In this document: piece by piece, positions 1 to 64,000 of the stretch
How positions within the stretch are numbered: position 1 is the first letter of the stretch
How the letters are laid out: each line of letters opens with the position of its first letter
Assembly: GCA_964398865.1 (NCBI GenBank)
Contig: CAYNOO010000002.1
Span: forward strand, 3,588 to 67,587
Direction of reading: 5' to 3'
DNA length: 64,000 bases
Origin: an uncultured Candidatus Saccharibacteria bacterium
Lineage (GTDB): Bacteria; Patescibacteriota; Minisyncoccia; Phycocordibacterales; Phycocordibacteraceae
The notes under the pieces: model-generated
Told to the model about the DNA's origin: nothing
What the model saw: only the letters and a program-made list of their open reading frames with translations
Database searches by the model: none
Translations under genes and position numbers: made by a program

Positions 1-294
1 CACAACGCATGCGGGTGTACATTTACGGTGACATCAGGCACTGACGGATCGCACGCTACTCATGGCGGATATACTCACGGCGCAGGATACAAGCTAGATA
101 TTCGTTACAGTGATAATCCAAAGCTCGAGGCGTTCGTCAGAGACTTGACCTTCTGGCGTCATTTTGATGATTGGGATGGTTCGGGACCAGGTACCTATCC
201 AGCGGATGTGTATGTAGATGGATGCGGTAATAGGTACGCACTGGAACCAAATATTCTTGATTTGCAGGTTAGAGGTGCTGCGTGTTCGTATTAG
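1..294 (+). CDS. hypothetical protein, C-terminal fragment (gene continues upstream of the window)
   Basis: Frame 1 is open from base 1 to the stop at 294. No recognisable domain. Confidence 0.3.
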   Translation, partial: HNACGCTFTVTSGTDGSHATHGGYTHGAGYKLDIRYSDNPKLEAFVRDLTFWRHFDDWDGSGPGTYPADVYVDGCGNRYALEPNILDLQVRGAACSY

Positions 295-914
295 TTTTTT
301 TCTCACATATCATGCACAACAGAAGTACGATCATAATCGCCGCGGCAACCCTTCTCTTGATGCTCAGTATGGGTGCGGGAGCGGTATATATATTATTTTT
401 CGCTCCAGAAGAAAAAGTTTCCATATCTTCTGACCCGTTCTCTAAGTTGTTGCCATTTTCAGATTCAAAAGAAGGCGCTGCAATTCCTAGTGCGAGCAAA
501 AAGAAACAAGACCTCACTGACGTACAGTCAAAAAGTATTTCCATTCATGGATTGAATGGATTCGTGGAGGTGAGAGATTTTACGAAAGATGTTGGTGTCG
601 CCAGTACTACTGAGGGGGATGCTTTTTATCTGGTTTATCCAGCTGAGGGTGCATTTTCTTACAAAGACCTTGATTATGAAATTGATTATATTCCAGAGGA
701 GCAACGCATCTTCGTTCTTATCTACAAAGAACCCATTGGTGATATACGCCGTAGAATGGCAATTGATTTGGCAAACAGATTAGGTCTCTCGGCGTCGAAC
801 CTGTGCACTCTAGATATTTTAGTAATCGCGCCTCGATGGGTGAACGACTACTATGCCGACAAGAATTTCGGCTTTCCTGGATGTCCTAATGGGATAAAGT
901 TCGCAGGCGACTGA
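282..914 (+). CDS. hypothetical membrane-anchored protein
   Basis: 210-aa ORF with a hydrophobic N-terminal segment (IIIAAATLLLMLSMGAGAVYILFF) and no recognisable domain. The start may instead be the Met at 312. Confidence 0.4.
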   Translation: MFVLVFFSHIMHNRSTIIIAAATLLLMLSMGAGAVYILFFAPEEKVSISSDPFSKLLPFSDSKEGAAIPSASKKKQDLTDVQSKSISIHGLNGFVEVRDFTKDVGVASTTEGDAFYLVYPAEGAFSYKDLDYEIDYIPEEQRIFVLIYKEPIGDIRRRMAIDLANRLGLSASNLCTLDILVIAPRWVNDYYADKNFGFPGCPNGIKFAGD

Positions 915-965
915 GCGCTTTAAGTTCTATTTTTTAAAAATCTGCCAAGCGAAGCAGGTCAAATA

Positions 966-1310
966 TTAGTGAGGTCTTGTTGTTTGCTCTCTAGGGCGCT
1001 TTTCTCTATCTCTACGCGTTTCTGGCGGTACTGTTGTAGCCGAATCATTGTTGCTTTCTGTGCTCGATGCAGAGAAGGGGATTTCAGGAAGGTCAGGGCA
1101 TTGACGCGCTTCCGCCATTTCTTCTTTCGTGAGCATGCGTCCACTACGGAGAACCGCTGCCATTTTTTCTGTTATCAATCGGCAATTAATTTCAGTGACA
1201 GATTGATTAGTGTCAGCGGATTGAGCCTCCGCATTTCCTGCGCCAAGCGTCGCTATCGCCGCGAATGCCGCAAGCAACGAGTTTCTGTGAGCGGGTCGTT
1301 CAAATGACAT
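966..1310 (-). CDS. hypothetical small secreted protein
   Basis: The internal Met gives MSFERPAHRNSLLAAFAAIATLGAGNAEA, which reads as a signal peptide. No homology recognised. Confidence 0.3.
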   Translation of the reverse strand: MSFERPAHRNSLLAAFAAIATLGAGNAEAQSADTNQSVTEINCRLITEKMAAVLRSGRMLTKEEMAEARQCPDLPEIPFSASSTESNNDSATTVPPETRRDREKRPREQTTRPH

Positions 1311-1412
1311 AGTTGAAATTGTAGCAAGAGATCGCAAGAGGGGGTTGTGGGTGTACAAGGAGATCCCTCTAAAATTGATTTTCGTATGATACTCTATTTT
1401 TTGGTAAATGTC

Positions 1413-1438
1413 AAGTGATATGATATATCATATCACTT
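1413..1438. repeat. AT-rich perfect palindrome, copy 1 (aaGTGATATGATATATCATATCACtt)
   Basis: A perfect inverted repeat read directly. The same 20-bp core recurs at 21768-21816 and 59080-59107. Confidence 0.8.
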
Positions 1439-1457
1439 CCCCTTCAGTTTTTCCTGA

Positions 1458-2348
1458 CTATACTTGTGCGAAGAAATTTTTTATGACCTGTATGACGGAT
1501 GTGGTTTCCTCTGGAGCCATCCAATGAATATTCTTGTTGTGTTTGAACCACGTTATCTGGCGTTTTGCATAGTGTCGGATTTCTGACTCTAATTCCGTAA
1601 GCATCTCGTCATATGAAATCTGCCCTTGCAGGTGTCGTGCCATATACCGGTACTCAAGCCCTAACTCTTCCATGCGCTCCCATGAGAGTCCGCCCTCATG
1701 GAGGTGTTTTGCTTCCTCCAGCATTCCCGCTTTCATCCTCTCGAGGAGTCGTGTATGAATTTTTTCATTAAGCTCATCCAGAGAAAAAGTGATTCCTATA
1801 TAGAGGACATCATACAGAGATTGCTCAGATGTTTTTGGAACCGTGCCCAATGCTTGAGCAATCTCGATCGCTCGTATCAGACGCACCGGATTTTTTGTGT
1901 CTATAGTTTCTGCTCTCTCAGGGTCTAGCTTTTTCAATCGTGCATTCAATTCTTCCAAGCTCAAAGCCGATAGTTCTAACCGCAACGCTGGATTCGGCGG
2001 GACATCAGGGAGCGTTATCGTTCCAAGTAGGGCATCTATATAAAACCCGGTGCCGCCGACAAGTATGGGGATTTTATGTCGCGCCAGCACAGCGTCCAGA
2101 GTCTCTCTGCCTAAGCGCACGTATTCAGCTGCAGAAAATGTCTCTTTGGGGTCAGCAACATCAATAAGGTGATGCGGAATGCCGTCCATCTCAGCATAGG
2201 TTACTTTTCCGCTTCCAATATCTAACTCTTTATAGACTTGTCTTGAATCGGCAGAAATTATTTCACCTCCGAGAGCCTTGGCAATCTTTATGGAAAGAGC
2301 CGTCTTGCCGGATGCTGTAGGACCGAGTATCGCTATAACTTTAGGCAT
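1458..2348 (-). CDS. miaA: tRNA dimethylallyltransferase
   Basis: N-terminal P-loop AILGPTASGKT, an SADSRQVYKELDIGSGK motif and a length of 296 aa are typical of MiaA. Confidence 0.9.
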   Translation of the reverse strand: MPKVIAILGPTASGKTALSIKIAKALGGEIISADSRQVYKELDIGSGKVTYAEMDGIPHHLIDVADPKETFSAAEYVRLGRETLDAVLARHKIPILVGGTGFYIDALLGTITLPDVPPNPALRLELSALSLEELNARLKKLDPERAETIDTKNPVRLIRAIEIAQALGTVPKTSEQSLYDVLYIGITFSLDELNEKIHTRLLERMKAGMLEEAKHLHEGGLSWERMEELGLEYRYMARHLQGQISYDEMLTELESEIRHYAKRQITWFKHNKNIHWMAPEETTSVIQVIKNFFAQV

Positions 2349-2412
2349 ATGAGCTATGTTACACTGGCTCTGTTATCCAGTGAATTAAAAATAGGCCGCG
2401 CTCAAAGGACGA

Positions 2413-3075
2413 TTGCGCGGCATGATTTCGCTAAATCAAATGGCAAAAGAAAAACAGATAGAAGAGGAGGCGCTCTTTACGAGCATGGTGCGGGTAGGAC
2501 ATCCGATTCCTGATCTTGAGTTTGAAGCGTTTCATAACGAGAAGATCAAGAAAATTCACCTGTCCGATTACAAAGGGAAGTGGCTTGTCCTTTTCTTCTA
2601 TCCTGCTGACTTTACGTTTGTGTGCCCCACAGAGCTTGAAGAGCTTGCCGATTCCCACAAAGCATTTTCCGAATTGGATACTGAGATAGTGAGTATGAGT
2701 GCGGACACGGTATTTGCGCATAAGGCATGGCATGATGCGTCGCCAGCGATAGGGAAAATAGATTTCGCAATGGGTTCTGACCCTGCTGGCAGGCTTTCAC
2801 GCGCGTTTGGCACGTATATCCACGGGGGAGACCTTGAGTGTGCTGATGATGAAGGGCTCTCGCTTCGCGGTACATTCATCATTGACCCCGACGGCATTCT
2901 CTCTACCATGGAGATTCATGACAACTCTATTGGACGCTCAGCCAAAGAGTTGCTTCGCAAGCTTCAAGCCGCTCAATTCGTTCGTGCGCATGGTGGTCAA
3001 GTGTGTCCCGCTGAGTGGCAGCCGGGGGATGACACTCTGAAAGGCGGGGATTTGGATTTGGTAGGGAAGATTTGA
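2413..3075 (+). CDS. peroxiredoxin (AhpC/TSA family)
   Basis: GKWLVLFFYPADFTFVCPTE peroxidatic-Cys motif. The true start is probably an internal Met near 2485. Confidence 0.85.
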   Translation: MRGMISLNQMAKEKQIEEEALFTSMVRVGHPIPDLEFEAFHNEKIKKIHLSDYKGKWLVLFFYPADFTFVCPTELEELADSHKAFSELDTEIVSMSADTVFAHKAWHDASPAIGKIDFAMGSDPAGRLSRAFGTYIHGGDLECADDEGLSLRGTFIIDPDGILSTMEIHDNSIGRSAKELLRKLQAAQFVRAHGGQVCPAEWQPGDDTLKGGDLDLVGKI

Positions 3076-3122
3076 GTTAGCTTTCAGGTGTCAGGTTGCA
3101 GCTATCAGTCTCTGTCTGATAT

Positions 3123-3572
3123 ATGAATGCAGAAGAAGAGTTTCTGAAAGAACTTCGAGGAGCTGATGCCATTATTGGATATTCACCCTTGGAGGATGAA
3201 CCAGATGTACATGATTTTTTGGTAAAGAATCATATTCTTAAACCGGGGCGTTCCATTATTGCCGACAAGCACGCTTCTCCAGATGATTTTGCTGCATCTC
3301 TTTTGAAAGCGCATGCTGGTGAAAAGATCTGTATCCTTATTCCAGGTCGAGAATTTGACGCCTTCGGAGCTCGGCATGGGCGTGGTGGAGGTTGGTATGA
3401 TCGTTTTCTTTCCAAGGCACCGAGAGAGTGGGCACGCATCGGTGTTCTGCACGAGTCGCAATTCTCAACGGAAAAACTCGTTCGCAAAGCGTGGGATGAG
3501 CCGGTGAGCTATTTATTGATTGAAAAAGCGGGAGTTTGGGAGGTTGTATTAGCAGATAAAAAGGCTGAATGA
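3123..3572 (+). CDS. 5-formyltetrahydrofolate cyclo-ligase family protein
   Basis: C-terminal LIPGREFDAFGARHGRGGGWYDRFL matches the 5-FCL signature (GxGxGYYDR). The N-terminal EDEPD motif also fits. At 149 aa the protein is short. Confidence 0.65.
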   Translation: MNAEEEFLKELRGADAIIGYSPLEDEPDVHDFLVKNHILKPGRSIIADKHASPDDFAASLLKAHAGEKICILIPGREFDAFGARHGRGGGWYDRFLSKAPREWARIGVLHESQFSTEKLVRKAWDEPVSYLLIEKAGVWEVVLADKKAE

Positions 3573-3587
3573 TCAGATAATAACGAG

Positions 3588-3668
3588 TGCCCGGGGTGAG
3601 ACTCGAACTCACACCTCTCGCGAGACACGATTTTGAGTCGTGCGCGGCTACCATTACGCCACCCGGGC
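3588..3668 (-). tRNA. tRNA-Leu (anticodon CAA)
   Basis: The reverse complement folds as a cloverleaf: acceptor GCCCGGG/CCCGGGC, anticodon loop CTCAAAA, a long variable arm TCTCGCGAGAGGT (type II) and a T-arm GTGAGTTCGAGTCTCAC. No encoded CCA. Confidence 0.85.
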
Positions 3669-3724
3669 TTCGGTCACGCTATCCTAACGCAAAATTTCTT
3701 TCTTTACCATGTTAGAATTTCCGC

Positions 3725-4675
3725 ATGTCGCAGTTTCAAGGAGATGCAATTTTCTGGGTTGAGGTGGAGAAGATACGCCCGAATCAATACCAGCCGAGAA
3801 CTGAGTTTGATGAAGCGAAGCTGAAAGACCTTGCCGGTTCAATACGCCAGTATGGCGTCTTGCAGCCCTTGATGGTGACGCGTTTTGAGGAGTCGCGAGA
3901 AGATGGCGGGCTCTCAACATACTACGAGCTTATTGCAGGCGAGCGGAGACTCCGAGCCTCAAAACTTGCTGGTCTTTCACAAGTGCCAGTTATCATTCGC
4001 TCCACTGAAGAGCAGAGTCGCGTGAGGTTGGAACTCGCCATCATTGAGAACCTTCAGCGCGAAGATTTGAATGCCATTGATCGCGCACGCGCGTTTGACC
4101 GCTTACAGAAAGAATTTAACTTAAACAACACTGAGATTGCCGCAAAGGTGGGGAAGAGTCGCGAATATGTATCAAACTCGATTCGTCTCTTGGCGCTGCC
4201 AGCCGAGATGCAACAGGCAGTGATTGGAGGCGCAATTTATGAGGGTCATGCGCGCGCACTTCTTATGCTTACGGACAGACCGGAAGAGCAGAAAACGGTG
4301 TTCCGCGACATTCTGGTAAGAAAATTGTCGGTTCGTGACGTCGAACAGATGACGCGTCAAATTGCAGTCGAGAGAGCTCGCAAGCGCGATGTCACTCCGG
4401 AGATTGAGGCGCTTGAGCGTGCCTTCGCGGAGTCGCTAGGCACGAAGGTAGAAATAAAATCACAGGAGAAGGGCGGAAAACTCATCATCGATTTCTTTTC
4501 GACGGAAGACTTGGAGGGAATGCTCGCGCATATGGAGCGCCATAGTGCGTCTCCTGAGGCTAAGAACGCTACTCCTCCGAGCACGGAAACAAGAAATGAC
4601 ATGGTAGACGTGCCTTCAGAGTTGGACTCTGCTCCTGCCGATGATAACTTTTCTCTAGAGCATTTTTCTATTTAA
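3725..4675 (+). CDS. parB: ParB/Spo0J family chromosome partitioning protein
   Basis: ParB box LIAGERRLRAS plus a helix-turn-helix region. No parA gene is adjacent. Confidence 0.9.
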   Translation: MSQFQGDAIFWVEVEKIRPNQYQPRTEFDEAKLKDLAGSIRQYGVLQPLMVTRFEESREDGGLSTYYELIAGERRLRASKLAGLSQVPVIIRSTEEQSRVRLELAIIENLQREDLNAIDRARAFDRLQKEFNLNNTEIAAKVGKSREYVSNSIRLLALPAEMQQAVIGGAIYEGHARALLMLTDRPEEQKTVFRDILVRKLSVRDVEQMTRQIAVERARKRDVTPEIEALERAFAESLGTKVEIKSQEKGGKLIIDFFSTEDLEGMLAHMERHSASPEAKNATPPSTETRNDMVDVPSELDSAPADDNFSLEHFSI

Positions 4676-6198
4676 TTTTTCTCTTTCTTTTTCAACGTAG
4701 CGCGTATGTAGCGACGCGCCGATGCGGTTTTTGCATACTCGAGCCATTTTTTGTTTGGTGTACCTATCTTTTTAGTCTGTATCTCAACAATGTCTCCCTT
4801 ATGAAGTTCCGTGTCGAGCCCCACTAACTTACCGTTCACTTTTGCACCCGACAATAAATCTACGAGATTGGTGTGCACTGCGTACGCAAAGTCTATCGGT
4901 GTTGCCGTTATTGGCAGGTCGATGACATCTCCTTTTGGTGTGAAGACGAACATCCGTTTCGCGAAAAAGTCTTCGCGGAGTGCCTCCTGAAATGCTTGCT
5001 CTCCTTGAAATTCTTCAGCCGCGCTATTGAGGTCCGTGAGCCAGCGCGGTGTCGGCGCAGTCGCCGGCGTAGCGTCTGTTTTCTGCCCGCGTGCCATTTT
5101 CATTAGTGATGGCACGAAGCGCCATGCCCAAGGGACTTTCAGGGCATTTTCAGCACCCTTATGGTGGTTCTTGTAGATGAAGTGAGCTGCGACTCCGAAT
5201 TTGCTTTCTCGCTGCATCTCTTCTGAGCGAATCTGTATCTCGATGATGAGCTTGTGCGGCGTAATGATGGTGGTGTGAAGTGTACGGTAGCCATTGGGTT
5301 TTGGGCTCGCGATGTAATCCTTGATGCGTCCGGGAATCGGTCGCCAGATATTATGGATGACACCAAACGCTCTGTAGCAGTCTTCCATTGTTGGCACGAT
5401 GATACGTATTGCGAAGATGTCGTACACTTTGTCTGGATCGTTGTCTTTTCTGATGAGCTTTGTTGCGAAGCTATGAACATTCTTTACGCGCGCTTCCGTA
5501 CGGAATTTTCGTATGCCCGCCTCGGCAAGTGCTTTTCGAAGGTCATTAAGCGCTCTGTCTAGCGCTTCCTTTTCTGTTTCTCCGCGCTCTTCCAAGAATT
5601 GATGAATCTTCTGGTATCTCTCTGGCTCCAGAGTTTTGAATGCCAAGTCTTCCAGTTGTGCCTTGATGAGACCGATGCCAAGCCGCTCCGCGATAGGCAC
5701 GTATACCTCTTTCGTTTCAAGCGCGATGCGCATTCTCTTTTCGATAGGTTCCACGAAATTAATCGTCTCCATGTTATGCAACCGGTCTGCGAGCTTGATG
5801 ATGATGACGCGGATATCATTTGCCGTTGCGACGAGCAGGCGACGCAAACTCTCGACGTGCCGCTCGACGCCTCGATATTTTAATTTTGAAAGTTTCGTAA
5901 CGCCTTCCACGAGGAATCGCACCGTCGCACCGAATTCTTTTTCTATTTCTTCTATCGTTACAGGAGTATCTTCAACAGTATCGTGGAGAATGCCCGCGAT
6001 TATGGTCTCGCGATCCATTCCTAATTTTGCGAGTGTCACCGCAATAGCTTTCGGATGGATGATATAGGGCTCTCCCGATTTTCGTTTCTCATCTCCGTGC
6101 GCGCGCTTAGCAAATTCATACGCTCCCTGGATAGCTTTCTGGTCTTCCGAGGAAGGCGATTGCATCGCGCGTACTATGTCGTCGGTAGGATGAGGCAT
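4672..6198 (-). CDS. relA: bifunctional (p)ppGpp synthetase/hydrolase (RelA/SpoT family)
   Basis: HD-domain motif HDTVEDT, a RelA/SpoT synthetase core and TGS/ACT-like C-terminus. 508 aa. The stop overlaps the parB stop by 4 nt, so the two genes converge. Confidence 0.9.
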   Translation of the reverse strand: MPHPTDDIVRAMQSPSSEDQKAIQGAYEFAKRAHGDEKRKSGEPYIIHPKAIAVTLAKLGMDRETIIAGILHDTVEDTPVTIEEIEKEFGATVRFLVEGVTKLSKLKYRGVERHVESLRRLLVATANDIRVIIIKLADRLHNMETINFVEPIEKRMRIALETKEVYVPIAERLGIGLIKAQLEDLAFKTLEPERYQKIHQFLEERGETEKEALDRALNDLRKALAEAGIRKFRTEARVKNVHSFATKLIRKDNDPDKVYDIFAIRIIVPTMEDCYRAFGVIHNIWRPIPGRIKDYIASPKPNGYRTLHTTIITPHKLIIEIQIRSEEMQRESKFGVAAHFIYKNHHKGAENALKVPWAWRFVPSLMKMARGQKTDATPATAPTPRWLTDLNSAAEEFQGEQAFQEALREDFFAKRMFVFTPKGDVIDLPITATPIDFAYAVHTNLVDLLSGAKVNGKLVGLDTELHKGDIVEIQTKKIGTPNKKWLEYAKTASARRYIRATLKKKEKN

Positions 6199-7043
6199 GT
6201 TGGAGTGCGGTCGAAAACTTAATTTCGGCTCAATGCAAATTTTATGGCTATGAGACAGGACGGCTCGCTCTCAGCGTATTTCCAATACGTTTCAAGGTCC
6301 GCCGGCGTCTCTTGCTTCAGAAAATCTGCATCTCGCTGATCGAAAGCAAGTGTCCGTCCGCACTCCCTCTAGTGTACAGCGCGAAAGGTCTGAGTTCCAT
6401 GTTTGAAGCGTGGGATATTTGACTGAAGGATTTTTATTTAGTAAAACGTATTTTATGAATGAAAAAGCTCCGCATGTATTTGCGTCATGTATGAATTGCC
6501 TTCACGTCATCATGAGCGACGAGCAGCGAGTAGAGGTAGGGATGGGTAGTTTGAAGATACGGTGGGCTCACGCGGTTTGTCCTAGCTAACTCCCCGAATA
6601 GTTCATGGAAGAGAGGTTTCTCCAGGAAAGCAGTCTCAAATGCGAATTGTGCGGGCAGCCTTTGACTGAAGGGCAAAAGATATGCGAGGGAAGTGGGGAG
6701 TCGGGGCTTGCTCACGAATCCTGCGTCCAAGACATCTTTGGATATTCATCCTAACTTCTCTCTACGTTTTATAGTATAGATGCATGGAAAACAGAAGAGT
6801 TCATCGAATGAGTGACGAAAGGAGAGAGCGTAGAATCAACAATCTACGCAAAGGAGTTCAATATTTAACGGCTGCATGGCTTGAAGGCTCTCCTTCGCCA
6901 GAGAAAAACAAACTTCATCACATTGCTTCAACGGCTCAAGTCGAATTATCGCATTCGCCTGAAGTTTCCCGAACAGGCAGGCATGAAATAGTACGAAGAA
7001 GAGTCGCGATCGTTTTGGCTCGGAAGTCGTGACGTTTCTTTTG

Positions 7044-9473
7044 CTACGCGGCTTTAAGCAGCTCTAGCGCTTCGGGTACAGTCAGTTTCTCAGGATCTAG
7101 GTTTTCTGGAATGCGCACATGTTTGAATCCTTTCTTCAGAAAGAATCCACTCTTTGATTTATAAAGGTAAATCTTTTTCTTGGTACGTGGATGCGTTCCC
7201 ACTTCGCGAGCAATCGCGATACCGGGGCGTCCTTTCTTTGGCTCTTTCAATATCTCCAATGCGCGCTCATAGGTTATTCCGTAAGGCTCGTCAGCACCTT
7301 TGAGAGAGCGAAAATCTCCGTTGTGCACGATAAACGGTCCAAATTTTCCTATGGCTGCTGTGATAGGCATGCTGGAATCAGGATGAGTCCCGAGTTCTCT
7401 CGGAAGAGAAAGCAGTTTCACTGCTTGTTCCATAGTGATTGTTTCAGGATTTATTTCAGGTGGAATGCTCGCTTTCCTGGTGTCAGGTTTCTTTGCCTTC
7501 CTCTTTTTCTCCTTGCCCGCCGAAGCCTCGGCGGGGGCGGGTGCTTTCTCCTCCATCTTTTCTCCCATCTCAAGGTACGGACCGAAGCGACCCACACGCA
7601 CGTGCACTGGGTGCCCCGTTTCTGGGTGATTGCCAATTGATTCTGATTCCTTGATGACCTCTCCCTTTTCGGTGCGCGATCCCTTGCAGTCGGGGAAGCG
7701 AGAACAACTCATGAATACGCCCGTGCGTGAAAGCTTCATGACCATTGGAGCTCCGCACAAGGGGCAGGGGAATTCTGGAGGTACATCGCCCAAGGTTGTG
7801 AGCTTCGCTATCCCTTCTTTTGAAGCGACATCTTTTGAAAACGGACCATAAAAATCAGTGAGAGTCTTTGTGTATTCGCGTTCTCCCGAAGCTATCTGGT
7901 CAAGTTCATCTTCCATTTCCGCCGTAAATGAATCGCTAATGTATTTCTCAAAGTTCTCTTCCAAGAAAGTTGAGACTACTTCGCCGGTTGTGGTCGGATG
8001 AAGTGCTCGTCCTATCTTCTCGACGTATCCGCGATCGACAACCGTCTTTATGATTGATGCATAGGTGGATGGTCTGCCGATGCCGCGCTTTTCTAGCTCC
8101 TTCACGAGACCCGCTTCGGTATAGCGTCCGGGAGGCTGGGTATATTTCTCCTCAGATGCGATCTTCTGCAGTTTTAATGCCTCACCCTTCTTCGCTTCCG
8201 GGAGTATCGTCTCTTCTCCCTTAGCATCGCTATCTGCCGCGAGCCAGCCATCGAAGTGAACGGTTGAGCCAGTAACGCCGAACTCGGGCATTGCCTCGCC
8301 GGAGCCTTGTGCGGAGGCGGGAACTTCAATATTTGCGATGATTTTCGCGCGTGTCATTATCGCGTCTGCCATCTGAGAGGCAACAGTGCGTGCACGAATG
8401 AGCGCGTACAGGCGTTCCTCTTCTTCTGTCGCCCCTGCCGTTTTAACCGAGACATCCGTCGGACGCACTGCTTCATGAGCTTCCTGTGCATTTTTGCTCT
8501 TCGTCTTGTAGGTTCGGATCTCCAAATATTTGTCTCCGTACTCTTTCTTGACGTGAGCCGCTATCGCGCTCACGGCTACGTCAGCGAGGTTCGTGCTATC
8601 GGTGCGCATGTAGGTTATGTGTCCTGCTTCATAGAGTCTTTGCGCGGTGCGCATCGTTCGCGATGGAGAGAAGCCAAGACGTGAACTTGCTGCCTGCTGC
8701 AAGGTGGATGTCGTGAACGGAGCCTTTGGGGAGCGCTTCACTGGCGAAGAGGTGACATCTGCAACTATCCACGCACCTTTTTCACCGTTCGCTACTATTT
8801 TTTCTGCTTCTTCAACGCTGGTCGGTTCAATAGAGCAGGTGGCAGTAAAGGTATCTTCTCGCGGAGTTTGTAAGTCTGCAGTGATGACGAAATATTGCTC
8901 TGGCTTGAATGCGCGAATCTCACGCTCTTTCTCTACGAGTATGCGCAACGCTGGTGACTGCACGCGCCCTGCGGAGAGCCCGTATCGAACTTTTTTCCAA
9001 ATGAGTCCAGAGAGGTCATATCCGACGAGCCGATCAAGCACACGCCTTGCTTCCTGAGCCTTACGAAGGTCTTGGTCAATTTTGCGCGGATGAGCGATTG
9101 CCTCTGTTACAGCGTCCTTTGTAATCTCATTGAAGACGACACGCTTCGCTCCTTTCAGGTTTGCCGCTTCGTTCAAGTGCCAGGCGATAGCTTCTCCTTC
9201 ACGGTCAGGGTCGGTTGCGAGCAATACCTCGTCGGCTTTCATAGCAGCTTCCGCAATCTTCTTGATGACGTCCGCTTTCCCGGGAACCGTAACGTAGCGG
9301 GGAATAAATCCGCCTTCTATGTCAATGGCGTCTTTGCTTGATTTCGGCAGGTCGCGTACGTGACCTACAGACGCAAGCACCTTGTAGCCTGTGCCCAGAT
9401 ATTTTTCAATCGTCTTCGCCTTTGCGGGCGATTCTACGATAACGAGCGTACTCTTTGCGCCTTTTGTTGTCAT
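7044..9473 (-). CDS. topA: DNA topoisomerase I
   Basis: TOPRIM N-terminus (LVIVESPAKAKTIEKYLG), Topo IA core and C-terminal zinc-ribbon Cys clusters. 809 aa. Confidence 0.95.
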   Translation of the reverse strand: MTTKGAKSTLVIVESPAKAKTIEKYLGTGYKVLASVGHVRDLPKSSKDAIDIEGGFIPRYVTVPGKADVIKKIAEAAMKADEVLLATDPDREGEAIAWHLNEAANLKGAKRVVFNEITKDAVTEAIAHPRKIDQDLRKAQEARRVLDRLVGYDLSGLIWKKVRYGLSAGRVQSPALRILVEKEREIRAFKPEQYFVITADLQTPREDTFTATCSIEPTSVEEAEKIVANGEKGAWIVADVTSSPVKRSPKAPFTTSTLQQAASSRLGFSPSRTMRTAQRLYEAGHITYMRTDSTNLADVAVSAIAAHVKKEYGDKYLEIRTYKTKSKNAQEAHEAVRPTDVSVKTAGATEEEERLYALIRARTVASQMADAIMTRAKIIANIEVPASAQGSGEAMPEFGVTGSTVHFDGWLAADSDAKGEETILPEAKKGEALKLQKIASEEKYTQPPGRYTEAGLVKELEKRGIGRPSTYASIIKTVVDRGYVEKIGRALHPTTTGEVVSTFLEENFEKYISDSFTAEMEDELDQIASGEREYTKTLTDFYGPFSKDVASKEGIAKLTTLGDVPPEFPCPLCGAPMVMKLSRTGVFMSCSRFPDCKGSRTEKGEVIKESESIGNHPETGHPVHVRVGRFGPYLEMGEKMEEKAPAPAEASAGKEKKRKAKKPDTRKASIPPEINPETITMEQAVKLLSLPRELGTHPDSSMPITAAIGKFGPFIVHNGDFRSLKGADEPYGITYERALEILKEPKKGRPGIAIAREVGTHPRTKKKIYLYKSKSGFFLKKGFKHVRIPENLDPEKLTVPEALELLKAA

Positions 9474-9530
9474 CAGCGCACACTAGTACGGTATGAATGT
9501 AAATGTGTCAAACCCCTATCCGATTTTTAA

Positions 9531-10382
9531 TCAGAGAATGGAGCGAATCTCACCCATTGATTCCGTAATAATTCTGCGAAGCTCCATCTGCGCTAGAAGC
9601 ACGTTCGCGCTTCCGATAGGCATTCCTAGCGTACGAATTAATTCATCGCGTGACATTGGTTCGTGTAGTATTTCAATCACTCGTCCTTCCTCTTCTGTCA
9701 GCGCGACACTCCTGCTCGTCTCTTCTTTTTTTATATTCAACGCGTCCAAAATATCTTCAGCCGTGCGCACTGGTCTCGCTCCGAGTCCCATAAAAAGATG
9801 CCCGCCCTCACCTCCTTCGGAAAATATAGAGTGAGGCACTATCAGTAACTCCCTATTATATTCAGTTGCGAGCCGGGCAGTTATGAGTGTCCCTGACTTT
9901 AAGCCCGCTTCTATGATGAGTACTGCATGGCTCATGCCGGCCATGAGGCGATTTCGCTTCGGAAATGTATACGGTGCTGCTCGCTCCTCAGGTTCCATTT
10001 CGGAGAGAAGTGCTCCACCGCTATTAACGATGTCGTGCGCTAACGAAAGGTGCGCGCGCGGATAGAGCACGTCTTCCGAAAGCCCTGATCCTGGAACCGC
10101 GATTGTCTGCAAATCTGCTTCAAGTGCAGCCCTATGGGCAACGCCATCGATGCCAAGCGCGAGACCCGAGACTATTGCGACCGGGTACCCAGCAAGTCCC
10201 TGTATCAAATGCTCGCACGTCTCCTTTCCGTACCGGCTCATTCGTCGGGACCCTACGACCGCAAGAAGCCTGGTTTCGATGGGTGGCAACGTACCTCGTA
10301 AATACAGAGTCGATGGAGGGTCAGGAATTTCAGACAAGAGTGGCGGGAAATTCTTCGGGTTTAGTTTTTTGATTTCTACCAT
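9531..10382 (-). CDS. dprA: DNA processing protein DprA (Smf)
   Basis: GLALGIDGVAHRAALEA Rossmann-like DprA motif. The dprA-topA synteny is also conserved. Confidence 0.85.
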   Translation of the reverse strand: MVEIKKLNPKNFPPLLSEIPDPPSTLYLRGTLPPIETRLLAVVGSRRMSRYGKETCEHLIQGLAGYPVAIVSGLALGIDGVAHRAALEADLQTIAVPGSGLSEDVLYPRAHLSLAHDIVNSGGALLSEMEPEERAAPYTFPKRNRLMAGMSHAVLIIEAGLKSGTLITARLATEYNRELLIVPHSIFSEGGEGGHLFMGLGARPVRTAEDILDALNIKKEETSRSVALTEEEGRVIEILHEPMSRDELIRTLGMPIGSANVLLAQMELRRIITESMGEIRSIL

Positions 10383-10503
10383 CGTGTTACTATTTTAGCT
10401 TGGAGTGTTTGTGTTTCCGTAATTTTTCCTCTCCAAGTGATCCCTTCGGATCCGACGAAGCATCGTCTAAAACCTGACACCTACAACCTGTAACCTATTT
10501 ACA

Positions 10504-11787
10504 ATGATCGACATCAAATTCATTCAAGAAAACCCCGACATCGTCAGAGCGGCGATTTTGAATAAGAAAGGGAAGCCGGTTGATATTGATGAAGTCCTAA
10601 AACTCTCTGAAGAGCGGAAAGCCGCCAGGCAGCGAATTGACGAAGTGAATCGGAAAAGAAATGAAGCCGCCTCCGCGCGCGACATCGAGTCTGGGAAGCG
10701 GCTCAAAGAAGAGCTTCAGGCGCTTGAAGAGAGGCACGGAGAGATTGAGAAACAATTGGTTGCGCTTCTCTTGAAGATTCCCAACATACCTTCTCCTGAT
10801 ACGCCGGTAGGTGAGGATGAGAAAGAGAATGTTGTTTTGCGCGAAGTAGGCGAAAAAAGAAGTTTCGGTTCTTTCTCGCCGCGCCAGCATTTTGATATAG
10901 GGGAGGCGCTCCATGCGCTCAATTTTGAAAAGGCCGGAGCGGTATCAGGTGCTCGGTTTGCCTACATCATGGGGGATTTGGCGCTCATGCAGTTCGCACT
11001 TCTGAATCTCGCCATGAAAGTGCTCACTGACGAGGATATCCTCAAAGGAATCGTGGAGCGCGCAGGTCTTAAAGTTTCCACCAAGCCGTTCATCCCCGTT
11101 ATCCCTCCTTATATGCTGCGTTCTGCCGTAATGAACAGGATGGCGCGTCTTGATCCAATCGAGGAGCGTTACTATTTTGAAAAAGACGACGAGGTTTTGA
11201 TAGGGAGCGCCGAGCACACCTTGGGACCGCTTCATATGGATGAGGTTATTCCTGAGGAACAACTTCCCATACGCTATGTGGGCTATTCGCCGTCATTCCG
11301 TCGCGAAGCCGGCTCGTATGGTAAAGACACGCGGGGGCTGATTCGCATGCATCATTTTGACAAGGTTGAGATGGAAACATTTACGAAACCTGAAGAGGGT
11401 TACCAGGAGCAGGATTTCATGGTCGCTGTCCAAGAGCATTTCTTGCAGCTTCTAGGTCTGCCATACCGGGCAGTGTCTATCTGTACCGGAGACATGGGAT
11501 TCCCGGATCATCGTCAGTTTGATATGGAAACCTGGATGCCAGGGCAAGGGGCATATCGCGAAACCCACACGTCAGACTACATGGGGGGCTTTCAAGCGCG
11601 CCGCCTCAATACCCGTGTGAAGCGCACAGACGGGGCAATGGAATTCGTCCACATGAATGACGCGACCTTGGTAGCTATGGGTAGAACGCTCGCAGCCATT
11701 CTTGAGAACTACCAGGAATCAAATGGCACCGTGCGTGTGCCGAAAGCGCTTCAACAATACGTTGGAAAGGATATACTGAAAGTCTAA
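10504..11787 (+). CDS. serS: seryl-tRNA synthetase
   Basis: N-terminal coiled coil and class II aaRS motifs (FRREAGS, GxGxER-like). 427 aa. Confidence 0.95.
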   Translation: MIDIKFIQENPDIVRAAILNKKGKPVDIDEVLKLSEERKAARQRIDEVNRKRNEAASARDIESGKRLKEELQALEERHGEIEKQLVALLLKIPNIPSPDTPVGEDEKENVVLREVGEKRSFGSFSPRQHFDIGEALHALNFEKAGAVSGARFAYIMGDLALMQFALLNLAMKVLTDEDILKGIVERAGLKVSTKPFIPVIPPYMLRSAVMNRMARLDPIEERYYFEKDDEVLIGSAEHTLGPLHMDEVIPEEQLPIRYVGYSPSFRREAGSYGKDTRGLIRMHHFDKVEMETFTKPEEGYQEQDFMVAVQEHFLQLLGLPYRAVSICTGDMGFPDHRQFDMETWMPGQGAYRETHTSDYMGGFQARRLNTRVKRTDGAMEFVHMNDATLVAMGRTLAAILENYQESNGTVRVPKALQQYVGKDILKV

Positions 11788-11789
11788 GT

Positions 11790-12620
11790 ATGGCTGATTC
11801 TCCTCAACAAAAACTGCGTCTCAAAGATAGGCGCCGTCGTTTGATGTGGATAAAAGTTGCTGCAGGGAGCACCGTAGTGGCGCTATCGCTTGTTCTTGTA
11901 TGGTTTGTGGCGCGTTTACCCAGCGTTACCATCTCTTCAGTTGAGGTGAAAGGGACGAGTCTGGTATCGGCAGAAGCATTGAAGGGCGCTGCAGAGGAAA
12001 AATTGAGTGGCTCCTATGCGTATCTGATTCCTCGAAAAAATTCACTTGTTTTCCCAGAGAGAGATATCAAAGAAACACTTGCCGTTCTATTTCCGCCGCT
12101 CTCAAAGATCACAATTTCGCGCAACGGCTTCACCGGACTCACTCTCACCGTAGAAGAGCGTGTAGCGGTTGCGAGTTGGTGCAGTGGTGTTCCTCAAGAG
12201 GTAAATGCTGATTCAGAAGTTTCCGATGTTTCTTGTTATAGCATCGATAAAACTGGATTCATTTTTGCACCTGCTGGCGCGGAATCTACAATTCGTTTTT
12301 ATGGTGCGCTTTCAGAAAATCCTATAGGCAAGACATATCTTGACGGAGGTTTTGCATCGTTGCATGCGTTAGTAGCAGATATTAGTTCATCAATAAATCG
12401 TGTTCCCGATACAGTTGTTGTCGACGGCGCTTCAAGTGATGTTGCGGTTACCTTTCAGGGCGGTGAAGTTCTAAAGTTTGTACGTTCATCCAATCAGCAG
12501 GCAACGCTTGCCAATATCGCTTCAGTGTTCGCGTCGCAGAGTTTCAAATCCGGAACGGAGTTCGAGTATGCGGACTTCCGCTTCGGCGATAAGGTTTACG
12601 TTAAGTTTAAAGGGGAATAA
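11790..12620 (+). CDS. FtsQ/DivIB-like cell division protein (POTRA domain)
   Basis: Basic N-terminus, one transmembrane segment, then a POTRA-like segment (VTISSVEVKGTSLVSAEAL). Identification by architecture only. Confidence 0.5.
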   Translation: MADSPQQKLRLKDRRRRLMWIKVAAGSTVVALSLVLVWFVARLPSVTISSVEVKGTSLVSAEALKGAAEEKLSGSYAYLIPRKNSLVFPERDIKETLAVLFPPLSKITISRNGFTGLTLTVEERVAVASWCSGVPQEVNADSEVSDVSCYSIDKTGFIFAPAGAESTIRFYGALSENPIGKTYLDGGFASLHALVADISSSINRVPDTVVVDGASSDVAVTFQGGEVLKFVRSSNQQATLANIASVFASQSFKSGTEFEYADFRFGDKVYVKFKGE

Positions 12621-12626
12621 TTTTTT

Positions 12627-12758
12627 ATGTTGAGAAGTGAAAAAAGATTAGCTCTCATTGCAAAATGTGGATTTTGCCATCATGAAGAATGTGCAGAACT
12701 CCCGTGCCGTTGTACTGAAATGCTCTGTCCAGTGTGTCTCTGTCACGAAGAATTGTAA
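12627..12758 (+). CDS. small Cys-rich peptide, 43 aa, 8 Cys and 3 His
   Basis: Translates as MLRSEKRLALIAKCGFCHHEECAELPCRCTEMLCPVCLCHEEL and is preceded by aGGGGa. Too short for the ORF track. Speculative. Confidence 0.25.
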   Translation: MLRSEKRLALIAKCGFCHHEECAELPCRCTEMLCPVCLCHEEL

Positions 12759-13718
12759 GTTTCTGGCTACATTTGCATAGTTTTTCTTTAGATATGTGGG
12801 AAAGAAGCAGTGTCTCTTCAAGACTAAAGAATGAGCAAATTTATTATTTTATGTTAGCGCGAGCTCATCCGGAGAGCGCTGATTATTATCTTAGGAGATG
12901 TCGAGAAATTTGGGGAACTTTTACGGAATTGTTAAAGAGAGAAACTATAGTCGAGCCAGTGCCATAGTTAGTGGGCATGGCCTACTTTTTATGATTCACT
13001 GTCTGTATGTCGGAGAATAACCCTGCCGAATCAAGCCCTGTAGAGAGAAAACCGTGGTGGATACGTGTGCGAGAGCGTCTCATGAGAAATCTTAGAATGT
13101 CGCCCACTACTCGTGAACGACGAGAAAAAGATATCGAACTTTCTCGTTAAGTGATTCATGCGACGCAAAGAAATTCATAGAGAAGAGTTCCGTCATCTTG
13201 AACCGCCGCCAGATGGGATGCTTAACATCGCTCCGTGGTTCTCAAAGCCGGAAAACCCTGGCTATAGGTTTCAGGAACAGTCTCTTTTCTGTATGTCTTG
13301 CAAGCCGCCGCGATATATCGGCAAGCGGATCACTATTACCTCTCCAGGCACCGACAAGCAGCGCTGGTTTTCTGATGATCTGTATAGAGGAGAGTCCTAT
13401 GCATTTGATGCACGAGAACGCGTAAGGTGCGGCAGACACTCTGATAGCTAATTCAATGGTAGATAGTTTTTCGGAAATTTGTATTTCTGTAGATTTGTCT
13501 TAGAGTACAGAAATGGGCATTGAAGGAGAAGATAAGTCCGGCTTACTTAGTTCTATTGAGGGAGACTGTCTTCATGAGAGAGCACTTTTTGGTCTCGGTG
13601 ATTTTTTAGATCGAAGAAAAAGAATTCTGTATGGGAAGTGTACGCGTTGCGGCAGATCTGCTACTGCTGAGGTTTCTGAGGAAATCATTTCTGAATATTT
13701 CCCACAAGTTTAAAATAT

Positions 13719-14687
13719 ATGCATAGAGGATTTTGGGACAAGCTAGAAAAGCCGTTTTTGGTACTTGCACCGCTCGCGGATGTAACGGATGCGGCATTTC
13801 GGCGTTTGATTGCAAAGTATGGCAAGCCGCAGGCGATGTGGACGGAGTTCGTTTCTGCGGACGGGTTGGTGCGCGCGCCTGAGGAGGGAAGAAAGAAACT
13901 CCTGGCGGATTTGATATACACCGAAAGCGAACGCCCTATCATCGCTCAGTTCTTTACCGGTAATCCAGAGCACATGGAAAAAACAGCTGCTCTTGCGCGA
14001 GAACTTGGTTTTGATGGCATTGATATCAACATGGGTTGCCCAGACAAATCAATCGAGAAGCAAAAAGCGGGCGCTGCGATGATGAAAGATCCAACACTCG
14101 CGAAGGTGGTAATTAAAGCTGCAATCAAAGGTGCTGGTAGTTTGCCTGTCTCAGTGAAGACACGAATCGGCTACAACAAAGATGAGCTTGCAGAGTGGCT
14201 GCCGCATCTCTTAGAAACCGAACTCGCGGCAATCACCATCCATGCACGCACCAGAAAGGAAATGTCTCTCGTGCCGGCACACTGGGAGAAAGTAGCTCAA
14301 GCTGTAGAGCTGCGCGATTCGCTCAACCCCGATGTTCTTATTCTCGGGAATGGTGATGCCTTAGGGATTGAAGACGCGAAGAAGAAAGCCGAGCAATCAG
14401 GCGCTGACGGTGTGATGCTCGGTCGTGCAATATTCGGGAACCCGTGGCTCTTCGGCTCCGGGCGTGATTTGGTATCTATAGAAGAGCGGTTGCGGGTTAT
14501 GGTTGAACACTCCAAGCTCTTTGAGGAGCTTTTACCGCACAAGAGCTTCGCTATAATGAAGAAACACTATAAAGCCTATGTTGCGGGTTTTGATGGTGCT
14601 GCAGAGCTTCGGGCGGAACTGATGAGAGCAGAAAATGCCACAGAAGTAGGGGGCGCTGTGGACAGGTTCTTTACTTCAACGCATTAG
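13719..14687 (+). CDS. dus: tRNA-dihydrouridine synthase
   Basis: The FLVLAPLADVTDAAFRRL segment, the DINMGCP motif and an FMN-binding TIM-barrel layout. Confidence 0.85.
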   Translation: MHRGFWDKLEKPFLVLAPLADVTDAAFRRLIAKYGKPQAMWTEFVSADGLVRAPEEGRKKLLADLIYTESERPIIAQFFTGNPEHMEKTAALARELGFDGIDINMGCPDKSIEKQKAGAAMMKDPTLAKVVIKAAIKGAGSLPVSVKTRIGYNKDELAEWLPHLLETELAAITIHARTRKEMSLVPAHWEKVAQAVELRDSLNPDVLILGNGDALGIEDAKKKAEQSGADGVMLGRAIFGNPWLFGSGRDLVSIEERLRVMVEHSKLFEELLPHKSFAIMKKHYKAYVAGFDGAAELRAELMRAENATEVGGAVDRFFTSTH

Positions 14688-14713
14688 CCGTGTAGACTAC
14701 CTCTAATTTAGGT

Positions 14714-14806
14714 ATGTCGATTCGCCGCAAGCTTCGCCACTTCCAGAAACAGGAATTTAATTTCCATCAAACCCTCCATTCATTGGAGGGTTTTTTCAAT
14801 CTATGA
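14714..14806 (+). CDS. candidate 30-aa leader peptide (MSIRRKLRHFQKQEFNFHQTLHSLEGFFNL)
   Basis: The ORF runs through the terminator-like hairpin. Its TGA stop overlaps the carA ATG as ATGA. Confidence 0.25.
   Translation: MSIRRKLRHFQKQEFNFHQTLHSLEGFFNL
14769..14796 (+). promoter_or_regulatory. terminator/attenuator hairpin sequestering the carA Shine-Dalgarno (aaaCCCTCCattcatTGGAGGGtttttt)
   Basis: 7-bp GC-rich stem plus a T6 run, 6 nt upstream of the carA ATG. GGAGGG inside the stem is the only Shine-Dalgarno-like sequence for carA. Confidence 0.5.
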
Positions 14807-15879
14807 AACTCATCTTGAAAGACAAGTCGGTTTTCGAAGGCGAAAGTTTTGGTGCAGATGTACCCATCGCTGGCGAAGTCGTTTTCAACACGGGCATGGT
14901 TGGTTACGTCGAGAGTCTCTCGGATCCTTCGTACGCCGGGCAGATACTCGTCTGTACGTATCCTCTCATAGGTAACTATGGCGTGCCGAGCCCAGAATTC
15001 TTCGAATCAAATAAAATTCATGCAGCTGGTCTCGTGGTGAGCGAGTACAGCGAGAAGTACTCGAGCCACACTGCGAAGCAGTCGTTATCTGAATGGCTCA
15101 AACGCTCTGGTGTCCCGGCGCTCTCTGGTGTTGATACGCGTGCGATTACGAAGCGACTTCGCGAGCATGGTGTCATGTTGGGGCAGCTCGTTCCTCACGG
15201 TCGCCCTGGGAAATTCACAGATCCCAATGACGAGAATCTCGTTGCGCAGGTAAGTGTTGCGAAAAAAGAAATTTACGGAAATGGGAAAACCGTCATTGTT
15301 GCGGTGGACTGCGGTATGAAAGAGAATATCGTGCGCTCGTTATTGAAGTTTGATGTCACGATCATCCGTGTGCCCTGGGATTACGATTTCACGAATGAAA
15401 ACTACGATGGCTTGTTTCTTTCGAACGGTCCCGGTGACCCGATGATGTGTGGTGCCACGGTCGCACACATCCAGAAGGCGATAGAAAGCGGGAAGCCAAT
15501 CTTGGGAATCTGTCTCGGCACTCAGCTTCTGGCGCTTGCAGCCGGAGCGCGCACGTACAAATTAAAGTACGGACATCGCGGTCAGAATCAGTCATGTATT
15601 GATATTCTTGGAAATGCAAAACCTGGCGCTCGTGCGAAAGACCGCTGCTACATAACCTCACAGAATCACGGCTACGCGGTAGATAAGAAGACTCTCCCGA
15701 AAGAGTGGAAGGTCTGGTTTGAGAATGCGAACGACGGCTCTGTCGAAGGAATCAGACATACAACGAAGCCATGGCGTGCAGTGCAATTTCATCCAGAGGC
15801 ATCTCCTGGACCTACTGACACAAGTTGGATTTTTGAGGATTTCATTCGCACGGTAAAGGCGGCAAAAAAACATGCTTAA
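14803..15879 (+). CDS. carA: carbamoyl-phosphate synthase small (glutaminase) subunit
   Basis: CPSase small-chain N-domain plus a class I glutamine amidotransferase domain with the catalytic Cys (ILGICLGTQLL). Confidence 0.95.
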   Translation: MKLILKDKSVFEGESFGADVPIAGEVVFNTGMVGYVESLSDPSYAGQILVCTYPLIGNYGVPSPEFFESNKIHAAGLVVSEYSEKYSSHTAKQSLSEWLKRSGVPALSGVDTRAITKRLREHGVMLGQLVPHGRPGKFTDPNDENLVAQVSVAKKEIYGNGKTVIVAVDCGMKENIVRSLLKFDVTIIRVPWDYDFTNENYDGLFLSNGPGDPMMCGATVAHIQKAIESGKPILGICLGTQLLALAAGARTYKLKYGHRGQNQSCIDILGNAKPGARAKDRCYITSQNHGYAVDKKTLPKEWKVWFENANDGSVEGIRHTTKPWRAVQFHPEASPGPTDTSWIFEDFIRTVKAAKKHA

Positions 15880-18800
15880 GAAACCTAAAAAAATCCTTAT
15901 CTTAGGCTCAGGCGGACTCAAAATCGGTCAGGCTGGTGAATTTGATTATTCGGGCTCGCAGGCAATCAAGGCCTTCAAAGAAGAGGGTATTGGGACTGTC
16001 CTCATGAATCCCAACATTGCGACGGTGCAGACCGACAAAGGTTTGGCAGATTCCGTGTACTTCCTTCCGCTCACGGAGAAATTTGCAGAAGATGTGATAC
16101 GACAAGAACGCCCCGACGCGATTGCGCTGAGCTTCGGCGGGCAGACCGCGCTCAATCTTGGGTTAACACTCGAAGAGAACGGTACGTTGAAGAAATACGG
16201 CGTGCACGTGTTAGGTACGCCAGTGTCTGTCGTCCGCGACACGGAAGATAGAGATCTTTTTATAAAACGTTTGGACGAGATTGACGTTAAGACTGCGCGA
16301 AGTTTTGCTGCGCGAAGCATCAAGGATGCAGAGAGAGCTGCCGAGAAACTCGGATACCCCGTGATGGTACGCATGGGTTTTGCTCTCGGCGGTGAAGGAT
16401 CAGGACTTATTCGCTCCGCGGCGGAACTTCGGCTGCGTCTGGCAGAGGCATTCAAACGTAGTCCTCAGGTGTTGATTGAAGAATATCTCGCCGGATGGAA
16501 AGAGGTGGAGTACGAAGTGGTGCGCGATGCGGCGGATAACTGCATCGTTGTGTGCAACATGGAGAACATAGACCCGATGGGAGTCCACACGGGAGAATCA
16601 ATAGTGGTCGCTCCGTCGCAGACGCTTACCAACGAGGAGTATCATCGTCTTCGCGAAATCGCGATTAAAACGATTCGTCATCTTGGGGTCGTCGGTGAGT
16701 GCAACATTCAATACGCACTTCACCCCAAAACAGGCGATTACCGCGTCATAGAAGTGAATGCACGTCTCTCGCGCTCATCCGCGCTCGCTTCAAAGGCGAC
16801 AGGGTATCCGCTTGCATTCATCGCGGCAAAACTCGCGCTCGGTCATTCACTCACAACACTCGTAAACTCCGTCACCAAGACAACGACAGCCTGTTTTGAG
16901 CCGGCACTTGATTATCTTGTCTTGAAAGTTCCGCGCTGGGATTTGAACAAATTTGAGAATGCTGTCTCGAAAATCGGAACCGAAATGAAGTCGGTGGGTG
17001 AGGTGATGGCAATTGGGCGTTCCTTTGAAGAGGCTCTTCAGAAAGCGCTTCGCATGCTCACCATAGGCGCTGATGGTTTTACCTCGCATCGAAGCAGTAA
17101 CTTCCGTATCCCGACGTACCTTGAGGAAATTAACGAACCTACCACTAGACGTGTATTTGCTATCGCAGAGGCGCTCCGTCACGGCGTCTCCGTAGAGAAG
17201 ATTCATGAGCTTTCAGGAATCACGCCCTGGTTCTTGGAGAAGATGAAAAACATTATTGATGTTGAAAAGAAGTTACACCGTAACGCGCTCACTCCAGCGC
17301 TCCTAAAAGTTGCGAAGCAGCATGGATTCTCTGACATCCAGATTGCCGTTGCGAAGAAAAGCACTGAAGCAAAAGTTCGTGCACTTCGACAGAAGTCCGG
17401 AGTCATCCCTTCTGTAAAGCAAATCGACACTTTGGCAGGGGAGTTTCCCGCACAAACAAATTATTTGTATCTCACCTACCACGGCTCGGAACATGATGTG
17501 GCTCCCAGTCGCGGCGCCATCGCGGTCTTGGGAAGCGGTCCGTATTCTATTGGCTCCTCGGTGGAGTTTGATTGGTCAAGCGTGCAAGTCTTGCAGACGC
17601 TCAAAGCGGAAGGAGAGAAGACTGTAATGATTAATTACAATCCCGAAACTGTCTCTACCGACTACGACATGTCTGATCGCTTGTATTTTGAAGAGCTTTC
17701 ACTCGAGCGGGTTTTGGATATTGTGGAGTTTGAGCGCACAAAGGGTGTGGTGGTTTCAACGGGAGGTCAGATTCCTAATAACCTTGCGCTGCCGCTCCAT
17801 ACAAACGGCGTAAAAATTCTCGGTACGCATCCAGAAGACATCAACCGCGCGGAAGATCGTCACGTATTTTCGCAACTCTTGGACAAACTCAACATTGATC
17901 AGCCTGCATGGGCGGAATTGACCACGACAAAAGCAGCAGCTCTCACCGCTAAAAAACTCGGCTATCCGGTCTTGGTGCGCCCCTCCTACGTACTCTCGGG
18001 TGCTGCTATGGGAATCGCCTCCGACAAAGCGTCATTGATAAAGTTCTTAGAGCGCGCGGTTGATGTTTCGTCAGAACATCCGATAGTCATCTCGAAGTTT
18101 ATCGAAAATGCGCGCGAGATTGAGATAGATGGCGTAGCGGCGAAAGGCAAGCTCGCCATTTACGCGATTACCGAGCACGTGGAGAACGCCGGCACCCATT
18201 CGGGAGATGCGACTGTGGTATTACCTGCGCAGCGCACGTACCTGGAGACTATTCGCCGCGCGAAGCATGTCACGAAACAAATCATCAAAGAGCTCAAAAT
18301 CACTGGCCCCTTTAACATCCAATTCCTAGCGAAAGATAACAATCTTCAGGTCATCGAATGCAACGTCCGCGCATCGCGTAGTTTCCCGTTCGTATCAAAA
18401 GTCACTCGATACAATTTCATCGAGCTTGCGACGAAAGCTTTCTTAGGTAAAGACATCAGCGGAGAATACCGGACATTGGAACTTGATTACGTCGCAGTGA
18501 AGTCTCCACAATTTTCATACAACCGTATCAAGGGCGCAGACCCGCTTGGCTACGTCGAGATGGCATCAACGGGAGAAGTCGCATGTTTCGGCGACTCCTA
18601 TCCGGAAGCTTTATTGAAATCCATGCTCTCCGCAGGATTCAGAATTCCCAAGAAGAACATTCTGATTTCCTTAGGCGGTGAGGAGAATAAGGTCAAACTC
18701 TTGCCGGCAATTCAGAAACTCTCTGAGATGGGATTCAAACTTTTTGCCACCGAGCACACGGCTGATTTCCTAAAAACCCATAACATCAAGTCAGAGCGCG

Positions 18801-19087
18801 TCCATAAAATAAAGAGCAAACAAGAGCCAAATGTGCGCACGCTTCTTGATTCTGGAAAGCTTGATCTCATCATCAATCTTCCAAACCGAGGCTTGGTGAG
18901 AGAGGGGAACGGCAAGAATGGCTCTGACCCGTCCGACGGTTTCATCATCAGGCGGAAAGCCGTGGACTTTAACATCTCTCTTATCACCAACCGCCAGCTC
19001 GCAGAGGCTTTCGCGATGGCGCTCGCAGAAGTTGGAGAGAAGGGTTTGAGCGCAAAAGCGTGGGATGCGTATCAGAAAGATGCTTAA
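15872..19087 (+). CDS. carB: carbamoyl-phosphate synthase large subunit
   Basis: 1071 aa with duplicated ATP-grasp halves and a C-terminal MGS-like domain. Overlaps carA by 8 nt. Confidence 0.95.
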   Translation: MLKKPKKILILGSGGLKIGQAGEFDYSGSQAIKAFKEEGIGTVLMNPNIATVQTDKGLADSVYFLPLTEKFAEDVIRQERPDAIALSFGGQTALNLGLTLEENGTLKKYGVHVLGTPVSVVRDTEDRDLFIKRLDEIDVKTARSFAARSIKDAERAAEKLGYPVMVRMGFALGGEGSGLIRSAAELRLRLAEAFKRSPQVLIEEYLAGWKEVEYEVVRDAADNCIVVCNMENIDPMGVHTGESIVVAPSQTLTNEEYHRLREIAIKTIRHLGVVGECNIQYALHPKTGDYRVIEVNARLSRSSALASKATGYPLAFIAAKLALGHSLTTLVNSVTKTTTACFEPALDYLVLKVPRWDLNKFENAVSKIGTEMKSVGEVMAIGRSFEEALQKALRMLTIGADGFTSHRSSNFRIPTYLEEINEPTTRRVFAIAEALRHGVSVEKIHELSGITPWFLEKMKNIIDVEKKLHRNALTPALLKVAKQHGFSDIQIAVAKKSTEAKVRALRQKSGVIPSVKQIDTLAGEFPAQTNYLYLTYHGSEHDVAPSRGAIAVLGSGPYSIGSSVEFDWSSVQVLQTLKAEGEKTVMINYNPETVSTDYDMSDRLYFEELSLERVLDIVEFERTKGVVVSTGGQIPNNLALPLHTNGVKILGTHPEDINRAEDRHVFSQLLDKLNIDQPAWAELTTTKAAALTAKKLGYPVLVRPSYVLSGAAMGIASDKASLIKFLERAVDVSSEHPIVISKFIENAREIEIDGVAAKGKLAIYAITEHVENAGTHSGDATVVLPAQRTYLETIRRAKHVTKQIIKELKITGPFNIQFLAKDNNLQVIECNVRASRSFPFVSKVTRYNFIELATKAFLGKDISGEYRTLELDYVAVKSPQFSYNRIKGADPLGYVEMASTGEVACFGDSYPEALLKSMLSAGFRIPKKNILISLGGEENKVKLLPAIQKLSEMGFKLFATEHTADFLKTHNIKSERVHKIKSKQEPNVRTLLDSGKLDLIINLPNRGLVREGNGKNGSDPSDGFIIRRKAVDFNISLITNRQLAEAFAMALAEVGEKGLSAKAWDAYQKDA

Positions 19088-19097
19088 ATGAAGGGGT

Positions 19098-19721
19098 ATG
19101 GATGACGTCATACAGATTCTGAAAGACGCGGGCGCAATACTAGAGGGTCATTTCATCGGTGTTTCGGGACGGCATCTTCCTGTGTACATCAACAAGGACG
19201 CATGGCTCTTGCACACGGGACTCGTCTCAAAGATCTGTCGGATGCTTGCTGAGCTGAATAAAGATAATCAGATAGACGTAGTCGTGGGACCCGCTGTCGG
19301 TGGCGTCGTTATTTCACAGTGGACGGCGTACCACTTATCAGAAATCACTGGCAGGGAAGTATTGAGTGTTTTTACTGAAAAGACTCCAGAGGGTGGGCAG
19401 ATACTAAAGCGAAACTACGACAAGGTGGTAGCGGGGAAGCGTATTCTCGCCGTTGAGGACACGGTCACGACGGGCGGGTCCGTGAAAAAAACTATTGACG
19501 CTATTGCTTCGGCTGGAGGAAATGTCGTGCAGCTTTCACTTATTGTGAATAGGAATCCTAAAGAGGTGACCGCGGCAACGTTTGGTCTGCCGGTAAGCGC
19601 GCTTGCCGAGATTGATATGGAAAGTTACGAAGAAAATGAAGTGCCGGAGTGGTTGAAAGCAATTCCCATCAACACTGAGTTCGGGCACGGTGCGAAGTAT
19701 CTTAAAGAACATATGAGTTGA
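19098..19721 (+). CDS. pyrE: orotate phosphoribosyltransferase (type I PRTase)
   Basis: PRPP-binding motif RILAVEDTVTTGGS, plus its position inside the pyr cluster. Confidence 0.7.
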   Translation: MDDVIQILKDAGAILEGHFIGVSGRHLPVYINKDAWLLHTGLVSKICRMLAELNKDNQIDVVVGPAVGGVVISQWTAYHLSEITGREVLSVFTEKTPEGGQILKRNYDKVVAGKRILAVEDTVTTGGSVKKTIDAIASAGGNVVQLSLIVNRNPKEVTAATFGLPVSALAEIDMESYEENEVPEWLKAIPINTEFGHGAKYLKEHMS

Positions 19722-19722
19722 T

Positions 19723-20790
19723 ATGTTGCAAACTCCTTTTTACGACCCAACAAAGTCATACGACGACAATTATGCGAATGGTCCCTTTGGTGTGTTCGCG
19801 GGTGTCTCCGCATATGAAGAGAGAGGCGAGCCGGAGTATGAGATTTTCGGGCACAAAGTCTACACGCCATTCGGCATCCCGGCAGGACCCTTATTGAATA
19901 GCAAATTCATGAAAGGTGCGTTTGATAACGGCTTTGATGTATCGATTTACAAGACAGTACGAAGCGGGGTCTACCCCTGTCATCCGTTCCCGAATGTGCT
20001 TGCCGTCCACATTCCTGGCGATCTCAGCCTTGAAGCGGCAGCACGCGAGCCTCTCGTTGCGGATACGAATTACGAAGAGCCTATTTCCATAACCAATTCG
20101 TTCGGCGTTCCTTCTAAAGAAGCCCGAACGTGGCAGGATGATTTCAAGGAGTCAGAGAAATATGCGAAGAAAGGTCAGCTCGCAATCTTAAGTTTCATGG
20201 GAACGGTGAAAGAAGGGCAGACGCATCAGGAGTTCGTGGATGACTACGTGCTTGCTGCGAAGCTTTCAAATGATGCAGGTGCCAAAGTGCTCGAAGTAAA
20301 CTTGTCGTGCCCGAACATCGGCAACGAAGGATTAGTCTGTTACGACTTGAAGACTACTGAAGAAGTGTGCGCTGGTATCCGCAGTGTCATCGGCACGACG
20401 CCCTTGATATTGAAAGTCGGCTACTACAAGGAAGACGCTGACATCAAGGAGCTCGGAAGGATCGCCGACAAGTACGCAGACGGCATTTCCGCAATCAATA
20501 CCGTACAGGCAACTATCATCGACAAAGACGGTACTCAGGCGCTGCCGGGTAAGAATCGCGTAAAGAGTGGCGTGTGCGGGGCATCCATAAAATGGGCAGG
20601 TTTGGACATGGTGAAGCGCTTGCACGCCATCCGAAGCGCGGGAGGTTTAAACTTTAAGATTTGCGGAGTGGGTGGCGTAACGACGGCAGCTGATTATGCC
20701 GCATATCGTGCCGCGGGGGCGGATATCGTGATGAGTGCAACGGGTGCGATGTGGAATCCAAATCTGGCGATAGAGATTAAGTCGTTATAA
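19723..20790 (+). CDS. pyrD: dihydroorotate dehydrogenase family protein
   Basis: LEVNLSCPN signature and TIM-barrel flavoprotein motifs. Carries an N-terminal extension. Confidence 0.75.
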   Translation: MLQTPFYDPTKSYDDNYANGPFGVFAGVSAYEERGEPEYEIFGHKVYTPFGIPAGPLLNSKFMKGAFDNGFDVSIYKTVRSGVYPCHPFPNVLAVHIPGDLSLEAAAREPLVADTNYEEPISITNSFGVPSKEARTWQDDFKESEKYAKKGQLAILSFMGTVKEGQTHQEFVDDYVLAAKLSNDAGAKVLEVNLSCPNIGNEGLVCYDLKTTEEVCAGIRSVIGTTPLILKVGYYKEDADIKELGRIADKYADGISAINTVQATIIDKDGTQALPGKNRVKSGVCGASIKWAGLDMVKRLHAIRSAGGLNFKICGVGGVTTAADYAAYRAAGADIVMSATGAMWNPNLAIEIKSL

Positions 20791-20804
20791 ATTAGCATTC
20801 GTAC

Positions 20805-21710
20805 ATGAAAATACAGCACGTCATCGAGACTCAGCAATTTGACCGCGAAGCACTTAATAAGCTTTTCAAGCTTGCAACTTCTTTTGAAAAAAATCGCACG
20901 AAGGATCTCGACGGAAAGATTATGGCGTCGTTGTTTTTCGCACCCTCAACCCGCACCCGTCTTTCTTTCGAGTCTGCCATGTATCGCCTCGGCGGTCATG
21001 TTATCTCAATGGAGAATGCGAGCGAATCGTCCTCATCGACAAAAGGGGAGACTATTGAGGACACTATCCGCATCGTAGACAATTACGCGGATGTAATCAT
21101 TCTTCGGCATCCAGAAGTCGGTACGCTCGCGAGGGCTGCTGCTGTTTCGGAAGTTCCCGTCATTAATGCCGGCGACGGCATCGGTCAGCATCCCACGCAG
21201 GCGTTCTTGGACCTGTACACCATAGAGCGAGAGATAGGTCGCACTGACAATTTCCATATCGCATTCGTGGGGAATCTTGCCTACTATCGCGCAGCCCGTT
21301 CCCTCGCGTATCTTCTTTCAAAATACGAGAACATTACGATGACGTTCGTATCCGGTTCGGAGCTTAGGATGAAGGATGACGTTAAAGAGCATCTCAAAGA
21401 GAAAGGGGTTACGTTTACCGAGACTGAAGACTTGGAGAAAGCGATGAGCGAAGCTGATGTTGTCTATCAGACGCGTATCGCGGAAGAATGGATTCCTGAT
21501 CACGACCAATACGAAAAGCTTCGCGGAAAGTACGTCATCACACGCCCGATGACCGATCACATGAAAGACGGCGCCATTCTCATTCATCCACTGCCGCGCG
21601 CAGGCGAGATCATGCCGGAAGTCGACGACTCTCCCCATGCGGTTTATTTCAAGCAGGCAGAATACGGAGTACTCGTGCGCATGGCACTCTTGAAAACTCT
21701 CTTAGCGTAA
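20805..21710 (+). CDS. pyrB: aspartate carbamoyltransferase catalytic subunit
   Basis: STRTRLSFE carbamoyl-phosphate-binding motif and HPLP motif. 301 aa. Confidence 0.9.
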   Translation: MKIQHVIETQQFDREALNKLFKLATSFEKNRTKDLDGKIMASLFFAPSTRTRLSFESAMYRLGGHVISMENASESSSSTKGETIEDTIRIVDNYADVIILRHPEVGTLARAAAVSEVPVINAGDGIGQHPTQAFLDLYTIEREIGRTDNFHIAFVGNLAYYRAARSLAYLLSKYENITMTFVSGSELRMKDDVKEHLKEKGVTFTETEDLEKAMSEADVVYQTRIAEEWIPDHDQYEKLRGKYVITRPMTDHMKDGAILIHPLPRAGEIMPEVDDSPHAVYFKQAEYGVLVRMALLKTLLA

Positions 21711-21767
21711 CCGTATTGGTGAAATAAAGAACTACTCTTCAGAGGAACAGAGCACGGGCGGTCACGG

Positions 21768-21816
21768 TAAGTGATTTGATATATCATATCAGCGATATGA
21801 TATATCAAATCACTTA
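21768..21816. repeat. AT-rich palindrome, copy 2, expanded form (taaGTGATTTGATATATCATATCAGCGATATGATATATCAAATCACtta)
   Basis: A roughly 49-bp near-perfect palindrome built from two overlapping copies of the family motif. It sits between convergent pyrB and pyrC. Confidence 0.8.
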
Positions 21817-21841
21817 AATGAAGATGCTTTCTATTTACATG

Positions 21842-22933
21842 TCAGAAGACGCGCCATTGTATAGGAGTTCGTTTTGTCGGGTTCTCGTCATAGCCTAATG
21901 GGTGGATTTTTTCTCCGTCTTCAACGTCCACCAGCTCGTCTATCAACCAAGGTTCTTTTACAAGGGTTATTTTTTCTTCGTTAGGCTGCACGTTGTAGAA
22001 TTTCGGACCATTCAATGACGCGAACGCCTCTAAATTTTCTAACTTTCCCATATCTTCAAAAACTCCCGTGTAGAGTTCAATTGCTGCAGGTGCGCTAAAG
22101 ATGCCCGCGGCGGGCGCTTCGCGCTCTTTCGCCGATACTGGGTGAGGTGCCGAGTCGGTACCGAGAAAAAAATACGGCTCGCCGGAGGTTGCCGCTTCGC
22201 GAATGGCTTTTTGATTCGCTTCGTCCTTTATCACCGGCATGCAGTGAAGGTATGCGGGTTTCTCGCTCTGCAGTACGTCCTCATGGTTTTCCATTAAGTG
22301 GTGCACGGTAATCGTGGAGGCAAGGCGATTGCTCTTTTCGTTTCGTATAAAAGCAACTGCGTCTTTCGTTGTCGCGTGCTCCAAGACAATTTTCAATTCC
22401 GGAAAATCTTTCAGTAGCTGTGGAAGAATCGTGTCTAGAAAAACCTTTTCCCTATCATACGGGTCGACATCATTGCCTTGATAGCGGAGCGTCTCTCCGT
22501 GAATGAGGATGGGCATGCCAATTTTCTGCATCGTTTCAAGCACTGCTCGTACTTTGCTAATGTCAGTGACGCCCTGTGTGGAGTTTGTGGTAGCTCCCGC
22601 AGGATAGAGCTTTACTGCAGTTGCCAAACCTTCTTTGAAACCTTGCGCGATATCTTCAGCGGAAGAATTGTCCGTGAGGTAGTACGTCATGAGAGGAGTG
22701 AAAGGAAAGTCTCCAATGGCTTCGAGTATCCGACCTCGGTATGCGCGGAGCTCATCAGTCGTGAGGATTGGGTTCGGCGAGAGATTAGGCATTACAATTG
22801 CGCGCCCGAAGTGCTTGGCAGTGAAGGGGAGCACAGCTCTGAGCATCGCTCCGTCGCGCAAGTGCACATGCCAATCGTCGGGTTTCCGTATAGTTAGAGA
22901 GTCCATATTCTGAGAATATTCTAGCATTCGCAA
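21842..22933 (-). CDS. pyrC: dihydroorotase
   Basis: DWHVHLRDG metal-binding motif and an amidohydrolase fold. 363 aa. Confidence 0.8.
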   Translation of the reverse strand: MRMLEYSQNMDSLTIRKPDDWHVHLRDGAMLRAVLPFTAKHFGRAIVMPNLSPNPILTTDELRAYRGRILEAIGDFPFTPLMTYYLTDNSSAEDIAQGFKEGLATAVKLYPAGATTNSTQGVTDISKVRAVLETMQKIGMPILIHGETLRYQGNDVDPYDREKVFLDTILPQLLKDFPELKIVLEHATTKDAVAFIRNEKSNRLASTITVHHLMENHEDVLQSEKPAYLHCMPVIKDEANQKAIREAATSGEPYFFLGTDSAPHPVSAKEREAPAAGIFSAPAAIELYTGVFEDMGKLENLEAFASLNGPKFYNVQPNEEKITLVKEPWLIDELVDVEDGEKIHPLGYDENPTKRTPIQWRVF

Positions 22934-23299
22934 CTTCTTTTTCTCTATTATCCATATTCGTCTAAATAAGAGAATGGTTTAGAGATTTTGACCAGAGAGT
23001 GGGTTTGTTTTAGAATGCACTTATATGGTTATGGGTCACGAAGGAGTCAGAAAAGAAGAAGCATCTGTTACGCGCACCCCTGCTGGCAACGGCATGTTAT
23101 ATGTTGTTGAGATTGGAAATAAAGCTTTTCGTTTTCTCGGAGAAGGTTCGCATCTGCAGCCATTGCCGCGAAACTCAAAAGGAAGAGAGTGGGATGAAGC
23201 GGCAGCACTTGCTCGCAAGTACGATAGCGATAAGAAGAAGCATTAAAGGTTAAGTTTTGCCGAGGGTATCTCAGGTGGTTTCTGTTATACTTCTGACAA

Positions 23300-24340
23300 A
23301 TGTCGGAGTTGTCGCTGTATAGGAAATACCGCCCTAGTGCATTCAAAGATGTCTTGGGTCAGGATCATGTCGTGAAGGTTCTTCAGGGTGCTCTTAAAGA
23401 GGAGCATCTAGCGCACGCATATCTTTTTGTAGGATCTCGCGGAACGGGTAAGACTAGTGTTGCGCGTATTCTTGCGCGTGAACTTGGAGCAAGCGAGCGT
23501 GACATCTACGAGATGGATGCCGCTTCAAACACTGGCGTTGATAATATCCGCTCTCTTCGGGAAGAGGCGTCTACGATGCCATTTGAGTCACCGCGTAAGG
23601 TCTACATCATCGATGAAGTACACATGCTCTCGAAAGGTGCCTTCAATGCATTTTTGAAACTGCTGGAAGAACCGCCCTCGCACGTGGTCTTTATTCTTGC
23701 GACAACAGAGTTAGAAAAAGTTCCTGAAACCATTCAGTCACGCTGCCAGGTGTTTACTTTTAAGAAGCCTACACAAAAAGTTTTAGTGGAGATGGTGACG
23801 AGGGTAGCAAAGGCTGAAGGCTTTACACTCGAGCCTGCAGCAGCAGAATTAATATCTCTCCTTGCAGACGGCTCGTTTCGCGATGCCCATGGGACTCTGC
23901 AGAAGATTCTTTCTTCCTCTTCTGATAAGAAAGTGAGTGTTGAAGAAGCAGTGCTCGTTACCGGCGCGCCTCGACTTGAGCTCATTGAAAAGGTGATTAC
24001 GAGCTTGAGTGAAGGAACAAGTGATGGCGCACTCAGAGCTCTTGGAGAGGCAGTCAAGGCGAACGCGGACATGGGAGTGTTCGTCATGCTCTTGCTCCAG
24101 CGTTTGCGCATACTTCTGATGCTTCGCTATTCGCCTGATTTCGGACGCAATCTTGCGGCTGATCTTGCAGACGCTGATCGCGATTTCTTGGAAGCGCTCG
24201 CGAAAGATACAAAATCAAAAATAAATTCAGAAACCTTACGAAAATTTATTCTCGCTTCGATCGAAATTTCTCGCTCGCCCGTTCCTGAGCTCCCATTAGA
24301 GCTTGCAATAATGGAGCTTTCGCAAAATCCACTTCCGTAA
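23300..24340 (+). CDS. dnaX: DNA polymerase III subunit gamma/tau, short form (or delta-prime-like clamp loader subunit)
   Basis: AAA+ clamp-loader motifs: HAYLFVGSRGTGKTS P-loop, DEVHML and an SRC motif. Only 346 aa. Confidence 0.7.
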   Translation: MSELSLYRKYRPSAFKDVLGQDHVVKVLQGALKEEHLAHAYLFVGSRGTGKTSVARILARELGASERDIYEMDAASNTGVDNIRSLREEASTMPFESPRKVYIIDEVHMLSKGAFNAFLKLLEEPPSHVVFILATTELEKVPETIQSRCQVFTFKKPTQKVLVEMVTRVAKAEGFTLEPAAAELISLLADGSFRDAHGTLQKILSSSSDKKVSVEEAVLVTGAPRLELIEKVITSLSEGTSDGALRALGEAVKANADMGVFVMLLLQRLRILLMLRYSPDFGRNLAADLADADRDFLEALAKDTKSKINSETLRKFILASIEISRSPVPELPLELAIMELSQNPLP

Positions 24341-24414
24341 TTTTTATATCCTAGAGACGTCTTATACTGATAGTGCCCTTCTATGGGGCATTTTAAAAGT
24401 TTTAACTAAATCGC

Positions 24415-25083
24415 ATGAAAATATTTACGAGATTATTGCCTGTAGCGCTTCTCGTGCTACCGCTTTCGGTAGGAGCAGCGTCGTTATATGGCAACACAGA
24501 CGTTACGGTTACTGCTGATACTAATGCTGCAGCAAGCGTGAGTGCTGACGTCGATGCGCAAGGTTCTGCCGGAGCCGGAAATGATTCGGCACAAAACGAT
24601 GCGGTCGTTAACGTGAACGTGGATGCCTCAGGAAACCAAGTGCAGGCATCAAACGATGCAAACATGAGCGCAGAGTTCAAATTGTTTACGGATGATGTGA
24701 AGGTCAAGAACGAACGTGTTGAAGCGGTCGCCGTAAACGGAGACGGAAGCGTTGACGTCGCCTATCGTCATGACGCGAAGTTTCTCGGTTTCATTCCGAT
24801 GAAGCTCACATCGCACACGATCGTGAAGACTGATGCTGACGGTAATGTGTCTGTCGCGGTCAAGCTGCCATGGTGGAGCTTTCTAGTGGGTGGTGTCTCC
24901 AAGGTTAAAGCTGACGTCGAAGCTTCACTCAAGGCAAACGCTGAGGTGAAGGCGGAGGCTGGTGTTGCAGTGTCAGATGAGATGCGCGCGAGAATCATAA
25001 ACGCTGTCGTTTCGTCCTTGAACGCGGAAGCTCAGGCTTCTGTGGATGCTCAAGCTCAAACGAGTACTCAAGCTAGCTACTAA
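24415..25083 (+). CDS. hypothetical secreted low-complexity (Ala/Asp/Asn/Val-rich) protein
   Basis: Signal peptide MKIFTRLLPVALLVLPLSVGAAS followed by a repetitive acidic region. Confidence 0.4.
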   Translation: MKIFTRLLPVALLVLPLSVGAASLYGNTDVTVTADTNAAASVSADVDAQGSAGAGNDSAQNDAVVNVNVDASGNQVQASNDANMSAEFKLFTDDVKVKNERVEAVAVNGDGSVDVAYRHDAKFLGFIPMKLTSHTIVKTDADGNVSVAVKLPWWSFLVGGVSKVKADVEASLKANAEVKAEAGVAVSDEMRARIINAVVSSLNAEAQASVDAQAQTSTQASY

Positions 25084-25100
25084 AGTTTTGGAGCGATTTC

Positions 25101-25133
25101 AAAAAACACCCTGCGGTAAAGCAGGGTGTTTTT
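25101..25133 (+). terminator. Rho-independent terminator (aaaaaaCACCCTGCggtaaaGCAGGGTGttttt)
   Basis: 8-bp GC-rich stem and a T5 run, downstream of 24415-25083. Confidence 0.8.
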
Positions 25134-25190
25134 CATATAAAGTAGAAATTTGAATCTGAAACCTGTATCCTGACACCTGACAGCTAATCT

Positions 25191-25261
25191 TGGGGAGTCG
25201 TCTAATGGTAGGACAGAGGCCTTTGAAGCCTTTAATTGGGGTTCGAATCCCTGCTCCCCAG
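25191..25261 (+). tRNA. tRNA-Gln (anticodon UUG)
   Basis: A U1-A72 acceptor pair (TGGGGAG/CTCCCCA), anticodon loop CTTTGAA and T-loop GGTTCGAATCC. Followed by hairpin terminator AATCCCGATGtgtaagcCATCGGGATTtt. Confidence 0.85.
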
Positions 25262-25262
25262 C
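25244..25262 (+). repeat. direct repeat DR1, the 3' end of tRNA-Gln (CGAATCCCTGCTCCCCAGC)
   Basis: An identical 19-mer recurs at 25433-25451. Confidence 0.85.
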
Positions 25263-25432
25263 TAGAGAAAGTTGAATCCCGATGTGTAAGCATCGGGATT
25301 TTAATTTCTCTCTGTGGACAGGGATTCGAAAGACGGAGGCGCGAAGCCGCATGTCTCATGCGTCGCCGAGTCGGGGTCGAGAACACTTAGTATTTTACGA
25401 GCCTGAGAGTAAAATACTTAGTGATTCGTGAC

Positions 25433-25451
25433 CGAATCCCTGCTCCCCAGC
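25433..25451 (+). repeat. direct repeat DR2, a partial tRNA-Gln 3'-end copy (att-like)
   Basis: 19/19 identity to DR1. It sits immediately before the AT-rich islet. Confidence 0.85.
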
Positions 25452-25463
25452 AAAAAACATCAT

Positions 25464-25898
25464 ATGACAGAAATAAAAACAAAAGTGAATAAAGCGAGTG
25501 TAACGAAATTTTTGAGCACAGTTAAAGATATAGAGAAGCGCAAAGATTGCGTCGTCATTTCTAAAATGATGGAGAACGCAACTAAAGCTAAGCCGGAAAT
25601 GTGGGGGACTTCGATTGTTGGTTTTGGTCGAAGGAAGTATACGTATGCAAATGGGAAAGAGGGAGAGTGGATGATTATAGGTTTTTCTCCACGCAAACAA
25701 AACATCGCTCTCTATGGTTTAAAAATTTTCAAGATGACCACAGACGGTTTAAAAGAAAATAAAGGAGAAAACGATTTTCTTCTAAAATTAGGCAAATATA
25801 AAGAAGGAGGCGGATGCCTGTATATCAATAAGCTTTCCGATGTAGATAAAAAAGAGCTTGAAAAAATCATCAAACTCGCGGTGCATCGCAAAAAATAA
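25464..25898 (+). CDS. DUF1801 (YdhG/YdeI-like) domain protein
   Basis: Lys-rich and AT-rich gene. The KPEMWGTSIVGFG...WMIIGFSPRKQNIALYG pattern resembles the DUF1801 family. Start taken at the internal Met. Confidence 0.5.
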   Translation: MTEIKTKVNKASVTKFLSTVKDIEKRKDCVVISKMMENATKAKPEMWGTSIVGFGRRKYTYANGKEGEWMIIGFSPRKQNIALYGLKIFKMTTDGLKENKGENDFLLKLGKYKEGGGCLYINKLSDVDKKELEKIIKLAVHRKK

Positions 25899-25899
25899 T

Positions 25900-26130
25900 A
25901 TGCCCGCCAAAAAACTTGTAAAGAAAAAATACACTCATTATCACAAGGACGGCAGCATCTGGGCGAAGGGTTTTACCTCTGGAGGAAAGATGGATGGATA
26001 TTGGGAATGGTTCAGAAAAGATGGAACGAAGATGCGTTCTGGATATTTTAAGAAAAATGTTCAGACAGGTGAGTGGACCACCTACGATAAGAAAGGGGGA
26101 ATCGTCAAAGTCACGAGGATGAAAGATTGA
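25900..26130 (+). CDS. MORN-variant repeat protein (YwqK antitoxin-like)
   Basis: Repeats G.W..Y..dG (HYHKDGSIWAKGFTSGGKMDGYWEWFRKDGTKMRSGYFKKNVQTGEWTTYDKKG). AT-rich. Confidence 0.45.
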   Translation: MPAKKLVKKKYTHYHKDGSIWAKGFTSGGKMDGYWEWFRKDGTKMRSGYFKKNVQTGEWTTYDKKGGIVKVTRMKD

Positions 26131-26156
26131 TTTTAAATGGCTCATTGGGACTCATA

Positions 26157-26190
26157 ACTAATAAATGTCCGACCGGACATTTATTAGTTA
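26157..26190. terminator. perfect hairpin AACTAATAAATGTCCGaccgGACATTTATTAGTT (hairpin family B, copy 1)
   Basis: 16-bp stem downstream of the islet genes. Shares the AAATGTCCG/CGGACATTT core with 57630-57663. Confidence 0.6.
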
Positions 26191-26362
26191 TGGGGGTTTC
26201 TGAGTTTTACATGAAGAGTGAGTAGATCTAAACCGCGCACTGCAGGACTGACCCGCGGAGCATTTTTAGTGCATTTGATATACTGCAGGGATTACTCTAA
26301 CTAAGAACAGGAAGCGTCGCGCTTCAATGAACAGTTACGCGACGCGATTCTGACTGAATCGC

Positions 26363-26860
26363 ATGGTACAAAAAATCACTCCATTCTTGTGGTTCGATAA
26401 AAATGCCGAAGAGGCGATTAATTTCTACACCTCCATATTCAAGGATTCGCGCATTGTGAGTATCAAGCGTTACCCCGAGGGTCCTTTGGACGGTCCTATG
26501 AAAGGGATGGAAGGAAAAGTGCTTACTGCTGTGTTCGAACTTTTCGGACAGCAATTCATGGCACTTGATGGAGGTCCATATTTTCAGGCCTCGGGTGCTG
26601 TATCGTTTTATGTGGAGTGTCAAAATCAAGAAGAGGTTGATGAGTATTGGAACCGCCTTACCGAAGGTGGCGACCCAACTGCTCAGCAGTGCGGATGGCT
26701 CAAGGATAAATTCGGCTTCTCATGGCAGATCATCCCAGAAGCGCTGCCGCGCCTGCTTAGTGATTCGGACACGGTGAAGTCCGGACGTGTCATGGCTGCG
26801 ATGATGCAAATGAAAAAGATCGACGTGGCAACCTTAGAGCAGGCATACAATCAGAAGTGA
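26363..26860 (+). CDS. VOC-family protein (PhnB / 3-demethylubiquinone-9 3-methyltransferase-domain like)
   Basis: N-terminal ITPFLWFDKNAEEAINFYTSIFKDS is the hallmark of the PhnB-like glyoxalase-fold family. Confidence 0.7.
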   Translation: MVQKITPFLWFDKNAEEAINFYTSIFKDSRIVSIKRYPEGPLDGPMKGMEGKVLTAVFELFGQQFMALDGGPYFQASGAVSFYVECQNQEEVDEYWNRLTEGGDPTAQQCGWLKDKFGFSWQIIPEALPRLLSDSDTVKSGRVMAAMMQMKKIDVATLEQAYNQK

Positions 26861-26891
26861 AAGAGTAGTGGATCTGTATACCGCATGAAAT

Positions 26892-28733
26892 GTGCAGATT
26901 CGCATCAGGCGGATATTTCGAACTATGTCTAAAAAATCAAAAAACCAAAGAGAAACTAAAAAGGGAGAGGAGCAGCGCCCCGGGCAATCTTCTGATGCGG
27001 CAGTGGTGCCGGCGCTAAAAGTGCCAAGCGTCTTCACGCTCTTGGGACCTTATCGGACCACTATCACATGGCTTGCGCTTCTCGCTCTTGCGGCGAACGC
27101 CCTCACTCTCTTTCTTCCGAAACTAATCTCTCATGTGATTGATTCATACGTGCAAGGGGTACTCGATCTACCGCTACTCATTATCGAGTTCGGTGCCTTC
27201 GCGTTTGGCATTTTCTTCTTCACGTATTTGCAAAGCATCATGCAGACGTATGCGTCCGAGCGGGTCGCGCGGGATCTTCGTTTGAAGCTCGTCAGCAAGA
27301 TTTCTCGGCAGAGCTATCGCTTCATCGAGGACAAGAACCCCTCGAAACTCCTTACCTACATTACGTCCGATATTGATTCTATAAAGATGTTCGTCGCGCA
27401 GGGCATCGTTTCTCTCGTCTCGTCAGCCGTCATTATCATTGGTGCAGCTATCATCCTTCTCAGTATCGATTGGAAACTAGCACTCGCGGTCTTGATGATC
27501 ATCCCCATTATCGGCGGTACGTTCTTCGTCATACTCAAGATGGTGCGAGCGCTTTTCATGCAAAGCCGCGAAGTAATCGATTGGCTGAATGCCGTCATTA
27601 ACGAAAGTATTCTAGGGGCAGCACTCATCCGCGTACTTCATTCCGAGCGCTTCGAGCATGAGAAATTCAAGGACGCGAACGCACGAGCTCGTGCGATTGG
27701 TCTCGGGATACTGCAGCTCTTCTCGTTCATGATACCTATCATCACGTTCGTCTCGAGCATGGGTACACTCACGGTGGTGACGCTCGGGGGTTATTTTGTC
27801 ACGACCGGTTCGATGACCTTGGGTTCGTTTGCTGCATTCATGAGCTACATTGTCATTCTTATTTTCCCGATACTTGTCATAGGTTTCATAAGCAACATCA
27901 TCGCTCAGGCAAGCGCTTCCTACGCGCGCATCTATGGCATCCTTGAGGCACCCGATGAGAAGGACGAAGGGACTATCACTGAACCTTTGCACGGGCGCCT
28001 GGAGCTTCGTAATGTAACGCTCACCTACGGCGAAAAGCCAGCGCTCAAAGATGTTTCGCTTTCGGTGATGCCAGGCACGAAGACCGCTATTTTAGGACCA
28101 ACTGCGGCTGGAAAAACTCAGCTTCTCAATGTCGCCGCAGGTCTCACATTCCCGCAATCAGGTGAAGTGGAGTACGACGGGCGACCGCTCGCGGAATATG
28201 AACGTGCATCGTTCTATCCGCAGATAGGTCTGGTGTTCCAGGACAGCGTCCTTTTTAATACCAGCGTTCGTGAGAATATCGCCTTCAGTACCACAGTGAC
28301 CGATCAGTCCCTTGAGAAGGCGGTGCAAACAGCGGAGCTCGATGAGTTTCTCAAGACCTTGCCGCAAGGTTTGGACACGCTCGTGTCGGAGCGGGGCACC
28401 TCGCTCTCTGGCGGGCAGAAACAGCGCATCATGTTGGCGCGCGCCTTGGCGCTTGATCCGAAGATACTTTTTCTTGATGATTTCACCGCACGCGTGGACG
28501 GGCACACGGAGGGGAAGATTTTAGCGAACATCGAGCGAAATTATCCAGGAATTACGCTCATCTCCATAACCCAGAAGATAACCCCTATTGAGGATTACGA
28601 TCAGATCATCCTTCTTATGGAGGGGGAGATTCTCGCCCGCGGCACGCATAAGGAGCTCATGCATACCTCGCCTGAATACGTTCAGATTTATGATTCTCAG
28701 CGCTCAACCAATACCTATGAACTACGAACTTAA
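26892..28733 (+). CDS. ABC transporter permease/ATP-binding protein (exporter, MsbA/MdlB type)
   Basis: Six-transmembrane domain plus a nucleotide-binding domain with Walker A GPTAAGKT, signature LSGGQKQR and Walker B ILFLDD. The start is possibly MSKKSK at 26925. Confidence 0.85.
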   Translation: MQIRIRRIFRTMSKKSKNQRETKKGEEQRPGQSSDAAVVPALKVPSVFTLLGPYRTTITWLALLALAANALTLFLPKLISHVIDSYVQGVLDLPLLIIEFGAFAFGIFFFTYLQSIMQTYASERVARDLRLKLVSKISRQSYRFIEDKNPSKLLTYITSDIDSIKMFVAQGIVSLVSSAVIIIGAAIILLSIDWKLALAVLMIIPIIGGTFFVILKMVRALFMQSREVIDWLNAVINESILGAALIRVLHSERFEHEKFKDANARARAIGLGILQLFSFMIPIITFVSSMGTLTVVTLGGYFVTTGSMTLGSFAAFMSYIVILIFPILVIGFISNIIAQASASYARIYGILEAPDEKDEGTITEPLHGRLELRNVTLTYGEKPALKDVSLSVMPGTKTAILGPTAAGKTQLLNVAAGLTFPQSGEVEYDGRPLAEYERASFYPQIGLVFQDSVLFNTSVRENIAFSTTVTDQSLEKAVQTAELDEFLKTLPQGLDTLVSERGTSLSGGQKQRIMLARALALDPKILFLDDFTARVDGHTEGKILANIERNYPGITLISITQKITPIEDYDQIILLMEGEILARGTHKELMHTSPEYVQIYDSQRSTNTYELRT

Positions 28734-30486
28734 CGCAACAGAGAACAAGAAGAAAGCTTCGTCGCTTCAGGCGCTTAAAAGCTTGTGGCCGCTTTTGTCG
28801 GGCGAACGCACCATCCTTATTTTTGCAGGTATCGCGACGTTGGCTAATTCTCTCATCAACCTCGTTGCGCCGCTTGTGATAGCGCATGTGGTCGACACCT
28901 ATATCGTGGCAAAGGAGTTCGAAGGCGTCGTTACGTTCGGTTTCATTCTTCTTGCGCTTTACGTCGTGGGGCTTTTTACGAGCTATGCGCAGACGCGGCT
29001 CATGGGTGGCATGGGACAGCGCGTCCTCTTTAACTTGCGCACAAAAATATTCGGCAAGCTTCAGGAGCTGCCCGTTGCTTTCTTCAATGCCAACAAGGCA
29101 GGAGACCTCATATCACGCATCAACAATGACACTGACAAGCTGAACCAATTCTTCTCGCAGACGTTAGTGCAGTTCGTCGGAAGTATCGTCATCATGATCG
29201 GAGCGGCGATTTTTCTCCTCTCTATTAATCTTAAACTTGGTGCTGCAGCCCTCGCCCCTGCAGCGGCGCTTCTCATCTTCACGCAGCTTGTCTCGTCGTG
29301 GGTGAAGCGCACGAATGAAGTCTCTCTGACTTCAACCGGGAATCTCTCAGGAGAGGTGTCAGAGAGTCTAAATAATTTCAAGGTAGTCGTAGCATTCAAT
29401 CGTCGGGATTTCTTCCGTAAGCGTTTTGAGGTCGCTAATGAAGCCAATTATAAGGGTGCAATCGGAGCGGGAATCGCTAACAATACCTTTACGCCAGTAT
29501 TCGGCTTCTCCTCCAACATCGCGCAGCTCGTGGTGCTCGCGTACGGCGTGTATCTTATTACCACTGGCAATTTCACACTCGGTCTCCTCATAGGCTTTCT
29601 CTCATACGTGTCGAACTTTTATAATCCTCTTCGCCAGCTCGCAGCGCTGTGGGCGAACTTCCAAGTCGCGCTTGCTGGTTGGGATCGTATCTCGGCAATA
29701 TTACAGATGCATAGCGGAATGGAAGTGTTGCCGATCTCTGCTGCAGATACTCAGGAAGAACAAAGTGCCCCGCTCCTTGAGTTCAAGGATGTTTCTTTCC
29801 ACTACGCGGCTGACAAGCAGGTGTTGCACGATGTGAATTTCACGCTTCTTCCAGGGAAAACCTACGCGCTTGTTGGTCCCACCGGCGGTGGCAAAACTAC
29901 TACGGCGTCCTTGATGGCACGCCTCTACGACCCGTCTTCAGGCACGGTATATCTTAATGGGCGGGATATTCGCACCTATGAATCTGCCGAGCGCACTCGA
30001 AAGATAGGCTTCATTCTTCAGGAGCCCACGCTCTTTTCAGGCACGGTGCGCGAGAACATTCTCTATGGCAACGAAGAGTACAAGGATTTCTCGAACGAGG
30101 CTCTCGTGAAAGTCATTCATGAGGTAGGACTTGAAAGCTTGCTGGTGCGCTTTGATGGAGGTCTTGAGGCGAAAGTCGCGACTTCTGGTGATTCTCTTTC
30201 TCTCGGTCAAAAACAGCTCATTGCTTTCATGCGCGCTGTGTTGCGCGACCCCGACCTTCTCATTCTCGACGAAGCCACTGCCAACATCGATACCGTGACT
30301 GAACAGCTCTTGGAGGAGATTCTTAAAAAACTTCCGAAACACACGACGCGCGTCATCATCGCTCACCGCCTCAATACCATTGAGAATGCGGACGAGATCT
30401 TTTTCGTGAACGGTGGCGAGATAATTCGCGCTGGATCCATGGAGCATGCCGTTGATATGCTCCTCCATGGGAAACGAGATAGTTGA
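28717..30486 (+). CDS. ABC transporter permease/ATP-binding protein (heterodimer partner)
   Basis: Transmembrane domain plus a nucleotide-binding domain (GPTGGGKTT, LSLGQKQL, LLILDEAT). Start placed at MNYELNAT, overlapping the upstream gene by 17 nt. Confidence 0.85.
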   Translation: MNYELNATENKKKASSLQALKSLWPLLSGERTILIFAGIATLANSLINLVAPLVIAHVVDTYIVAKEFEGVVTFGFILLALYVVGLFTSYAQTRLMGGMGQRVLFNLRTKIFGKLQELPVAFFNANKAGDLISRINNDTDKLNQFFSQTLVQFVGSIVIMIGAAIFLLSINLKLGAAALAPAAALLIFTQLVSSWVKRTNEVSLTSTGNLSGEVSESLNNFKVVVAFNRRDFFRKRFEVANEANYKGAIGAGIANNTFTPVFGFSSNIAQLVVLAYGVYLITTGNFTLGLLIGFLSYVSNFYNPLRQLAALWANFQVALAGWDRISAILQMHSGMEVLPISAADTQEEQSAPLLEFKDVSFHYAADKQVLHDVNFTLLPGKTYALVGPTGGGKTTTASLMARLYDPSSGTVYLNGRDIRTYESAERTRKIGFILQEPTLFSGTVRENILYGNEEYKDFSNEALVKVIHEVGLESLLVRFDGGLEAKVATSGDSLSLGQKQLIAFMRAVLRDPDLLILDEATANIDTVTEQLLEEILKKLPKHTTRVIIAHRLNTIENADEIFFVNGGEIIRAGSMEHAVDMLLHGKRDS

Positions 30487-30552
30487 ACAGTAAACTTCGC
30501 GCCTCGCGAAAAACCTTTCACTTCTGGCTCTTATACGATAGGGTAGGTTGTT

Positions 30553-32013
30553 GTGGCACAGGACGAGACGATTTTAAGATTCGAGGAGGTATCCCACGAA
30601 TTCACTGCGAAAAAACCAATCCTCGATGAGGTGAGTTTTTCGGTGCGCCGTGGCAGGAAGATCACTTTGATGGGGCAAAACGGTGCCGGCAAAAGCACGA
30701 TTTTTAAACTTATCATCGGCGTTGAAAAACCTGACGGCGGCACTATCAATATTGCGCCCAAGATGAGCATCGCAACTTCGCGACAGGTCATCCCGAGAGC
30801 CGAGATGGAGCTTACTATCCGGGAGTTCTTCCAAAAGATGTTCAAAGAGAAAGTCTACGACATCGACCCGCGTATTGATGACGTATTGGAGGTGGTGAAC
30901 CTGAAACATCATGAGAAATTACATGACAGGATAGTCGGGTCTTTCTCTGGGGGTCAACAGGCGCGCATCTTGCTCGCGTCCGCCCTTATCCAGAAACCTG
31001 ATCTCTTACTACTCGATGAGCCCACGAACAATCTCGATAGAGCAGGTATCGCGCATCTTACGGACTTTCTCATTAAGTATGACAAGACCTGCATCGTGAT
31101 CTCCCACGATGCGCATTTCTTGAACTCTTTCTCGGACGGCGTTTTGTACTTGGACGTGCACACGCGAAAAGTCGAGCAATACGCGGGCAACTATTCGGAT
31201 GTACTCAAAGACATCACCGCGCGCGTCGAGAAAGAGAACATGAAGAATGCCCAGCTCGAGAAAGCGATTATCGCTAACAAAGAGAAAGCCAACTTCTTCG
31301 CACAGAAAGGCGGCGGCATGCGTATGGTGGCGAAGCGCATGCGCGCGGCGGCAGAGGAAATGGAAGAGTCAAAGGTGGATGTGCGCCGCGAAGACAAAAC
31401 AATTAAAGCGTTCACGATCCCCGTACAAGAGAACGTAGGAGGAGAGATTCTTACCATCACTTCGTACACGACGCTCAAAGACCATAAGCCGAAAGTCCAT
31501 AAGAAGAACCTGGTCCTCCGGCGGGGCGAGCACTTACTTTTGGTAGGTCCTAATGGCATCGGTAAGAGCACTCTCCTAGAGTCAATCGCAAAGAATACTT
31601 CCGATGGGATTTCAATAAGCAAAGGAGTTACGGTGGGCTATTACCGGCAGGATTTCTCAAACCTCGATTTTGAATCGACTGTCTTTCAAGAGTTGGCGGG
31701 AGCAATGAAAGAGCAAAAAGAAGATAAACTCCGCTCTGTTGCGGCAGGCTTTCTTATAACAGGGGATTTGATACACACGAAAATCAGCCACCTCTCGGAA
31801 GGGCAGAAAGGCTTGGTAGCGTTCGCAAGGCTCGTGCTGCTTCAGCCCGGACTTCTCATTCTTGATGAACCAACGAACCACATCAACTTCCGCCACTTGC
31901 CTGTGATTGCCGCGGCGCTCGACAAGTTTCAGGGTGCGATGATTCTCGTGAGCCACGTGCCTGAGTTCGTTTCGAAAATTCGGATTGACGAGACCCTGGA
32001 TCTTACGAAATGA
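30553..32013 (+). CDS. ABC-F family ATPase (two tandem ABC domains, no transmembrane domain)
   Basis: Two nucleotide-binding domains (GQNGAGKST...LSGGQQARILLA...LLLDEPTN and GPNGIGKST...LSEGQKGLVAFA...LILDEPTN). Short at 486 aa. Confidence 0.75.
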   Translation: MAQDETILRFEEVSHEFTAKKPILDEVSFSVRRGRKITLMGQNGAGKSTIFKLIIGVEKPDGGTINIAPKMSIATSRQVIPRAEMELTIREFFQKMFKEKVYDIDPRIDDVLEVVNLKHHEKLHDRIVGSFSGGQQARILLASALIQKPDLLLLDEPTNNLDRAGIAHLTDFLIKYDKTCIVISHDAHFLNSFSDGVLYLDVHTRKVEQYAGNYSDVLKDITARVEKENMKNAQLEKAIIANKEKANFFAQKGGGMRMVAKRMRAAAEEMEESKVDVRREDKTIKAFTIPVQENVGGEILTITSYTTLKDHKPKVHKKNLVLRRGEHLLLVGPNGIGKSTLLESIAKNTSDGISISKGVTVGYYRQDFSNLDFESTVFQELAGAMKEQKEDKLRSVAAGFLITGDLIHTKISHLSEGQKGLVAFARLVLLQPGLLILDEPTNHINFRHLPVIAAALDKFQGAMILVSHVPEFVSKIRIDETLDLTK

Positions 32014-33320
32014 GAGGCCGCGCTTTAATGGACGGTGCGCGGCACGATTTCGCGAAATCGTATGACCTCATTGTCGTCGGAGGAGGAGCGTCTGGTCTTA
32101 TGGCGGCAGGGCGAGCTGCGGAGCGGGGCAAGCGCGTGCTCTTGCTTGAGAAGAACCGGAAACTGGGAGAGAAGCTGAAGATATCAGGCGGAGGGCGCTG
32201 CAATATCACGAACGCAGAATTTGACGCTCGCGTACTCCTTCAGGCGTACGGGAAAGCTGAACAATTTTTATACTCTGTATTTTCGCAGTTCGGAGTGAAA
32301 GATACGTTCACTTTTTTTGAATCTCGCGGATTGCCATTGGTCGTACAAGCGAGGAAGCGCGCATTTCCAAAAACTGAAAAAGCCGAGGATGTGCTCAAGG
32401 TACTCCAGAAATACCTAATTGAAGGAAAGGTGACTGTTCTGACGGGCTCTCCTGTTACGGAGATTCACTCCGACAAAGTGAAGATCACAGGCGTTTCTTC
32501 TGGCAAAGAGAAATATGTGGCAACGGACTATCTTTTTTCAACGGGAGGGGTGTCCCACCCAGAAACAGGTTCAACTGGCGACGGTTTTGGCTGGCTCCGC
32601 AAGCTTGGTCATAGCGTGGTCAAACCTACGCCGACCATCGTCCCGCTTAAGGTGAGCGACGCCTGGAGCAAGAAACTTGCTGGAATTTCTATCGAGCATA
32701 TGAAAATAACATTCTTCGTGGAAGAGGAGGTAAAAGATGTAGCAAGTAAAAAGAAGACATTCTCTGAAACAGGAAAGATTTTATTCACGCATTTCGGTCT
32801 TTCGGGTCCTCTTATCTTAAACAGTGCACACAAGGTTGCGGACTTGCTCCACGATGGAGCTGTTACGGCTACGATAGACCTGTTTCCAGATATTGATCTC
32901 GGCGTCCTTGAGAAAAAAGTGATTGCCGTTTTTGATGAGAATAAAAACAAGACCCTGAAGAATATCCTTAAAGAATTGCTACCAGCAGGGACTGCTAAAG
33001 GTATCGTGACGCTTTTGGCTGACACGGTGGACACTCTTAAGAAAGTTCATTCCATCAGCAAAGAGGAACGTAAAGCAATCGTACGTATTTTTAAAGCGCT
33101 TCCACTCACCATCACGGGGCTGATGGGTTTTGATAGAGCGGTGATTGCGGACGGCGGCGTGGCACTTGAAGAGATCGATATGAAGGTCATGCGCTCGAAG
33201 AAAATTTCGAACCTCTACGTGACGGGGGACTTGCTACATATCAACAGACCTTCGGGCGGCTTCTCGCTCCAGCTTTGTTGGTCTTCAGGATATGTAGCGG
33301 GAAGCCACGCGGGTGGGTGA
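32010..33320 (+). CDS. HI0933/YhiN-family FAD-dependent oxidoreductase
   Basis: DLIVVGGGASGLMAAGRAAERGKRVLLLEKNRKLGEKLKISGGGRCNITN is the characteristic N-terminus of the HI0933-like flavoprotein family. Confidence 0.8.
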   Translation: MRGRALMDGARHDFAKSYDLIVVGGGASGLMAAGRAAERGKRVLLLEKNRKLGEKLKISGGGRCNITNAEFDARVLLQAYGKAEQFLYSVFSQFGVKDTFTFFESRGLPLVVQARKRAFPKTEKAEDVLKVLQKYLIEGKVTVLTGSPVTEIHSDKVKITGVSSGKEKYVATDYLFSTGGVSHPETGSTGDGFGWLRKLGHSVVKPTPTIVPLKVSDAWSKKLAGISIEHMKITFFVEEEVKDVASKKKTFSETGKILFTHFGLSGPLILNSAHKVADLLHDGAVTATIDLFPDIDLGVLEKKVIAVFDENKNKTLKNILKELLPAGTAKGIVTLLADTVDTLKKVHSISKEERKAIVRIFKALPLTITGLMGFDRAVIADGGVALEEIDMKVMRSKKISNLYVTGDLLHINRPSGGFSLQLCWSSGYVAGSHAGG

Positions 33321-33374
33321 TTTAGCGTGATGGTGCTTTATAATAGACACTATAGTCATTAATTTTCATATTTC

Positions 33375-33893
33375 ATGTCAAAAACAATGATGCTCTGGGC
33401 AGTGGCTGGTTTAGTCGTGATAGTCGGCGGCTACTTCGCGCTCACTGCTAATAAAGCACCGATAGGTGACGGAGCGGCAGAAAATACTACTGCGGAGCAG
33501 TCCGGCAAGAAAATGGCGTTTTCAGAATTCATCAAGAAAGGTGAGGCGAGCAAATGTACCGTTACCCAGAATGTGAATGGCACTGAAACTAATGGAGTCA
33601 CGTACATTGGCAACGGAATGATTCGCGGCGAATACAATATGAAAGTGCAGGGCATGAATGTTGACTCCACTCTCATTGTTCGCGATGGCTACACCTATTC
33701 GTGGAGTTCAATGATGCCTACCACTGGCTTCAAGGTGAAAGTGTCTGGTGCAGCACAGGGAGACGCAAATGCTGCTGCTTCAGGGCAGTACAGTTTCAAT
33801 GCTGAGCAAATAGGGGATTATTCGTGCGAGCCGTGGACAGTTGATGAATCTAAATTTGCAGTGCCCGCCGGAGTAACCTTCCGAGAGCTATAA
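33375..33893 (+). CDS. hypothetical membrane-anchored protein, paralog A of 45244-45804
   Basis: N-terminal transmembrane segment. Shares CTxT...TxGxxY...IIRDGxxYxW...C.PW...F.P..TF with the 45244 ORF. Confidence 0.45.
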   Translation: MSKTMMLWAVAGLVVIVGGYFALTANKAPIGDGAAENTTAEQSGKKMAFSEFIKKGEASKCTVTQNVNGTETNGVTYIGNGMIRGEYNMKVQGMNVDSTLIVRDGYTYSWSSMMPTTGFKVKVSGAAQGDANAAASGQYSFNAEQIGDYSCEPWTVDESKFAVPAGVTFREL

Positions 33894-33901
33894 AAGCGAG
33901 A

Positions 33902-34588
33902 CTAAAGCCCGAGCGCTCCGAGAAGTGTCTTCAGTTTCTCTCCTTGAATGGTCCGGTGCTGACCGGCTTTCAGATTGCATAGCTCTATATTCATGACGCG
34001 GATGCGCTCTAGGATTTCGATGTTCGCCCCCACCGCTACGCACATACGGCGTATCTGATGTTTTTTGCCTTCAGTGAGAGTAATAGTAAATGAAGTGTCG
34101 CTCTCGATATCTATAGTGCATGGCTTGGTCACGTACCCTTCGATGTCTACGCCCGCCTCCATTCGCTTCTTAAAATTCTTAGGAAGCGCGTCTGTCGTCG
34201 TAACTCGGTATTCTTTTTCGTGCACGTATTCAGGATTGAGGAGTTTGTCAGTAACCCGCCCATCGTCCGTGAGGATAATGAGCCCACTTGATTTCTTATC
34301 AAGCCTGCCGACAGGGAAGATGCCCTTGAGTGGAGTGGTCATGAGGATATCTTTCTCACCCTCCTGAGCCGAGTGGGTGACAATGCCGACAGGTTTGTTG
34401 TAGGCGAAGTAGTGACACTCCTTTCGAGTTCCGCGCACCTCCACCGTATCTGTTTCCTCCACCTTATCTCCCAAAACCGCTAATCTGCCGTTGATAGATA
34501 CCAGCCCTTCTGAAATAAGCGTATCCGCCCCTTTCCGAGTCGCATATCCCTTAGATGCTAGATATTTGTTGATGCGAACTGACGCCAT
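33902..34588 (-). CDS. rRNA pseudouridine synthase (RsuA/RluB family)
   Basis: S4 domain (VRINKYLASKGYATRKGADTLISEGLVSING) plus a PseudoU_synth_2 core (PVGRLDKKSSGLIILTDDG). Start placed at the internal Met. The full ORF extends to 34801. Confidence 0.8.
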   Translation of the reverse strand: MASVRINKYLASKGYATRKGADTLISEGLVSINGRLAVLGDKVEETDTVEVRGTRKECHYFAYNKPVGIVTHSAQEGEKDILMTTPLKGIFPVGRLDKKSSGLIILTDDGRVTDKLLNPEYVHEKEYRVTTTDALPKNFKKRMEAGVDIEGYVTKPCTIDIESDTSFTITLTEGKKHQIRRMCVAVGANIEILERIRVMNIELCNLKAGQHRTIQGEKLKTLLGALGL

Positions 34589-34793
34589 CGAGTCAGTATA
34601 TAGGTGGTAGCTTTTTAAGCTATTATGCGATGTAGCGACATCGTGTCGTACCTGCGTCCACTGAGGGACGACCAGAATTCGGTCGAATCCATTCGTTTCC
34701 AGGCGATTTCCAAGTTTGAACCGAAATGAAATAAAGGTATTCTGAAGCCTCAATCCTTTTGAGCTTACGTTTGAACCGCAGAGGTAGCATTTT

Positions 34794-35777
34794 ATGAACA
34801 AAGGAAAAGCATTTGAGTATGCGTCTGCGATTGCGCTTCGTGATGCTGTTATAGCTTCAGGGGAGCTTGATGCCGTTTTAGAAGAGAATCCATCACTTCA
34901 AATTGCCCGACGTTGTTTCGCTGAAATTGAGGTAGAGGCTCCAGAAGCAGCACGAAAATTAATGGTTGTTGCTGAAGCTTCCGCAAAACTTCTGTTGGAG
35001 GCTGAGCCAAAATTAACTAGTCTCGAAGAAGGATTCTCTTCTTCGGTGCTGATTTCTTTGCAGCCGGACGCCGCAGGGGTGAGCGGTGACGTTAGGGATA
35101 TCGTCGTCACCAAAAGAGCTACTGGGAACGGAGCAGATTGGGCGATAGGGCTTTCTTGCAAGCATAACAATGACGCCGTCAAACATCAGCGTTTGTCGCC
35201 TTCAATTAACTTTGGTCAGCAATGGCTCGGTGTTCCTCTCCTTGCTGAGGATTTTACTGAGCTCGATCGAATTTTTTCACAGATTGATGCAGATAAAGTG
35301 CAAGGGTTTGCAGATTGGAATCAAATTCCGAATAAGGAAGCTCGTTACTATCAGCCATTGCTGCAGTTGGTGCTTGATAAAATTGCTTCAAACCCCGATC
35401 AGAATGCTTTAGCTGAGCGGCTACTATCCTACCTGATAGGCAATGAAGATTTTTATAAAGTAATCATGAATGAAGGGCTCAGGGGAAACGCTCAATTAAC
35501 ATTCCAAGGCTTTAACTTTAATGGCTCTCTGAATCAAGCAGCCTTAGGAGGAGAAAGGGCCCATACGGCTGTGGCACGGCTAACCCTGCCGAATCATATT
35601 ATTGATGCCAGCATGAAGCCTAATAGCGCCAATACCTTAAAAATATCTTTTGGCGGGGGATGGCAAGTTTCCATGCGCATACATAGTGCCAGCACCAAGT
35701 TACAGAAAAGCTTAAAAATGGATGTGCGATTGCTGGAGACCCCGCCAGAGCTTTTTAGTCAAACGGTTAGCATTTGA
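34794..35777 (+). CDS. candidate type II restriction endonuclease (cognate of the downstream GGCC-family methyltransferase)
   Basis: 327-aa ORF ending 17 bp upstream of the C5-methyltransferase on the same strand. No housekeeping homology. Context-based assignment. Confidence 0.45.
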   Translation: MNKGKAFEYASAIALRDAVIASGELDAVLEENPSLQIARRCFAEIEVEAPEAARKLMVVAEASAKLLLEAEPKLTSLEEGFSSSVLISLQPDAAGVSGDVRDIVVTKRATGNGADWAIGLSCKHNNDAVKHQRLSPSINFGQQWLGVPLLAEDFTELDRIFSQIDADKVQGFADWNQIPNKEARYYQPLLQLVLDKIASNPDQNALAERLLSYLIGNEDFYKVIMNEGLRGNAQLTFQGFNFNGSLNQAALGGERAHTAVARLTLPNHIIDASMKPNSANTLKISFGGGWQVSMRIHSASTKLQKSLKMDVRLLETPPELFSQTVSI

Positions 35778-35794
35778 TAGGGTAAAATATACCT

Positions 35795-36832
35795 ATGCGG
35801 GTTGCATCTCTTTTTTCCGGAGCTGGCGGTTTAGACTTGGGCTTTAAGAAAGCCGGTTTTGATGTCGTGTGGGCAAATGAATATGATCCCGCGATTTGGA
35901 AAACATTTGAATTAAATTTCCCTGATACCACTTTAGATCGGCGAAACGTCGTTGACGTTGCTTCGGAAGACATTCCGGATGTTGATGGGATTATTGGCGG
36001 ACCACCGTGCCAGAGCTGGAGCGAAGCGGGAGCTGGCAGGGGGGTCAATGATAAACGCGGGCGACTTTTTTTTGACTATATCCGGATTTTGAAAGATAAA
36101 GAACCTTTATTTTTCTTAGCAGAAAATGTTTCTGGAATCCTTTTCGACCGTCATGCAAGCGCGTTTGCTGAGATAGTGAGGCAGTTTAGCGATGCTGGAT
36201 ATTCGGTGAATTATAAATTATTGAATGCGCATGACTACGACGTTCCTGAAGATCGCCTGCGAGTGATTATCGTGGGCTACCATAAGAAACTTGGGCGAAC
36301 ATTTGAATTTCCTGAACCCATCACTGAAAAGATTTTTCTTAAAGACGCGATTGGCAATTTGCCTCCCGCAACACCGGCAAAGGCGATGAATAAAACTAAT
36401 GGAGAAAACCTTTCCATCCCTAACCACGAATATATGACGGGTGGATTTTCGACTATGTATATGTCGCGTAATCGTGTTCGCTCATGGGGCGAGCCTTCTT
36501 TCACAATTCAGGCAGGAGGTCGCCATGCGCCCATTCATCCGCAGGCGCCAAAAATGCAATTGATTTCCAAGGATGTGCGTATTTTTGCTCCGGGGAAAGA
36601 ACACCTGTACCGACGCTTATCGGTCCGTGAGTGCGCGCGCATTCAGACTTTCCCTGATAATTTTATTTTTGATTATAAAAATATCGGAGACGGCTACAAG
36701 ATGATCGGTAACGCGGTGCCAGTTAATTTTGCTAAAGCTATCGCGAAAAAAATAAAAAAAGATCTTTCAATGGGGCGCTCTACTTCGAGGCAATCGCTCA
36801 AAGGAGGTAAAGAGTTCGCTCTATTTGCCTAA
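35795..36832 (+). CDS. DNA (cytosine-5)-methyltransferase, M.HaeIII-like (GGCC family)
   Basis: Motif I FSGAGGLDLGF, motif IV GGPPCQSWS and ENV. The variable region (NKTNGEN, PNHEY, MSRNRVRSW, KEHLYRRLSVRECARIQTFPDNFIF, DGYKMIGNAVPVN) matches M.HaeIII as I recall it. Confidence 0.85.
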   Translation: MRVASLFSGAGGLDLGFKKAGFDVVWANEYDPAIWKTFELNFPDTTLDRRNVVDVASEDIPDVDGIIGGPPCQSWSEAGAGRGVNDKRGRLFFDYIRILKDKEPLFFLAENVSGILFDRHASAFAEIVRQFSDAGYSVNYKLLNAHDYDVPEDRLRVIIVGYHKKLGRTFEFPEPITEKIFLKDAIGNLPPATPAKAMNKTNGENLSIPNHEYMTGGFSTMYMSRNRVRSWGEPSFTIQAGGRHAPIHPQAPKMQLISKDVRIFAPGKEHLYRRLSVRECARIQTFPDNFIFDYKNIGDGYKMIGNAVPVNFAKAIAKKIKKDLSMGRSTSRQSLKGGKEFALFA

Positions 36833-36882
36833 CTGTAATGCCGCGACCTCCACTAACTTGAACGGAAGGGCGATTCTCTAAA

Positions 36883-39357
36883 ATGTTTAAAAAAATAAAA
36901 GACACTTCGATCCTTCGAAACGCACGCCAAGGACTTGAGCGGGAAGCCTTGCGAGTGGATGGTCAGGGGCGTATCGCAACGAACCTTCATCCGAACGCGT
37001 TCGGGTCACCGCTTACCAATCCCTATATCACACTTGATTTTTCTGAAGCGCAGCTTGAATTCATCACGCCGCCTTTGAAGGGAGGGCCGGCTCTCCGGGG
37101 CTTTCTTGAGAAACTCTACGCGTGGAGCTACCGGCAGATCGGTAGGGAGCTTCTCTGGCCGTTCAGCATGCCAGGAAAGTTGCCGGAGCACAGAAAGATA
37201 GCGCTTGCTCAGTTTGGTGCTTCTGTGGACGCTGAAGCGAAGCGCATCTACCGCGAAGGCTTGAAGCAGCGCTATGGCGGCGCCGTGCAGACTATCTCGG
37301 GCATCCATTACAATTTCTCTCTTTCTGAATCCTTCTGGAGCGCATACGCGAGGGAGTGCGGCATTCTAGGCGATATATCGTCCTTCAAAGACGAGCAGTA
37401 TTTTTCCCTGATGCGGAACGTCATCCGCTATGTGCCTTTAGTGACGTATCTTTTCGGTGCGTCCCCAGCCGCCGATAAGAGCTTTTTTACATCGCATCCT
37501 GAAAGTTTGAAGCAGCTCGATGCTTCAACATGGTACGGACCGTGGGCGACGTCCTTGCGACTCAGCGATTTTGGCTACCATAATGCGAAACGCAGTCCCG
37601 CTAGCGTTTCCTTCAACTCGCTTTCGGAATATGTGAATGATCTCTACAAAGCGGTATCAACTCCGTCGAAATTGTGGAGCGCGCTCGGCACCGAGGAGAG
37701 CGGGAAACAGATACAGCTCAACACGAACATATTGCAACTTGAGAACGAGTTCTATGCTTCCATACGCCCCAAACAAAAGACGCACATGCACCCTGGAGAG
37801 AGTGTCCTTTGTTCCTTGGCGTGCGCGGGAGTGGAGTATGTAGAACTTCGAAGCATCGACCTTGACCCTTATGATCCGGCTGGAATTGGCGAGGAAGAAC
37901 TCTCTTTTCTCCATGCGTTCATGACCTATTGTTTACTGGTGCCGAGCGCTCGGTTTAAGGAAGGCGAGCAGAAGAAACTGGAAGACACTCACTCGCTCGT
38001 CGCGCTCATGGGTCGCAAGCCCGGTCTTGCTATCGATACGGGATCGCGGAAAGAGATTTTTTCGGCATGGGCGTCAAAGGCGCTGAAGGCTATTGCTGAA
38101 GTCGCGGAACTTTTGGATGAGGCGCATGAGACAAAACGATTTTCGCGGGTGGTGGCAGCGCAAGCGGAAAAGTTAGCAGACTCAGAGCTTACCCCTTCTG
38201 CGCGCGTCATCCGTGAGATGAGAGAGAAAGGAATCTCCTATGCTCTATACGGTGTGGCACTCGCGAAATCATACAAAGCCTCTGCGCGCGCTCTAGCCTT
38301 GTCTGCTTCATATCAGGCGGAGATGAAAGAGCTTGCCCGTATTTCTCTCGAGGAAGCATCGCGTCGCGAAGCATATGATGATTGGATACTGAAAGGCTAT
38401 GAGCATCTCGAGCTCTCTACTCAGATAGTGATACGAGCCGCACAGAAGCGAGGCATCGTCGTCGAAGTTCTTGACCCTACGCTCAACGTTATTGAGCTCA
38501 CGAAAGGAAAGAAGAAAGAGGTCGTGAAGCAAGGAACTATCACGCGCTATGACAATTACCTCGGGTATGAGCTCATGAACCACAAATCTCTCACGAAGCT
38601 TTTTCTTCTGCATGCTGGCATCTCGACGCCTCAAGGAGAGCGATTCACGGATAAGCAGGAAGCTCTTGATTTTTATCCAGCGCATTGCTCGCATGCGCTT
38701 GTCGTGAAGCCTTCCAGTACCAACTACGGCACGGGCGTCTCGATCGTCCGTCCTCGCGGAGATAAGGCATATCAATTAGCTGTTGAGCGAGCCTTCAAGC
38801 ATGACAGCACCATCCTCGTCGAGGAGTTCATCCCCGGAAAGGAATACCGTTTTCTCGTAATAGCTGGCAAGGTTATCGCAGTTCTGAACCGCGACCCGGC
38901 AAATGTGATAGGAGACGGAATACACAGCATTCGTGAGCTGGTGGAAGCGAAGAACACGGACCCCTTGAGTTATAAGCTGCCCGAGAAATATATTCACCTC
39001 CGAGCTGTCGAGAAAGAAATACTCGCCGAAGCGAAGCTCACGCCTGACTCCGTCCCTTCGCGAAATCGGAAAGTGTATCTGCGGAAGAACTCCAACGTGA
39101 ACGACGGAGGAGATCCTATCGACATACCCGACATGCCTGCGGCATACAAGAGGATAGCCATTCGCGCGGCTCGGACAGTGGGCGCGAATATATGCGGAGT
39201 CGATATGATAATCAAAGATCCCCTGAAGGTTCCGAAGGCGAACAATCATTCCATCATCGAGCTGAATTGGAATCCGGCGCTCTACCTCCACGGCTACCCG
39301 ATCAAAGGAAAACGACGCGATGTGGGCGGGGCAGTCTTAGATTTCTTGGGGTTTTGA
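36883..39357 (+). CDS. gshF: bifunctional glutamate-cysteine ligase/glutathione synthetase
   Basis: N-terminal GshA-like region (GLEREALRVDGQGRIATNLHP...LEFITPP) fused to a C-terminal ATP-grasp domain. 824 aa. Confidence 0.8.
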   Translation: MFKKIKDTSILRNARQGLEREALRVDGQGRIATNLHPNAFGSPLTNPYITLDFSEAQLEFITPPLKGGPALRGFLEKLYAWSYRQIGRELLWPFSMPGKLPEHRKIALAQFGASVDAEAKRIYREGLKQRYGGAVQTISGIHYNFSLSESFWSAYARECGILGDISSFKDEQYFSLMRNVIRYVPLVTYLFGASPAADKSFFTSHPESLKQLDASTWYGPWATSLRLSDFGYHNAKRSPASVSFNSLSEYVNDLYKAVSTPSKLWSALGTEESGKQIQLNTNILQLENEFYASIRPKQKTHMHPGESVLCSLACAGVEYVELRSIDLDPYDPAGIGEEELSFLHAFMTYCLLVPSARFKEGEQKKLEDTHSLVALMGRKPGLAIDTGSRKEIFSAWASKALKAIAEVAELLDEAHETKRFSRVVAAQAEKLADSELTPSARVIREMREKGISYALYGVALAKSYKASARALALSASYQAEMKELARISLEEASRREAYDDWILKGYEHLELSTQIVIRAAQKRGIVVEVLDPTLNVIELTKGKKKEVVKQGTITRYDNYLGYELMNHKSLTKLFLLHAGISTPQGERFTDKQEALDFYPAHCSHALVVKPSSTNYGTGVSIVRPRGDKAYQLAVERAFKHDSTILVEEFIPGKEYRFLVIAGKVIAVLNRDPANVIGDGIHSIRELVEAKNTDPLSYKLPEKYIHLRAVEKEILAEAKLTPDSVPSRNRKVYLRKNSNVNDGGDPIDIPDMPAAYKRIAIRAARTVGANICGVDMIIKDPLKVPKANNHSIIELNWNPALYLHGYPIKGKRRDVGGAVLDFLGF

Positions 39358-39403
39358 TTCTTTTGAACCTCTAGGATGTGGATATTTGGTATACTGAAAG
39401 CCT

Positions 39404-39805
39404 ATGGACGGATACATCACTAATATTGAAGACGATACACTCGCCAATGAAAACTTCAGGAAAGTGCTTTATACCGACGAGCGGTTGCAACTGGTTATCA
39501 TGAGCGTTGCGCCAAGCGACGACATAGGCGAAGAGGTGCACGAGGTTGACCAGTTCATCAGAATTGAAAGTGGAGAAGGGAAGTCGGTCTTGAACGGTGA
39601 GACGAGTACTCTTAAGGACGGTTCTGTTGTCGTGATTCCTGCGGGCACGAAACATAACATCGTAAATACTTCTTCTGAAAATCCGTTGAAGCTCTATACG
39701 CTCTACGCACCGCCAAACCACCGGGAGGGTGTCGTGCACAAAACGAAAGCGGAGGCTGAAGCGGACGAAGAGCACTTTCAGACAAAGCCCCGTGAATATG
39801 ATTGA
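39404..39805 (+). CDS. cupin domain protein
   Basis: Cupin_2 motifs (HEVDQFIRIESGEG...VVIPAGTKHNIVN). Confidence 0.7.
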   Translation: MDGYITNIEDDTLANENFRKVLYTDERLQLVIMSVAPSDDIGEEVHEVDQFIRIESGEGKSVLNGETSTLKDGSVVVIPAGTKHNIVNTSSENPLKLYTLYAPPNHREGVVHKTKAEAEADEEHFQTKPREYD

Positions 39806-39811
39806 TATACT

Positions 39812-40564
39812 GTGAATATGGATATTCCTAAAGGAACGAAGGTAATGCTCTTCGTAACAGGAATAATTTTCTGTATCGTTACCACGTTCACTTTTCTCGT
39901 GGGTGGAGCCGTCACGGATCTTGATCCCTCCGAAAACGACGGGACGTCGCCCGGTGTTGTCGTACCTGCAGACGGTCCTATCGTTATCAAAGGAACGATG
40001 TTGTGTCTCCCGCATAAGAATACGAGCGGAACGCAAACGATGGAATGCGCGTATGGTCTGAAAGATGACATGGAACGATATTTTGCGTTAAGCGATTCCG
40101 ATCCTAACTACATGAACATCATCGGTGTTCCTATGAATGTGCAGGTGCAGGTTGAAGGAATTTTTGGAGCTCGCGCTAATTCCAACTATCAGGATATTGG
40201 AATCATTTCAGTAACGAAAATCACAGCAGTCAATACCACTCCCGCAAACGCGAGCGGCATACGAGGCAGAGCACTCTTAGGACCTACGTGCCCTGTGGAG
40301 CGGAATCCTCCAGACCCCGCATGTGCTGATAAGCCCTACCAAACCTCACTCGTCGTTACTACTGCGGATGGTGCGAAAGTCGTTAAAGAATTTTCTACCG
40401 ACGGAGCGGGGTTGTTTTCGATTAGTCTACCCCCGGGGAGTTATGCTATTCGCTCTGGCGCTGCATCAAATATCCGTCCGTATTGTCAAAGCAACGGCAC
40501 AATAGAGGTGAAACAAAGCGCTTTTGCAGACGCCACTATTTCTTGCGATACGGGAATCCGCTAG
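39812..40564 (+). CDS. hypothetical secreted protein with a C-terminal CarboxypepD_reg-like domain
   Basis: N-terminal transmembrane/signal segment. C-terminal TTADGAKVVKEFSTDGAGLFSISLPPGSYAI resembles the carboxypeptidase regulatory-like fold. Confidence 0.4.
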   Translation: MNMDIPKGTKVMLFVTGIIFCIVTTFTFLVGGAVTDLDPSENDGTSPGVVVPADGPIVIKGTMLCLPHKNTSGTQTMECAYGLKDDMERYFALSDSDPNYMNIIGVPMNVQVQVEGIFGARANSNYQDIGIISVTKITAVNTTPANASGIRGRALLGPTCPVERNPPDPACADKPYQTSLVVTTADGAKVVKEFSTDGAGLFSISLPPGSYAIRSGAASNIRPYCQSNGTIEVKQSAFADATISCDTGIR

Positions 40565-40587
40565 TACTTTTCATTTTCAAGATTTGT

Positions 40588-41550
40588 ATGTTCAAAGGAA
40601 AGGCATTCCTCTCCACCCTCATACTGACCGTATTCACTCTGCTCGTAATCCTCGCATATTTTATCGTTCCTAATGGATATGCCGGAGCTCGTTCTGTTCT
40701 AGGGGAAACCGAATCGTTAGCGTCTGTTCTGCCGGGAGTCGTTATAGCACTTACTAATACCGATCGCGTAAAGAACGGCTCGCTGCTGCTTGTTGAGAAC
40801 CCGCTTCTCACAAAAGCTGCGCAGATGAAGGCTGATGATATGCTTGCGCGTCAGTATTATGCGCACGTGACTCCAGAGGGGAATACCCCTCTCTATTTTT
40901 TTGATATGGTTGGATACAAATATCTGAACGCGGGAGAGAATCTTGACCTGACCTACGTGAGTACAGCGGAAGATGTGCATATGGCGTGGATGAACTCACC
41001 TGCACACCGTGCGAATCTCCTTTTGCCACAGTACACCGAGATAGGCGTCGGTGTTGCCGAAGGGAACTATCAAGGATATTCGGTTACCTTTGTGGTAGAA
41101 ATGCTCGCGACACCTTTGCCGCCATCCCCAGTATCCAAGGTTGCCCCAACCTCTCTGCCGTCTGTTTCGACTAACGCGGCAACCCCGCCGGCTCCAGTAA
41201 AGACTACTCCAAAAGCATTCACTCCTGTCATCCCTGTTTCTTCGCCGCCTTCGGTGCAGACATCTCTTGCGACATTCGTTTCTACTTCAACCGAAGCGCT
41301 TCCTCCTATTCTTGATAGAGTAGTGTCTCAAGCTGTTTCGAGTTCACTGCCACTGCCTACCCTCATCATTTCTGCATCGAGCACTGAAAACGCGGTTGAA
41401 CTTCTTGCGGAGTTTAAGCATGCTCGGATTTCCTTCAAGGAATTGGTGCGCTCTTTCTTTCAAAGCGTGGGGGAGACAGCAAGTCATTTTCTTTCAAAAA
41501 TATCGAAATTATTCTCGCGAGGGAGTGAAATAAATATTCTCACGAAATAA
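40588..41550 (+). CDS. CAP/SCP (PR-1-like, YkwD-type) domain protein with a Pro/Ser/Thr-rich C-terminal tail
   Basis: GENL...HMAWMNSPAHRANLLLPQYTEIGVGVA CAP-domain motifs. N-terminal transmembrane segment. Start taken at the internal Met. Confidence 0.7.
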   Translation: MFKGKAFLSTLILTVFTLLVILAYFIVPNGYAGARSVLGETESLASVLPGVVIALTNTDRVKNGSLLLVENPLLTKAAQMKADDMLARQYYAHVTPEGNTPLYFFDMVGYKYLNAGENLDLTYVSTAEDVHMAWMNSPAHRANLLLPQYTEIGVGVAEGNYQGYSVTFVVEMLATPLPPSPVSKVAPTSLPSVSTNAATPPAPVKTTPKAFTPVIPVSSPPSVQTSLATFVSTSTEALPPILDRVVSQAVSSSLPLPTLIISASSTENAVELLAEFKHARISFKELVRSFFQSVGETASHFLSKISKLFSRGSEINILTK

Positions 41551-41717
41551 GGAGACGCTCCATTTCCACAGCCGGTCCTTTCATCGCCCCTTCACGTATC
41601 AAGGCGGATACTGATAGCCGCGGCTGCTTACTCGCAGCTGTTCAGCCTTTATAAATGATAATCGAGCGACTTCTTTTGGCGCTCGCGCTTTAGCAGACAG
41701 AGATAACCTACACGCTT

Positions 41718-42089
41718 ATGATGAAACCTTTCCTTCACTGGCTGCTGTCAGCCATCGTGATTGGCGTTGCTGCGTTCTTGGTGCCAGGTGTCGAAGTGAC
41801 AATCCTAGGCGCACTTCTCGCGGCTGTCGTCCTTGCGCTTCTCTCAGTGTTTATTAAGCCATTCATTGAGCTTCTCACGTTGCCGGTTAACGTGGTGACG
41901 CTAGGTCTCTTCTCTTTCGTCATCAACGCAGCACTCGTCCTTCTTGCTGCAGCAGTCGTTCCTGGATTTGCCGTTGGCAATTTCTGGTGGGCGCTTCTCT
42001 TCTCGGTCGTACTTTCTCTCCTCAACGTCGTGTTTGGTGTCGGGGTCATGGAATCTGATCGAAAGGTTTTGAGCCCACGACATTCGTGA
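41718..42089 (+). CDS. phage holin family protein (YvlD/DUF360-like, 4 transmembrane segments)
   Basis: Strong resemblance to YvlD-type proteins (AFLVPGVEV...LLSVFIKPFIELLTLPVNVVTLGLFSFVINAALVLLAAAVVPGF). Confidence 0.65.
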   Translation: MMKPFLHWLLSAIVIGVAAFLVPGVEVTILGALLAAVVLALLSVFIKPFIELLTLPVNVVTLGLFSFVINAALVLLAAAVVPGFAVGNFWWALLFSVVLSLLNVVFGVGVMESDRKVLSPRHS

Positions 42090-42093
42090 AGTT

Positions 42094-42125
42094 AAAAAAA
42101 CGGCGCCTGTATGGGCGCCGTTTTT
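42094..42125 (+). terminator. Rho-independent terminator (aaaaaaaCGGCGCCtgtatGGGCGCCGttttt)
   Basis: 7-bp GC stem plus a T5 run, directly after the holin-family gene. Confidence 0.8.
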
Positions 42126-42153
42126 GGTGGAGCGTTTGTTATACTTACATCAG

Positions 42154-42813
42154 ATGAATCAAAAAACTATCATCGGTCTTGTTTCCACAGCGGTGCTTGT
42201 TCTCATTGTCGGAGGGCTGCTGTGGGCGCTAGAGGAGAATGGCGCAGTGCCGTCCACGGGAGAGCCTGTAGCAACCACTACTCCAAACCCGATTACACCG
42301 CTTCCGTATGGTGCGGTCACTCTACGTTTGGGTGAGAAAGCAACATTTCAGGATGTGAGTATACGCCCCGTCTCAATTGAGGAAGATAGTCGATGTCCGC
42401 AAGATGTGCAGTGTATCCAGGCAGGGACAGTTCAGGTAAAAGTTGCAATAGCCGGAAGAGCGGGAACCGATACCCAAATAATCGGTCTTGGAAAATCACT
42501 TGCTACTGAAAACGAAACTATTTCCTTTAATGCTGCACTTCCCGCAAAAATCTCGACTGTGCCCCTCATGCCAGCAGACTACATTCTCACCTTTACCGTG
42601 ACGAAGCGCGCCGCTGTCACTGGGGGCTGTTTCGTTGGCGGCTGTTCCTCGCAGATTTGCAGCGACCAACCTGGCGCTATATCTACGTGCGAATATCGTG
42701 CTGAATATGCTTGTTATAAGAGTGCAGTTTGCGAACGACAGCAAAATGGACAATGCGGCTGGACTGACACCACGACGCTTCGGGCATGCCTGCTTAATCC
42801 TCCATCACTATAA
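42154..42813 (+). CDS. hypothetical secreted Cys-rich protein
   Basis: N-terminal transmembrane segment, about 12 Cys and no recognisable domain. The ORF-track start at 42124 uses a non-ATG codon inside the terminator. Confidence 0.4.
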   Translation: MNQKTIIGLVSTAVLVLIVGGLLWALEENGAVPSTGEPVATTTPNPITPLPYGAVTLRLGEKATFQDVSIRPVSIEEDSRCPQDVQCIQAGTVQVKVAIAGRAGTDTQIIGLGKSLATENETISFNAALPAKISTVPLMPADYILTFTVTKRAAVTGGCFVGGCSSQICSDQPGAISTCEYRAEYACYKSAVCERQQNGQCGWTDTTTLRACLLNPPSL

Positions 42814-42818
42814 AGTTC

Positions 42819-43085
42819 ATGGACATACTTCTCATTAATATCGTCGGCTACACCGCGAGCGTTGTTGGCACCTCGTTGATGTTGCCTCAGATGTATAGGT
42901 CGTTGAAGACAAAAAGCGTCGAAGACCTTTCGTGGGGCATGCTCATACTTTATTTCCTGAACTGTGCTCTGTGGCTTATGTATGGAATCTTAATAGGTGC
43001 GATGCCAGTCATCATCACGAATGCAGTGGCGCTTCTCATAAGTATTATCCAGATTGCTCTGAAGATGCGGTATTCGAAACACTAG
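42819..43085 (+). CDS. SemiSWEET / PQ-loop family sugar transporter
   Basis: 88 aa, 3 transmembrane segments and the PQ motif (LPQMYRSLKTKS). Confidence 0.75.
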   Translation: MDILLINIVGYTASVVGTSLMLPQMYRSLKTKSVEDLSWGMLILYFLNCALWLMYGILIGAMPVIITNAVALLISIIQIALKMRYSKH

Positions 43086-43118
43086 GCATAAAATATTTTT
43101 TGAATTTTTGACGCACGC

Positions 43119-43931
43119 GTGAAATACAAGCTCATAAAAAAAGAAATCGGTCAGACACCACTTCAGGCTCTTGAAGTGTTTCGCGACACGGAGAAATTCT
43201 TGAAAGATGTGCCTCTTACGTATGCAGGCAGGTTGGATCCGATGGCAGAGGGGAAGCTCCTCATTCTCATAGGAGAAGAATGCAAGAAGCGGGAGCACTA
43301 CGATGTACTTGATAAGGAATACGAGTTTGAAATCTTACTTGGCTTTTCTACTGATACGGGAGATATCCTTGGCATTGCAGAAAAGGAATTCGAAGAGGAG
43401 GAAACAGGTTTCAATTCAGAAAAAGACTTCCACGCGCTTGCTCGCGCATTTAAAGGTACACATACCTTGAGATATCCTGCTTTCTCTTCAAAGACAGTTG
43501 GTGGCAAGTCTCTTTTTGAACATGCGCTCGAAGGCACGCTCTCTGGTATAGAGATTCCTACCACTCCCATGCACATATATAGAATGAAGTATGTGGGCAG
43601 AGAGGTTATAGAAAGGGGAAAGCTGATAGAGAATATAGTAAAGAAAATAAATTTACTAAAGGCTCCAGCGGATTCGGGACGAGTAGGGGCTGACTTTAGA
43701 AAGGGAGAGATTCTTTCGCGGTGGGAAACACTTCAAAATCCTGCCCAAAAACAACATACGGTCATTACGTTTCGAGCAATTGTCTCTTCCGGTACCTACG
43801 TTCGCGCTCTCGCACCTTTGATTGCTGAGGCTCTTGGCGCGAAAGGGCTTGCGTACTCTATTAAGCGTACGAAAATAGGTCGATATCAGCCCATAACGCC
43901 GTATTTTGGATTTTGGAAACAAGTCTTTTAA
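43119..43931 (+). CDS. truB: tRNA pseudouridine synthase B-like
   Basis: GRLDPMAEGKLLILIGEECKK matches the TruB catalytic-Asp motif (GxLDPxAxG...GE..K). 270 aa. Confidence 0.6.
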   Translation: MKYKLIKKEIGQTPLQALEVFRDTEKFLKDVPLTYAGRLDPMAEGKLLILIGEECKKREHYDVLDKEYEFEILLGFSTDTGDILGIAEKEFEEEETGFNSEKDFHALARAFKGTHTLRYPAFSSKTVGGKSLFEHALEGTLSGIEIPTTPMHIYRMKYVGREVIERGKLIENIVKKINLLKAPADSGRVGADFRKGEILSRWETLQNPAQKQHTVITFRAIVSSGTYVRALAPLIAEALGAKGLAYSIKRTKIGRYQPITPYFGFWKQVF

Positions 43932-43977
43932 TGCAGTAAAATCGAGGTGCGCTATAGTAGGTAGAGCGTTAAAGGTC

Positions 43978-45078
43978 ATGCAAAAGAAAACTCAAGCAGC
44001 AAAGAAAATAGAAAAAAAGGTATCGCTCCGTGCTGTGGTTGGCATATGCATTGCCTCCTTAGTGCTTTTGTATCTTGTGGGATACATAAACATATTTGAT
44101 ACGACCTATTCCGTTACCGAAGCGGATGCCGAGACTCTTCTCCCTTTGACTCCGCATGTTGTAGCGTTAGATAAGGTGGCATATGACGCGAAGCTTATAA
44201 AGCTCGCCAATTATGCAAGTTCCACTCTGGCTCTGAGAACCGCTTCATCGAGCCCGCTTCTGTGGCCGGTGAAAACCGTGTACCCGAACGCTGGCGCCAT
44301 ACTGCCGTTTAAACGTATCGTCGCTTATTACGGGAATTTCTATTCAAAAGGCATGGGGGTCCTTGGGCAATATCCAGAAGCAGAAATGATTCAAAAACTG
44401 AAAGGGGAAGTAGCCGTATGGAATGCTGCCGACCCGACGACGCCGGTTGTTCCTGCTATCAACTACATTGTCATAACCGCTCAAGGTAGTGCCGGCAAAG
44501 ATGGGAAGTATCGATTACGCATGCCGGACACACAGATTGAGCATGCGCTGGAGCTTGCAAAACAAGTTGATGGAATCGTCATCCTCGATGTGCAGGTGGG
44601 CTTGAGCGACTTGCCCACAGAGCTGCCTATCTATGAAAAGTATTTCAAGATGCCACAGGTACATCTCGGTATTGATCCTGAATTTGCGATGCACAACGGC
44701 ACGCGCCCCGGCAGAGTCATTGGTTCGTTTGATGCTGTGGACATAAATTATGCCGCCAACTATCTTGCGAAGATTGTTAAGGAAAATAATCTTCCTCCTA
44801 AGATTCTTGTGGTACATCGCTTCACCGAGGATATGGTGACGCGTTATAAAAAAATTACGCCGCTTCCGGAAGTACAGATAGTCATGGATATGGACGGGTG
44901 GGGATTTGCAGCCAAGAAGATAAACACCTATAACACCGTTGTCTATCCGGAACCTGTTCAGTTTACGGGTTTCAAACTCTTCTATAAGAACGACATACTT
45001 CCCCCCTCGACACGAATGCTCACACCTGCAGAAATACTCAAACTAACTCCGCAACCTTCTTTTATTCAATACCAATAA
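43978..45078 (+). CDS. hypothetical membrane-anchored protein
   Basis: N-terminal transmembrane segment. No confident domain, though a TIM-barrel glycoside-hydrolase-like fold is possible. Confidence 0.35.
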   Translation: MQKKTQAAKKIEKKVSLRAVVGICIASLVLLYLVGYINIFDTTYSVTEADAETLLPLTPHVVALDKVAYDAKLIKLANYASSTLALRTASSSPLLWPVKTVYPNAGAILPFKRIVAYYGNFYSKGMGVLGQYPEAEMIQKLKGEVAVWNAADPTTPVVPAINYIVITAQGSAGKDGKYRLRMPDTQIEHALELAKQVDGIVILDVQVGLSDLPTELPIYEKYFKMPQVHLGIDPEFAMHNGTRPGRVIGSFDAVDINYAANYLAKIVKENNLPPKILVVHRFTEDMVTRYKKITPLPEVQIVMDMDGWGFAAKKINTYNTVVYPEPVQFTGFKLFYKNDILPPSTRMLTPAEILKLTPQPSFIQYQ

Positions 45079-45243
45079 CGAGGCTTCAAGAAATAGAAAG
45101 CCAAGGGCTGTGTGTAATAAAGCAAGCAGGTCAGCGTCCTTATCTCCAGGGTTGCCTTAGGGCACCTAGCAGGGTCGCGGTTATGCGCTATTCTGTAATA
45201 AGGTATTTATACGAGCTTTATAAAATTTATATAACTTAGAACT

Positions 45244-45804
45244 ATGACTCAGAAAAATATAATTATCGCAGTCATTGTCCTTGTCATCATAGGCTTGGGT
45301 TTCTGGTATTTCTCTTCAAAGAATGCCGCTCCCACCACGGACACTGATGTGACCGTGGGTGACGAGACTACTGATACGTCAGCCACTGGCGCTACAGCAG
45401 CTACGCCTACGAAAGGTACGGGAACGTTGAAGACTGCGTTTGTGCAGGGAGGCAATTACACCTGTACGCTCGATGCGCTCGCTAGCGACAACGGTAAGAC
45501 TACCGGAACCGTATACGCGTCTGCAGGAAAGACTCGTACGGATTTTCGTGCTCAGACTACTGACGGCACGGTAGCAGAACTTCACATAATTCGCGATGGC
45601 ACCTCGGCATACACGTGGGTATCGGGACAGACGACGGGTACTAAGACCGCTATTACGGCAACGAGTCCGTTTGTTCCTCATCAGCCATCAGGAGCTGGTA
45701 TCGCTATCACCGATGAATCTTCAGTCAATTGGGATTGTCATCCGTGGTTGACCGATAAAGCGCAGTTTGTTCCTCCATCGACTATCACGTTTATCGCTGA
45801 GTAG
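45244..45804 (+). CDS. hypothetical membrane-anchored protein, paralog B of 33375-33893
   Basis: Shared architecture and motifs with the 33375 ORF. Confidence 0.45.
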   Translation: MTQKNIIIAVIVLVIIGLGFWYFSSKNAAPTTDTDVTVGDETTDTSATGATAATPTKGTGTLKTAFVQGGNYTCTLDALASDNGKTTGTVYASAGKTRTDFRAQTTDGTVAELHIIRDGTSAYTWVSGQTTGTKTAITATSPFVPHQPSGAGIAITDESSVNWDCHPWLTDKAQFVPPSTITFIAE

Positions 45805-45824
45805 GAACTCTTTCCTGGCTTGTT

Positions 45825-45853
45825 AAAAAACCTCCCCTAGTGGGAGGTTTTTT
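45825..45853 (+). terminator. Rho-independent terminator (aaaaaaCCTCCCctagtGGGAGGtttttt)
   Basis: GC-rich stem plus a T6 run. Confidence 0.85.
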
Positions 45854-45921
45854 GATGGGTACAGCATGGTACTATTGCAAACCCGTGATTACCCGGTACT
45901 TCGGGATAGTGCGCGATCACA

Positions 45922-46761
45922 ATGTTCACTACCAGCGTTATTGCATTTCGCGAATTCTTTGAAGCCTTCCTCATTGTGGGCATTTTCTTAGGCATCTCCC
46001 GTTCGCTCGGTCTCAAGAAAGAATTTGAGATTCTACTCGCAGCCGGGATGGGCATTCTGGTTTCACTTTTTCTTGCCGTCGGTGCGTATGCCGTGGGGAA
46101 CCACGTCCGTGCTGTCCTCACTGAGGATAATGCAGAATTTCTAGAAAGCCTGCTCTTGATATTCTCCGGCGTTTTCATCGCCTATGTCGTCTTCTCACTC
46201 CACGGCATATTGGGTCGGAGTCATCGTAAGATGATTCGAGACACGGAAGCGCGCTTTAAGGCACAGGCTTTTGATGTCTCGCTCTTTTTTACGATCATGT
46301 TTCTCGTTATGCGCGAAGGTTTCGAGATTGCCATCTTCACTTCGAGCATCGCGCTTTTCACCACGTTCCTACAGAATTTTTTAGGTCTTCTTATTGGTCT
46401 CGTTCTCTCGCTCGGTGTTGGTCTCGCGAGTTTTTTCGCCTATACGGCTTTCGAAGCGCGCAAAGTATTTAGGGCGACGGAATATCTGATAATTCTCCTC
46501 GGGGCATCACTAACTCAAATTGGTATTACGAAGCTCCTTGAGACGCGTTTTGGTCTTGATCTCTCGATCATAGGTGCTATCCATCTTGGCTTCCTTCCCG
46601 ATGGTGAAAGTATCATCGGTCACGCACTTCAGAGCATGCTCGGCATTGATCAGAATTTCAGCTTTGCGAGATTAGCGATAATGATCGTGTACATTGGATT
46701 CATATACCTGTTCTTCCTCAGGCGTAGAGAACCAAAAGCCACGCCTAAGTCAGGGATCTAG
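45922..46761 (+). CDS. FTR1-family iron permease
   Basis: Two REXXE motifs (REFFE, REGFE) within a 7-transmembrane layout. Confidence 0.65.
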   Translation: MFTTSVIAFREFFEAFLIVGIFLGISRSLGLKKEFEILLAAGMGILVSLFLAVGAYAVGNHVRAVLTEDNAEFLESLLLIFSGVFIAYVVFSLHGILGRSHRKMIRDTEARFKAQAFDVSLFFTIMFLVMREGFEIAIFTSSIALFTTFLQNFLGLLIGLVLSLGVGLASFFAYTAFEARKVFRATEYLIILLGASLTQIGITKLLETRFGLDLSIIGAIHLGFLPDGESIIGHALQSMLGIDQNFSFARLAIMIVYIGFIYLFFLRRREPKATPKSGI

Positions 46762-46791
46762 TCTCCGGCATTTCTGGTATTCTGTCCTGGT

Positions 46792-47448
46792 ATGGCAATT
46801 TCTGTTGAGAAGCACGCAGATGCGGAGCTTGAAAAAAGCGGGTCGCTGACGACTGCGCGCATCCAATCTTTAGGCGACAATATATTCGCTTTTGCTATGA
46901 CGCTTCTCGTGCTGAATTTTCTTGTTCCTGAACTCGGCGCAGGAAACCCTCTGGGAATAGAGCTTCAACACCTGGCGCTTAGCATTCTTACTTATGCTAT
47001 GAGCTTCATTGTCTTAGGCATTATGTGGGTCAGCCAGCAGAATCAGTATCATTTCATCGAGCGCACTGACAGGTTTTTCCTTTGGATAAACATCTTCTTC
47101 CTCATGTGCGTCGTATTCATTCCGTTTTCAACACACCTTCTCTCTTTATACTTCACTTCAGCGCTTGCGGTTTTTCTCTACGGGCTCAACCTACTCATTT
47201 GTGGCGCTCTCCTTTATATACACTGGTCATATGCGACTCATGAGCATAGGCTTGTGGCACCGGATTTGAGCGAGAGGATCATCCATCTTGTATCGTTCCG
47301 CTTCTTTTTTATCATTGTTTGGGTCTCTGCCGCAGTTCTCGTTTCTTTCATTTCTATACCCTCTGCGTTCCTTCTCTTCGTACCGGCGATGATTCTCGGA
47401 ATGATGCCTACCGTAATGGATAAGCTTGCTCATCAGTGGCTCGGGTAA
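46792..47448 (+). CDS. TMEM175/DUF1211 family potassium channel-like protein
   Basis: RIQSLGDNIFAFAMTLLVLN matches the RxxxFSDGvFAIaiTLLVL signature. Confidence 0.65.
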   Translation: MAISVEKHADAELEKSGSLTTARIQSLGDNIFAFAMTLLVLNFLVPELGAGNPLGIELQHLALSILTYAMSFIVLGIMWVSQQNQYHFIERTDRFFLWINIFFLMCVVFIPFSTHLLSLYFTSALAVFLYGLNLLICGALLYIHWSYATHEHRLVAPDLSERIIHLVSFRFFFIIVWVSAAVLVSFISIPSAFLLFVPAMILGMMPTVMDKLAHQWLG

Positions 47449-47458
47449 ACTTTTTCCG

Positions 47459-47851
47459 ATGAATACTATTAATAAAGGAATGGTGTTTGGCGTCTTTGAC
47501 GGACTCCACGAGGGGCATCGATTTTTTTTGCAATCGGCTGCGGATCAATGTGAGAAGCTCATGGTTGTCGTTGCAAGGGACGATGCTTCTTCTGCTTTGA
47601 AAGGGAGAACACCGAAGCATGCCCTTGATAAGCGGGTGCAAGCAATACAATCTTTAAATCAGGTATGGACAGTGATTCCCGGAGATAGTACGCAAGGAGA
47701 GTGGAGCGCATTAAAACAGCATCAGCCGGACATGGTGTTCTTGGGACATGATCAGCACGCGGTCGCAGAGGAATTGAAGAAAATGGGAATTCCGTTCTCA
47801 TTTATAGATGCGCACGAACCTGATCAGTACAAATCAAGCTTGCTTCCTTGA
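47459..47851 (+). CDS. RibL-like FAD synthase / cytidylyltransferase-family nucleotidyltransferase
   Basis: GVFDGLHEGH (HxGH) with ...VVVARDD...PDMVFLGHDQ, resembling archaeal-type FMN adenylyltransferase. Confidence 0.55.
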   Translation: MNTINKGMVFGVFDGLHEGHRFFLQSAADQCEKLMVVVARDDASSALKGRTPKHALDKRVQAIQSLNQVWTVIPGDSTQGEWSALKQHQPDMVFLGHDQHAVAEELKKMGIPFSFIDAHEPDQYKSSLLP

Positions 47852-48262
47852 AAAGCCTTCAAATAGAGCAATAAAGGAGGCACAGGCTCAGATTGACGCT
47901 CCATATAAAGAGGAGTAGTATTTTCTCAAACGGCAACAATGCCCTGCAGGGTTTAGATCCCTCCTCGCATATACGGTCGTTTGACCATTTTTAAGCCTGA
48001 AAGGGCTTACTAGTGGTATAGGTCGATGATTATAAACCGTAAAAACATTTAGATTGTATCTAAATTTAAGGAAAAATGTCACAAAGCCCTGAACGCCTCT
48101 TCAGTAGATGCCCCGGATGCTCCCAAGATCTTCCTAGTAATCCTTTTTTGCACCGTTGTAGGCGCGCCAGACCAAACCCTTTAAAGGGAGGTAACGCTCA
48201 CTAGAAATTGAATTAAAGAAGAATAAAAACGCCCAGCCCCGATGGGGGCACCCCTAAAAGAC

Positions 48263-48290
48263 AAACTGCTAAAGGCAGTTTTTTTATTTT
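48263..48290 (+). terminator. orphan Rho-independent terminator (AAACTGCtaaagGCAGTTTttttatttt)
   Basis: Plus-strand terminator with no plus-strand CDS within 400 bp upstream. Confidence 0.6.
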
Positions 48291-48323
48291 CTAAACAGGT
48301 TCTCTGGTTGTTATACTGAATAT

Positions 48324-49280
48324 ATGAATTTACACGACACTGCTTACGCGCTCATGCGAGATGGTAAGGGTGTGCTTGCAGCGGATGAAGACACTGCGAC
48401 CTTGGAGAAACGTTTTTCAATTTTTAATATTCCGTGCACAGAAGATTCGCGCCGAAGATATCGTGAGCTTGTATTTACGACACCGGGGATCGAATCGTTT
48501 CTCTCAGCGGTCATTCTTTCGGAAGAAGGAATGCGACAGAGCAGTGCGAGTGGAAATATTTTTTCAGAGCTTATCGCTTCAAAAGATATTCTTGTTGGTG
48601 TACATCTTGATGAAAATGTACCAGGCGATGTATCACGCATCCAAGAATATAAATCGCTTGCTGCGGTGTGCGTAAAAAAACGCATCACTATAGAAGTTGC
48701 AGACACGTCGAGTGAAAATTTTCGCACAGAGACGCAAAGTCTTGCAGAGTTCGCACGCGCCTGCCAAGAGAAATCTCTCGTTCCCATTTTAGGATTGGAA
48801 TTAGTACAGGTAGGTCCGCACACTGCCGCGCAAGCGGAAGATGCGCTCATCAAAGGTCTTTCTGTACTCGTTGATTCTCTCCAAACGAGCGGAGTGGATT
48901 ACAAGGGTCTGATTATTGAAACAAGTATGGCAAGCACGGGGACGGAGAATCCTTTACCTGCTGAGTCTCGCGAGGTTGCCGAGAGGACGGTGCGCGCGCT
49001 TTCCGTTGCTGTCCCAGCGTCTATTGGGGGAATTCTTTTCTTTTCTGATGGAGAAACTCCAGAATCCGCGACTGCAGACCTTAATGCAATTGCACGCTTA
49101 GAGCCGTTCCCGTGGTCTGTTGCATTTTGTTTTTCTCGTGCGCTCCAAGAACCAGTACTCAAGGTATGGCTGGGACAAGAAGAAAACGTAGCCGATGCAC
49201 AGGCTGCTCTGTACGCCCGACTTGCTTTGAATGTGCGGGCTGATGGTGCTGGATACGGTTTAGGAATGGAAGCCACTTGA
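48324..49280 (+). CDS. fba: fructose-bisphosphate aldolase, class I
   Basis: GKGVLAADEDTATLEKRF class I aldolase N-terminal motif. 318 aa. Confidence 0.8.
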   Translation: MNLHDTAYALMRDGKGVLAADEDTATLEKRFSIFNIPCTEDSRRRYRELVFTTPGIESFLSAVILSEEGMRQSSASGNIFSELIASKDILVGVHLDENVPGDVSRIQEYKSLAAVCVKKRITIEVADTSSENFRTETQSLAEFARACQEKSLVPILGLELVQVGPHTAAQAEDALIKGLSVLVDSLQTSGVDYKGLIIETSMASTGTENPLPAESREVAERTVRALSVAVPASIGGILFFSDGETPESATADLNAIARLEPFPWSVAFCFSRALQEPVLKVWLGQEENVADAQAALYARLALNVRADGAGYGLGMEAT

Positions 49281-49639
49281 GTTTTGTGTTGTATTTTGTT
49301 TTTCATCTTTTGCTCATTGCGTCTGTGTCAGAATGAGCTTTTGAACAGCTTCTGATAAATGGCTCTCTAGGCTCGTTTTGGGACGACGCCCCACCGAAAA
49401 ATTTGACAGCGGCTGCCTTTGTTACTTTTTGATTTTTAGATTGATATCCACACGATTTTTTCGGGTCAGTGATACCCACACCCATGTAGAATGCTCTATA
49501 CCTCCAGTCATTCCCGTTGTAATCTGTACGTCCCCCTAACACTTTGATTAACCGGACTGCTGAAAATAAACAATCAGCAGGACCGCAGAAAAAAACATTA
49601 AAAATTATTCCGCTCTAGGGCGGGCATCATCATCCGACC

Positions 49640-52360
49640 ATGACCACACTGCAGAAAACAAAAAAGAGAAACGGAACTATCGTTGATTTCAATCAGGAAA
49701 AAATCGTTTCTGCAGTCTCTAAGGCATTTTTTGAAGTTCTTCAGGATACGCATAGTGATGAATCACAGGCTATAGGTGAGGCTGTCGCGAGCGCTGTTCG
49801 CCTTCGTTACGCTGGCACGGCTTCCATACCCTCGGTTGAGGAAATTCAGGATCTTGTAGAGCATTCTTTGATGGAGCGCTCATATTTTGATGTCGCGAAG
49901 GCATACATCATCTACCGTTACGAGCACGCAAAGATTCGCGAAGAGAAACAAGAAGAAGTAGTCAAGAAAATCGAAGAGCGCGGACTCTTAATTGTAAAAC
50001 GAAACGGGGAACGCGAAATATTTTCTATCGATCAGATACGCAAGACCATCCAGTTCAGCGTGTTGCCTGAGAATGTGCGTGCAGTCGACATTGACGGCTT
50101 CATTTCTCAAGTGCAACGCGAAGTGTATGACGGCATCTCGACAAAAGAAATTGAGCGCACGCTCATCATGGTTGCGCGCTCGATGATTGAACGCGATCCT
50201 GCATACAATCAGCTCGCTGCGCAACTTCTTTTGAATTCTCTCTACAACGAAGTGCTGCACACCGACGCTATTTCTATTGTGTCCGGAGATTTCGACACGA
50301 CGTACCGCGCTGCATTCGTTAAGAACGTGAAGACTGCGGTGGAATTGAAACAGCTCGATGAGCGAATACTTTCTTTTGATCTTTCAAAGATTGCAGCAGC
50401 ACTTCGACCTGAGCGCGATCGCTTGTTGAAATACATTGGTGTCGCGACTCTCTCTGATCGCTACCTCATTCATAACAAAGAAAACAAGCAGCCTCTCGAG
50501 ACTCCGCAGATGCTCTACATGCGTGTTGCGATGGGAGTTGCATTGAATGAGAAAGAAAACCGCGAAGCATGGGCAATCCGTTTCTACGAGATGCTCTCAA
50601 CCTTGCGCTTCGTTCCTTCAACGCCGACCTTGTTCCACTCCGGCATGCCGCGCGCACAGCTTTCCTCTTGCTACCTCAACACCGTTGAAGATGATTTGGA
50701 CCAGATATTCAAGGTATATGGTGACAATGCGCAGATGTCCAAGTGGGCAGGCGGCATCGGCACTGACTGGACGAACCTTCGCGCTACTGGCGCCTATATA
50801 AAGAAGGCAGGTATTACATCCCAGGGCGTCGTACCGTTCTTGAAGATTGCAAACGACGTTACGGTGGCTATAAACCGCTCTGGTAGGCGCCGCGGAGCCA
50901 CTGCTGTTTACCTTGAGACATGGCACTACGACATTGAAGACTTCTTGGAGCTCCGTAAGAACACGGGAGATGAGAGACGCCGTACGCACGACATGAACAC
51001 GGCGAACTGGATTCCGGACTTGTTTATGAAACGCGTGCGTGAGAACGGCTCGTGGACATTGTTCTCTCCTGATGAGACGCCAGATCTTCACCACATCTAC
51101 GGCAAGAAATTCGAAGAAGCCTACGCTCGTTATGAGAAGCTCGCTGACGAAGGGAAGATAAAACTCTTCAAGAGAATGAAGGCAGGGGATTTGTGGAAGA
51201 AGATGCTTGCGATGCTCTACGAGACGGGACACCCATGGATTACGTTCAAAGATCCCAGCAATATCCGCTCTCCGCAAGACCACGTAGGCGTCATACACAA
51301 CTCAAACCTCTGCACAGAGATTACACTCAACAATTCAAAAGATGAGACTGCTGTCTGCAACTTGGGCTGGGTGAATTTCGCGATGCATGTGACTGGCAGC
51401 GCATTTGATCGAGAGAAAGTGAAAGAAACAGTGACGGTTGGTATGCGCATGCTCGACAATGTGATTGATCTCAACTTCTATCCGACGATTGAAGGAAGAA
51501 ACTCAAACATGCGACATCGACCAGTTGGCTTGGGTGTTGGCGGATTCCAGGATGCGCTCTACCAGCTCAATATCGATTTTGCATCTGAAGCATGCGTGCA
51601 GTTTGCTGATGAGAGTATGGAGATTCTTTCCTACTACTCGATACTCGCATCCACCGATCTTGCGCGCGAAAGGGGGGCGTATGAATCTTTTGCGGGGTCC
51701 AAGTGGGATCGAGGACTCTTGCCCGTCGACACTATCAAGCTTCTTGAAGATGAACGCGGAGAGACGATTGATGTGGCGCGTGACACCAAGCTTGATTGGA
51801 ATGCTATTCGCGACGCGATTAAGAAATACGGTATGCGCAATTCAAACTGCATGGCTATCGCTCCGACAGCCTCTACTTCGAACATTGTCTCAGTCGTTCC
51901 ATCCGTCGAACCTGTCTACAAGAACATCTACGTAGAATCCAACATCAGCGGTGACTTTACGGTGGTGAATCCGTACCTCGTTGAGGACTTGAAAAAACTG
52001 AATCTTTGGAATGATTCGATGTTGAACGAGTTGAAATATCAAGATGGCTCTGTCGGCAAGATTGCAGGCATTCCGCAAGCACTGAAAGATAAATATAAGG
52101 AAACGTTCGAGATAGATATGCGTTGGATAATTCGCGCTGCGGCATATCGCGGAAAGTGGATTGACCAGTCGCAGTCCTTGAACATCTTCTTCCGCGGCTC
52201 GTCAGGTAAGGAGCTTTCCGAGATTTACTTCTATGCATGGGAGATGGGCTTGAAGACGACGTATTACCTCCGCTCGCTCGCTGCAACTCAAGTCGAGAAA
52301 GCGACCGTTTCCACCAAGGAATTCGGCTCCACCACACGCGCGATCAGAATGCAGGCGTAG
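49640..52360 (+). CDS. nrdA: ribonucleoside-diphosphate reductase alpha subunit (class Ia) with an N-terminal ATP-cone
   Basis: An ATP-cone (KRNGTIVDFNQEKI), the RNR large-subunit core and a C-terminal YY (TTYYLRS). The expected CxxC tail is not in this frame. Confidence 0.9.
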   Translation: MTTLQKTKKRNGTIVDFNQEKIVSAVSKAFFEVLQDTHSDESQAIGEAVASAVRLRYAGTASIPSVEEIQDLVEHSLMERSYFDVAKAYIIYRYEHAKIREEKQEEVVKKIEERGLLIVKRNGEREIFSIDQIRKTIQFSVLPENVRAVDIDGFISQVQREVYDGISTKEIERTLIMVARSMIERDPAYNQLAAQLLLNSLYNEVLHTDAISIVSGDFDTTYRAAFVKNVKTAVELKQLDERILSFDLSKIAAALRPERDRLLKYIGVATLSDRYLIHNKENKQPLETPQMLYMRVAMGVALNEKENREAWAIRFYEMLSTLRFVPSTPTLFHSGMPRAQLSSCYLNTVEDDLDQIFKVYGDNAQMSKWAGGIGTDWTNLRATGAYIKKAGITSQGVVPFLKIANDVTVAINRSGRRRGATAVYLETWHYDIEDFLELRKNTGDERRRTHDMNTANWIPDLFMKRVRENGSWTLFSPDETPDLHHIYGKKFEEAYARYEKLADEGKIKLFKRMKAGDLWKKMLAMLYETGHPWITFKDPSNIRSPQDHVGVIHNSNLCTEITLNNSKDETAVCNLGWVNFAMHVTGSAFDREKVKETVTVGMRMLDNVIDLNFYPTIEGRNSNMRHRPVGLGVGGFQDALYQLNIDFASEACVQFADESMEILSYYSILASTDLARERGAYESFAGSKWDRGLLPVDTIKLLEDERGETIDVARDTKLDWNAIRDAIKKYGMRNSNCMAIAPTASTSNIVSVVPSVEPVYKNIYVESNISGDFTVVNPYLVEDLKKLNLWNDSMLNELKYQDGSVGKIAGIPQALKDKYKETFEIDMRWIIRAAAYRGKWIDQSQSLNIFFRGSSGKELSEIYFYAWEMGLKTTYYLRSLAATQVEKATVSTKEFGSTTRAIRMQA

Positions 52361-52374
52361 AGGCTGGAAATGCA

Positions 52375-52509
52375 ATGTCTGCTACAAAGGCTGCACCTGT
52401 AGTTCCAGTGCCGCAAGCAGCTCCGGTTGCTGTTGCTTCAGCTCCCGCGGCACCCCGAACCTATGTCTTGCATCGTGCTCTTGCAGCAGCGTGCGAGTCG
52501 TGTGAGTAA
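52375..52509 (+). CDS. 44-aa Ala/Pro-rich ORF ending ...AAACESCE (RNR R1-type CxxC tail, out of frame with nrdA)
   Basis: Frame 1 stays open across the nrdA stop, back to at least 52237. Confidence 0.3.
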   Translation: MSATKAAPVVPVPQAAPVAVASAPAAPRTYVLHRALAAACESCE

Positions 52510-52608
52510 ATAGATTCAGGATTCATGAAGCATGATTCAAGAATTCTGAAAAACCTTATATATCCCATTTATTAATTCTTGAATCCTGATTCTTAACTCT
52601 TCTCGCTT

Positions 52609-53643
52609 ATGGCAATACAAAGGAACGCAAAACCCGTCGACGTGAACCTCCGTCGCATCATAAATGGTGTCGAAGCGGACGTTATTCAGCTCTATCCTAT
52701 ACGCCATAAGTTTGCGTGGGAGTACTACAACGCGGCAAACTCCAACCACTGGCTTCCGACAGAAATCTCCATGCAGCTCGACATCGAACAGTGGAAGTCG
52801 CCAACCGCTCTGACCTCAGACGAGCGACACGCGTTCGAGACTATTCTCGGGTTCTTTACCACCGCTGACTCAATCGCCGCAAACAATATTGTCATTGGTT
52901 TCTACAAGCATGTCACCAGTCCTGAGGTGCGCATGTATTTGCTTCGCCAGGCATATGAGGAAGCGATTCATACGCATGCGTATCAGTACATCGTGGAGTC
53001 CTTAGGCATGGATGAATCGAAGATATTCAACATGTACCGCGAAGTTGACGCCCTCTACAATAAGGAAGCATTCATTCTCTCGTTTAATGAAGGAATCTTC
53101 GAGAGCAATTTCAAGACCGGCACGTTCGAGGCTGACCAGAAATTCTTAGAGAACTGGTGCGTCTTCTCACTTATCTTGGAGGGTATTTTCTTCTACTCAT
53201 CGTTTGCAGTCATGTTCGGCTTCCAGCGACAGCACAAGCTTACCGGTTCTGCCGAGCAGATTCAGTACATCATGCGCGATGAGTCCATGCACTTGAACTT
53301 CGGCTTGGAAATCATCAATGCTATTCGCGAAGAGAATCCGGAATTGTGGACCAAAAGCTTTCAGGATCGCATCATCGAACTCGTACACCAGGCAGTGAAA
53401 TTGGAATACACCTACGCGAAGGACGTCTTTCCGACAGGAATTTTCGGCTTGAACGCGGACGGCTTCAAGGAATATATTCAATTCATTGCGGACAGAAGAC
53501 TTGAGCGTGTTGGATTGCCTGCGCAGTTCCATTCACAAAACCCATTTCCATGGATGAGCGAGGCGATTGACTTGGCTAAGAAAAAGAATTTCTTCGAAAC
53601 GAGAGTGACGGAATACAAAACAGGCGGAGCCCTCAACTGGTAA
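52609..53643 (+). CDS. nrdB: ribonucleoside-diphosphate reductase beta subunit (class Ia)
   Basis: Ferritin-like di-iron motifs (YEEAIHTHAY, ESMHLNF). Confidence 0.9.
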   Translation: MAIQRNAKPVDVNLRRIINGVEADVIQLYPIRHKFAWEYYNAANSNHWLPTEISMQLDIEQWKSPTALTSDERHAFETILGFFTTADSIAANNIVIGFYKHVTSPEVRMYLLRQAYEEAIHTHAYQYIVESLGMDESKIFNMYREVDALYNKEAFILSFNEGIFESNFKTGTFEADQKFLENWCVFSLILEGIFFYSSFAVMFGFQRQHKLTGSAEQIQYIMRDESMHLNFGLEIINAIREENPELWTKSFQDRIIELVHQAVKLEYTYAKDVFPTGIFGLNADGFKEYIQFIADRRLERVGLPAQFHSQNPFPWMSEAIDLAKKKNFFETRVTEYKTGGALNW

Positions 53644-53855
53644 GAGGTCGCTCGCACCCATTATTCGGGAAACGCTCGGCTTCTCCTGCGGAAGCCTCGC
53701 TCGTCCTCGACCGAACTCTGCTTCGCAGACCAAGCAGTTCGGTCTGCGAATGTTCGCGAATAATGGATACTCGCTTTTAAGTGAAAGGAGGCGCGTGGTA
53801 GGCGGATGTTTGTTTGTAGTCCATAGGTATTAAAGTGGAAATAAAACCTTGACAG

Positions 53856-54266
53856 GTGTTTGTTTTATGCTTTTATGTTTGTGTGGATCAAATAAAGAGA
53901 TTTGAATATCGTGGATTTGATCCGAAGGAAAAGATCCCTCATGGCACAGAGGATGAAGAATTCGGAATGCCTAAGCATTGGTGCGCTATCTGTAAGGATT
54001 GGATAGTGGGCGATAGGGAATGGCGTAAGCACTTAAAAGTTACTGGACATCGAGAACCAGAAACCACCATGAGACCTACATCAGAAAAAATTACATGGGA
54101 AAGAGCTAAGGTACCGCATCATGGTGCGGTTATGGTGGAGAAGGAGGGTGGCGCGCTGAAGCGATATTGCAGTTTCTGTGAGGAATGGAAGAGCGATGAG
54201 GGATGGCTTGATCACATCAACAAGACAGGTCATCGTACCGTTTTTCCGGATCCGAAAAAGCAGTAA
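53856..54266 (+). CDS. tandem C2H2 (U1/matrin-type-like) zinc-finger protein
   Basis: Two C-x2-C-x12-H-x5-H units (WCAICKDWIVGDREWRKHLKVTGH and YCSFCEEWKSDEGWLDHINKTGH). The true start is probably the Met at 53967. Confidence 0.5.
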   Translation: MFVLCFYVCVDQIKRFEYRGFDPKEKIPHGTEDEEFGMPKHWCAICKDWIVGDREWRKHLKVTGHREPETTMRPTSEKITWERAKVPHHGAVMVEKEGGALKRYCSFCEEWKSDEGWLDHINKTGHRTVFPDPKKQ

Positions 54267-54275
54267 ACAAGAATT

Positions 54276-55808
54276 ATGTCTGATAGTTTTATTACAACCG
54301 CTGCCAAGCGGATTTTGTTTTTGTGGCATACTGGAGAAATGTTTGGGTTTTTGAAAAAGACTGACGCGCCGGTACCGGTCACTCTTTACAACACGCTTTC
54401 AAAGACGAAAGAAGAATTTAAGCCGATAGCTGGCAAAAAGGTGAAGATGTACACCTGCGGACCCACGGTCTACGACTATGCGCATATTGGAAACCTGCGC
54501 GCCTATGTCTTTGCCGATACACTTCGCCGGACGCTTGAATACGCGGGGTATAGCGTGAAGCAAATAATCAATATTACGGACGTGGGGCATCTGGCTCAGG
54601 ATTCGGATGATGGCGAAGATAAGATGACAGCGGCTCTGAAGCGCGAAGGCAAGGAGATGACCTTAGAGAACATGAAAGCTTTAGGGGAAGAGTATGCTGG
54701 GTTCTTCATTGAAGACATGAAGGCACTCAATGTGGAGATGCCGTTTGCATTCCCGCGAGCTTCTGACCATATATCTGAGCAGATTGCTTTCATCTCGAGC
54801 TTGTTTGAAAAGGGTTATGCATACAAGACGTCAGACGGCATGTATTTTGATACTGCAAAATTTCCATCCTACGGAACACTAGGTTTAGCTAATTCGGGTC
54901 GCATCATCTCATCTATAAGTGGGCAGCCAGGGCATGCGCGCGTAGCGGCAAACCCTGAGAAGCACGACCAGCGGGATTTTGCGCTTTGGAAATTCAATAA
55001 AACATTGGGATGGGAAGCGCCATGGGGAAAAGGCTTTCCTGGCTGGCATATTGAGTGCACGGCAATGGCAACGAAGTATCTTGGAAAGAGTTTTGACGTG
55101 CATACGGGCGGTATTGACCACATAGCGATTCATCACAACAATGAAATTGCTCAGGCTGAAGCGGTGTCAGGAAAACAGTATGTGAAATATTGGATGCATG
55201 GTGAATTCATCACGATTGAAGGAAAGCGTATTGGCAAATCTGAAGGGAATGCAATTCGCCTGTATCAGCTTCGCGAACGCGACGTGAGTCCAATGGCATA
55301 CAGATATCTACTGCTCACCGCGCATTATCGTTCGCTCTTGAATTTTACCTGGGAAGCAATTTCTGCCGCGCAGACCGCACTTCAAAGAGCGCAACGCGTG
55401 TTTGCAGATTTGCCCCTCGGCGGTCGTGTTTTGCCCACCTATCGTGCAAAATTTGAAGCCGCTATCAATGATGACCTTAATACGCCAGCGGCGATTGCGG
55501 TCCTATGGGAGCTGATCCGCGATGAATCGATAACCCCGGCAGATAAGCGGAAAACGATACTCGATTTTGACCGTGTTTTGGCTTTAGGGTTCGGCAGTGA
55601 TTTGCAATCAGAAGGTGCAAAACTTTCTGTCACTGAATTCTCTGATTTACCACCTGATATAGCATCCCTCGTCAAAGAGCGCGAAGAGGCAAGGAAAGCT
55701 AAAAATTGGGCACGAGCTGATGAATTACGGTTATCTTTAGAGGAACAGGGATTTGTCCTTGAAGATGGCACGGACGGTCCTATAGTCAGAAATACCCGAG
55801 AGGGCTAG
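54276..55808 (+). CDS. cysS: cysteinyl-tRNA synthetase
   Basis: MYTCGPTVYDYAHIGN HIGH-region, KMSKS-like KSEGN, an anticodon-binding domain and a DALR-like C-terminus. The start may be the internal Met at 54339. Confidence 0.9.
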   Translation: MSDSFITTAAKRILFLWHTGEMFGFLKKTDAPVPVTLYNTLSKTKEEFKPIAGKKVKMYTCGPTVYDYAHIGNLRAYVFADTLRRTLEYAGYSVKQIINITDVGHLAQDSDDGEDKMTAALKREGKEMTLENMKALGEEYAGFFIEDMKALNVEMPFAFPRASDHISEQIAFISSLFEKGYAYKTSDGMYFDTAKFPSYGTLGLANSGRIISSISGQPGHARVAANPEKHDQRDFALWKFNKTLGWEAPWGKGFPGWHIECTAMATKYLGKSFDVHTGGIDHIAIHHNNEIAQAEAVSGKQYVKYWMHGEFITIEGKRIGKSEGNAIRLYQLRERDVSPMAYRYLLLTAHYRSLLNFTWEAISAAQTALQRAQRVFADLPLGGRVLPTYRAKFEAAINDDLNTPAAIAVLWELIRDESITPADKRKTILDFDRVLALGFGSDLQSEGAKLSVTEFSDLPPDIASLVKEREEARKAKNWARADELRLSLEEQGFVLEDGTDGPIVRNTREG

Positions 55809-55859
55809 CTGACCGTTACCCCTATGGTATTCTGTTTTCATTAACCACATACACTTTTT

Positions 55860-56387
55860 ATGAGCAGAAAAAATATAAATATTATTGTCATATTGGCAGT
55901 CGCTGTCGTTGTTATTTTCATCGGACTCGGGTTTATGGGTCTCGGCGGATTTGGCAGCATTGCTGCTCCTCAAACAGAAGAGACTGGAGCACAAGCGATT
56001 TTGAATGAAATTCAGGATACTGGCACTGTTGCTGATCTTCGCGTTCAGGAAATCACGGTAGGAGAGGGCGACCCTGTTGCCGCAGGCGACACGTTAAGTG
56101 TTGTGTACATCGGCGTCTTGCCGGACGGGACAGTCTTTGATTCCACAGATGCGCATGGCGGCGTACCCTACACGTTCACTATTGGCACAGGAGCGGTTAT
56201 CCAAGGATGGGAAAAAGGATTGATTGGCATGAAAGAGGGCGGCAGGCGTCTCCTTGCTGTGCCTCCAGCACTTGGCTACGGCTCGGAACCATACGGAGAG
56301 ATTCCTGCGAATGCCACATTAATCTTTGACGTACAGCTCGTGAAGCGAGTGCCTGCAGGTGCTCCCGTGACTCCCGCGGTAGAGTAG
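55860..56387 (+). CDS. FKBP-type peptidyl-prolyl cis-trans isomerase, membrane-anchored
   Basis: N-terminal transmembrane segment plus an FKBP domain (VVYIGVLPDGTVFDST...IQGWEKGLIGMKEGGRRLLAVPPALGYG...LIFDVQL). Confidence 0.85.
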   Translation: MSRKNINIIVILAVAVVVIFIGLGFMGLGGFGSIAAPQTEETGAQAILNEIQDTGTVADLRVQEITVGEGDPVAAGDTLSVVYIGVLPDGTVFDSTDAHGGVPYTFTIGTGAVIQGWEKGLIGMKEGGRRLLAVPPALGYGSEPYGEIPANATLIFDVQLVKRVPAGAPVTPAVE

Positions 56388-56392
56388 CACTA

Positions 56393-57631
56393 ATGTCGTC
56401 AGACCGGTTTTCCTTCACGATTGAACACGCGCTCCCCAATGGAGCGCGTGTTGGCGTTATTGAGACTCCGCACGGTTCTTTCCATACGCCGGCATTCGTG
56501 ACGGTTGGCACTAAAGCAACAGTGAAAGCGGTACTGCCTGATGATTTGAAAGAGCGAGTTGGAGCAGAAGTAGCACTGGCAAACACGTATCATCTTTTCC
56601 TTCAGCCAGGTGAGGACATTATTGCGGAAGCTGGAGGGCTTCATGCGTTCATGGGGTGGAGCGGTCCTTTGATGACAGATTCGGGAGGCTTCCAAGTGTT
56701 CTCGCTCGGCGTAGGATTTGGGAAAGGTGTTTCAAAATTCACTTCCACCTCAGATGTAGGACATACGATGTCCTACATGCCGACCCTTTACGATGAGGAA
56801 GTACGCTCGCAGCATGGCAAACTCGCCATTGTCGACGATGAAGGGGTTTCTTTTACGTCACACTTAGACGGTACCCTATACCGCTTTACTCCTGAGCGCT
56901 CGATCGAGATACAGCATAAGCTCGGCGCCGATATGTTCTTTGCGTTCGATGATTTCGTCTCGCCTGAAGCGCCACGCGAGGAGCAGATAAGCTCGATGCG
57001 TCGGACGCATGCGTGGGCGGAGCGATCCCTCACCACGCATCGCGCGAACCTTGAGGCTCGAAAACGCCAAGCTATGTACGGCATCGTGCAGGGAGGTAGG
57101 TATGCAGATTTGCGTCAGAAGAGCGCGGAAGAGATAGGCTCAATGGGTTTTGATGGCATCGGCATCGGTGGAACTTTTTCAAAAGCAGATTTGGGAGATA
57201 CGCTTCATGCTGCAATTCTCCCGCTACCAAAAGAATTGCCGCGGCACCTTCTTGGCATAGGGGAGCCGGAAGATATCTTTGAAGCGGTCGCGCGCGGTAT
57301 TGATTCGTTCGACTGCGTGCAGCCAACAAGACTTGCCCGAACCGGCACGATATATACTGCTCGCGGCAAGATAAATATTCTCAATGAAAAATATATTCGT
57401 GATTTTTCTCCACTTGATCTGGAAACCGGAGGCTACGCTTCTGAGCATTTTTCAAAAGCCTACCTCGCACACCTCTTTCGCGCGAAAGAAATGCTCGGCG
57501 CCACCATCGCCTCCTTGCATAATCTTTATTTCTTGACCTCGCTCATGAAGGATATCCGTTCCTCAATCCTGGAAGATAGGTTTGACGCATTTCGAGATTC
57601 TTTCCTCCAAAAGTATTTATTGAAGACATAA
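56393..57631 (+). CDS. tgt: queuine tRNA-ribosyltransferase
   Basis: FSFTIEHALPNGARVGVIETPHGSFHTPAFVTVGT N-terminus, a TIM barrel and a C-terminal Zn subdomain. Confidence 0.85.
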   Translation: MSSDRFSFTIEHALPNGARVGVIETPHGSFHTPAFVTVGTKATVKAVLPDDLKERVGAEVALANTYHLFLQPGEDIIAEAGGLHAFMGWSGPLMTDSGGFQVFSLGVGFGKGVSKFTSTSDVGHTMSYMPTLYDEEVRSQHGKLAIVDDEGVSFTSHLDGTLYRFTPERSIEIQHKLGADMFFAFDDFVSPEAPREEQISSMRRTHAWAERSLTTHRANLEARKRQAMYGIVQGGRYADLRQKSAEEIGSMGFDGIGIGGTFSKADLGDTLHAAILPLPKELPRHLLGIGEPEDIFEAVARGIDSFDCVQPTRLARTGTIYTARGKINILNEKYIRDFSPLDLETGGYASEHFSKAYLAHLFRAKEMLGATIASLHNLYFLTSLMKDIRSSILEDRFDAFRDSFLQKYLLKT

Positions 57632-57663
57632 CGTTTAAATGTCCGGTCGGACATTTAAACGTT
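57630..57663. terminator. perfect hairpin AACGTTTAAATGTCCGgtcgGACATTTAAACGTT (hairpin family B, copy 2)
   Basis: Starts at the tgt stop codon. Shares the AAATGTCCG/CGGACATTT core with 26157-26190. Confidence 0.6.
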
Positions 57664-57959
57664 ATCTGAGTACACGACTTTACAAGTAAATTTTTCCTGT
57701 TATTATCCTACACAATATGGCATTTGGAATGCGGGAGACAGCAGTTCGCACAGAGGGAGCATTTCAATGCGAAAGGTGCGAGGATAAAGGCGTTTACGAA
57801 ATGGGAGTCTGGAATAGATCTCTGCAAATTGAGCAAACTCGCTACAACGCATGTTATTGCAAGGAGGGAGAGCGGTGGCAAGCTATTCTTCCTGCCAATC
57901 GACCTTTCTGACGGTCATTTTGCTAAAACTAAGCGAGCACAAAAGAGTACAATGGGGGC

Positions 57960-59087
57960 ATGGAACCCCTCGCCGCCAAGATACGACCCAAGAACCTTGA
58001 TGAGTTCACTGGGCAGGAGCACCTAGTAGGAGCAGGCAAGCCGCTTCGCGTTGCGATAGAAGAGAAGCATCGTTTCTCATTCATATTGTGGGGACCACCA
58101 GGGGTTGGGAAGACGACGCTTGCACGCATATATGCCGATTCACTGGATGCTGTATTTTTTGAACTCTCTGCCGTTGCGGCGGGGAAAGACGATATTCGTA
58201 ACGTTGCGGCTGCTGATACGGAAGGCAAACCAAAAATACTTTTCTTGGATGAGATTCATCGTTTCAATAAGGCACAGCAGGATTTCCTTCTGCCGTTTGT
58301 AGAGAAGGGAGAGTTGACGCTCATTGGTGCAACCACGGAGAATCCGTCTTTTGAAGTTATTCCAGCGCTCTTGTCTCGTGCACGTGTGTTTGTTTTAAAA
58401 CCCATTGCAGAAGATGAAATGAAAGGGATAGTGAAGCGAACAGGCATCAAGACAGGTAAAGGAGCACTCGACTGGATCATCGCGTATTCGAACGGCGACG
58501 CACGAGCTGCCATAACTATTATTGAGAACACTGAGCGTTTGTATGGGAAAGTCACATCAGAAACGCTTCAAGAATCATTGCAGTCAGGGAGACTCCGCTA
58601 CGACAAGAAAGGCGAAGAGCATTTCGATACTATCTCTGCCTTCATAAAAAGCATGCGGGCAAGTCAGCCTGATGCCGCGATGTATTATCTCGCTCGCATG
58701 CTTCAGGGAGGAGAAGATCCGGTGTTTGTTGCACGGCGTATGGTGATTTTTGCGAGCGAAGACATAGGACTCGCGCAGCCAACCGCCTTGGTAGTGGCGA
58801 ACGCAGTTTTTGATGCAGTGCGAGCTATTGGAATGCCAGAGGCTTCGATAAACCTCGCACACGGTGTTGCGTATCTATCTCGCTCTAAAAAAGACCGTAG
58901 CGCCTACGATGCCCTCATTGCCGCCGGGGCAGATGCTGAAAAGACCGGCAATCTCCCCATTCCTTTACATGTACGAAATGCCCCAACCAAATTGATGAAA
59001 GAGCTTGGCTACGGAAAGGGGTATAAAAAATATAATACTGAAAGCTACCTACCCGACAAATTAAAGAACAAAAAATATCTTAACTGA
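57960..59087 (+). CDS. rarA: replication-associated recombination protein A (AAA+ ATPase)
   Basis: IRPKNLDEFTGQEHL, P-loop GPPGVGKTT, a DEIHRF Walker B and MgsA C-terminal helices. 375 aa. Confidence 0.8.
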   Translation: MEPLAAKIRPKNLDEFTGQEHLVGAGKPLRVAIEEKHRFSFILWGPPGVGKTTLARIYADSLDAVFFELSAVAAGKDDIRNVAAADTEGKPKILFLDEIHRFNKAQQDFLLPFVEKGELTLIGATTENPSFEVIPALLSRARVFVLKPIAEDEMKGIVKRTGIKTGKGALDWIIAYSNGDARAAITIIENTERLYGKVTSETLQESLQSGRLRYDKKGEEHFDTISAFIKSMRASQPDAAMYYLARMLQGGEDPVFVARRMVIFASEDIGLAQPTALVVANAVFDAVRAIGMPEASINLAHGVAYLSRSKKDRSAYDALIAAGADAEKTGNLPIPLHVRNAPTKLMKELGYGKGYKKYNTESYLPDKLKNKKYLN

Positions 59088-59107
59088 TATGATATATCAT
59101 ATCAGTT
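59080..59107. repeat. AT-rich perfect palindrome, copy 3 (ttaaCTGATATGATATATCATATCAGtttt)
   Basis: Overlaps the rarA stop and lies 57 bp upstream of uvrB. The CTG...CAG ends are faintly LexA-box-like. Confidence 0.8.
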
Positions 59108-59163
59108 TTTGAATGCGGGATTTTTAAACTCCATACGTATCGGGCTTTTGTTATACTGCATCG

Positions 59164-61248
<2,085 letters not shown>

Positions 61249-61257
61249 AGCAGAAAT

Positions 61258-61419
61258 TTACCCAATAGGTTCAGTACTCACGCTTTCGTTGACCTCTCCA
61301 TCCCAATCATCTTCCTTTTCTGCGTACCATGCCATCGGAACCTTTGTTTCAGGGGGTTTTATAAAAGCTCCTAATAGATTTGCAACCCAAGGGTTTTTCG
61401 ATTCGAAGTCTTCAAACAT
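61258..61419 (-). CDS. small acidic hypothetical protein (53 aa, MFEDFESKNPWVANLLGAFIKPP...)
   Basis: Minus-strand ORF directly downstream of a duplicated promoter-like module. Weak paralogy to 61443-61643. Confidence 0.25.
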   Translation of the reverse strand: MFEDFESKNPWVANLLGAFIKPPETKVPMAWYAEKEDDWDGEVNESVSTEPIG

Positions 61420-61450
61420 ATAGAGACTATATCGAAATCTGACTAAGATG
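61417..61450 (-). promoter_or_regulatory. promoter-like module copy A (-35 CGACAT, 16-nt spacer, -10 TATAGT, 6 nt, then ATG)
   Basis: About 27 of 34 bp are identical to the module at 61641-61674. It also contains the stop codon of the upstream small gene. Confidence 0.4.
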
Positions 61451-61643
61451 TCGCTTCGGCTAGGTAATCGCCCACTGCTTTTCCTAGCGTCTCATCCCAA
61501 ACGTCATCGAAAGGTCTTTTTCTTCCCTCTGCATCCATTTTTTTTAATACGATATTCTCGAGCCTGCGATCGTCGCCGCGCGGTATATAAACCGTTCTCA
61601 AAATGTAATCGCTTGGATTTTCTGGAGCGCCTTCCATCGTCAT
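61443..61643 (-). CDS. small acidic hypothetical protein (66 aa, MTMEGAPENPSDYILRTVYIPRGDD...)
   Basis: Minus-strand ORF. Its ATG lies 6 nt downstream of a TATAAT box. Confidence 0.3.
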   Translation of the reverse strand: MTMEGAPENPSDYILRTVYIPRGDDRRLENIVLKKMDAEGRKRPFDDVWDETLGKAVGDYLAEATS

Positions 61644-61674
61644 ATGGAAATTATATCGAAACCTGACTAAGATG
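61641..61674 (-). promoter_or_regulatory. promoter-like module copy B (-35 TTGCAT, 16-nt spacer, -10 TATAAT, 6 nt, then ATG; leaderless)
   Basis: Direct repeat of 61417-61450, 224 bp away. Confidence 0.4.
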
Positions 61675-61727
61675 CAATTACTTGGTATGGTATAGGGTAT
61701 ACCGCATTTGCGGAGATTTCGCATAGT

Positions 61728-64000
61728 ATGGCAAAGGAAAAAACAAAAGATACGCATGATGCAGACCTCGGCACTGACAAAATAGTCATACGAGGTGCGA
61801 AGACACATAACCTCAAGAATGTGTCACTTGAAATACCGCGAAACAAACTCGTAGTATTTACTGGTCTTTCCGGATCAGGCAAATCGTCCCTTGCTTTCGA
61901 TACTATTTTTGCCGAAGGTCAGCGACGCTATGTGGAATCCTTGTCTGCGTATGCACGACAATTCTTGAACCAGATGTCCAAGCCAGAAGTCGAGGAGATT
62001 ACCGGTCTTTCACCTGCAATCGCCATCGACCAGAAGAGCCGCTCCAACAATCCTCGCTCAACGGTCGCTACCATCACTGAAATCTATGACTACATGCGTA
62101 TTCTTTATGCGCGCGTAGGGCAGCCATATTGTGTGAATGATGACACTCCTATCCAGAAGCTTTCCAAGGAAGAGATTATGAAAATAATTCTTCGTACTGT
62201 AGAGGCTGTGGACTTGAAGCAGACTGCCAAGCGCGCGATGGGAGTTACCTATAATGATTTGAAAGTTCGTATCTTGGCTCCCGTCGTTGTAGGTAGAAAA
62301 GGTGAGTACTACCAACTCTTATATGATTTGCTCGGCAAAGGCTATGAGAAAGTTATTGTGGACGGCACAGAGCACTCGCTTCGCGAGAGAATTGCCCTTG
62401 AGAAGAATAAGGTGCACGACATTGATGTCGTCATCGATGAGCTTTTTGTAACTGAATTCGAGAACTCGAAAGCAGATGCGAGAGAGCGAATGTCAGAAGC
62501 TATCGAGCTTGCGCTTAAGGAATCGAATGGACTCATTAAGATAGAAAACCCACTCAAGGAAATGCGAATTCTCTCCGCGAAGTTTATCTGCCCCTTGGAC
62601 GGGTCATCATTCCCTGAAGTTGAACCGAGACTCTTCTCATTCAATAGCCCCTATGGTGCATGCCCTGAGTGTCATGGGCTTGGGACAATTGGCTTTTTCA
62701 ATCTAGACATCTGTCCTGTGTGCGAAGGCAAACGACTTCGCCCGGAAGCATTACGAGTGTTTTTAGGTGGCGGTCCGCCGAAAGACTCTGCCGTTAAAAC
62801 TAAGACGGAGGCAGCTGGGCTTAACATCGTTGATCTTACGCGTCTCTCCATACTTGATGCGAAAGATTATATCGAGAACCTGAAGCTCACTAAGAAGCAG
62901 GAAGAGATTTCAAGTGCCATATTGAAAGAGATTCTCGCACGACTCCAGTTCATGATTGATGTGGGTATCGGGTATCTCACGCTTGACCGCACGGCAAACA
63001 CGCTCTCTGGCGGAGAAGCGCAGCGTATTCGGCTTGCGTCTCAGCTTGGCAGCGGGCTCGTGGGCGCACTCTACGTGCTTGATGAGCCGACTATCGGCTT
63101 GCACCAGAGAGACAATGACCGACTGGTAAAGACGCTTCTTCGACTTCGAGATTTGGGCAACAGTATCATCGTCGTTGAGCACGATGAAGATACGATATTT
63201 TCTTCAGACTTTATTGTTGATATTGGACCTGGCGCAGGAGTGCACGGTGGCGAGATAGTGGTTGCCGGATGGCTCGATAAGCTTCTTACCGCAAAACGGA
63301 ATGACTCCGGATCGCTCACGCTTTCATATCTTCGTGGAGAAAAGCAGATTCCTGTCCCAACAGAGCGACGCACCGAGCAGAAAGGGGCACTGAAGTTACG
63401 GCAGGGAAATATCTTCAATATCAAGAACATGGATATTGATGTTCCGTTGGGGAGGCTGATTACCGTTACCGGCGTATCTGGCTCTGGAAAGTCCTCGTTC
63501 ATGTATGAGCTTCTCTATAAAAATTTGCGTGGAAAATTGGAGAGAAATTACCGCACGAATAAGTTGTACAATTGCACAAGCTTTTCTGGCACGGAGTATT
63601 TGAGTCGGGTCATTCTTATTGATCAATCATCCATAGGGCGCACTCCTCGCTCTAACCCGGCAACCTACACCGGTGCGTTTTCCCACATCCGCGACATGTT
63701 TGCGGCGACTCCTGAGGCTCGTGCTCGCGGATGGAAAGGCGGTAGGTTCTCTTTCAACGTCAAAGGCGGTCGCTGCGAAGCGTGCCAGGGCAATGGGACT
63801 ATCGCCGTTGAGATGCATTTCTTACCTACGGTGTATGTGACGTGTGACGTGTGCGATGGCAAGCGGTTTATGAAAGAGACATTGGAAGTGGAATATCGGA
63901 AAAAGAATATTCACCAAGTACTCTCTATGACCGTGGAAGAAGGATTGGAGTTCTTCAACGATATCCCCGCTATTCATGATCGTTTGCAGACCCTTTCAGA
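61728..64000 (+). CDS. uvrA: excinuclease ABC subunit A (partial, continues past the window end)
   Basis: MAKEKTKDTHDADLGTDKIVIRGAKTHNLKNVSLEIPRNKLVVFTGLSGSGKSSLAFDTIFAEGQRRYVESLSAYARQFL. Zn-finger Cys clusters follow later (CPECHGLG..., CEACQGNG). Missed by the ORF track because there is no stop in the window. Confidence 0.95.
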   Translation, partial: MAKEKTKDTHDADLGTDKIVIRGAKTHNLKNVSLEIPRNKLVVFTGLSGSGKSSLAFDTIFAEGQRRYVESLSAYARQFLNQMSKPEVEEITGLSPAIAIDQKSRSNNPRSTVATITEIYDYMRILYARVGQPYCVNDDTPIQKLSKEEIMKIILRTVEAVDLKQTAKRAMGVTYNDLKVRILAPVVVGRKGEYYQLLYDLLGKGYEKVIVDGTEHSLRERIALEKNKVHDIDVVIDELFVTEFENSKADARERMSEAIELALKESNGLIKIENPLKEMRILSAKFICPLDGSSFPEVEPRLFSFNSPYGACPECHGLGTIGFFNLDICPVCEGKRLRPEALRVFLGGGPPKDSAVKTKTEAAGLNIVDLTRLSILDAKDYIENLKLTKKQEEISSAILKEILARLQFMIDVGIGYLTLDRTANTLSGGEAQRIRLASQLGSGLVGALYVLDEPTIGLHQRDNDRLVKTLLRLRDLGNSIIVVEHDEDTIFSSDFIVDIGPGAGVHGGEIVVAGWLDKLLTAKRNDSGSLTLSYLRGEKQIPVPTERRTEQKGALKLRQGNIFNIKNMDIDVPLGRLITVTGVSGSGKSSFMYELLYKNLRGKLERNYRTNKLYNCTSFSGTEYLSRVILIDQSSIGRTPRSNPATYTGAFSHIRDMFAATPEARARGWKGGRFSFNVKGGRCEACQGNGTIAVEMHFLPTVYVTCDVCDGKRFMKETLEVEYRKKNIHQVLSMTVEEGLEFFNDIPAIHDRLQTLS

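Follow-up and report, generated by a model that had tools for sequence, protein, structure and literature searches.

The window, the whole 64-kb stretch of DNA analyzed here, carries on its forward strand the gene for the alpha subunit of a ribonucleotide reductase (RNR), nrdA, followed directly by nrdB, which encodes the beta subunit. The nrdA open reading frame (ORF) as deposited occupies 49640–52360 and encodes 906 amino acids (aa), while a second frame that overlaps its end carries what reads as the C-terminal redox tail of the same protein. The features are as follows:

49640–52333, + strand: nrdA body, residues 1–898, comprising the ATP-cone, R1 N-terminal, and barrel domains; in frame and intact
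52331–52335, + strand: frameshift site at the Thr898/His899 codon boundary, with ACC followed by AC where relatives have ACN CAC/CAT; C52333 belongs to both frames
52334–52360, + strand: out-of-frame read-through TRAIRMQA and TAG stop; no homolog has TRAIRMQA, and homologs continue GSTH(T/K)RD
52333–52509, + strand: native C-terminal tail in the −1 frame, residues 899–956 of the restored protein (58 residues)
52492–52503, + strand: CESC redox Cys pair (CxxC), seen in the sequence
52609–53643, + strand: nrdB (RNR beta subunit), intact and directly downstream of nrdA; matches NF005550 at 517.9 bits (cutoff 309)

The identity of the nrdA ORF is well supported by profile and structure comparisons. 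It scores 1249.5 bits (cutoff 965) with the equivalog model NCBIfam NF005544 (ribonucleoside-diphosphate reductase subunit alpha), in an alignment that places ORF residues 6–897 on profile positions 35–928 of 965 and leaves the C-terminal part of the model unmatched. Its homologs carry PF03477, PF00317, and PF02867, and its closest solved structure is 5im3_A (E=1e-296), followed by eukaryotic R1 and E. coli R1. The ORF contains the segments LSSCYL, SNLCTEI, AVCNLG, and TTYYLR, which we take to be the class I R1 active-site and radical-path motifs (active-site Cys pair, N-x-C-x-E, and YY dyad); all of them align with, and are conserved in, 5im3_A and yeast Rnr1 (1zyz_A). Thus equipped with the equivalog match, the catalytic and radical motifs, and a nearby nrdB, the gene has what is expected of a class Ia alpha subunit, save for a redox CxxC pair on the same polypeptide, which is missing from the deposited product as a result of a 1-nt lesion. 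An Rfam scan of the window returned two tRNAs only, and nothing near nrdA.

Among characterized enzymes, the window gene resembles P. aeruginosa NrdA (PRK07207 type, PDB 5im3) in its order of ATP-cone, R1 N-terminal domain, and catalytic barrel, in its flexible Ala/Pro-rich tail with a terminal CxxC, and in its adjacent nrdB. It differs in that one missing nucleotide puts the tail in the −1 frame; the restored gene is otherwise unremarkable. Judged by these features, nrdA reads as an ordinary class Ia RNR alpha subunit from a Patescibacteria (Paceibacteria-like) metagenome-assembled genome (MAG).

Position of the frame break and the displaced tail

The 906-aa ORF ends in ...KEFGSTTRAIRMQA (in a longer excerpt, ...LKTTYYLRSLAATQVEKATVSTKEFGSTTRAIRMQA) at a TAG at 52358–52360, and has no C-terminal Cys pair. 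Frame 1 (−1 with respect to nrdA) stays open over 52210–52509 and encodes ...HHTRDQNAGVEAGNAMSATKAAPVVPVPQAAPVAVASAPAAPRTYVLHRALAAACESCE, with the terminal ...RTYVLHRALAAACESCE followed by a TAA at 52507–52509. A re-reading of the sequence therefore upholds an earlier note on this DNA, which had described a stop at 52358–52360 without the Cys pair, a frame 1 open from before that stop through 52509 and ending in CESC, and an in-frame ATG at 52375 that would give 44 aa. The note's further proposal, that the frame-1 ORF is the NrdA redox tail and that a −1 shift would fuse it to the body, is borne out by tblastn and by the collinearity of relatives. When the NrdA proteins of the two nearest relatives, L001 (GCA_040384205.1, 748,944-bp contig) and L003 (Logan assembly of SRR22388218), serve as queries, residues 1–898 fall in frame 2 (49640–52333) and residues 899–952/953 in frame 1 (52333–52506), such that the high-scoring segments of these intact proteins abut at 52333. 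So clean a two-frame split indicates that the frame-1 ORF is not a chance ORF.

The break itself lies a few bases upstream of 52340–52358, the interval to which the shift had earlier been assigned. A DNA alignment with L001 and L003 contains a single-column gap in the window only, which reads TCCAC-CACACG against TCAACGCATACT and TCCACTCATACT. Written in codons, the context is TCC ACC AC ACG in the window versus TCN ACN CAC/CAT ACN in relatives, with the break at 52333/52334. At the break, 51 related loci with the GSTH motif have one of the Thr codons ACG, ACC, ACA, or ACT and then CAC or CAT, where the window has ACC and then AC; a codon table of 12 close relatives concurs with one missing nucleotide at Thr898–His899. 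Taken together, the gap position and the codon comparison indicate that exactly one nucleotide is missing at 52333/52334. Restoring one base there yields a 956-aa R1 that is collinear with its relatives. Two other candidates were considered and rejected. Read-through of the TAG would not reach the tail, because the nrdA frame meets its next stop after 13 codons and encodes no tail on the way. A second frameshift within the tail, where the nrdA frame reads ...EPMSCIV..., is superfluous given that the frame-1 tail is collinear with those of relatives to the last residue.

The displaced tail consists of a conserved HTRDQNAGVEAGNAMSATK block, an Ala/Pro/Val linker, and a conserved APRTYVLHRALAAACESCE end before the TAA. 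More than 100 homologs besides P0001 and P0002 have tails collinear with it, and its 58 aa have no NCBIfam match. With thioredoxin or glutaredoxin as the source, the CESC tail pair normally relays reducing equivalents to the active-site cysteines. The pattern C-E-S/A-C is invariant in the NrdA family tails compared, and CxxC is the class I consensus for the C-terminal Cys pair (PMC9669993). The earlier likening of the motif to the E. coli R1 tail needs amendment in this respect, as the window has CxxC and not the CxxxxC spacing of E. coli. In biochemical terms, DTT sustains the activity of an R1 without its C-terminal cysteines, whereas tail-dependent reductants do not (PMC4078304).

The tail also bears an imprint of purifying selection. 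The window and L001 are far apart at synonymous sites (pS ~0.67), and in the conserved blocks HTRDQNAGVEAGNAMSATK and APRTYVLHRALAAACESCE the two differ by 13 synonymous and 0 nonsynonymous codons; likewise, the last 19 tail codons differ from those of L003 by 10 synonymous and 0 nonsynonymous changes. The pN/pS of the tail is 0.20 for the window against L001 and 0.18 between two intact relatives, that of the nrdA body being 0.04. These ratios and the complete lack of nonsynonymous changes in the conserved segments imply that frame 1 has been read for essentially the whole of the divergence from the relatives. With a tail so free of decay, the deletion must be very young, if it is real at all.

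The tail in relatives of the window gene

Whether the split is shared can be judged at several levels of relatedness. With a provisional fusion of both frames as the query, 8000 NrdA proteins were returned, the best 120 of which are Patescibacteria/Paceibacteria MAG proteins. In every one of these best 120 of the 8000 (120/120), at a typical length of about 950–1000 aa, the tail is encoded in one ORF and has the ending ...LH(R/K)xxxxxCESC(E/Q); the full-length ones measure ~930–1030 aa. In the C-termini of the best 60 homologs, the body continues ...(F/Y/H)GSTH(T/K)R... and is followed by a variable Ala/Pro/Val/Ser linker and a CES/AC(E/Q) end, which is mostly preceded by (R/K)xYxLH(R/K).

Closer to the window, the NrdA proteins of L001 and L003 are each 96.5% identical to it over residues 1–898, and the window NrdB (344 aa, in a single frame by tblastn) is 94% identical to the NrdB of both. 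The 906-aa product of the window (P0121; NCBI source, 82,162-bp contig) clusters with 12 other sequences from sister species. All 10 of the 10 full-length members of this cluster, drawn from independent NCBI, JGI, ENA, and Logan assemblies, are 953 aa long and carry the tail, and the 906-aa product is the only full-length member to be truncated.

The same pattern holds at the level of genomes. Among 80 related loci taken from species-representative genomes, the Cys pair lies in the same ORF as the barrel in 79. The exception, a distant locus (L070), is truly devoid of a Cys tail and has nrdB following immediately. Frameshift-separated tails occur at none of the 80 related genome loci and in none of the 120 best proteins. 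Same-species sequence at the break, sought in genome and metagenome contigs as an exact pattern with an optional base, was not found, and a degenerate back-translation of the species-specific linker had no match in metagenome contigs. The exact NrdA, NrdB, and CysS sequences of the window likewise had no counterpart in the contig index. From these comparisons, the split tail is not a property of the lineage.

Origin of the missing nucleotide

The reading that best accommodates the locus is a nonprogrammed 1-nt deletion in what would be a standard Patescibacteria nrdA. One nucleotide would have been lost at the Thr898/His899 boundary, such that the ORF ends after eight junk codons and the native 58-residue tail, with its CESC, is put into the −1 frame; the functional gene would then be the restored 956-aa single ORF, and the shift would not be decoded on purpose. 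The gap is probably a sequencing, assembly, or consensus indel, or else an unfixed variant in the MAG consensus, and the working copy in the population would most likely have the base; that is, we infer an error or a transient variant, and not a fixed mutation. A rate of one indel per 64 kb is no more than metagenome assemblies usually retain. With frameshifted genes in draft and MAG assemblies, whether indel artefacts or recent pseudogenes, the window nrdA shares the 1-nt indel, the two abutting conserved frames, and the lack of recoding signals, and nothing distinguishes it from them. Selection points in the same direction: since a tail-less R1 fails with tail-dependent reductants (PMC4078304), strong selection against a fixed truncation is to be expected. 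Counting against an artefact, the 64-kb window contains no other split or truncated gene, so the assembly is not generally error-prone. The break context, CC(C)AC, amounts to at most a 3-base run and is not a classic error hotspot, which also counts against an artefact.

A genuine, very recent frameshift would leave a 906-aa R1 that has lost its redox tail and is a hypomorph, or else a pseudogene in the making. Such an event is rather unlikely, if by no means negligible: The frameshift is, after all, present in the deposited sequence, and a real mutation would sit comfortably with a window in which no other gene is broken and with a break outside any long homopolymer. Tolerance of a real lesion might come via another RNR, via small thiols that reduce the active site directly, or via host supply of dNTPs or deoxynucleosides. 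The window encodes GshF, which makes abundant glutathione plausible, and the distant locus without a Cys tail demonstrates that tail-less R1s can exist. Weighed against these points are the state of the gene and its company. The tail is undecayed, with 0 nonsynonymous changes in its conserved blocks and its stop intact, so the event would have to be extremely recent; very strong constraint acts on the R1 body and on NrdB (pN/pS 0.04; 96.5% and 94% identity); the lesion is shared by no relative; and with reductants of the physiological type, R1 depends on its tail cysteines (PMC4078304). The earlier note had listed a sequencing or assembly indel and a frameshift mutation among its options, and both fit all the evidence.

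Its two remaining options, a programmed frameshift and a separately translated 44-aa peptide, fare far worse. In the former, programmed −1 ribosomal frameshifting or transcriptional slippage would produce the full-length R1 and perhaps set a ratio of tailed to tail-less forms. A −1 shift re-reading C52333 would indeed give exactly the conserved GSTHTRD, and the tail frame is under purifying selection, but the latter is equally accounted for by a recent or artefactual deletion. The overlap zone (52210–52360) contains no X XXY YYZ heptamer, and at the site itself, TCC ACC ACA, the pair ACC ACA cannot re-pair in the −1 frame. Transcriptional slippage would call for a run of A or T, which is absent, and no homopolymer of at least 4 occurs near the break. 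Nor is there a sign of a stimulatory structure: The 85 nt at 52336–52420 fold at −23.8 kcal/mol versus a mean of −25.6 for dinucleotide shuffles (z=+0.54), and in 143 of 200 shuffles the fold is as stable as the native one or more so. Finally, none of the relatives examined has the shift, not even the two that are 96.5% identical. The likeness to dnaX-type programmed −1 frameshifting therefore ends with the need for a −1 shift to obtain a full-length product, as the window has neither slippery heptamer nor stimulatory structure nor a conserved shift. Programmed recoding is accordingly very improbable.

Equally improbable is a true split gene, in which the 44-aa peptide started at ATG 52375 would act like NrdJb and re-reduce the R1 active site in trans. 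The in-frame ATG has a GAGG 11 nt upstream, and there is precedent in the class II enzyme of P. aeruginosa, where a second polypeptide mediates reductive dithiol exchange and both subunits, NrdJa and NrdJb, are needed for a functional enzyme (PMC4520616). As in NrdJa/NrdJb, the catalytic chain is without a reductive Cys motif, which lies in a second ORF just downstream. Beyond this, the two systems diverge. The NrdJ enzyme belongs to class II, its split is conserved in related gamma-proteobacteria, and NrdJb contains predicted folded domains (PMC9669993), whereas the split in the window is unique to one record and its downstream piece looks like a disordered-type linker without an evolved start. 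The same Met and GAGG occur inside the intact L001 ORF (...VEAGNAM...), and hence are probably not an evolved initiation site; moreover, an SD-like core at a suitable distance precedes only 5 of the 43 genes in the window. By its composition, the 44-aa peptide would be a low-complexity Ala/Pro/Val-rich linker with 17 conserved residues, probably devoid of any fold or docking domain, and the conserved HTRDQNAGVEAGNA block would be missing from it. A split is seen in no relative, and no such peptide is recorded as a called protein.

Consequences for annotation

What the window contains is a known gene, nrdA, with a trivial lesion of 1 nt. It is not a new architecture and most likely not a new split or recoded gene. 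For annotation, it is best read as a frameshifted full-length nrdA of 956 aa, and is not to be taken as a tail-less R1 accompanied by a small CxxC ORF. By the same token, it provides no evidence that the organism is without a thioredoxin- or glutaredoxin-coupled RNR.

Were the deletion real and fixed, the locus would constitute a natural experiment on a class Ia R1 without a covalently attached redox tail, although there is little reason to expect this. It is likewise highly doubtful that the deletion is real and fixed in the lineage while the tail is still delivered, either by low-level noncanonical −1 frameshifting or by a trans-acting 44-aa CxxC peptide; if true, it would make this class I R1 the first one with a split or recoded tail. 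The titles and abstracts listed for nrdA frameshifts, nrdA pseudogenes, and RNR C-terminal tails contained no description of a recoded or tail-split class I R1. The only split RNR met in that literature was the class II NrdJa/NrdJb.

Conservation of the nrd genes and an apparently tail-less relative

Across window positions 40500-61250, gene order is otherwise kept in the two nearest relatives with an intact nrdA, L001 (GCA_040384205.1) and L003 (the Logan assembly of SRR22388218). Against these two, NrdA and NrdB stand at 96.5% and 94% amino-acid identity, respectively, versus 49-84% for most of their syntenic neighbors, among which UvrB is the exception (92-94%). The GC3 of nrdA in the window is 0.57, much above the 0.42 and 0.35 of the relatives. 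Near its start, at 49660-49666 (codons 7-8, ..TKKR..), the gene contains a zero-frame A_AAA_AAG. This canonical slippery heptamer of the dnaX type is probably a chance by-product of encoding Lys-Lys.

The NrdA of L070, a distant locus (~57% identity) of the metagenome-assembled genome "bacterium isolate ELA587" (JBAXRQ010000001.1, 5400-5760), terminates in ...EITEISVAAAL. No Cys pair follows the end of this NrdA in any frame within 5400-5760, and nrdB starts immediately after it. It looks like a class I R1 that genuinely has no tail, or else the product of a deletion.

Glutathione, pyrimidine and restriction-modification genes

The following features were annotated in the window:

14803-22933, pyrimidine de novo cluster: carA, carB, phosphoribosyltransferase, DHO dehydrogenase, aspartate carbamoyltransferase and a pyrC-like amidohydrolase
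34794-36832, + strand, HaeIII-type restriction endonuclease (PF09556, E=3.6e-71), then C-5 cytosine DNA methyltransferase (PF00145, E=1.1e-93), from Pfam
36883-39357, + strand, GshF, bifunctional glutamate-cysteine ligase/glutathione synthetase (NF002688, 673.5 bits versus a cutoff of 425)
41718-42089, + strand, four-TMS phage-holin superfamily IV protein (PF04020, E=2e-27)
42819-43085, + strand, single-repeat SWEET/PQ-loop protein (PF03083, E=1.3e-11)
53856-54266, + strand, 136-aa ORF between nrdB and cysS, with two CxxC...HxxxxxH motifs

Glutathione synthesis by GshF looks notable in a small Patescibacteria genome, and it may bear on a glutaredoxin route of R1-tail re-reduction. Patescibacteria are often reported to lack de novo pyrimidine synthesis; in the cluster found here, the amidohydrolase lies on the strand opposite to the other genes. 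Together, the endonuclease and methyltransferase look like a complete type II restriction-modification pair.

A small ORF and translation start signals

The two motifs of the 136-aa ORF read WCAICKDW...HLKVTGH and YCSFCEEW...HINKTGH, and its matches to Pfam C2H2 zinc fingers are weak, all falling under cutoff. The proteins called in L001 and L003 gave no tblastn match to this ORF in the window. Shine-Dalgarno-like cores are scarce, occurring upstream of just 5 of 43 genes in the window. Several genes (start codons at 48324, 59164 and 23300, for example) bear a TAnnnT or "TATACT"-like box just ~6-10 nt 5′ of the ATG, which hints at leaderless mRNAs.

Follow-up and report, generated by a model that had tools for sequence, protein, structure and literature searches.

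Eukaryotic RNA-binding proteins of the spliceosome, of ribosome biogenesis and of double-stranded RNA (dsRNA) binding characteristically carry C2H2 zinc fingers whose spacing is H-x5-H. To our knowledge, bacteria are usually treated as lacking C2H2 fingers, apart from the Ros/MucR proteins. In a 64,000-nucleotide stretch of bacterial DNA, hereafter the window, an open reading frame (ORF) with two units of this kind raises the question of whether a bacterium encodes a finger of the U1/matrin/JAZ class and what such a protein would do. The closest genomes by cysS (77–78% identity) are Patescibacteria/Paceibacterota metagenome-assembled genomes. The gene order around the locus is nrdA, nrdB (52609–53643), the zinc-finger (ZnF) gene, cysS, an FKBP-type isomerase gene and tgt, so the ZnF gene does sit between nrdB and cysS, where an earlier note on this DNA had placed it. 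Pfam family tRNA-synt_1e is recorded for the cysS orthologues. Because MFGFLKK is the CysS N-terminus in all close relatives, the window cysS most likely starts at the ATG given in Table 1 and not at 54276.

The ORF is present at 53856–54266 of the forward strand and encodes 136 amino acids from a GTG. It contains two Cys2-His2 units. Finger 1, CAICKDWIVGDREWRKHLKVTGH (53982–54050), reads C-x2-C-x12-H-x5-H and ends in VTGHR, and finger 2, CSFCEEWKSDEGWLDHINKTGH (54168–54233), reads C-x2-C-x11-H-x5-H and ends in KTGHR. The earlier note had rightly seen two units, but its description of spacing and motif was too precise, since it gave both units x12 spacing and a KTGHR ending. Only finger 1 has x12, only finger 2 has KTGHR, and the motif common to both is TGHR. 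The orthologue P0002 has x13 in one finger and x11 in the other, both with H-x5-H, and the one-module forms described below have x11/x5 spacing. When all six frames of the window (∼128,000 codons) were scanned with a regular expression, C-x2-C-x11-13-H-x5-H appeared only twice, both times in this ORF. Both units show the arrangement by which classical C2H2 fingers are recognized, C-x2-4-C-x∼12-H-x3-5-H conserved in homologues. The co-occurrence and invariance of the two units are well beyond chance.

The alignment of P0002 (124 aa, 56% identity) begins at codon 10 of the 136-aa ORF, where its MDQ stands opposite VDQ. Based on this alignment, GTG 53883 is the probable start, which gives a protein of 127 aa. 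GTG 53856 falls inside the spacer of a conserved promoter-like motif, and a start there is probably an over-extension. The GC content of the gene (45.8%) is not anomalous against that of the window (48.5%), and composition gives no support to recent horizontal transfer.

Table 1. Coordinates of features at the ZnF locus of the window and locations of the one-module orthologues
Feature	Location	Strand	Description
Three-way-junction structured element	53656–53768	+	directly 3′ of nrdB; not part of the ZnF gene
Sigma-70-like promoter motif (putative)	53849–53876	+	−35 TTGACA 53849–53854; −10 TTTTAT 53871–53876
ZnF gene, probable true extent	53883–54266	+	GTG 53883, 127 aa, stop TAA 54264–54266
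Module 1 (aa 1–62)	53883–54068	+	N-terminal strand region with HG motif, then finger 1 CAICKDWIVGDREWRKHLKVTGH
Module 2 (aa 66–127)	54078–54263	+	PHHG motif, then finger 2 CSFCEEWKSDEGWLDHINKTGH
Terminator-like hairpin	54298–54321	+	CCGCTGCCAAGCGG then ATTTTGTTTT; between the ZnF stop and the cysS start
cysS, downstream neighbor	54339–55808	+	likely start ATG 54339 (MFGFLKK...)
One-module orthologue	L003, 5744–5923
One-module orthologue P0004	L083–85, L087
One-module orthologue P0005	L086		annotated hypothetical protein, Parcubacteria bacterium Greene0714_7
One-module orthologue P0006	1.6-kb contig
One-module orthologue P0007	L089
One-module orthologue P0008	L088

The ZnF family is tiny, lineage-restricted and orphan. 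A word-indexed search of 5.8 billion proteins returned no relative of the ZnF protein beyond itself. An exhaustive phmmer search of 1.84 billion representatives returned P0002 as the sole true orthologue (E 1.8e-36), encoded between nrdB and cysS on a soil-metagenome contig, and one further, weak match, P0003 (E 5e-5), the only match outside the family. The one-module orthologues were found by tblastn on the loci of relatives and by two profile searches, and were called at 57–65 aa. Intact orthologues number eight, and the distribution check proposed in the earlier note places all of them in one narrow Paceibacterota clade. The orthologues with examined flanks (P0002, the L003 gene, P0004, P0005, P0007 and P0008) all lie in nrdA-nrdB-[ZnF]-cysS-FKBP-tgt synteny. 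More distant cysS loci gave no ZnF match, and a scan of metagenome contigs gave nothing new, only the contig with the already known P0004. A search of 2.9 million viral contigs with the protein alignment returned no relatives.

Orthologue comparison showed that the coding sequence is under constraint. The one-module genes gave dN/dS values of 0.11–0.25 (Nei-Gojobori counts, Fisher p 3e-3 to 1e-11), and in these comparisons selection acts on the amino acid sequence along the whole module. The two-module pair, the window against L082, gave pN 0.26 and pS 0.74, the latter saturated. Conserved orthologues and the significant excess of synonymous change thus establish the ORF as a genuine protein-coding gene that purifying selection maintains; the lack of conservation that the earlier note had named as a possible objection was not found. 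Between the same two genomes, the ZnF gene diverges faster than nrdB (95% amino acid identity) and cysS (91%).

Alignment of the two halves of the two-module proteins with the one-module proteins revealed a repeat unit of ∼57 residues. Its consensus is K-x2-E-...-P-x4-5-(H)HG-x12-14-C-x2-C-x8-10-W-x2-H-x5-H, with H, G, C, C, W, H and H invariant in 7/7 aligned modules and the Trp three residues before the first His. The four ligands C, C, H and H are also present in three later-found orthologues. One of the family, P0007, reads YHQG at the HG motif, so Gly can do without an adjacent His. Most relatives carry one module; two occur only in the window and one relative. Module 2 of the window is closest to the one-module orthologues (41–43% identity). 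As judged from these alignments, the window protein derives from an entire ancestral one-module gene repeated in tandem and in frame, and the duplication predates the split between the window and L082 because L082 shares it. A relic of finger 1 was looked for upstream of the one-module genes and none was found, so the one-module form is a unit complete in itself and not a truncated two-finger gene. The ancestral gene would have encoded one module, 54–59 aa from a promoter-proximal start, with a pI of about 9, and the whole gene would have been duplicated in tandem and in frame in the window lineage.

Structure prediction, a check suggested in the earlier note, gave a beta-beta-alpha finger in each module. 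The full-length AlphaFold2 model (pLDDT about 80–87) showed one pattern for both modules. In module 1 it placed strands at 17–19, 23–26, 29–34 and 39–42 and a helix at 44–54 (pLDDT about 80–84). The single-module model placed strands at 17–20, 27–31 and 36–39 and a helix at 40–50, with a core pLDDT of 81–91. In that model strands 27–31 and 36–39 flank C31/C34, H46 is within the helix, and H52 falls just after it. In the predicted module, one additional N-terminal strand thus precedes the beta-beta-alpha finger, whose hairpin bears the Cys pair and whose helix bears the first His. The N-terminus, linker and C-terminus were predicted to be disordered. Fold searches gave no significant match. The one-module forms are basic (pI 8.6–9.6), the two-module forms are near neutral (pI 7.1–7.7), and each ZnF protein contains 4–9 His.

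To what class do these fingers belong? No Pfam family reached its gathering score with the ZnF protein, and the sub-threshold matches were almost all to C2H2-type zinc-finger families. The best was zf-C2H2_2, of the Rei1/ZNF622 type (E 7.6e-4, 20.1 bits against a gathering score of 26.9). For the profiles that the earlier note had proposed to search, zf-U1 scored 15.6 bits with the window protein and 19.5 bits with P0002 (E 8.5e-4) against a gathering score of 22, zf-C2H2_jaz scored 10.8–12.4 bits against 22.6, and zf-met gave no match at E ≤ 10. The OTU1 C-terminal zinc finger was also among the sub-threshold matches (E 1.3e-3). Because every Pfam match was sub-threshold and zf-met was absent, formal membership of the U1, matrin or JAZ families is not established. 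NCBIfam gave no match for the protein, PADLOC gave only noise-level matches (E ≥ 0.003), and PHROGs gave a best E of 0.003 with no matched stretch passing alone.

Profile matches in the PDB were led by eukaryotic RNA-binding fingers of the U1/matrin type, with Bud20 on top (E 0.021) and ZMAT2, ZNF622 and PRP9 among the others, in an E range of 0.02–1.7 in which none was significant. ZNF622 aligned over both fingers of the ZnF protein, at an E of 0.025 that is not significant. P0003, the weak phmmer match, is of eukaryote type and combines a caspase domain with seven Pfam-matched zf-C2H2_jaz fingers (whole-protein E 1.5e-24). Comparison of the module profile with the eight C2H2 repeats of P0003 by hhalign, of which seven match Pfam zf-C2H2_jaz, gave a probability of 95% and a pairwise E of 2.6e-8, values subject to selection bias since the comparator was the best prior match. 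The alignment spanned 28 columns, among them every ligand and the aromatic position. Most of the likeness to U1/JAZ fingers comes from the four ligand positions. The U1/matrin/JAZ typing of the earlier note thus survives in one respect, as the sole similarities outside the family are to eukaryotic fingers of this kind, and falls short in another, as all of them lie below curated thresholds.

Other zinc-site and redox families were rejected. The earlier note had named a common bacterial zinc-ribbon family as the outcome that would overturn its reading, and no zinc-ribbon match was obtained. A four-Cys zinc ribbon, as in the NrdR N-terminus or DksA-like proteins, does not fit one CxxC and two His per module and gave no HMM match. 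An NrdH/glutaredoxin-like redoxin gave no Pfam or NCBIfam match, and the predicted fold is beta-beta-alpha, not thioredoxin-like. A Ros/MucR finger differs in spacing, and no Ros_MucR Pfam match was found at E ≤ 10 or, in a second search, at E ≤ 1.

Comparison with known systems sharpens this picture. Against the eukaryotic U1/matrin/JAZ set (U1C, ZMAT2, Bud20, ZNF622/Rei1 and ZNF346/JAZ; PF06220, PF12874, PF12171 and PF12756), the ZnF modules share C-x2-C-x11-13-H-x5-H, an aromatic residue three before the first His and, by prediction, the beta-beta-alpha fold. The two-module form further resembles ZNF622 in having two fingers with a long linker. In contrast to that class, the ZnF family is bacterial (Patescibacteria), with all scores below gathering. 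Its module adds an N-terminal strand whose HG motif hardly varies, its proteins consist of one or two modules with no other domain, and Gly stands at position 5 of the H-x5-H loop (HLKVTGH), whereas U1/matrin/JAZ fingers have it at position 3 (HxxGKKH). We class the ZnF module as a bacterial C2H2 finger variant not previously described that resembles the U1/matrin/JAZ class.

Prokaryotic C2H2 proteins offer a second comparison. Ros/MucR proteins, widespread in Alphaproteobacteria, have C-x2-C-x9-H-x3-4-H in a ∼58-residue fold with a second helix. Like them, the ZnF family places a bacterial Cys2-His2 site in a domain larger than the eukaryotic finger (PMC9779718), with one finger per protein in its ancestral form; unlike them, it is confined to one Paceibacterota clade. 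The AFV1p06 family of archaeal viruses combines a C2H2 finger with a structural extension and disordered tails and binds GC-rich DNA; the extension is C-terminal to the finger, and no bacterial homologue was reported (PMC3541406). The ZnF protein is likewise a small protein of the prokaryote world with a eukaryote-like C2H2 finger and an extension, N-terminal in its case, and PDB searches with the ZnF profiles gave no sequence match to AFV1p06. A small nucleic-acid-binding C2H2 protein on the archaeal 70S ribosome (6skg chain Bo; 9qf5 chain Bk) gave a match that was not significant, with no detectable sequence similarity. The 6skg chain Bo protein, of 43 residues, is archaeal and is without the N-terminal extension seen in the ZnF module.

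Signals around the gene suggest how it would be expressed. TTGACA-16 nt-TTTTAT occurs in 6/6 loci retaining the upstream region (the window, L082, L083, L086, L088 and L089), and the 16-nt spacer ends in TGn across the loci and in TGc, as in an extended −10, in the window. The intergenic DNA around the motif otherwise aligns poorly between loci. The ATG within TTTTATG shares the reading frame of the ORF at some loci but not in the window or L082, so what is conserved here is a DNA motif and not a coding sequence. Its conservation points to a sigma-70-like promoter. A strict consensus scanner did not call it, because its −10 has no A at position 2. The start codon follows the −10 by 6–7 nt in 6/6 loci (ATG in five, GTG in the window), a geometry that makes a leaderless mRNA probable. 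What counts against this for the window gene is that GTG starts on leaderless mRNAs are inefficient in model bacteria. Hairpins with a T-run similar to that in the window lie downstream of the orthologues in L086, L088 and L003, and none was called after the L082 orthologue. In L003 a deletion fused the ZnF gene directly to the end of nrdB, leaving it no promoter of its own. In the window the gene would be an autonomous unit, with a promoter of its own that sets the transcription start on the start codon or beside it, so that the mRNA has no leader, and with its own terminator behind it.

The earlier note had also assigned the gene a structured RNA of its own upstream. The structure proved to be real, but it does not belong to the ZnF gene. 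The element consists of a closing stem (CCATTATTCGGGAA/TTCGCGAATAATGG), a hairpin (GGCTTCTCCTGCGGAAGCC) and a compound hairpin (ACCGAACT...AGTTCGGT), with the invariant core GAAAC / TTCGTCCTC / ACCAAGC / CTGCGAATGTT. Across six sequences, RNAalifold and pair counting gave 93% of cells paired compared to 35–51% in slid controls, and compensatory double changes in 26 of 42 pairs compared to 3–7 in slid controls. Among 500 shuffles, none reached the observed value in four of five measures, and eight did so in the count of further pair types. In one helix of nine pairs, all nine covary. G-U pairs favor the + strand, and the element is single-copy in the window. Rfam searches at E ≤ 10 with the region in the window, L009 and L086 gave no match near any gathering score. 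A viral-contig scan with the RNA-core pattern returned 74 matches, which were set aside as chance because nhmmer showed that only the pattern itself matched.

The element is present in L002, which has no ZnF gene, and absent from L003 and L082, which both have one. In L009, a distant Paceibacterota genome, rpmA and rplI converge on either side of it, and its closing stem is a perfect 19 bp. Presence and absence are thus uncoupled from the ZnF gene, of which the element is independent. Since the putative promoter abuts the start codon, the element would lie upstream of the ZnF transcription unit and not inside it. It behaves as a feature of gene 3′ ends.

What would the ZnF protein do? The most likely explanation, which we put forward tentatively, is that the gene encodes a small, zinc-dependent binder of double-stranded or structured RNA. 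The product would be a small cytoplasmic zinc-binding protein with two copies of the ∼57-residue module. In each module the extra N-terminal beta-strand would pack against the classical beta-beta-alpha finger, and one Zn2+ would be held by Cys-x2-Cys and His-x5-His. The helix and a basic flank would contact the RNA, and the two-module form could clamp two helical segments. Candidate targets would be rRNA, tRNA or a structured transcript. Zinc binding, the choice of RNA as ligand and a physiological role of any kind are our inferences; the RNA-binding reading follows from the resemblance to the U1/matrin/JAZ class, with its H-x5-H spacing, and from the basic one-module forms. The near-neutral charge of the two-module proteins counts against RNA binding. 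A stronger form of this explanation, in which the Patescibacteria clade holds a true U1/matrin/JAZ homologue as a free-standing leaderless micro-gene for a dedicated RNA-binding factor, seems unlikely; its target could be the neighboring three-way-junction RNA element, or rRNA or tRNA.

The protein could instead be a DNA-binding transcription regulator, Ros/MucR- or AFV1p06-like, with one extended C2H2 module making the DNA contact and acting on its own gene or on the flanking nrdAB and cysS, which we consider rather unlikely. The fixed position of the gene between nrdB and cysS, wherever it occurs with examined flanks, would suit such a role, as would the basic one-module forms and the extra strand, which makes the module larger than a bare finger, as in Ros. 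AFV1p06, with its C-terminal extension of the finger fold, does bind DNA (PMC3541406). Against this, both the spacing (H-x5-H) and the strongest profile matches favor RNA-binding fingers over those of the TFIIIA or Ros type, no Ros/MucR Pfam match was found, and nrdAB and cysS are intact and in unchanged order in L002 and L004, which have no functional ZnF gene.

These two loci also bear on whether the gene is needed at all. L004 has lost about 85 nt, including the promoter and the 5′ half of the ZnF gene, and carries a mutation in the first Cys codon; a pseudogene with the 3′ half and the terminator is still present. L002 has no ZnF gene, and its pocket is filled by two orphan ORFs on the minus strand. 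The ZnF gene is therefore dispensable over short evolutionary distances, which argues against a core function. The nrdB-cysS pocket is generally mosaic across relatives. Minus-strand orphan ORFs with PW..PL.YY repeats occur in L002, L083 and L087, a small DnaJ-like CxxCxGxG ORF occurs in L086, and in L082 the remnant of a second copy of the nrdB 3′ end lies there. Pfam searches with these other orphan ORFs returned nothing beyond a weak match to DnaJ_CXXCXGXG. With such neighbors, and with losses in L002 and L004, the gene might be a dispensable passenger of the variable pocket, an insertion remnant or cargo of no benefit to the host. We regard this as distinctly unlikely, since every pairwise comparison shows purifying selection and the promoter and terminator are conserved. 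Moreover, no transposase, integrase or phage gene lies near the ZnF gene, the viral contigs hold no match, and the best PHROG hit, given above, is at noise level.

Adjacency to cysS suggests another role, a zinc-dependent protein–protein adaptor or a zinc buffer or chaperone for a neighboring enzyme such as CysRS, which is a zinc enzyme. The His-rich composition and the sub-threshold match to the OTU1 C-terminal finger would agree with it. This role is improbable, as the protein has no similarity to known metallochaperones, its ligand set is that of a structural C2H2 site and not a labile one, and cysS is intact in the same place in relatives without the ZnF gene. Finally, an ORF directly upstream of cysS, with Cys codons and a terminator-like hairpin before cysS, could be a regulatory leader that senses Cys-tRNA and controls that terminator, but we dismiss a cysS leader peptide because 57–127 codons with only 2–4 dispersed Cys codons are unlike known leader peptides, selection runs along the whole module, a folded domain is predicted, and a minus-strand gene separates the ORF from cysS in L083 and L087.

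Herein, our findings reveal that ultrasmall CPR bacteria carry a conserved and selected free-standing finger of one or two modules. The general biological importance of the ZnF gene is probably limited, because the family is tiny, lineage-restricted and dispensable. The covarying element without an Rfam match may be of at least equal interest. The family also illustrates how CPR micro-proteins of <60 aa with real structure are missed, as nameless hypotheticals, behind over-extended starts or as uncalled genes. If the protein binds RNA, it would offer a minimal model of the U1/matrin/JAZ finger class and a data point on the origin of that class. If it is a true homologue, it would be a bacterial example of an otherwise eukaryotic finger class, either an ancient relic or the product of a cross-domain transfer.

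Directly downstream of nrdB in the window's clade lies a conserved element of about 115 nt that folds around a three-way junction, and its junction core is invariant. Covariation in this element was very strong, with compensatory changes at 26 of 42 pairs and at all nine pairs (9/9) of one helix. No Rfam match was found for it. In L009, a distant Paceibacterota genome, the element was located between the convergent genes rpmA and rplI. Two readings are possible: a structured RNA that has so far gone undescribed, or a hairpin element associated with the 3′ ends of genes.

Positions of the features in the window and in related loci (L numbers)
Feature	Locus	Position	Strand	Remark
Three-way-junction element	window	53656-53768	+	conserved, covarying
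Three-way-junction element	L002	~4812-4948		
Three-way-junction element	L086	~5558-5694		
Three-way-junction element	L088	~5803-5938		
Three-way-junction element	L089	~1229-1364		
Three-way-junction element	L083	5730-5964		
Three-way-junction element	L009	3166-3296		
nrdA ORF	window	49640-52360		
nrdA ORF	window	52237-52509		
Orphan repeat ORF	L002	4973-5482	-	
Orphan repeat ORF	L002	5549-5890	-	
Orphan repeat ORF	L087	5267-5635	-	
Orphan repeat ORF	L083	6279-6629	-	
Extra 64-codon ORF (MAMEKTCSACYGAGGKKCGPCNGMG...CSNCHGVGRIGLCSLCGKK)	L086	~5720-5915	+	5′ of the L086 zinc-finger gene

The nrdA gene of the window carries a 1-base deletion near position ~52333 (TCCAC-CACACG, against TCAACGCATACT in the relatives L002 and L003), which shifts the frame and thereby places the conserved C-terminal tail, which ends in CESCE and carries the redox-shuttle cysteines, in another frame. 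The nrdA ORF spans 906 aa in the window versus 953 in relatives. Either the assembly is wrong at this base or the frameshift is real.

In some relatives (L002, L087, and L083), the nrdB-cysS pocket is filled by orphan minus-strand ORFs of 113-169 aa, built from 2-3 copies of a ~45-residue motif (PW.D.PL.YY..HYpG.TR..L.k.N..LYn.L...GL.d..P) and without any Pfam match. The L086 pocket holds a 64-codon ORF, inserted between the three-way-junction element and the zinc-finger promoter, whose CxxCxGxG repeats are of the DnaJ type; its hit to Pfam DnaJ_CXXCXGXG (E 1.4e-3) falls short of the threshold. This DnaJ-like ORF is a second small ORF of zinc-binding type there.

In the relative L082, ~135 nt rich in hairpins (2339-2480) separate the true nrdB stop codon from a remnant second copy of the nrdB 3′ end, which includes …TTGAACTGGTAAGAATTTACGG…. 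From this arrangement, the junction after nrdB seems to have undergone insertion or recombination in the past. Directly past the nrdB stop in L083, L088, L089, L082, and the zinc-finger pseudogene locus L004, a conserved terminator-like hairpin (GAATTTACGG-AAA-CCGTAAATTC-TTTCT) was found, separate from the three-way-junction element and 5′ of it in some relatives, as is a second hairpin (GGAAGAGAAAG...CTTTCTTTTCC). The presence of these hairpins in some relatives and the lack of both in the window point to a modular, mosaic intergenic region after nrdB.

Follow-up and report, generated by a model that had tools for sequence, protein, structure and literature searches.

Two probable leaderless mini-genes behind near-identical promoter and start modules in a lineage-specific segment of the uvrB-uvrA spacer of a Patescibacteria genome

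Two short open reading frames, ORF1 and ORF2, lie on the minus strand between uvrB and uvrA in the 64-kb stretch of Patescibacteria/Parcubacteria DNA analysed here (the window), which stems from a metagenome-assembled genome, each behind an almost identical promoter-like module. The locus raises the question of whether these frames are genes, how they came to share a module, and whether their position says anything about their function. The features concerned are as follows.

59164 to 61248, plus strand: uvrB (from the sequence and the ORF list)
61728, plus strand: start of uvrA (from the sequence and the ORF list)
61249 to 61727: uvrB-uvrA spacer, 479 bp
61643 to 61443, minus strand: ORF1, an acidic orphan of 66 aa, MTMEGAPENPSDYILRTVYIPRGDDRRLENIVLKKMDAEGRKRPFDDVWDETLGKAVGDYLAEATS
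61419 to 61258, minus strand: ORF2, a very acidic orphan of 53 aa, MFEDFESKNPWVANLLGAFIKPPETKVPMAWYAEKEDDWDGEVNESVSTEPIG
61641 to 61677, minus strand: module A, the putative promoter and start of ORF1 (from the sequence, the 34-nt repeat and the N6 geometry)
61417 to 61453, minus strand: module B, the putative promoter and start of ORF2 (from the sequence and the 34-nt repeat)
61249 to 61685, no strand assigned: lineage-specific segment of about 437 bp, missing from the closest relatives
61683 to 61727, plus strand: conserved uvrA promoter and leader, outside the insert and common to six relatives

The two minus-strand frames of 66 and 53 aa were already described in a sequence-only reading of this DNA, and their coordinates agree with it, the spacer measuring 479 bp. 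Module A consists of TTGCAT (61677-61672), 16 nt, TATAAT (61655-61650), TTCCAT and the ATG of ORF1 (61643-61641). Module B has CGACAT (61453-61448), 16 nt, TATAGT (61431-61426), CTCTAT and the ATG of ORF2 (61419-61417). The -35 elements are weak, with 3-4 matches out of 6, and for module B a promoter scan offers the alternative GCGACA-17-TATAGT, with 9 of 12 matches. The same reading had placed near-identical 34-nt modules at equal spacing before both ATGs and the stop codon of the upstream gene within the downstream module. Both statements are borne out, the first by 88% identity with the -10 at 6 nt, the second by the TAG of ORF1 (61445-61443), which lies inside module B.

Leaderless mRNAs had been proposed for both frames, and the geometry agrees with this proposal: the -10 ends 6 nt before both ATGs, and the same N6 is found at uvrB (TATACT-GCATCG-ATG), at rarA (TACAAT-GGGGGC-ATG) and at other large genes. 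Considering both strands, the window holds 31 TAnnnT-N6-ATG sites, about 10 of which open an ORF of 186 aa or longer at its first start codon, uvrB and rarA among them. A TAnnnT at N6-N8 precedes the 5'-most start in 16 of the 51 ORFs of at least 100 aa, against a background of about 4% of all 2,237 ATGs; when starts within the first 30 codons are also counted, 23 of the 51 qualify. Between roughly one third and one half of the window's genes seem to start leaderless, at a fixed TAnnnT-N6-ATG. ORF1 and ORF2 display the best -10 hexamers among the sites of the window, at the modal spacing, and start with ATG without a Shine-Dalgarno sequence, no purine-rich tract being found in the preceding 6 nt (TTCCAT and CTCTAT, respectively). 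In relatives, small as well as large genes carry TTGACA-N17-TAnnnT-N6-ATG. As a prediction from promoter geometry, the leaderless reading of ORF1 and ORF2 is well supported.

Further examples of leaderless-type sites can be found at 59152-59166 (uvrB), 57948-57962 (rarA), 48312-48326, 35783-35797 and 3713-3727. The TAnnnT of the window is often preceded by TG, giving an extended -10, TGTTATACT.

Small leaderless proteins occur in mycobacteria, and a leaderless transcriptome has reportedly been described there. A search of one literature library found no paper on leaderless genes in CPR/Patescibacteria. As in the leaderless small ORFs of Actinobacteria, the -10 at this locus lies about 6-7 nt before an ATG that would also be the transcription start, no Shine-Dalgarno sequence is present, and the products belong with the many that are short, unannotated or lineage-specific. 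Unlike the actinobacterial case, the host is a member of the Patescibacteria/Parcubacteria, and the 34-nt promoter/start module is nearly the same in the two genes, whose transcription starts are predicted from sequence geometry.

With regard to the origin of the spacer, UvrB finds its best relatives in 'Parcubacteria group bacterium Greene0714_7' and in further MAGs of Patescibacteria, and the comparison set was made of the six loci of closest relatives examined (L081, L083, L084, L085, L086 and L087), whose UvrB is 86-92% identical. Synteny is kept in all six, in the order cysS-FKBP-tgt-rarA-uvrB-uvrA-uvrC-ddl. Their uvrB-uvrA spacers measure 35, 72, 69, 235, 128 and 69 nt, and ORF1, ORF2 and the module are absent from every one of them. 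As these spacers are short and do not hold the two ORFs, the segment can be regarded as lineage-specific. The ~45 nt before uvrA are conserved in 6 of 6 relatives and adjoin the insert; since this conserved leader stands directly beside DNA that the relatives do not have, the extra ~437 bp would sit between the uvrB stop and the uvrA promoter. Conservation in relatives, which the sequence-only reading had named as a test, is not found, the ORFs being absent from all relatives recovered. At the level of sequence comparison, this absence shows an apparent lineage-specific insertion rather than non-function. An origin of the insert as a MITE or IS remnant was rejected, as no terminal inverted repeats bracket it and the window contains no other copies.

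The position between the two uvr genes had been called notable. Elsewhere in Patescibacteria, however, the interval is either empty or occupied by unrelated genes. In distant relatives, membrane proteins, cupin-like, MGMT-like and HIT-like proteins and a response regulator can be found there (translations judged by eye), and the uvrB-uvrA junction appears to be one that tolerates insertions across Patescibacteria. Because the genes at this junction are varied and unrelated, the position says little about function, and the ORF1/ORF2 pair is without demonstrable link to nucleotide excision repair.

The spacer of L085 harbors a different, 41-aa leaderless ORF on the plus strand, followed by a clean terminator. 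The cysS-to-ddl gaps of each of L081-L087 contain differing unannotated ORFs of 41-84 aa, many of them with TTGACA-N17-TAnnnT-N6-ATG (e.g., L085 7803-7928, L085 10680-10934, L083 10820-11047 and L086 10937-11170). A single homologous pair is found among them, L083_10820 and L086_10937, located between uvrA and uvrC (E ~1e-6), and none is homologous to ORF1 or ORF2. A gene of the Trp_repressor family (PF01371) is present in L081 and L083, at differing intergenic sites. Like the pair studied here, these ORFs of 41-84 aa occupy gaps of the same syntenic block; unlike it, none lies on the minus strand of the uvrB-uvrA spacer and none has a duplicated module.

The uvrA gene itself is not leaderless. 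It is preceded by a conserved leader of ~45 nt with a -10-like box, a hairpin and TTATTCGTAT-ATG, which is found in the relatives at the following positions.

L081: 8111-8159
L083: 8115-8163
L084: 8103-8151
L085: 7974-8023
L086: 8224-8270
L087: 8111-8157

The hairpin, formed by CCGC (61702-61705) and GCGG (61710-61713), has the general form (A/T)CCGC-loop-GCGG(T); its two inner pairs covary (CG/GC/UA) over 7 genomes and its loop is of variable length. It may have a regulatory role, as RNA or as DNA. Judged against the conserved ATGGCAAAAGAA, uvrA seems to be annotated with too early a start in L081 and L086. The uvrA leader sequence AGATTTCGCATAGT (61714-61727, plus strand) is similar to AGATTTCGATATAGT of module B (61426-61440, minus strand), the likeness being made of an 8-mer and ATAGT with a 1-nt indel, on opposite strands. 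It could hint at a derivation of the module from the uvrA 5' region, and is probably due to chance, because the relatives carry GTTATTCGTATAT at that position.

An AT-rich perfect palindrome, TGATATGATATATCATATCA, is found in 4 copies in the window, with 0 expected by chance.

1416-1435: copy of the palindrome
21772-21791: copy of the palindrome
21793-21812: copy of the palindrome
59085-59104: copy of the palindrome

All copies lie just past gene 3' ends, including one that runs over the stop codon of rarA and precedes the ATG of uvrB by 60 nt. The palindrome probably forms a hairpin, terminator-like or REP-like, that is proper to this genome, and a role of the copy upstream of uvrB as an operator is possible.

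Regarding the coding status of ORF1 and ORF2, a codon log-odds score trained on 36 large genes gives 0.242 per codon for ORF1 and 0.278-0.284 for ORF2, the latter being the top value for any intergenic ATG-ORF of the window with 45-90 aa. Coding chunks of equal length average about 0.245-0.247 +/- 0.09 and non-coding frames -0.165 +/- 0.15; 0.2% of the non-coding chunks reach such scores. A harder null was made from 91 open but spurious ATG-ORFs (45-90 aa) in wrong frames; of these, 2.2% reach the score of ORF1 and 1.1% that of ORF2. For each ORF, none of the other five frames scores as high as the annotated one. The codon composition is suggestive and favors real coding, with the restriction that the frames count 53-66 codons and that acidity alone raises such scores. 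ORF1 and ORF2 are probably two genuine orphan mini-genes.

Other intergenic ATG-ORFs of the window also display coding-like scores, namely 25900-26130 (plus strand, 76 aa, 0.27), 23025-23246 (plus strand, 73 aa, 0.22) and 42819-43085 (plus strand, 88 aa, 0.19), and these three may be further small genes. By contrast, two ORFs that look leaderless, at 6784 (82 aa, -0.14) and 13513 (66 aa, 0.03), come out as non-coding.

The orphan character of both products is marked. Among 5.8 billion proteins, each of ORF1 and ORF2 matches itself only, and no family is found for either of them at E<=10 in Pfam, NCBIfam or PHROGs. A full HMMER scan of 1.84e9 representatives with ORF1 yields 5 non-self matches. 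Four of these were discarded, being either a translated CRISPR array or long proteins rich in repeats, in which 3-8 repeated stretches inflate the E-value; the fifth match is to a protein of 1733 aa and is spread over 4 stretches. The best match among PDB sequences, the C-terminus of acetyl-CoA synthase, is non-significant (E 0.4). Within the 64-kb window, no paralogue of ORF1, ORF2 or the insert is found elsewhere. Residues 42-63 of ORF1 (61455-61520, minus strand), which form its C-terminal helix RPFDDVWDETLGKAVGDYLAE, are 49% identical to LDDVWNETFGRAVAHYTSE, a repeated segment of the 506-aa repeat protein P0123, which we take to resemble helicase-associated (HA) domain repeats. This match was considered to be due to chance, because six repeats inflate its E-value and Pfam gives nothing for ORF1.

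The same absence of homologues, together with the absence of the segment from all relatives, feeds the strongest of the competing explanations, according to which the insert would be non-functional, i.e., junk or decaying DNA such as the remnant of an acquired fragment, with frames and promoter-like modules devoid of any role, the frames having been called genes for no other reason than that they are open. The GC content of the insert (42.8% vs 48.5% in the window) is consistent with this, as is the fact that other gaps, in the window and in the relatives, also carry many unconserved small ORFs. However, decaying DNA would hardly be expected to exhibit two consensus -10 boxes at the exact spacing of the real genes of this genome, nor two ORFs that both score as gene-like with the annotated frame best (joint chance ~2e-4 if independent), nor a 34-nt module kept at 88% in randomised surroundings. 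Considering both sides, we regard a non-functional insert as unlikely, albeit as the alternative that retains the most weight.

Another explanation accepts the promoters as real and assigns the role to the transcripts, the ORFs being incidental. ORF2 and uvrB are convergent, with 9 nt between their stop codons, and no minus-strand terminator is found in 60900-62100, hence none after ORF2. With stops so close and no terminator, the transcripts probably run antisense into uvrB. At the other end of the insert, the -35-like hexamer of module A lies ~9-14 nt from the conserved uvrA -10 region, so that the two promoters stand back-to-back and may compete as divergent promoters. Products acting as RNAs, antisense over the uvrB 3' end and with module A set against the uvrA promoter, would allow the insert to modulate or insulate the expression of uvrB and uvrA, and its transcripts would collide with uvrB read-through. 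Such a role for the transcripts leaves the coding-like codon usage of both ORFs unexplained, however, and the relatives run uvrB and uvrA without such an element. The RNA structure is not unusual either: folding of the spacer against shuffles gives z-scores of 0.35 and -0.61, neither strand being unusually stable. We hold this explanation to be improbable. A structured ncRNA or riboswitch in the spacer was rejected on the basis of these ordinary z-scores and of an Rfam search of the spacer in which the only hit is NEAT1_2 (E 1.4), far under the gathering score.

How the two units came to share a module can be approached through the extent of their likeness. A repeat search recovers a direct repeat of 34 nt (61417-61450 and 61641-61674), 88% identical, with a spacing of 224 nt and 4 differences, all of them transitions. 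The blastn E-value of the repeat is 1e-6, and it is the sole intergenic tandem repeat of its kind in the window. A 22-mer of the module, searched with up to 3 mismatches, is found at these two sites only in 64 kb, and 0 times in 100 shuffles; these copy counts cover one contig of the genome. Of 13 upstream regions of leaderless type, modules A and B form the top pair, identical at 30 of 37 positions where the median is 15 of 37. The 19 nt upstream of the -10 are kept in both modules and are common to no other promoter of the window. Half-sites of the module near other promoters of the window are no more numerous than expected by chance. The module can be written as CATCTTAGTCAGRTTTCGATATART. 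Its 19-base core is matched in 2 JGI metagenome contigs and 1 IMG/VR contig, which were rejected as true copies: because an ATG or ORF at the expected distance is missing from all of them, and one of the contigs is eukaryotic and LINE-like, the three matches were taken as chance.

Outside the module, the likeness is at chance level. The two 224-nt units align near random identity, BLASTP of ORF1 against ORF2 gives no alignment, and local alignment against shuffles yields p=0.24 at the protein level and p=0.45 at the DNA level. These results do not sustain the weakly paralogous N-termini of the sequence-only reading, for which the ATG-fixed ungapped register is marginal (p ~0.02): residues 2-21 reach p 0.025 and residues 2-26 p 0.015, in a range of 0.015-0.03 that is uncorrected for the choice of length. 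The first 60-75 nt of the ORFs are ~40% identical vs a baseline of 27%, with shifted registers reaching 42%.

The related claim of a recent tandem duplication of the gene together with its promoter, which would make the ORFs young paralogues, fares no better, as only the 34-nt module is significantly repeated and the bodies are at chance. In its favor can be cited the head-to-tail tandem arrangement at 224-nt spacing, a DDxWD motif common to both ORFs that lies on a 16-nt repeat of 81% identity, and the marginal similarity of residues 2-25 in the ATG-fixed register with the accompanying DNA identity. A recent event would nevertheless have left the bodies about as alike as the module, and the shifted-register baseline covers the observed DNA identity. 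Because ~88% identity in the module stands against chance-level similarity of the ORF bodies, the pair is not a recent whole-gene duplicate, and young paralogy is given little credence. Two histories remain: either the module would have been copied alone recently, or the pair would be an old duplicate in which the module was constrained and the bodies diverged to saturation. That conservation is even along the module points to an operator common to both units or to copying of the module alone.

As to the proteins themselves, AlphaFold2 (AF2) run on a single sequence gives ORF1 helices at residues 10-17, 25-40 and 45-65 (pLDDT 69, pTM 0.49), and gives ORF2 an N-terminal helix (residues 3-20) with the remainder devoid of regular structure (pLDDT 61). 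Both models are of low confidence, and their fold comparison yields no significant match. ORF1 is probably, according to its model, a three-helix protein. For the suggestions that the products are DNA mimics, anti-sigma-like or toxin-antitoxin-like factors, acidic composition is the sole consistent feature, no significant sequence or fold match being found.

The least likely of the explanations considered is a toxin-antitoxin-like pair, in which ORF1 would be a ribbon-helix-helix (RHH) protein that binds the module as an operator and represses its own promoter and that of ORF2, its partner. It starts from a strand-helix-helix arrangement seen by eye in ORF1 (YILRTVYIP / DDRRLENIVLKKMDAEG / FDDVWDETLGKAVGDYLAE), a lead rather than a test, and from a module spacer that is conserved beyond the need of a promoter and is present at both promoters. 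ORF1 would share with the RHH (CopG/Arc/MetJ) regulators and type II antitoxins a length within 45-70 aa and the possible strand-helix-helix, and a promoter-overlapping repeat could act as operator, as in RHH autoregulators. Unlike these proteins, however, ORF1 matches no profile, neither RHH nor other families appearing in Pfam, NCBIfam or PHROGs at E<=10, and no RHH chain among PDB sequences at that threshold; AF2 predicts a helix and not a strand at residues 10-17, a monomer model of an obligate dimer being weak evidence; ORF2 resembles no toxin, without any family match; and each gene has its own promoter, in contrast to the single operon typical of type II toxin-antitoxin systems. Read from the sequence, the module displays none of the clear internal symmetry expected of an operator. 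We consider such a pair very unlikely.

The explanation that accommodates most of these observations is a lineage-specific gain of ~440 bp carrying two minus-strand leaderless mini-genes with a module that is either constrained or copied, and we give it somewhat better than even chances. According to this explanation, a segment of ~440 bp would have been gained between uvrB and the conserved uvrA promoter, and would carry two separate minus-strand transcription units. In each unit, a module of 34-37 nt (weak -35, spacer of 16-17 nt, consensus -10, 6 nt and ATG) would lead into one small acidic ORF. Beginning at the adenine of the start codon, RNA polymerase would generate a leaderless mRNA translated without a Shine-Dalgarno sequence, and the products would be two small cytoplasmic proteins, that of ORF2 having an N-terminal helix and an acidic unstructured tail. 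The module would have been copied alone recently or, as the module of an old duplicate, would have been constrained, most simply as a shared operator that co-regulates both units. Both minus-strand transcripts would extend antisense into the uvrB 3' end. Transcription, translation, co-regulation and any function of ORF1 and ORF2 are what we infer here from the DNA sequence.

It can further be imagined that the module is a portable leaderless expression cassette, combining promoter, transcription start and start codon in one, although we see this as a long shot. If true, a 5'-terminal AUG would suffice for translation, and copying the module beside an arbitrary sequence would give a new expressed ORF; the pair would then represent a caught-in-the-act case of Parcubacteria filling gaps with lineage-specific mini-proteins. 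In a variant of this idea, the module would also carry an operator, placing both new genes under one regulator beside the uvrA promoter.

Taken together, the pair belongs with lineage-specific small leaderless genes, its unusual feature being a module far better conserved than the genes it would drive, and it amounts to a modest curiosity rather than a novel type of system. If expressed, ORF1 and ORF2 would be two additions to the large and unexplored set of small lineage-specific CPR proteins, and would provide a natural example of two genes with near-identical leaderless modules, usable as a compact expression part. The widespread N6 leaderless starts of the window bear on gene calling and start-site annotation in Patescibacteria, and their significance may outweigh that of the pair itself.
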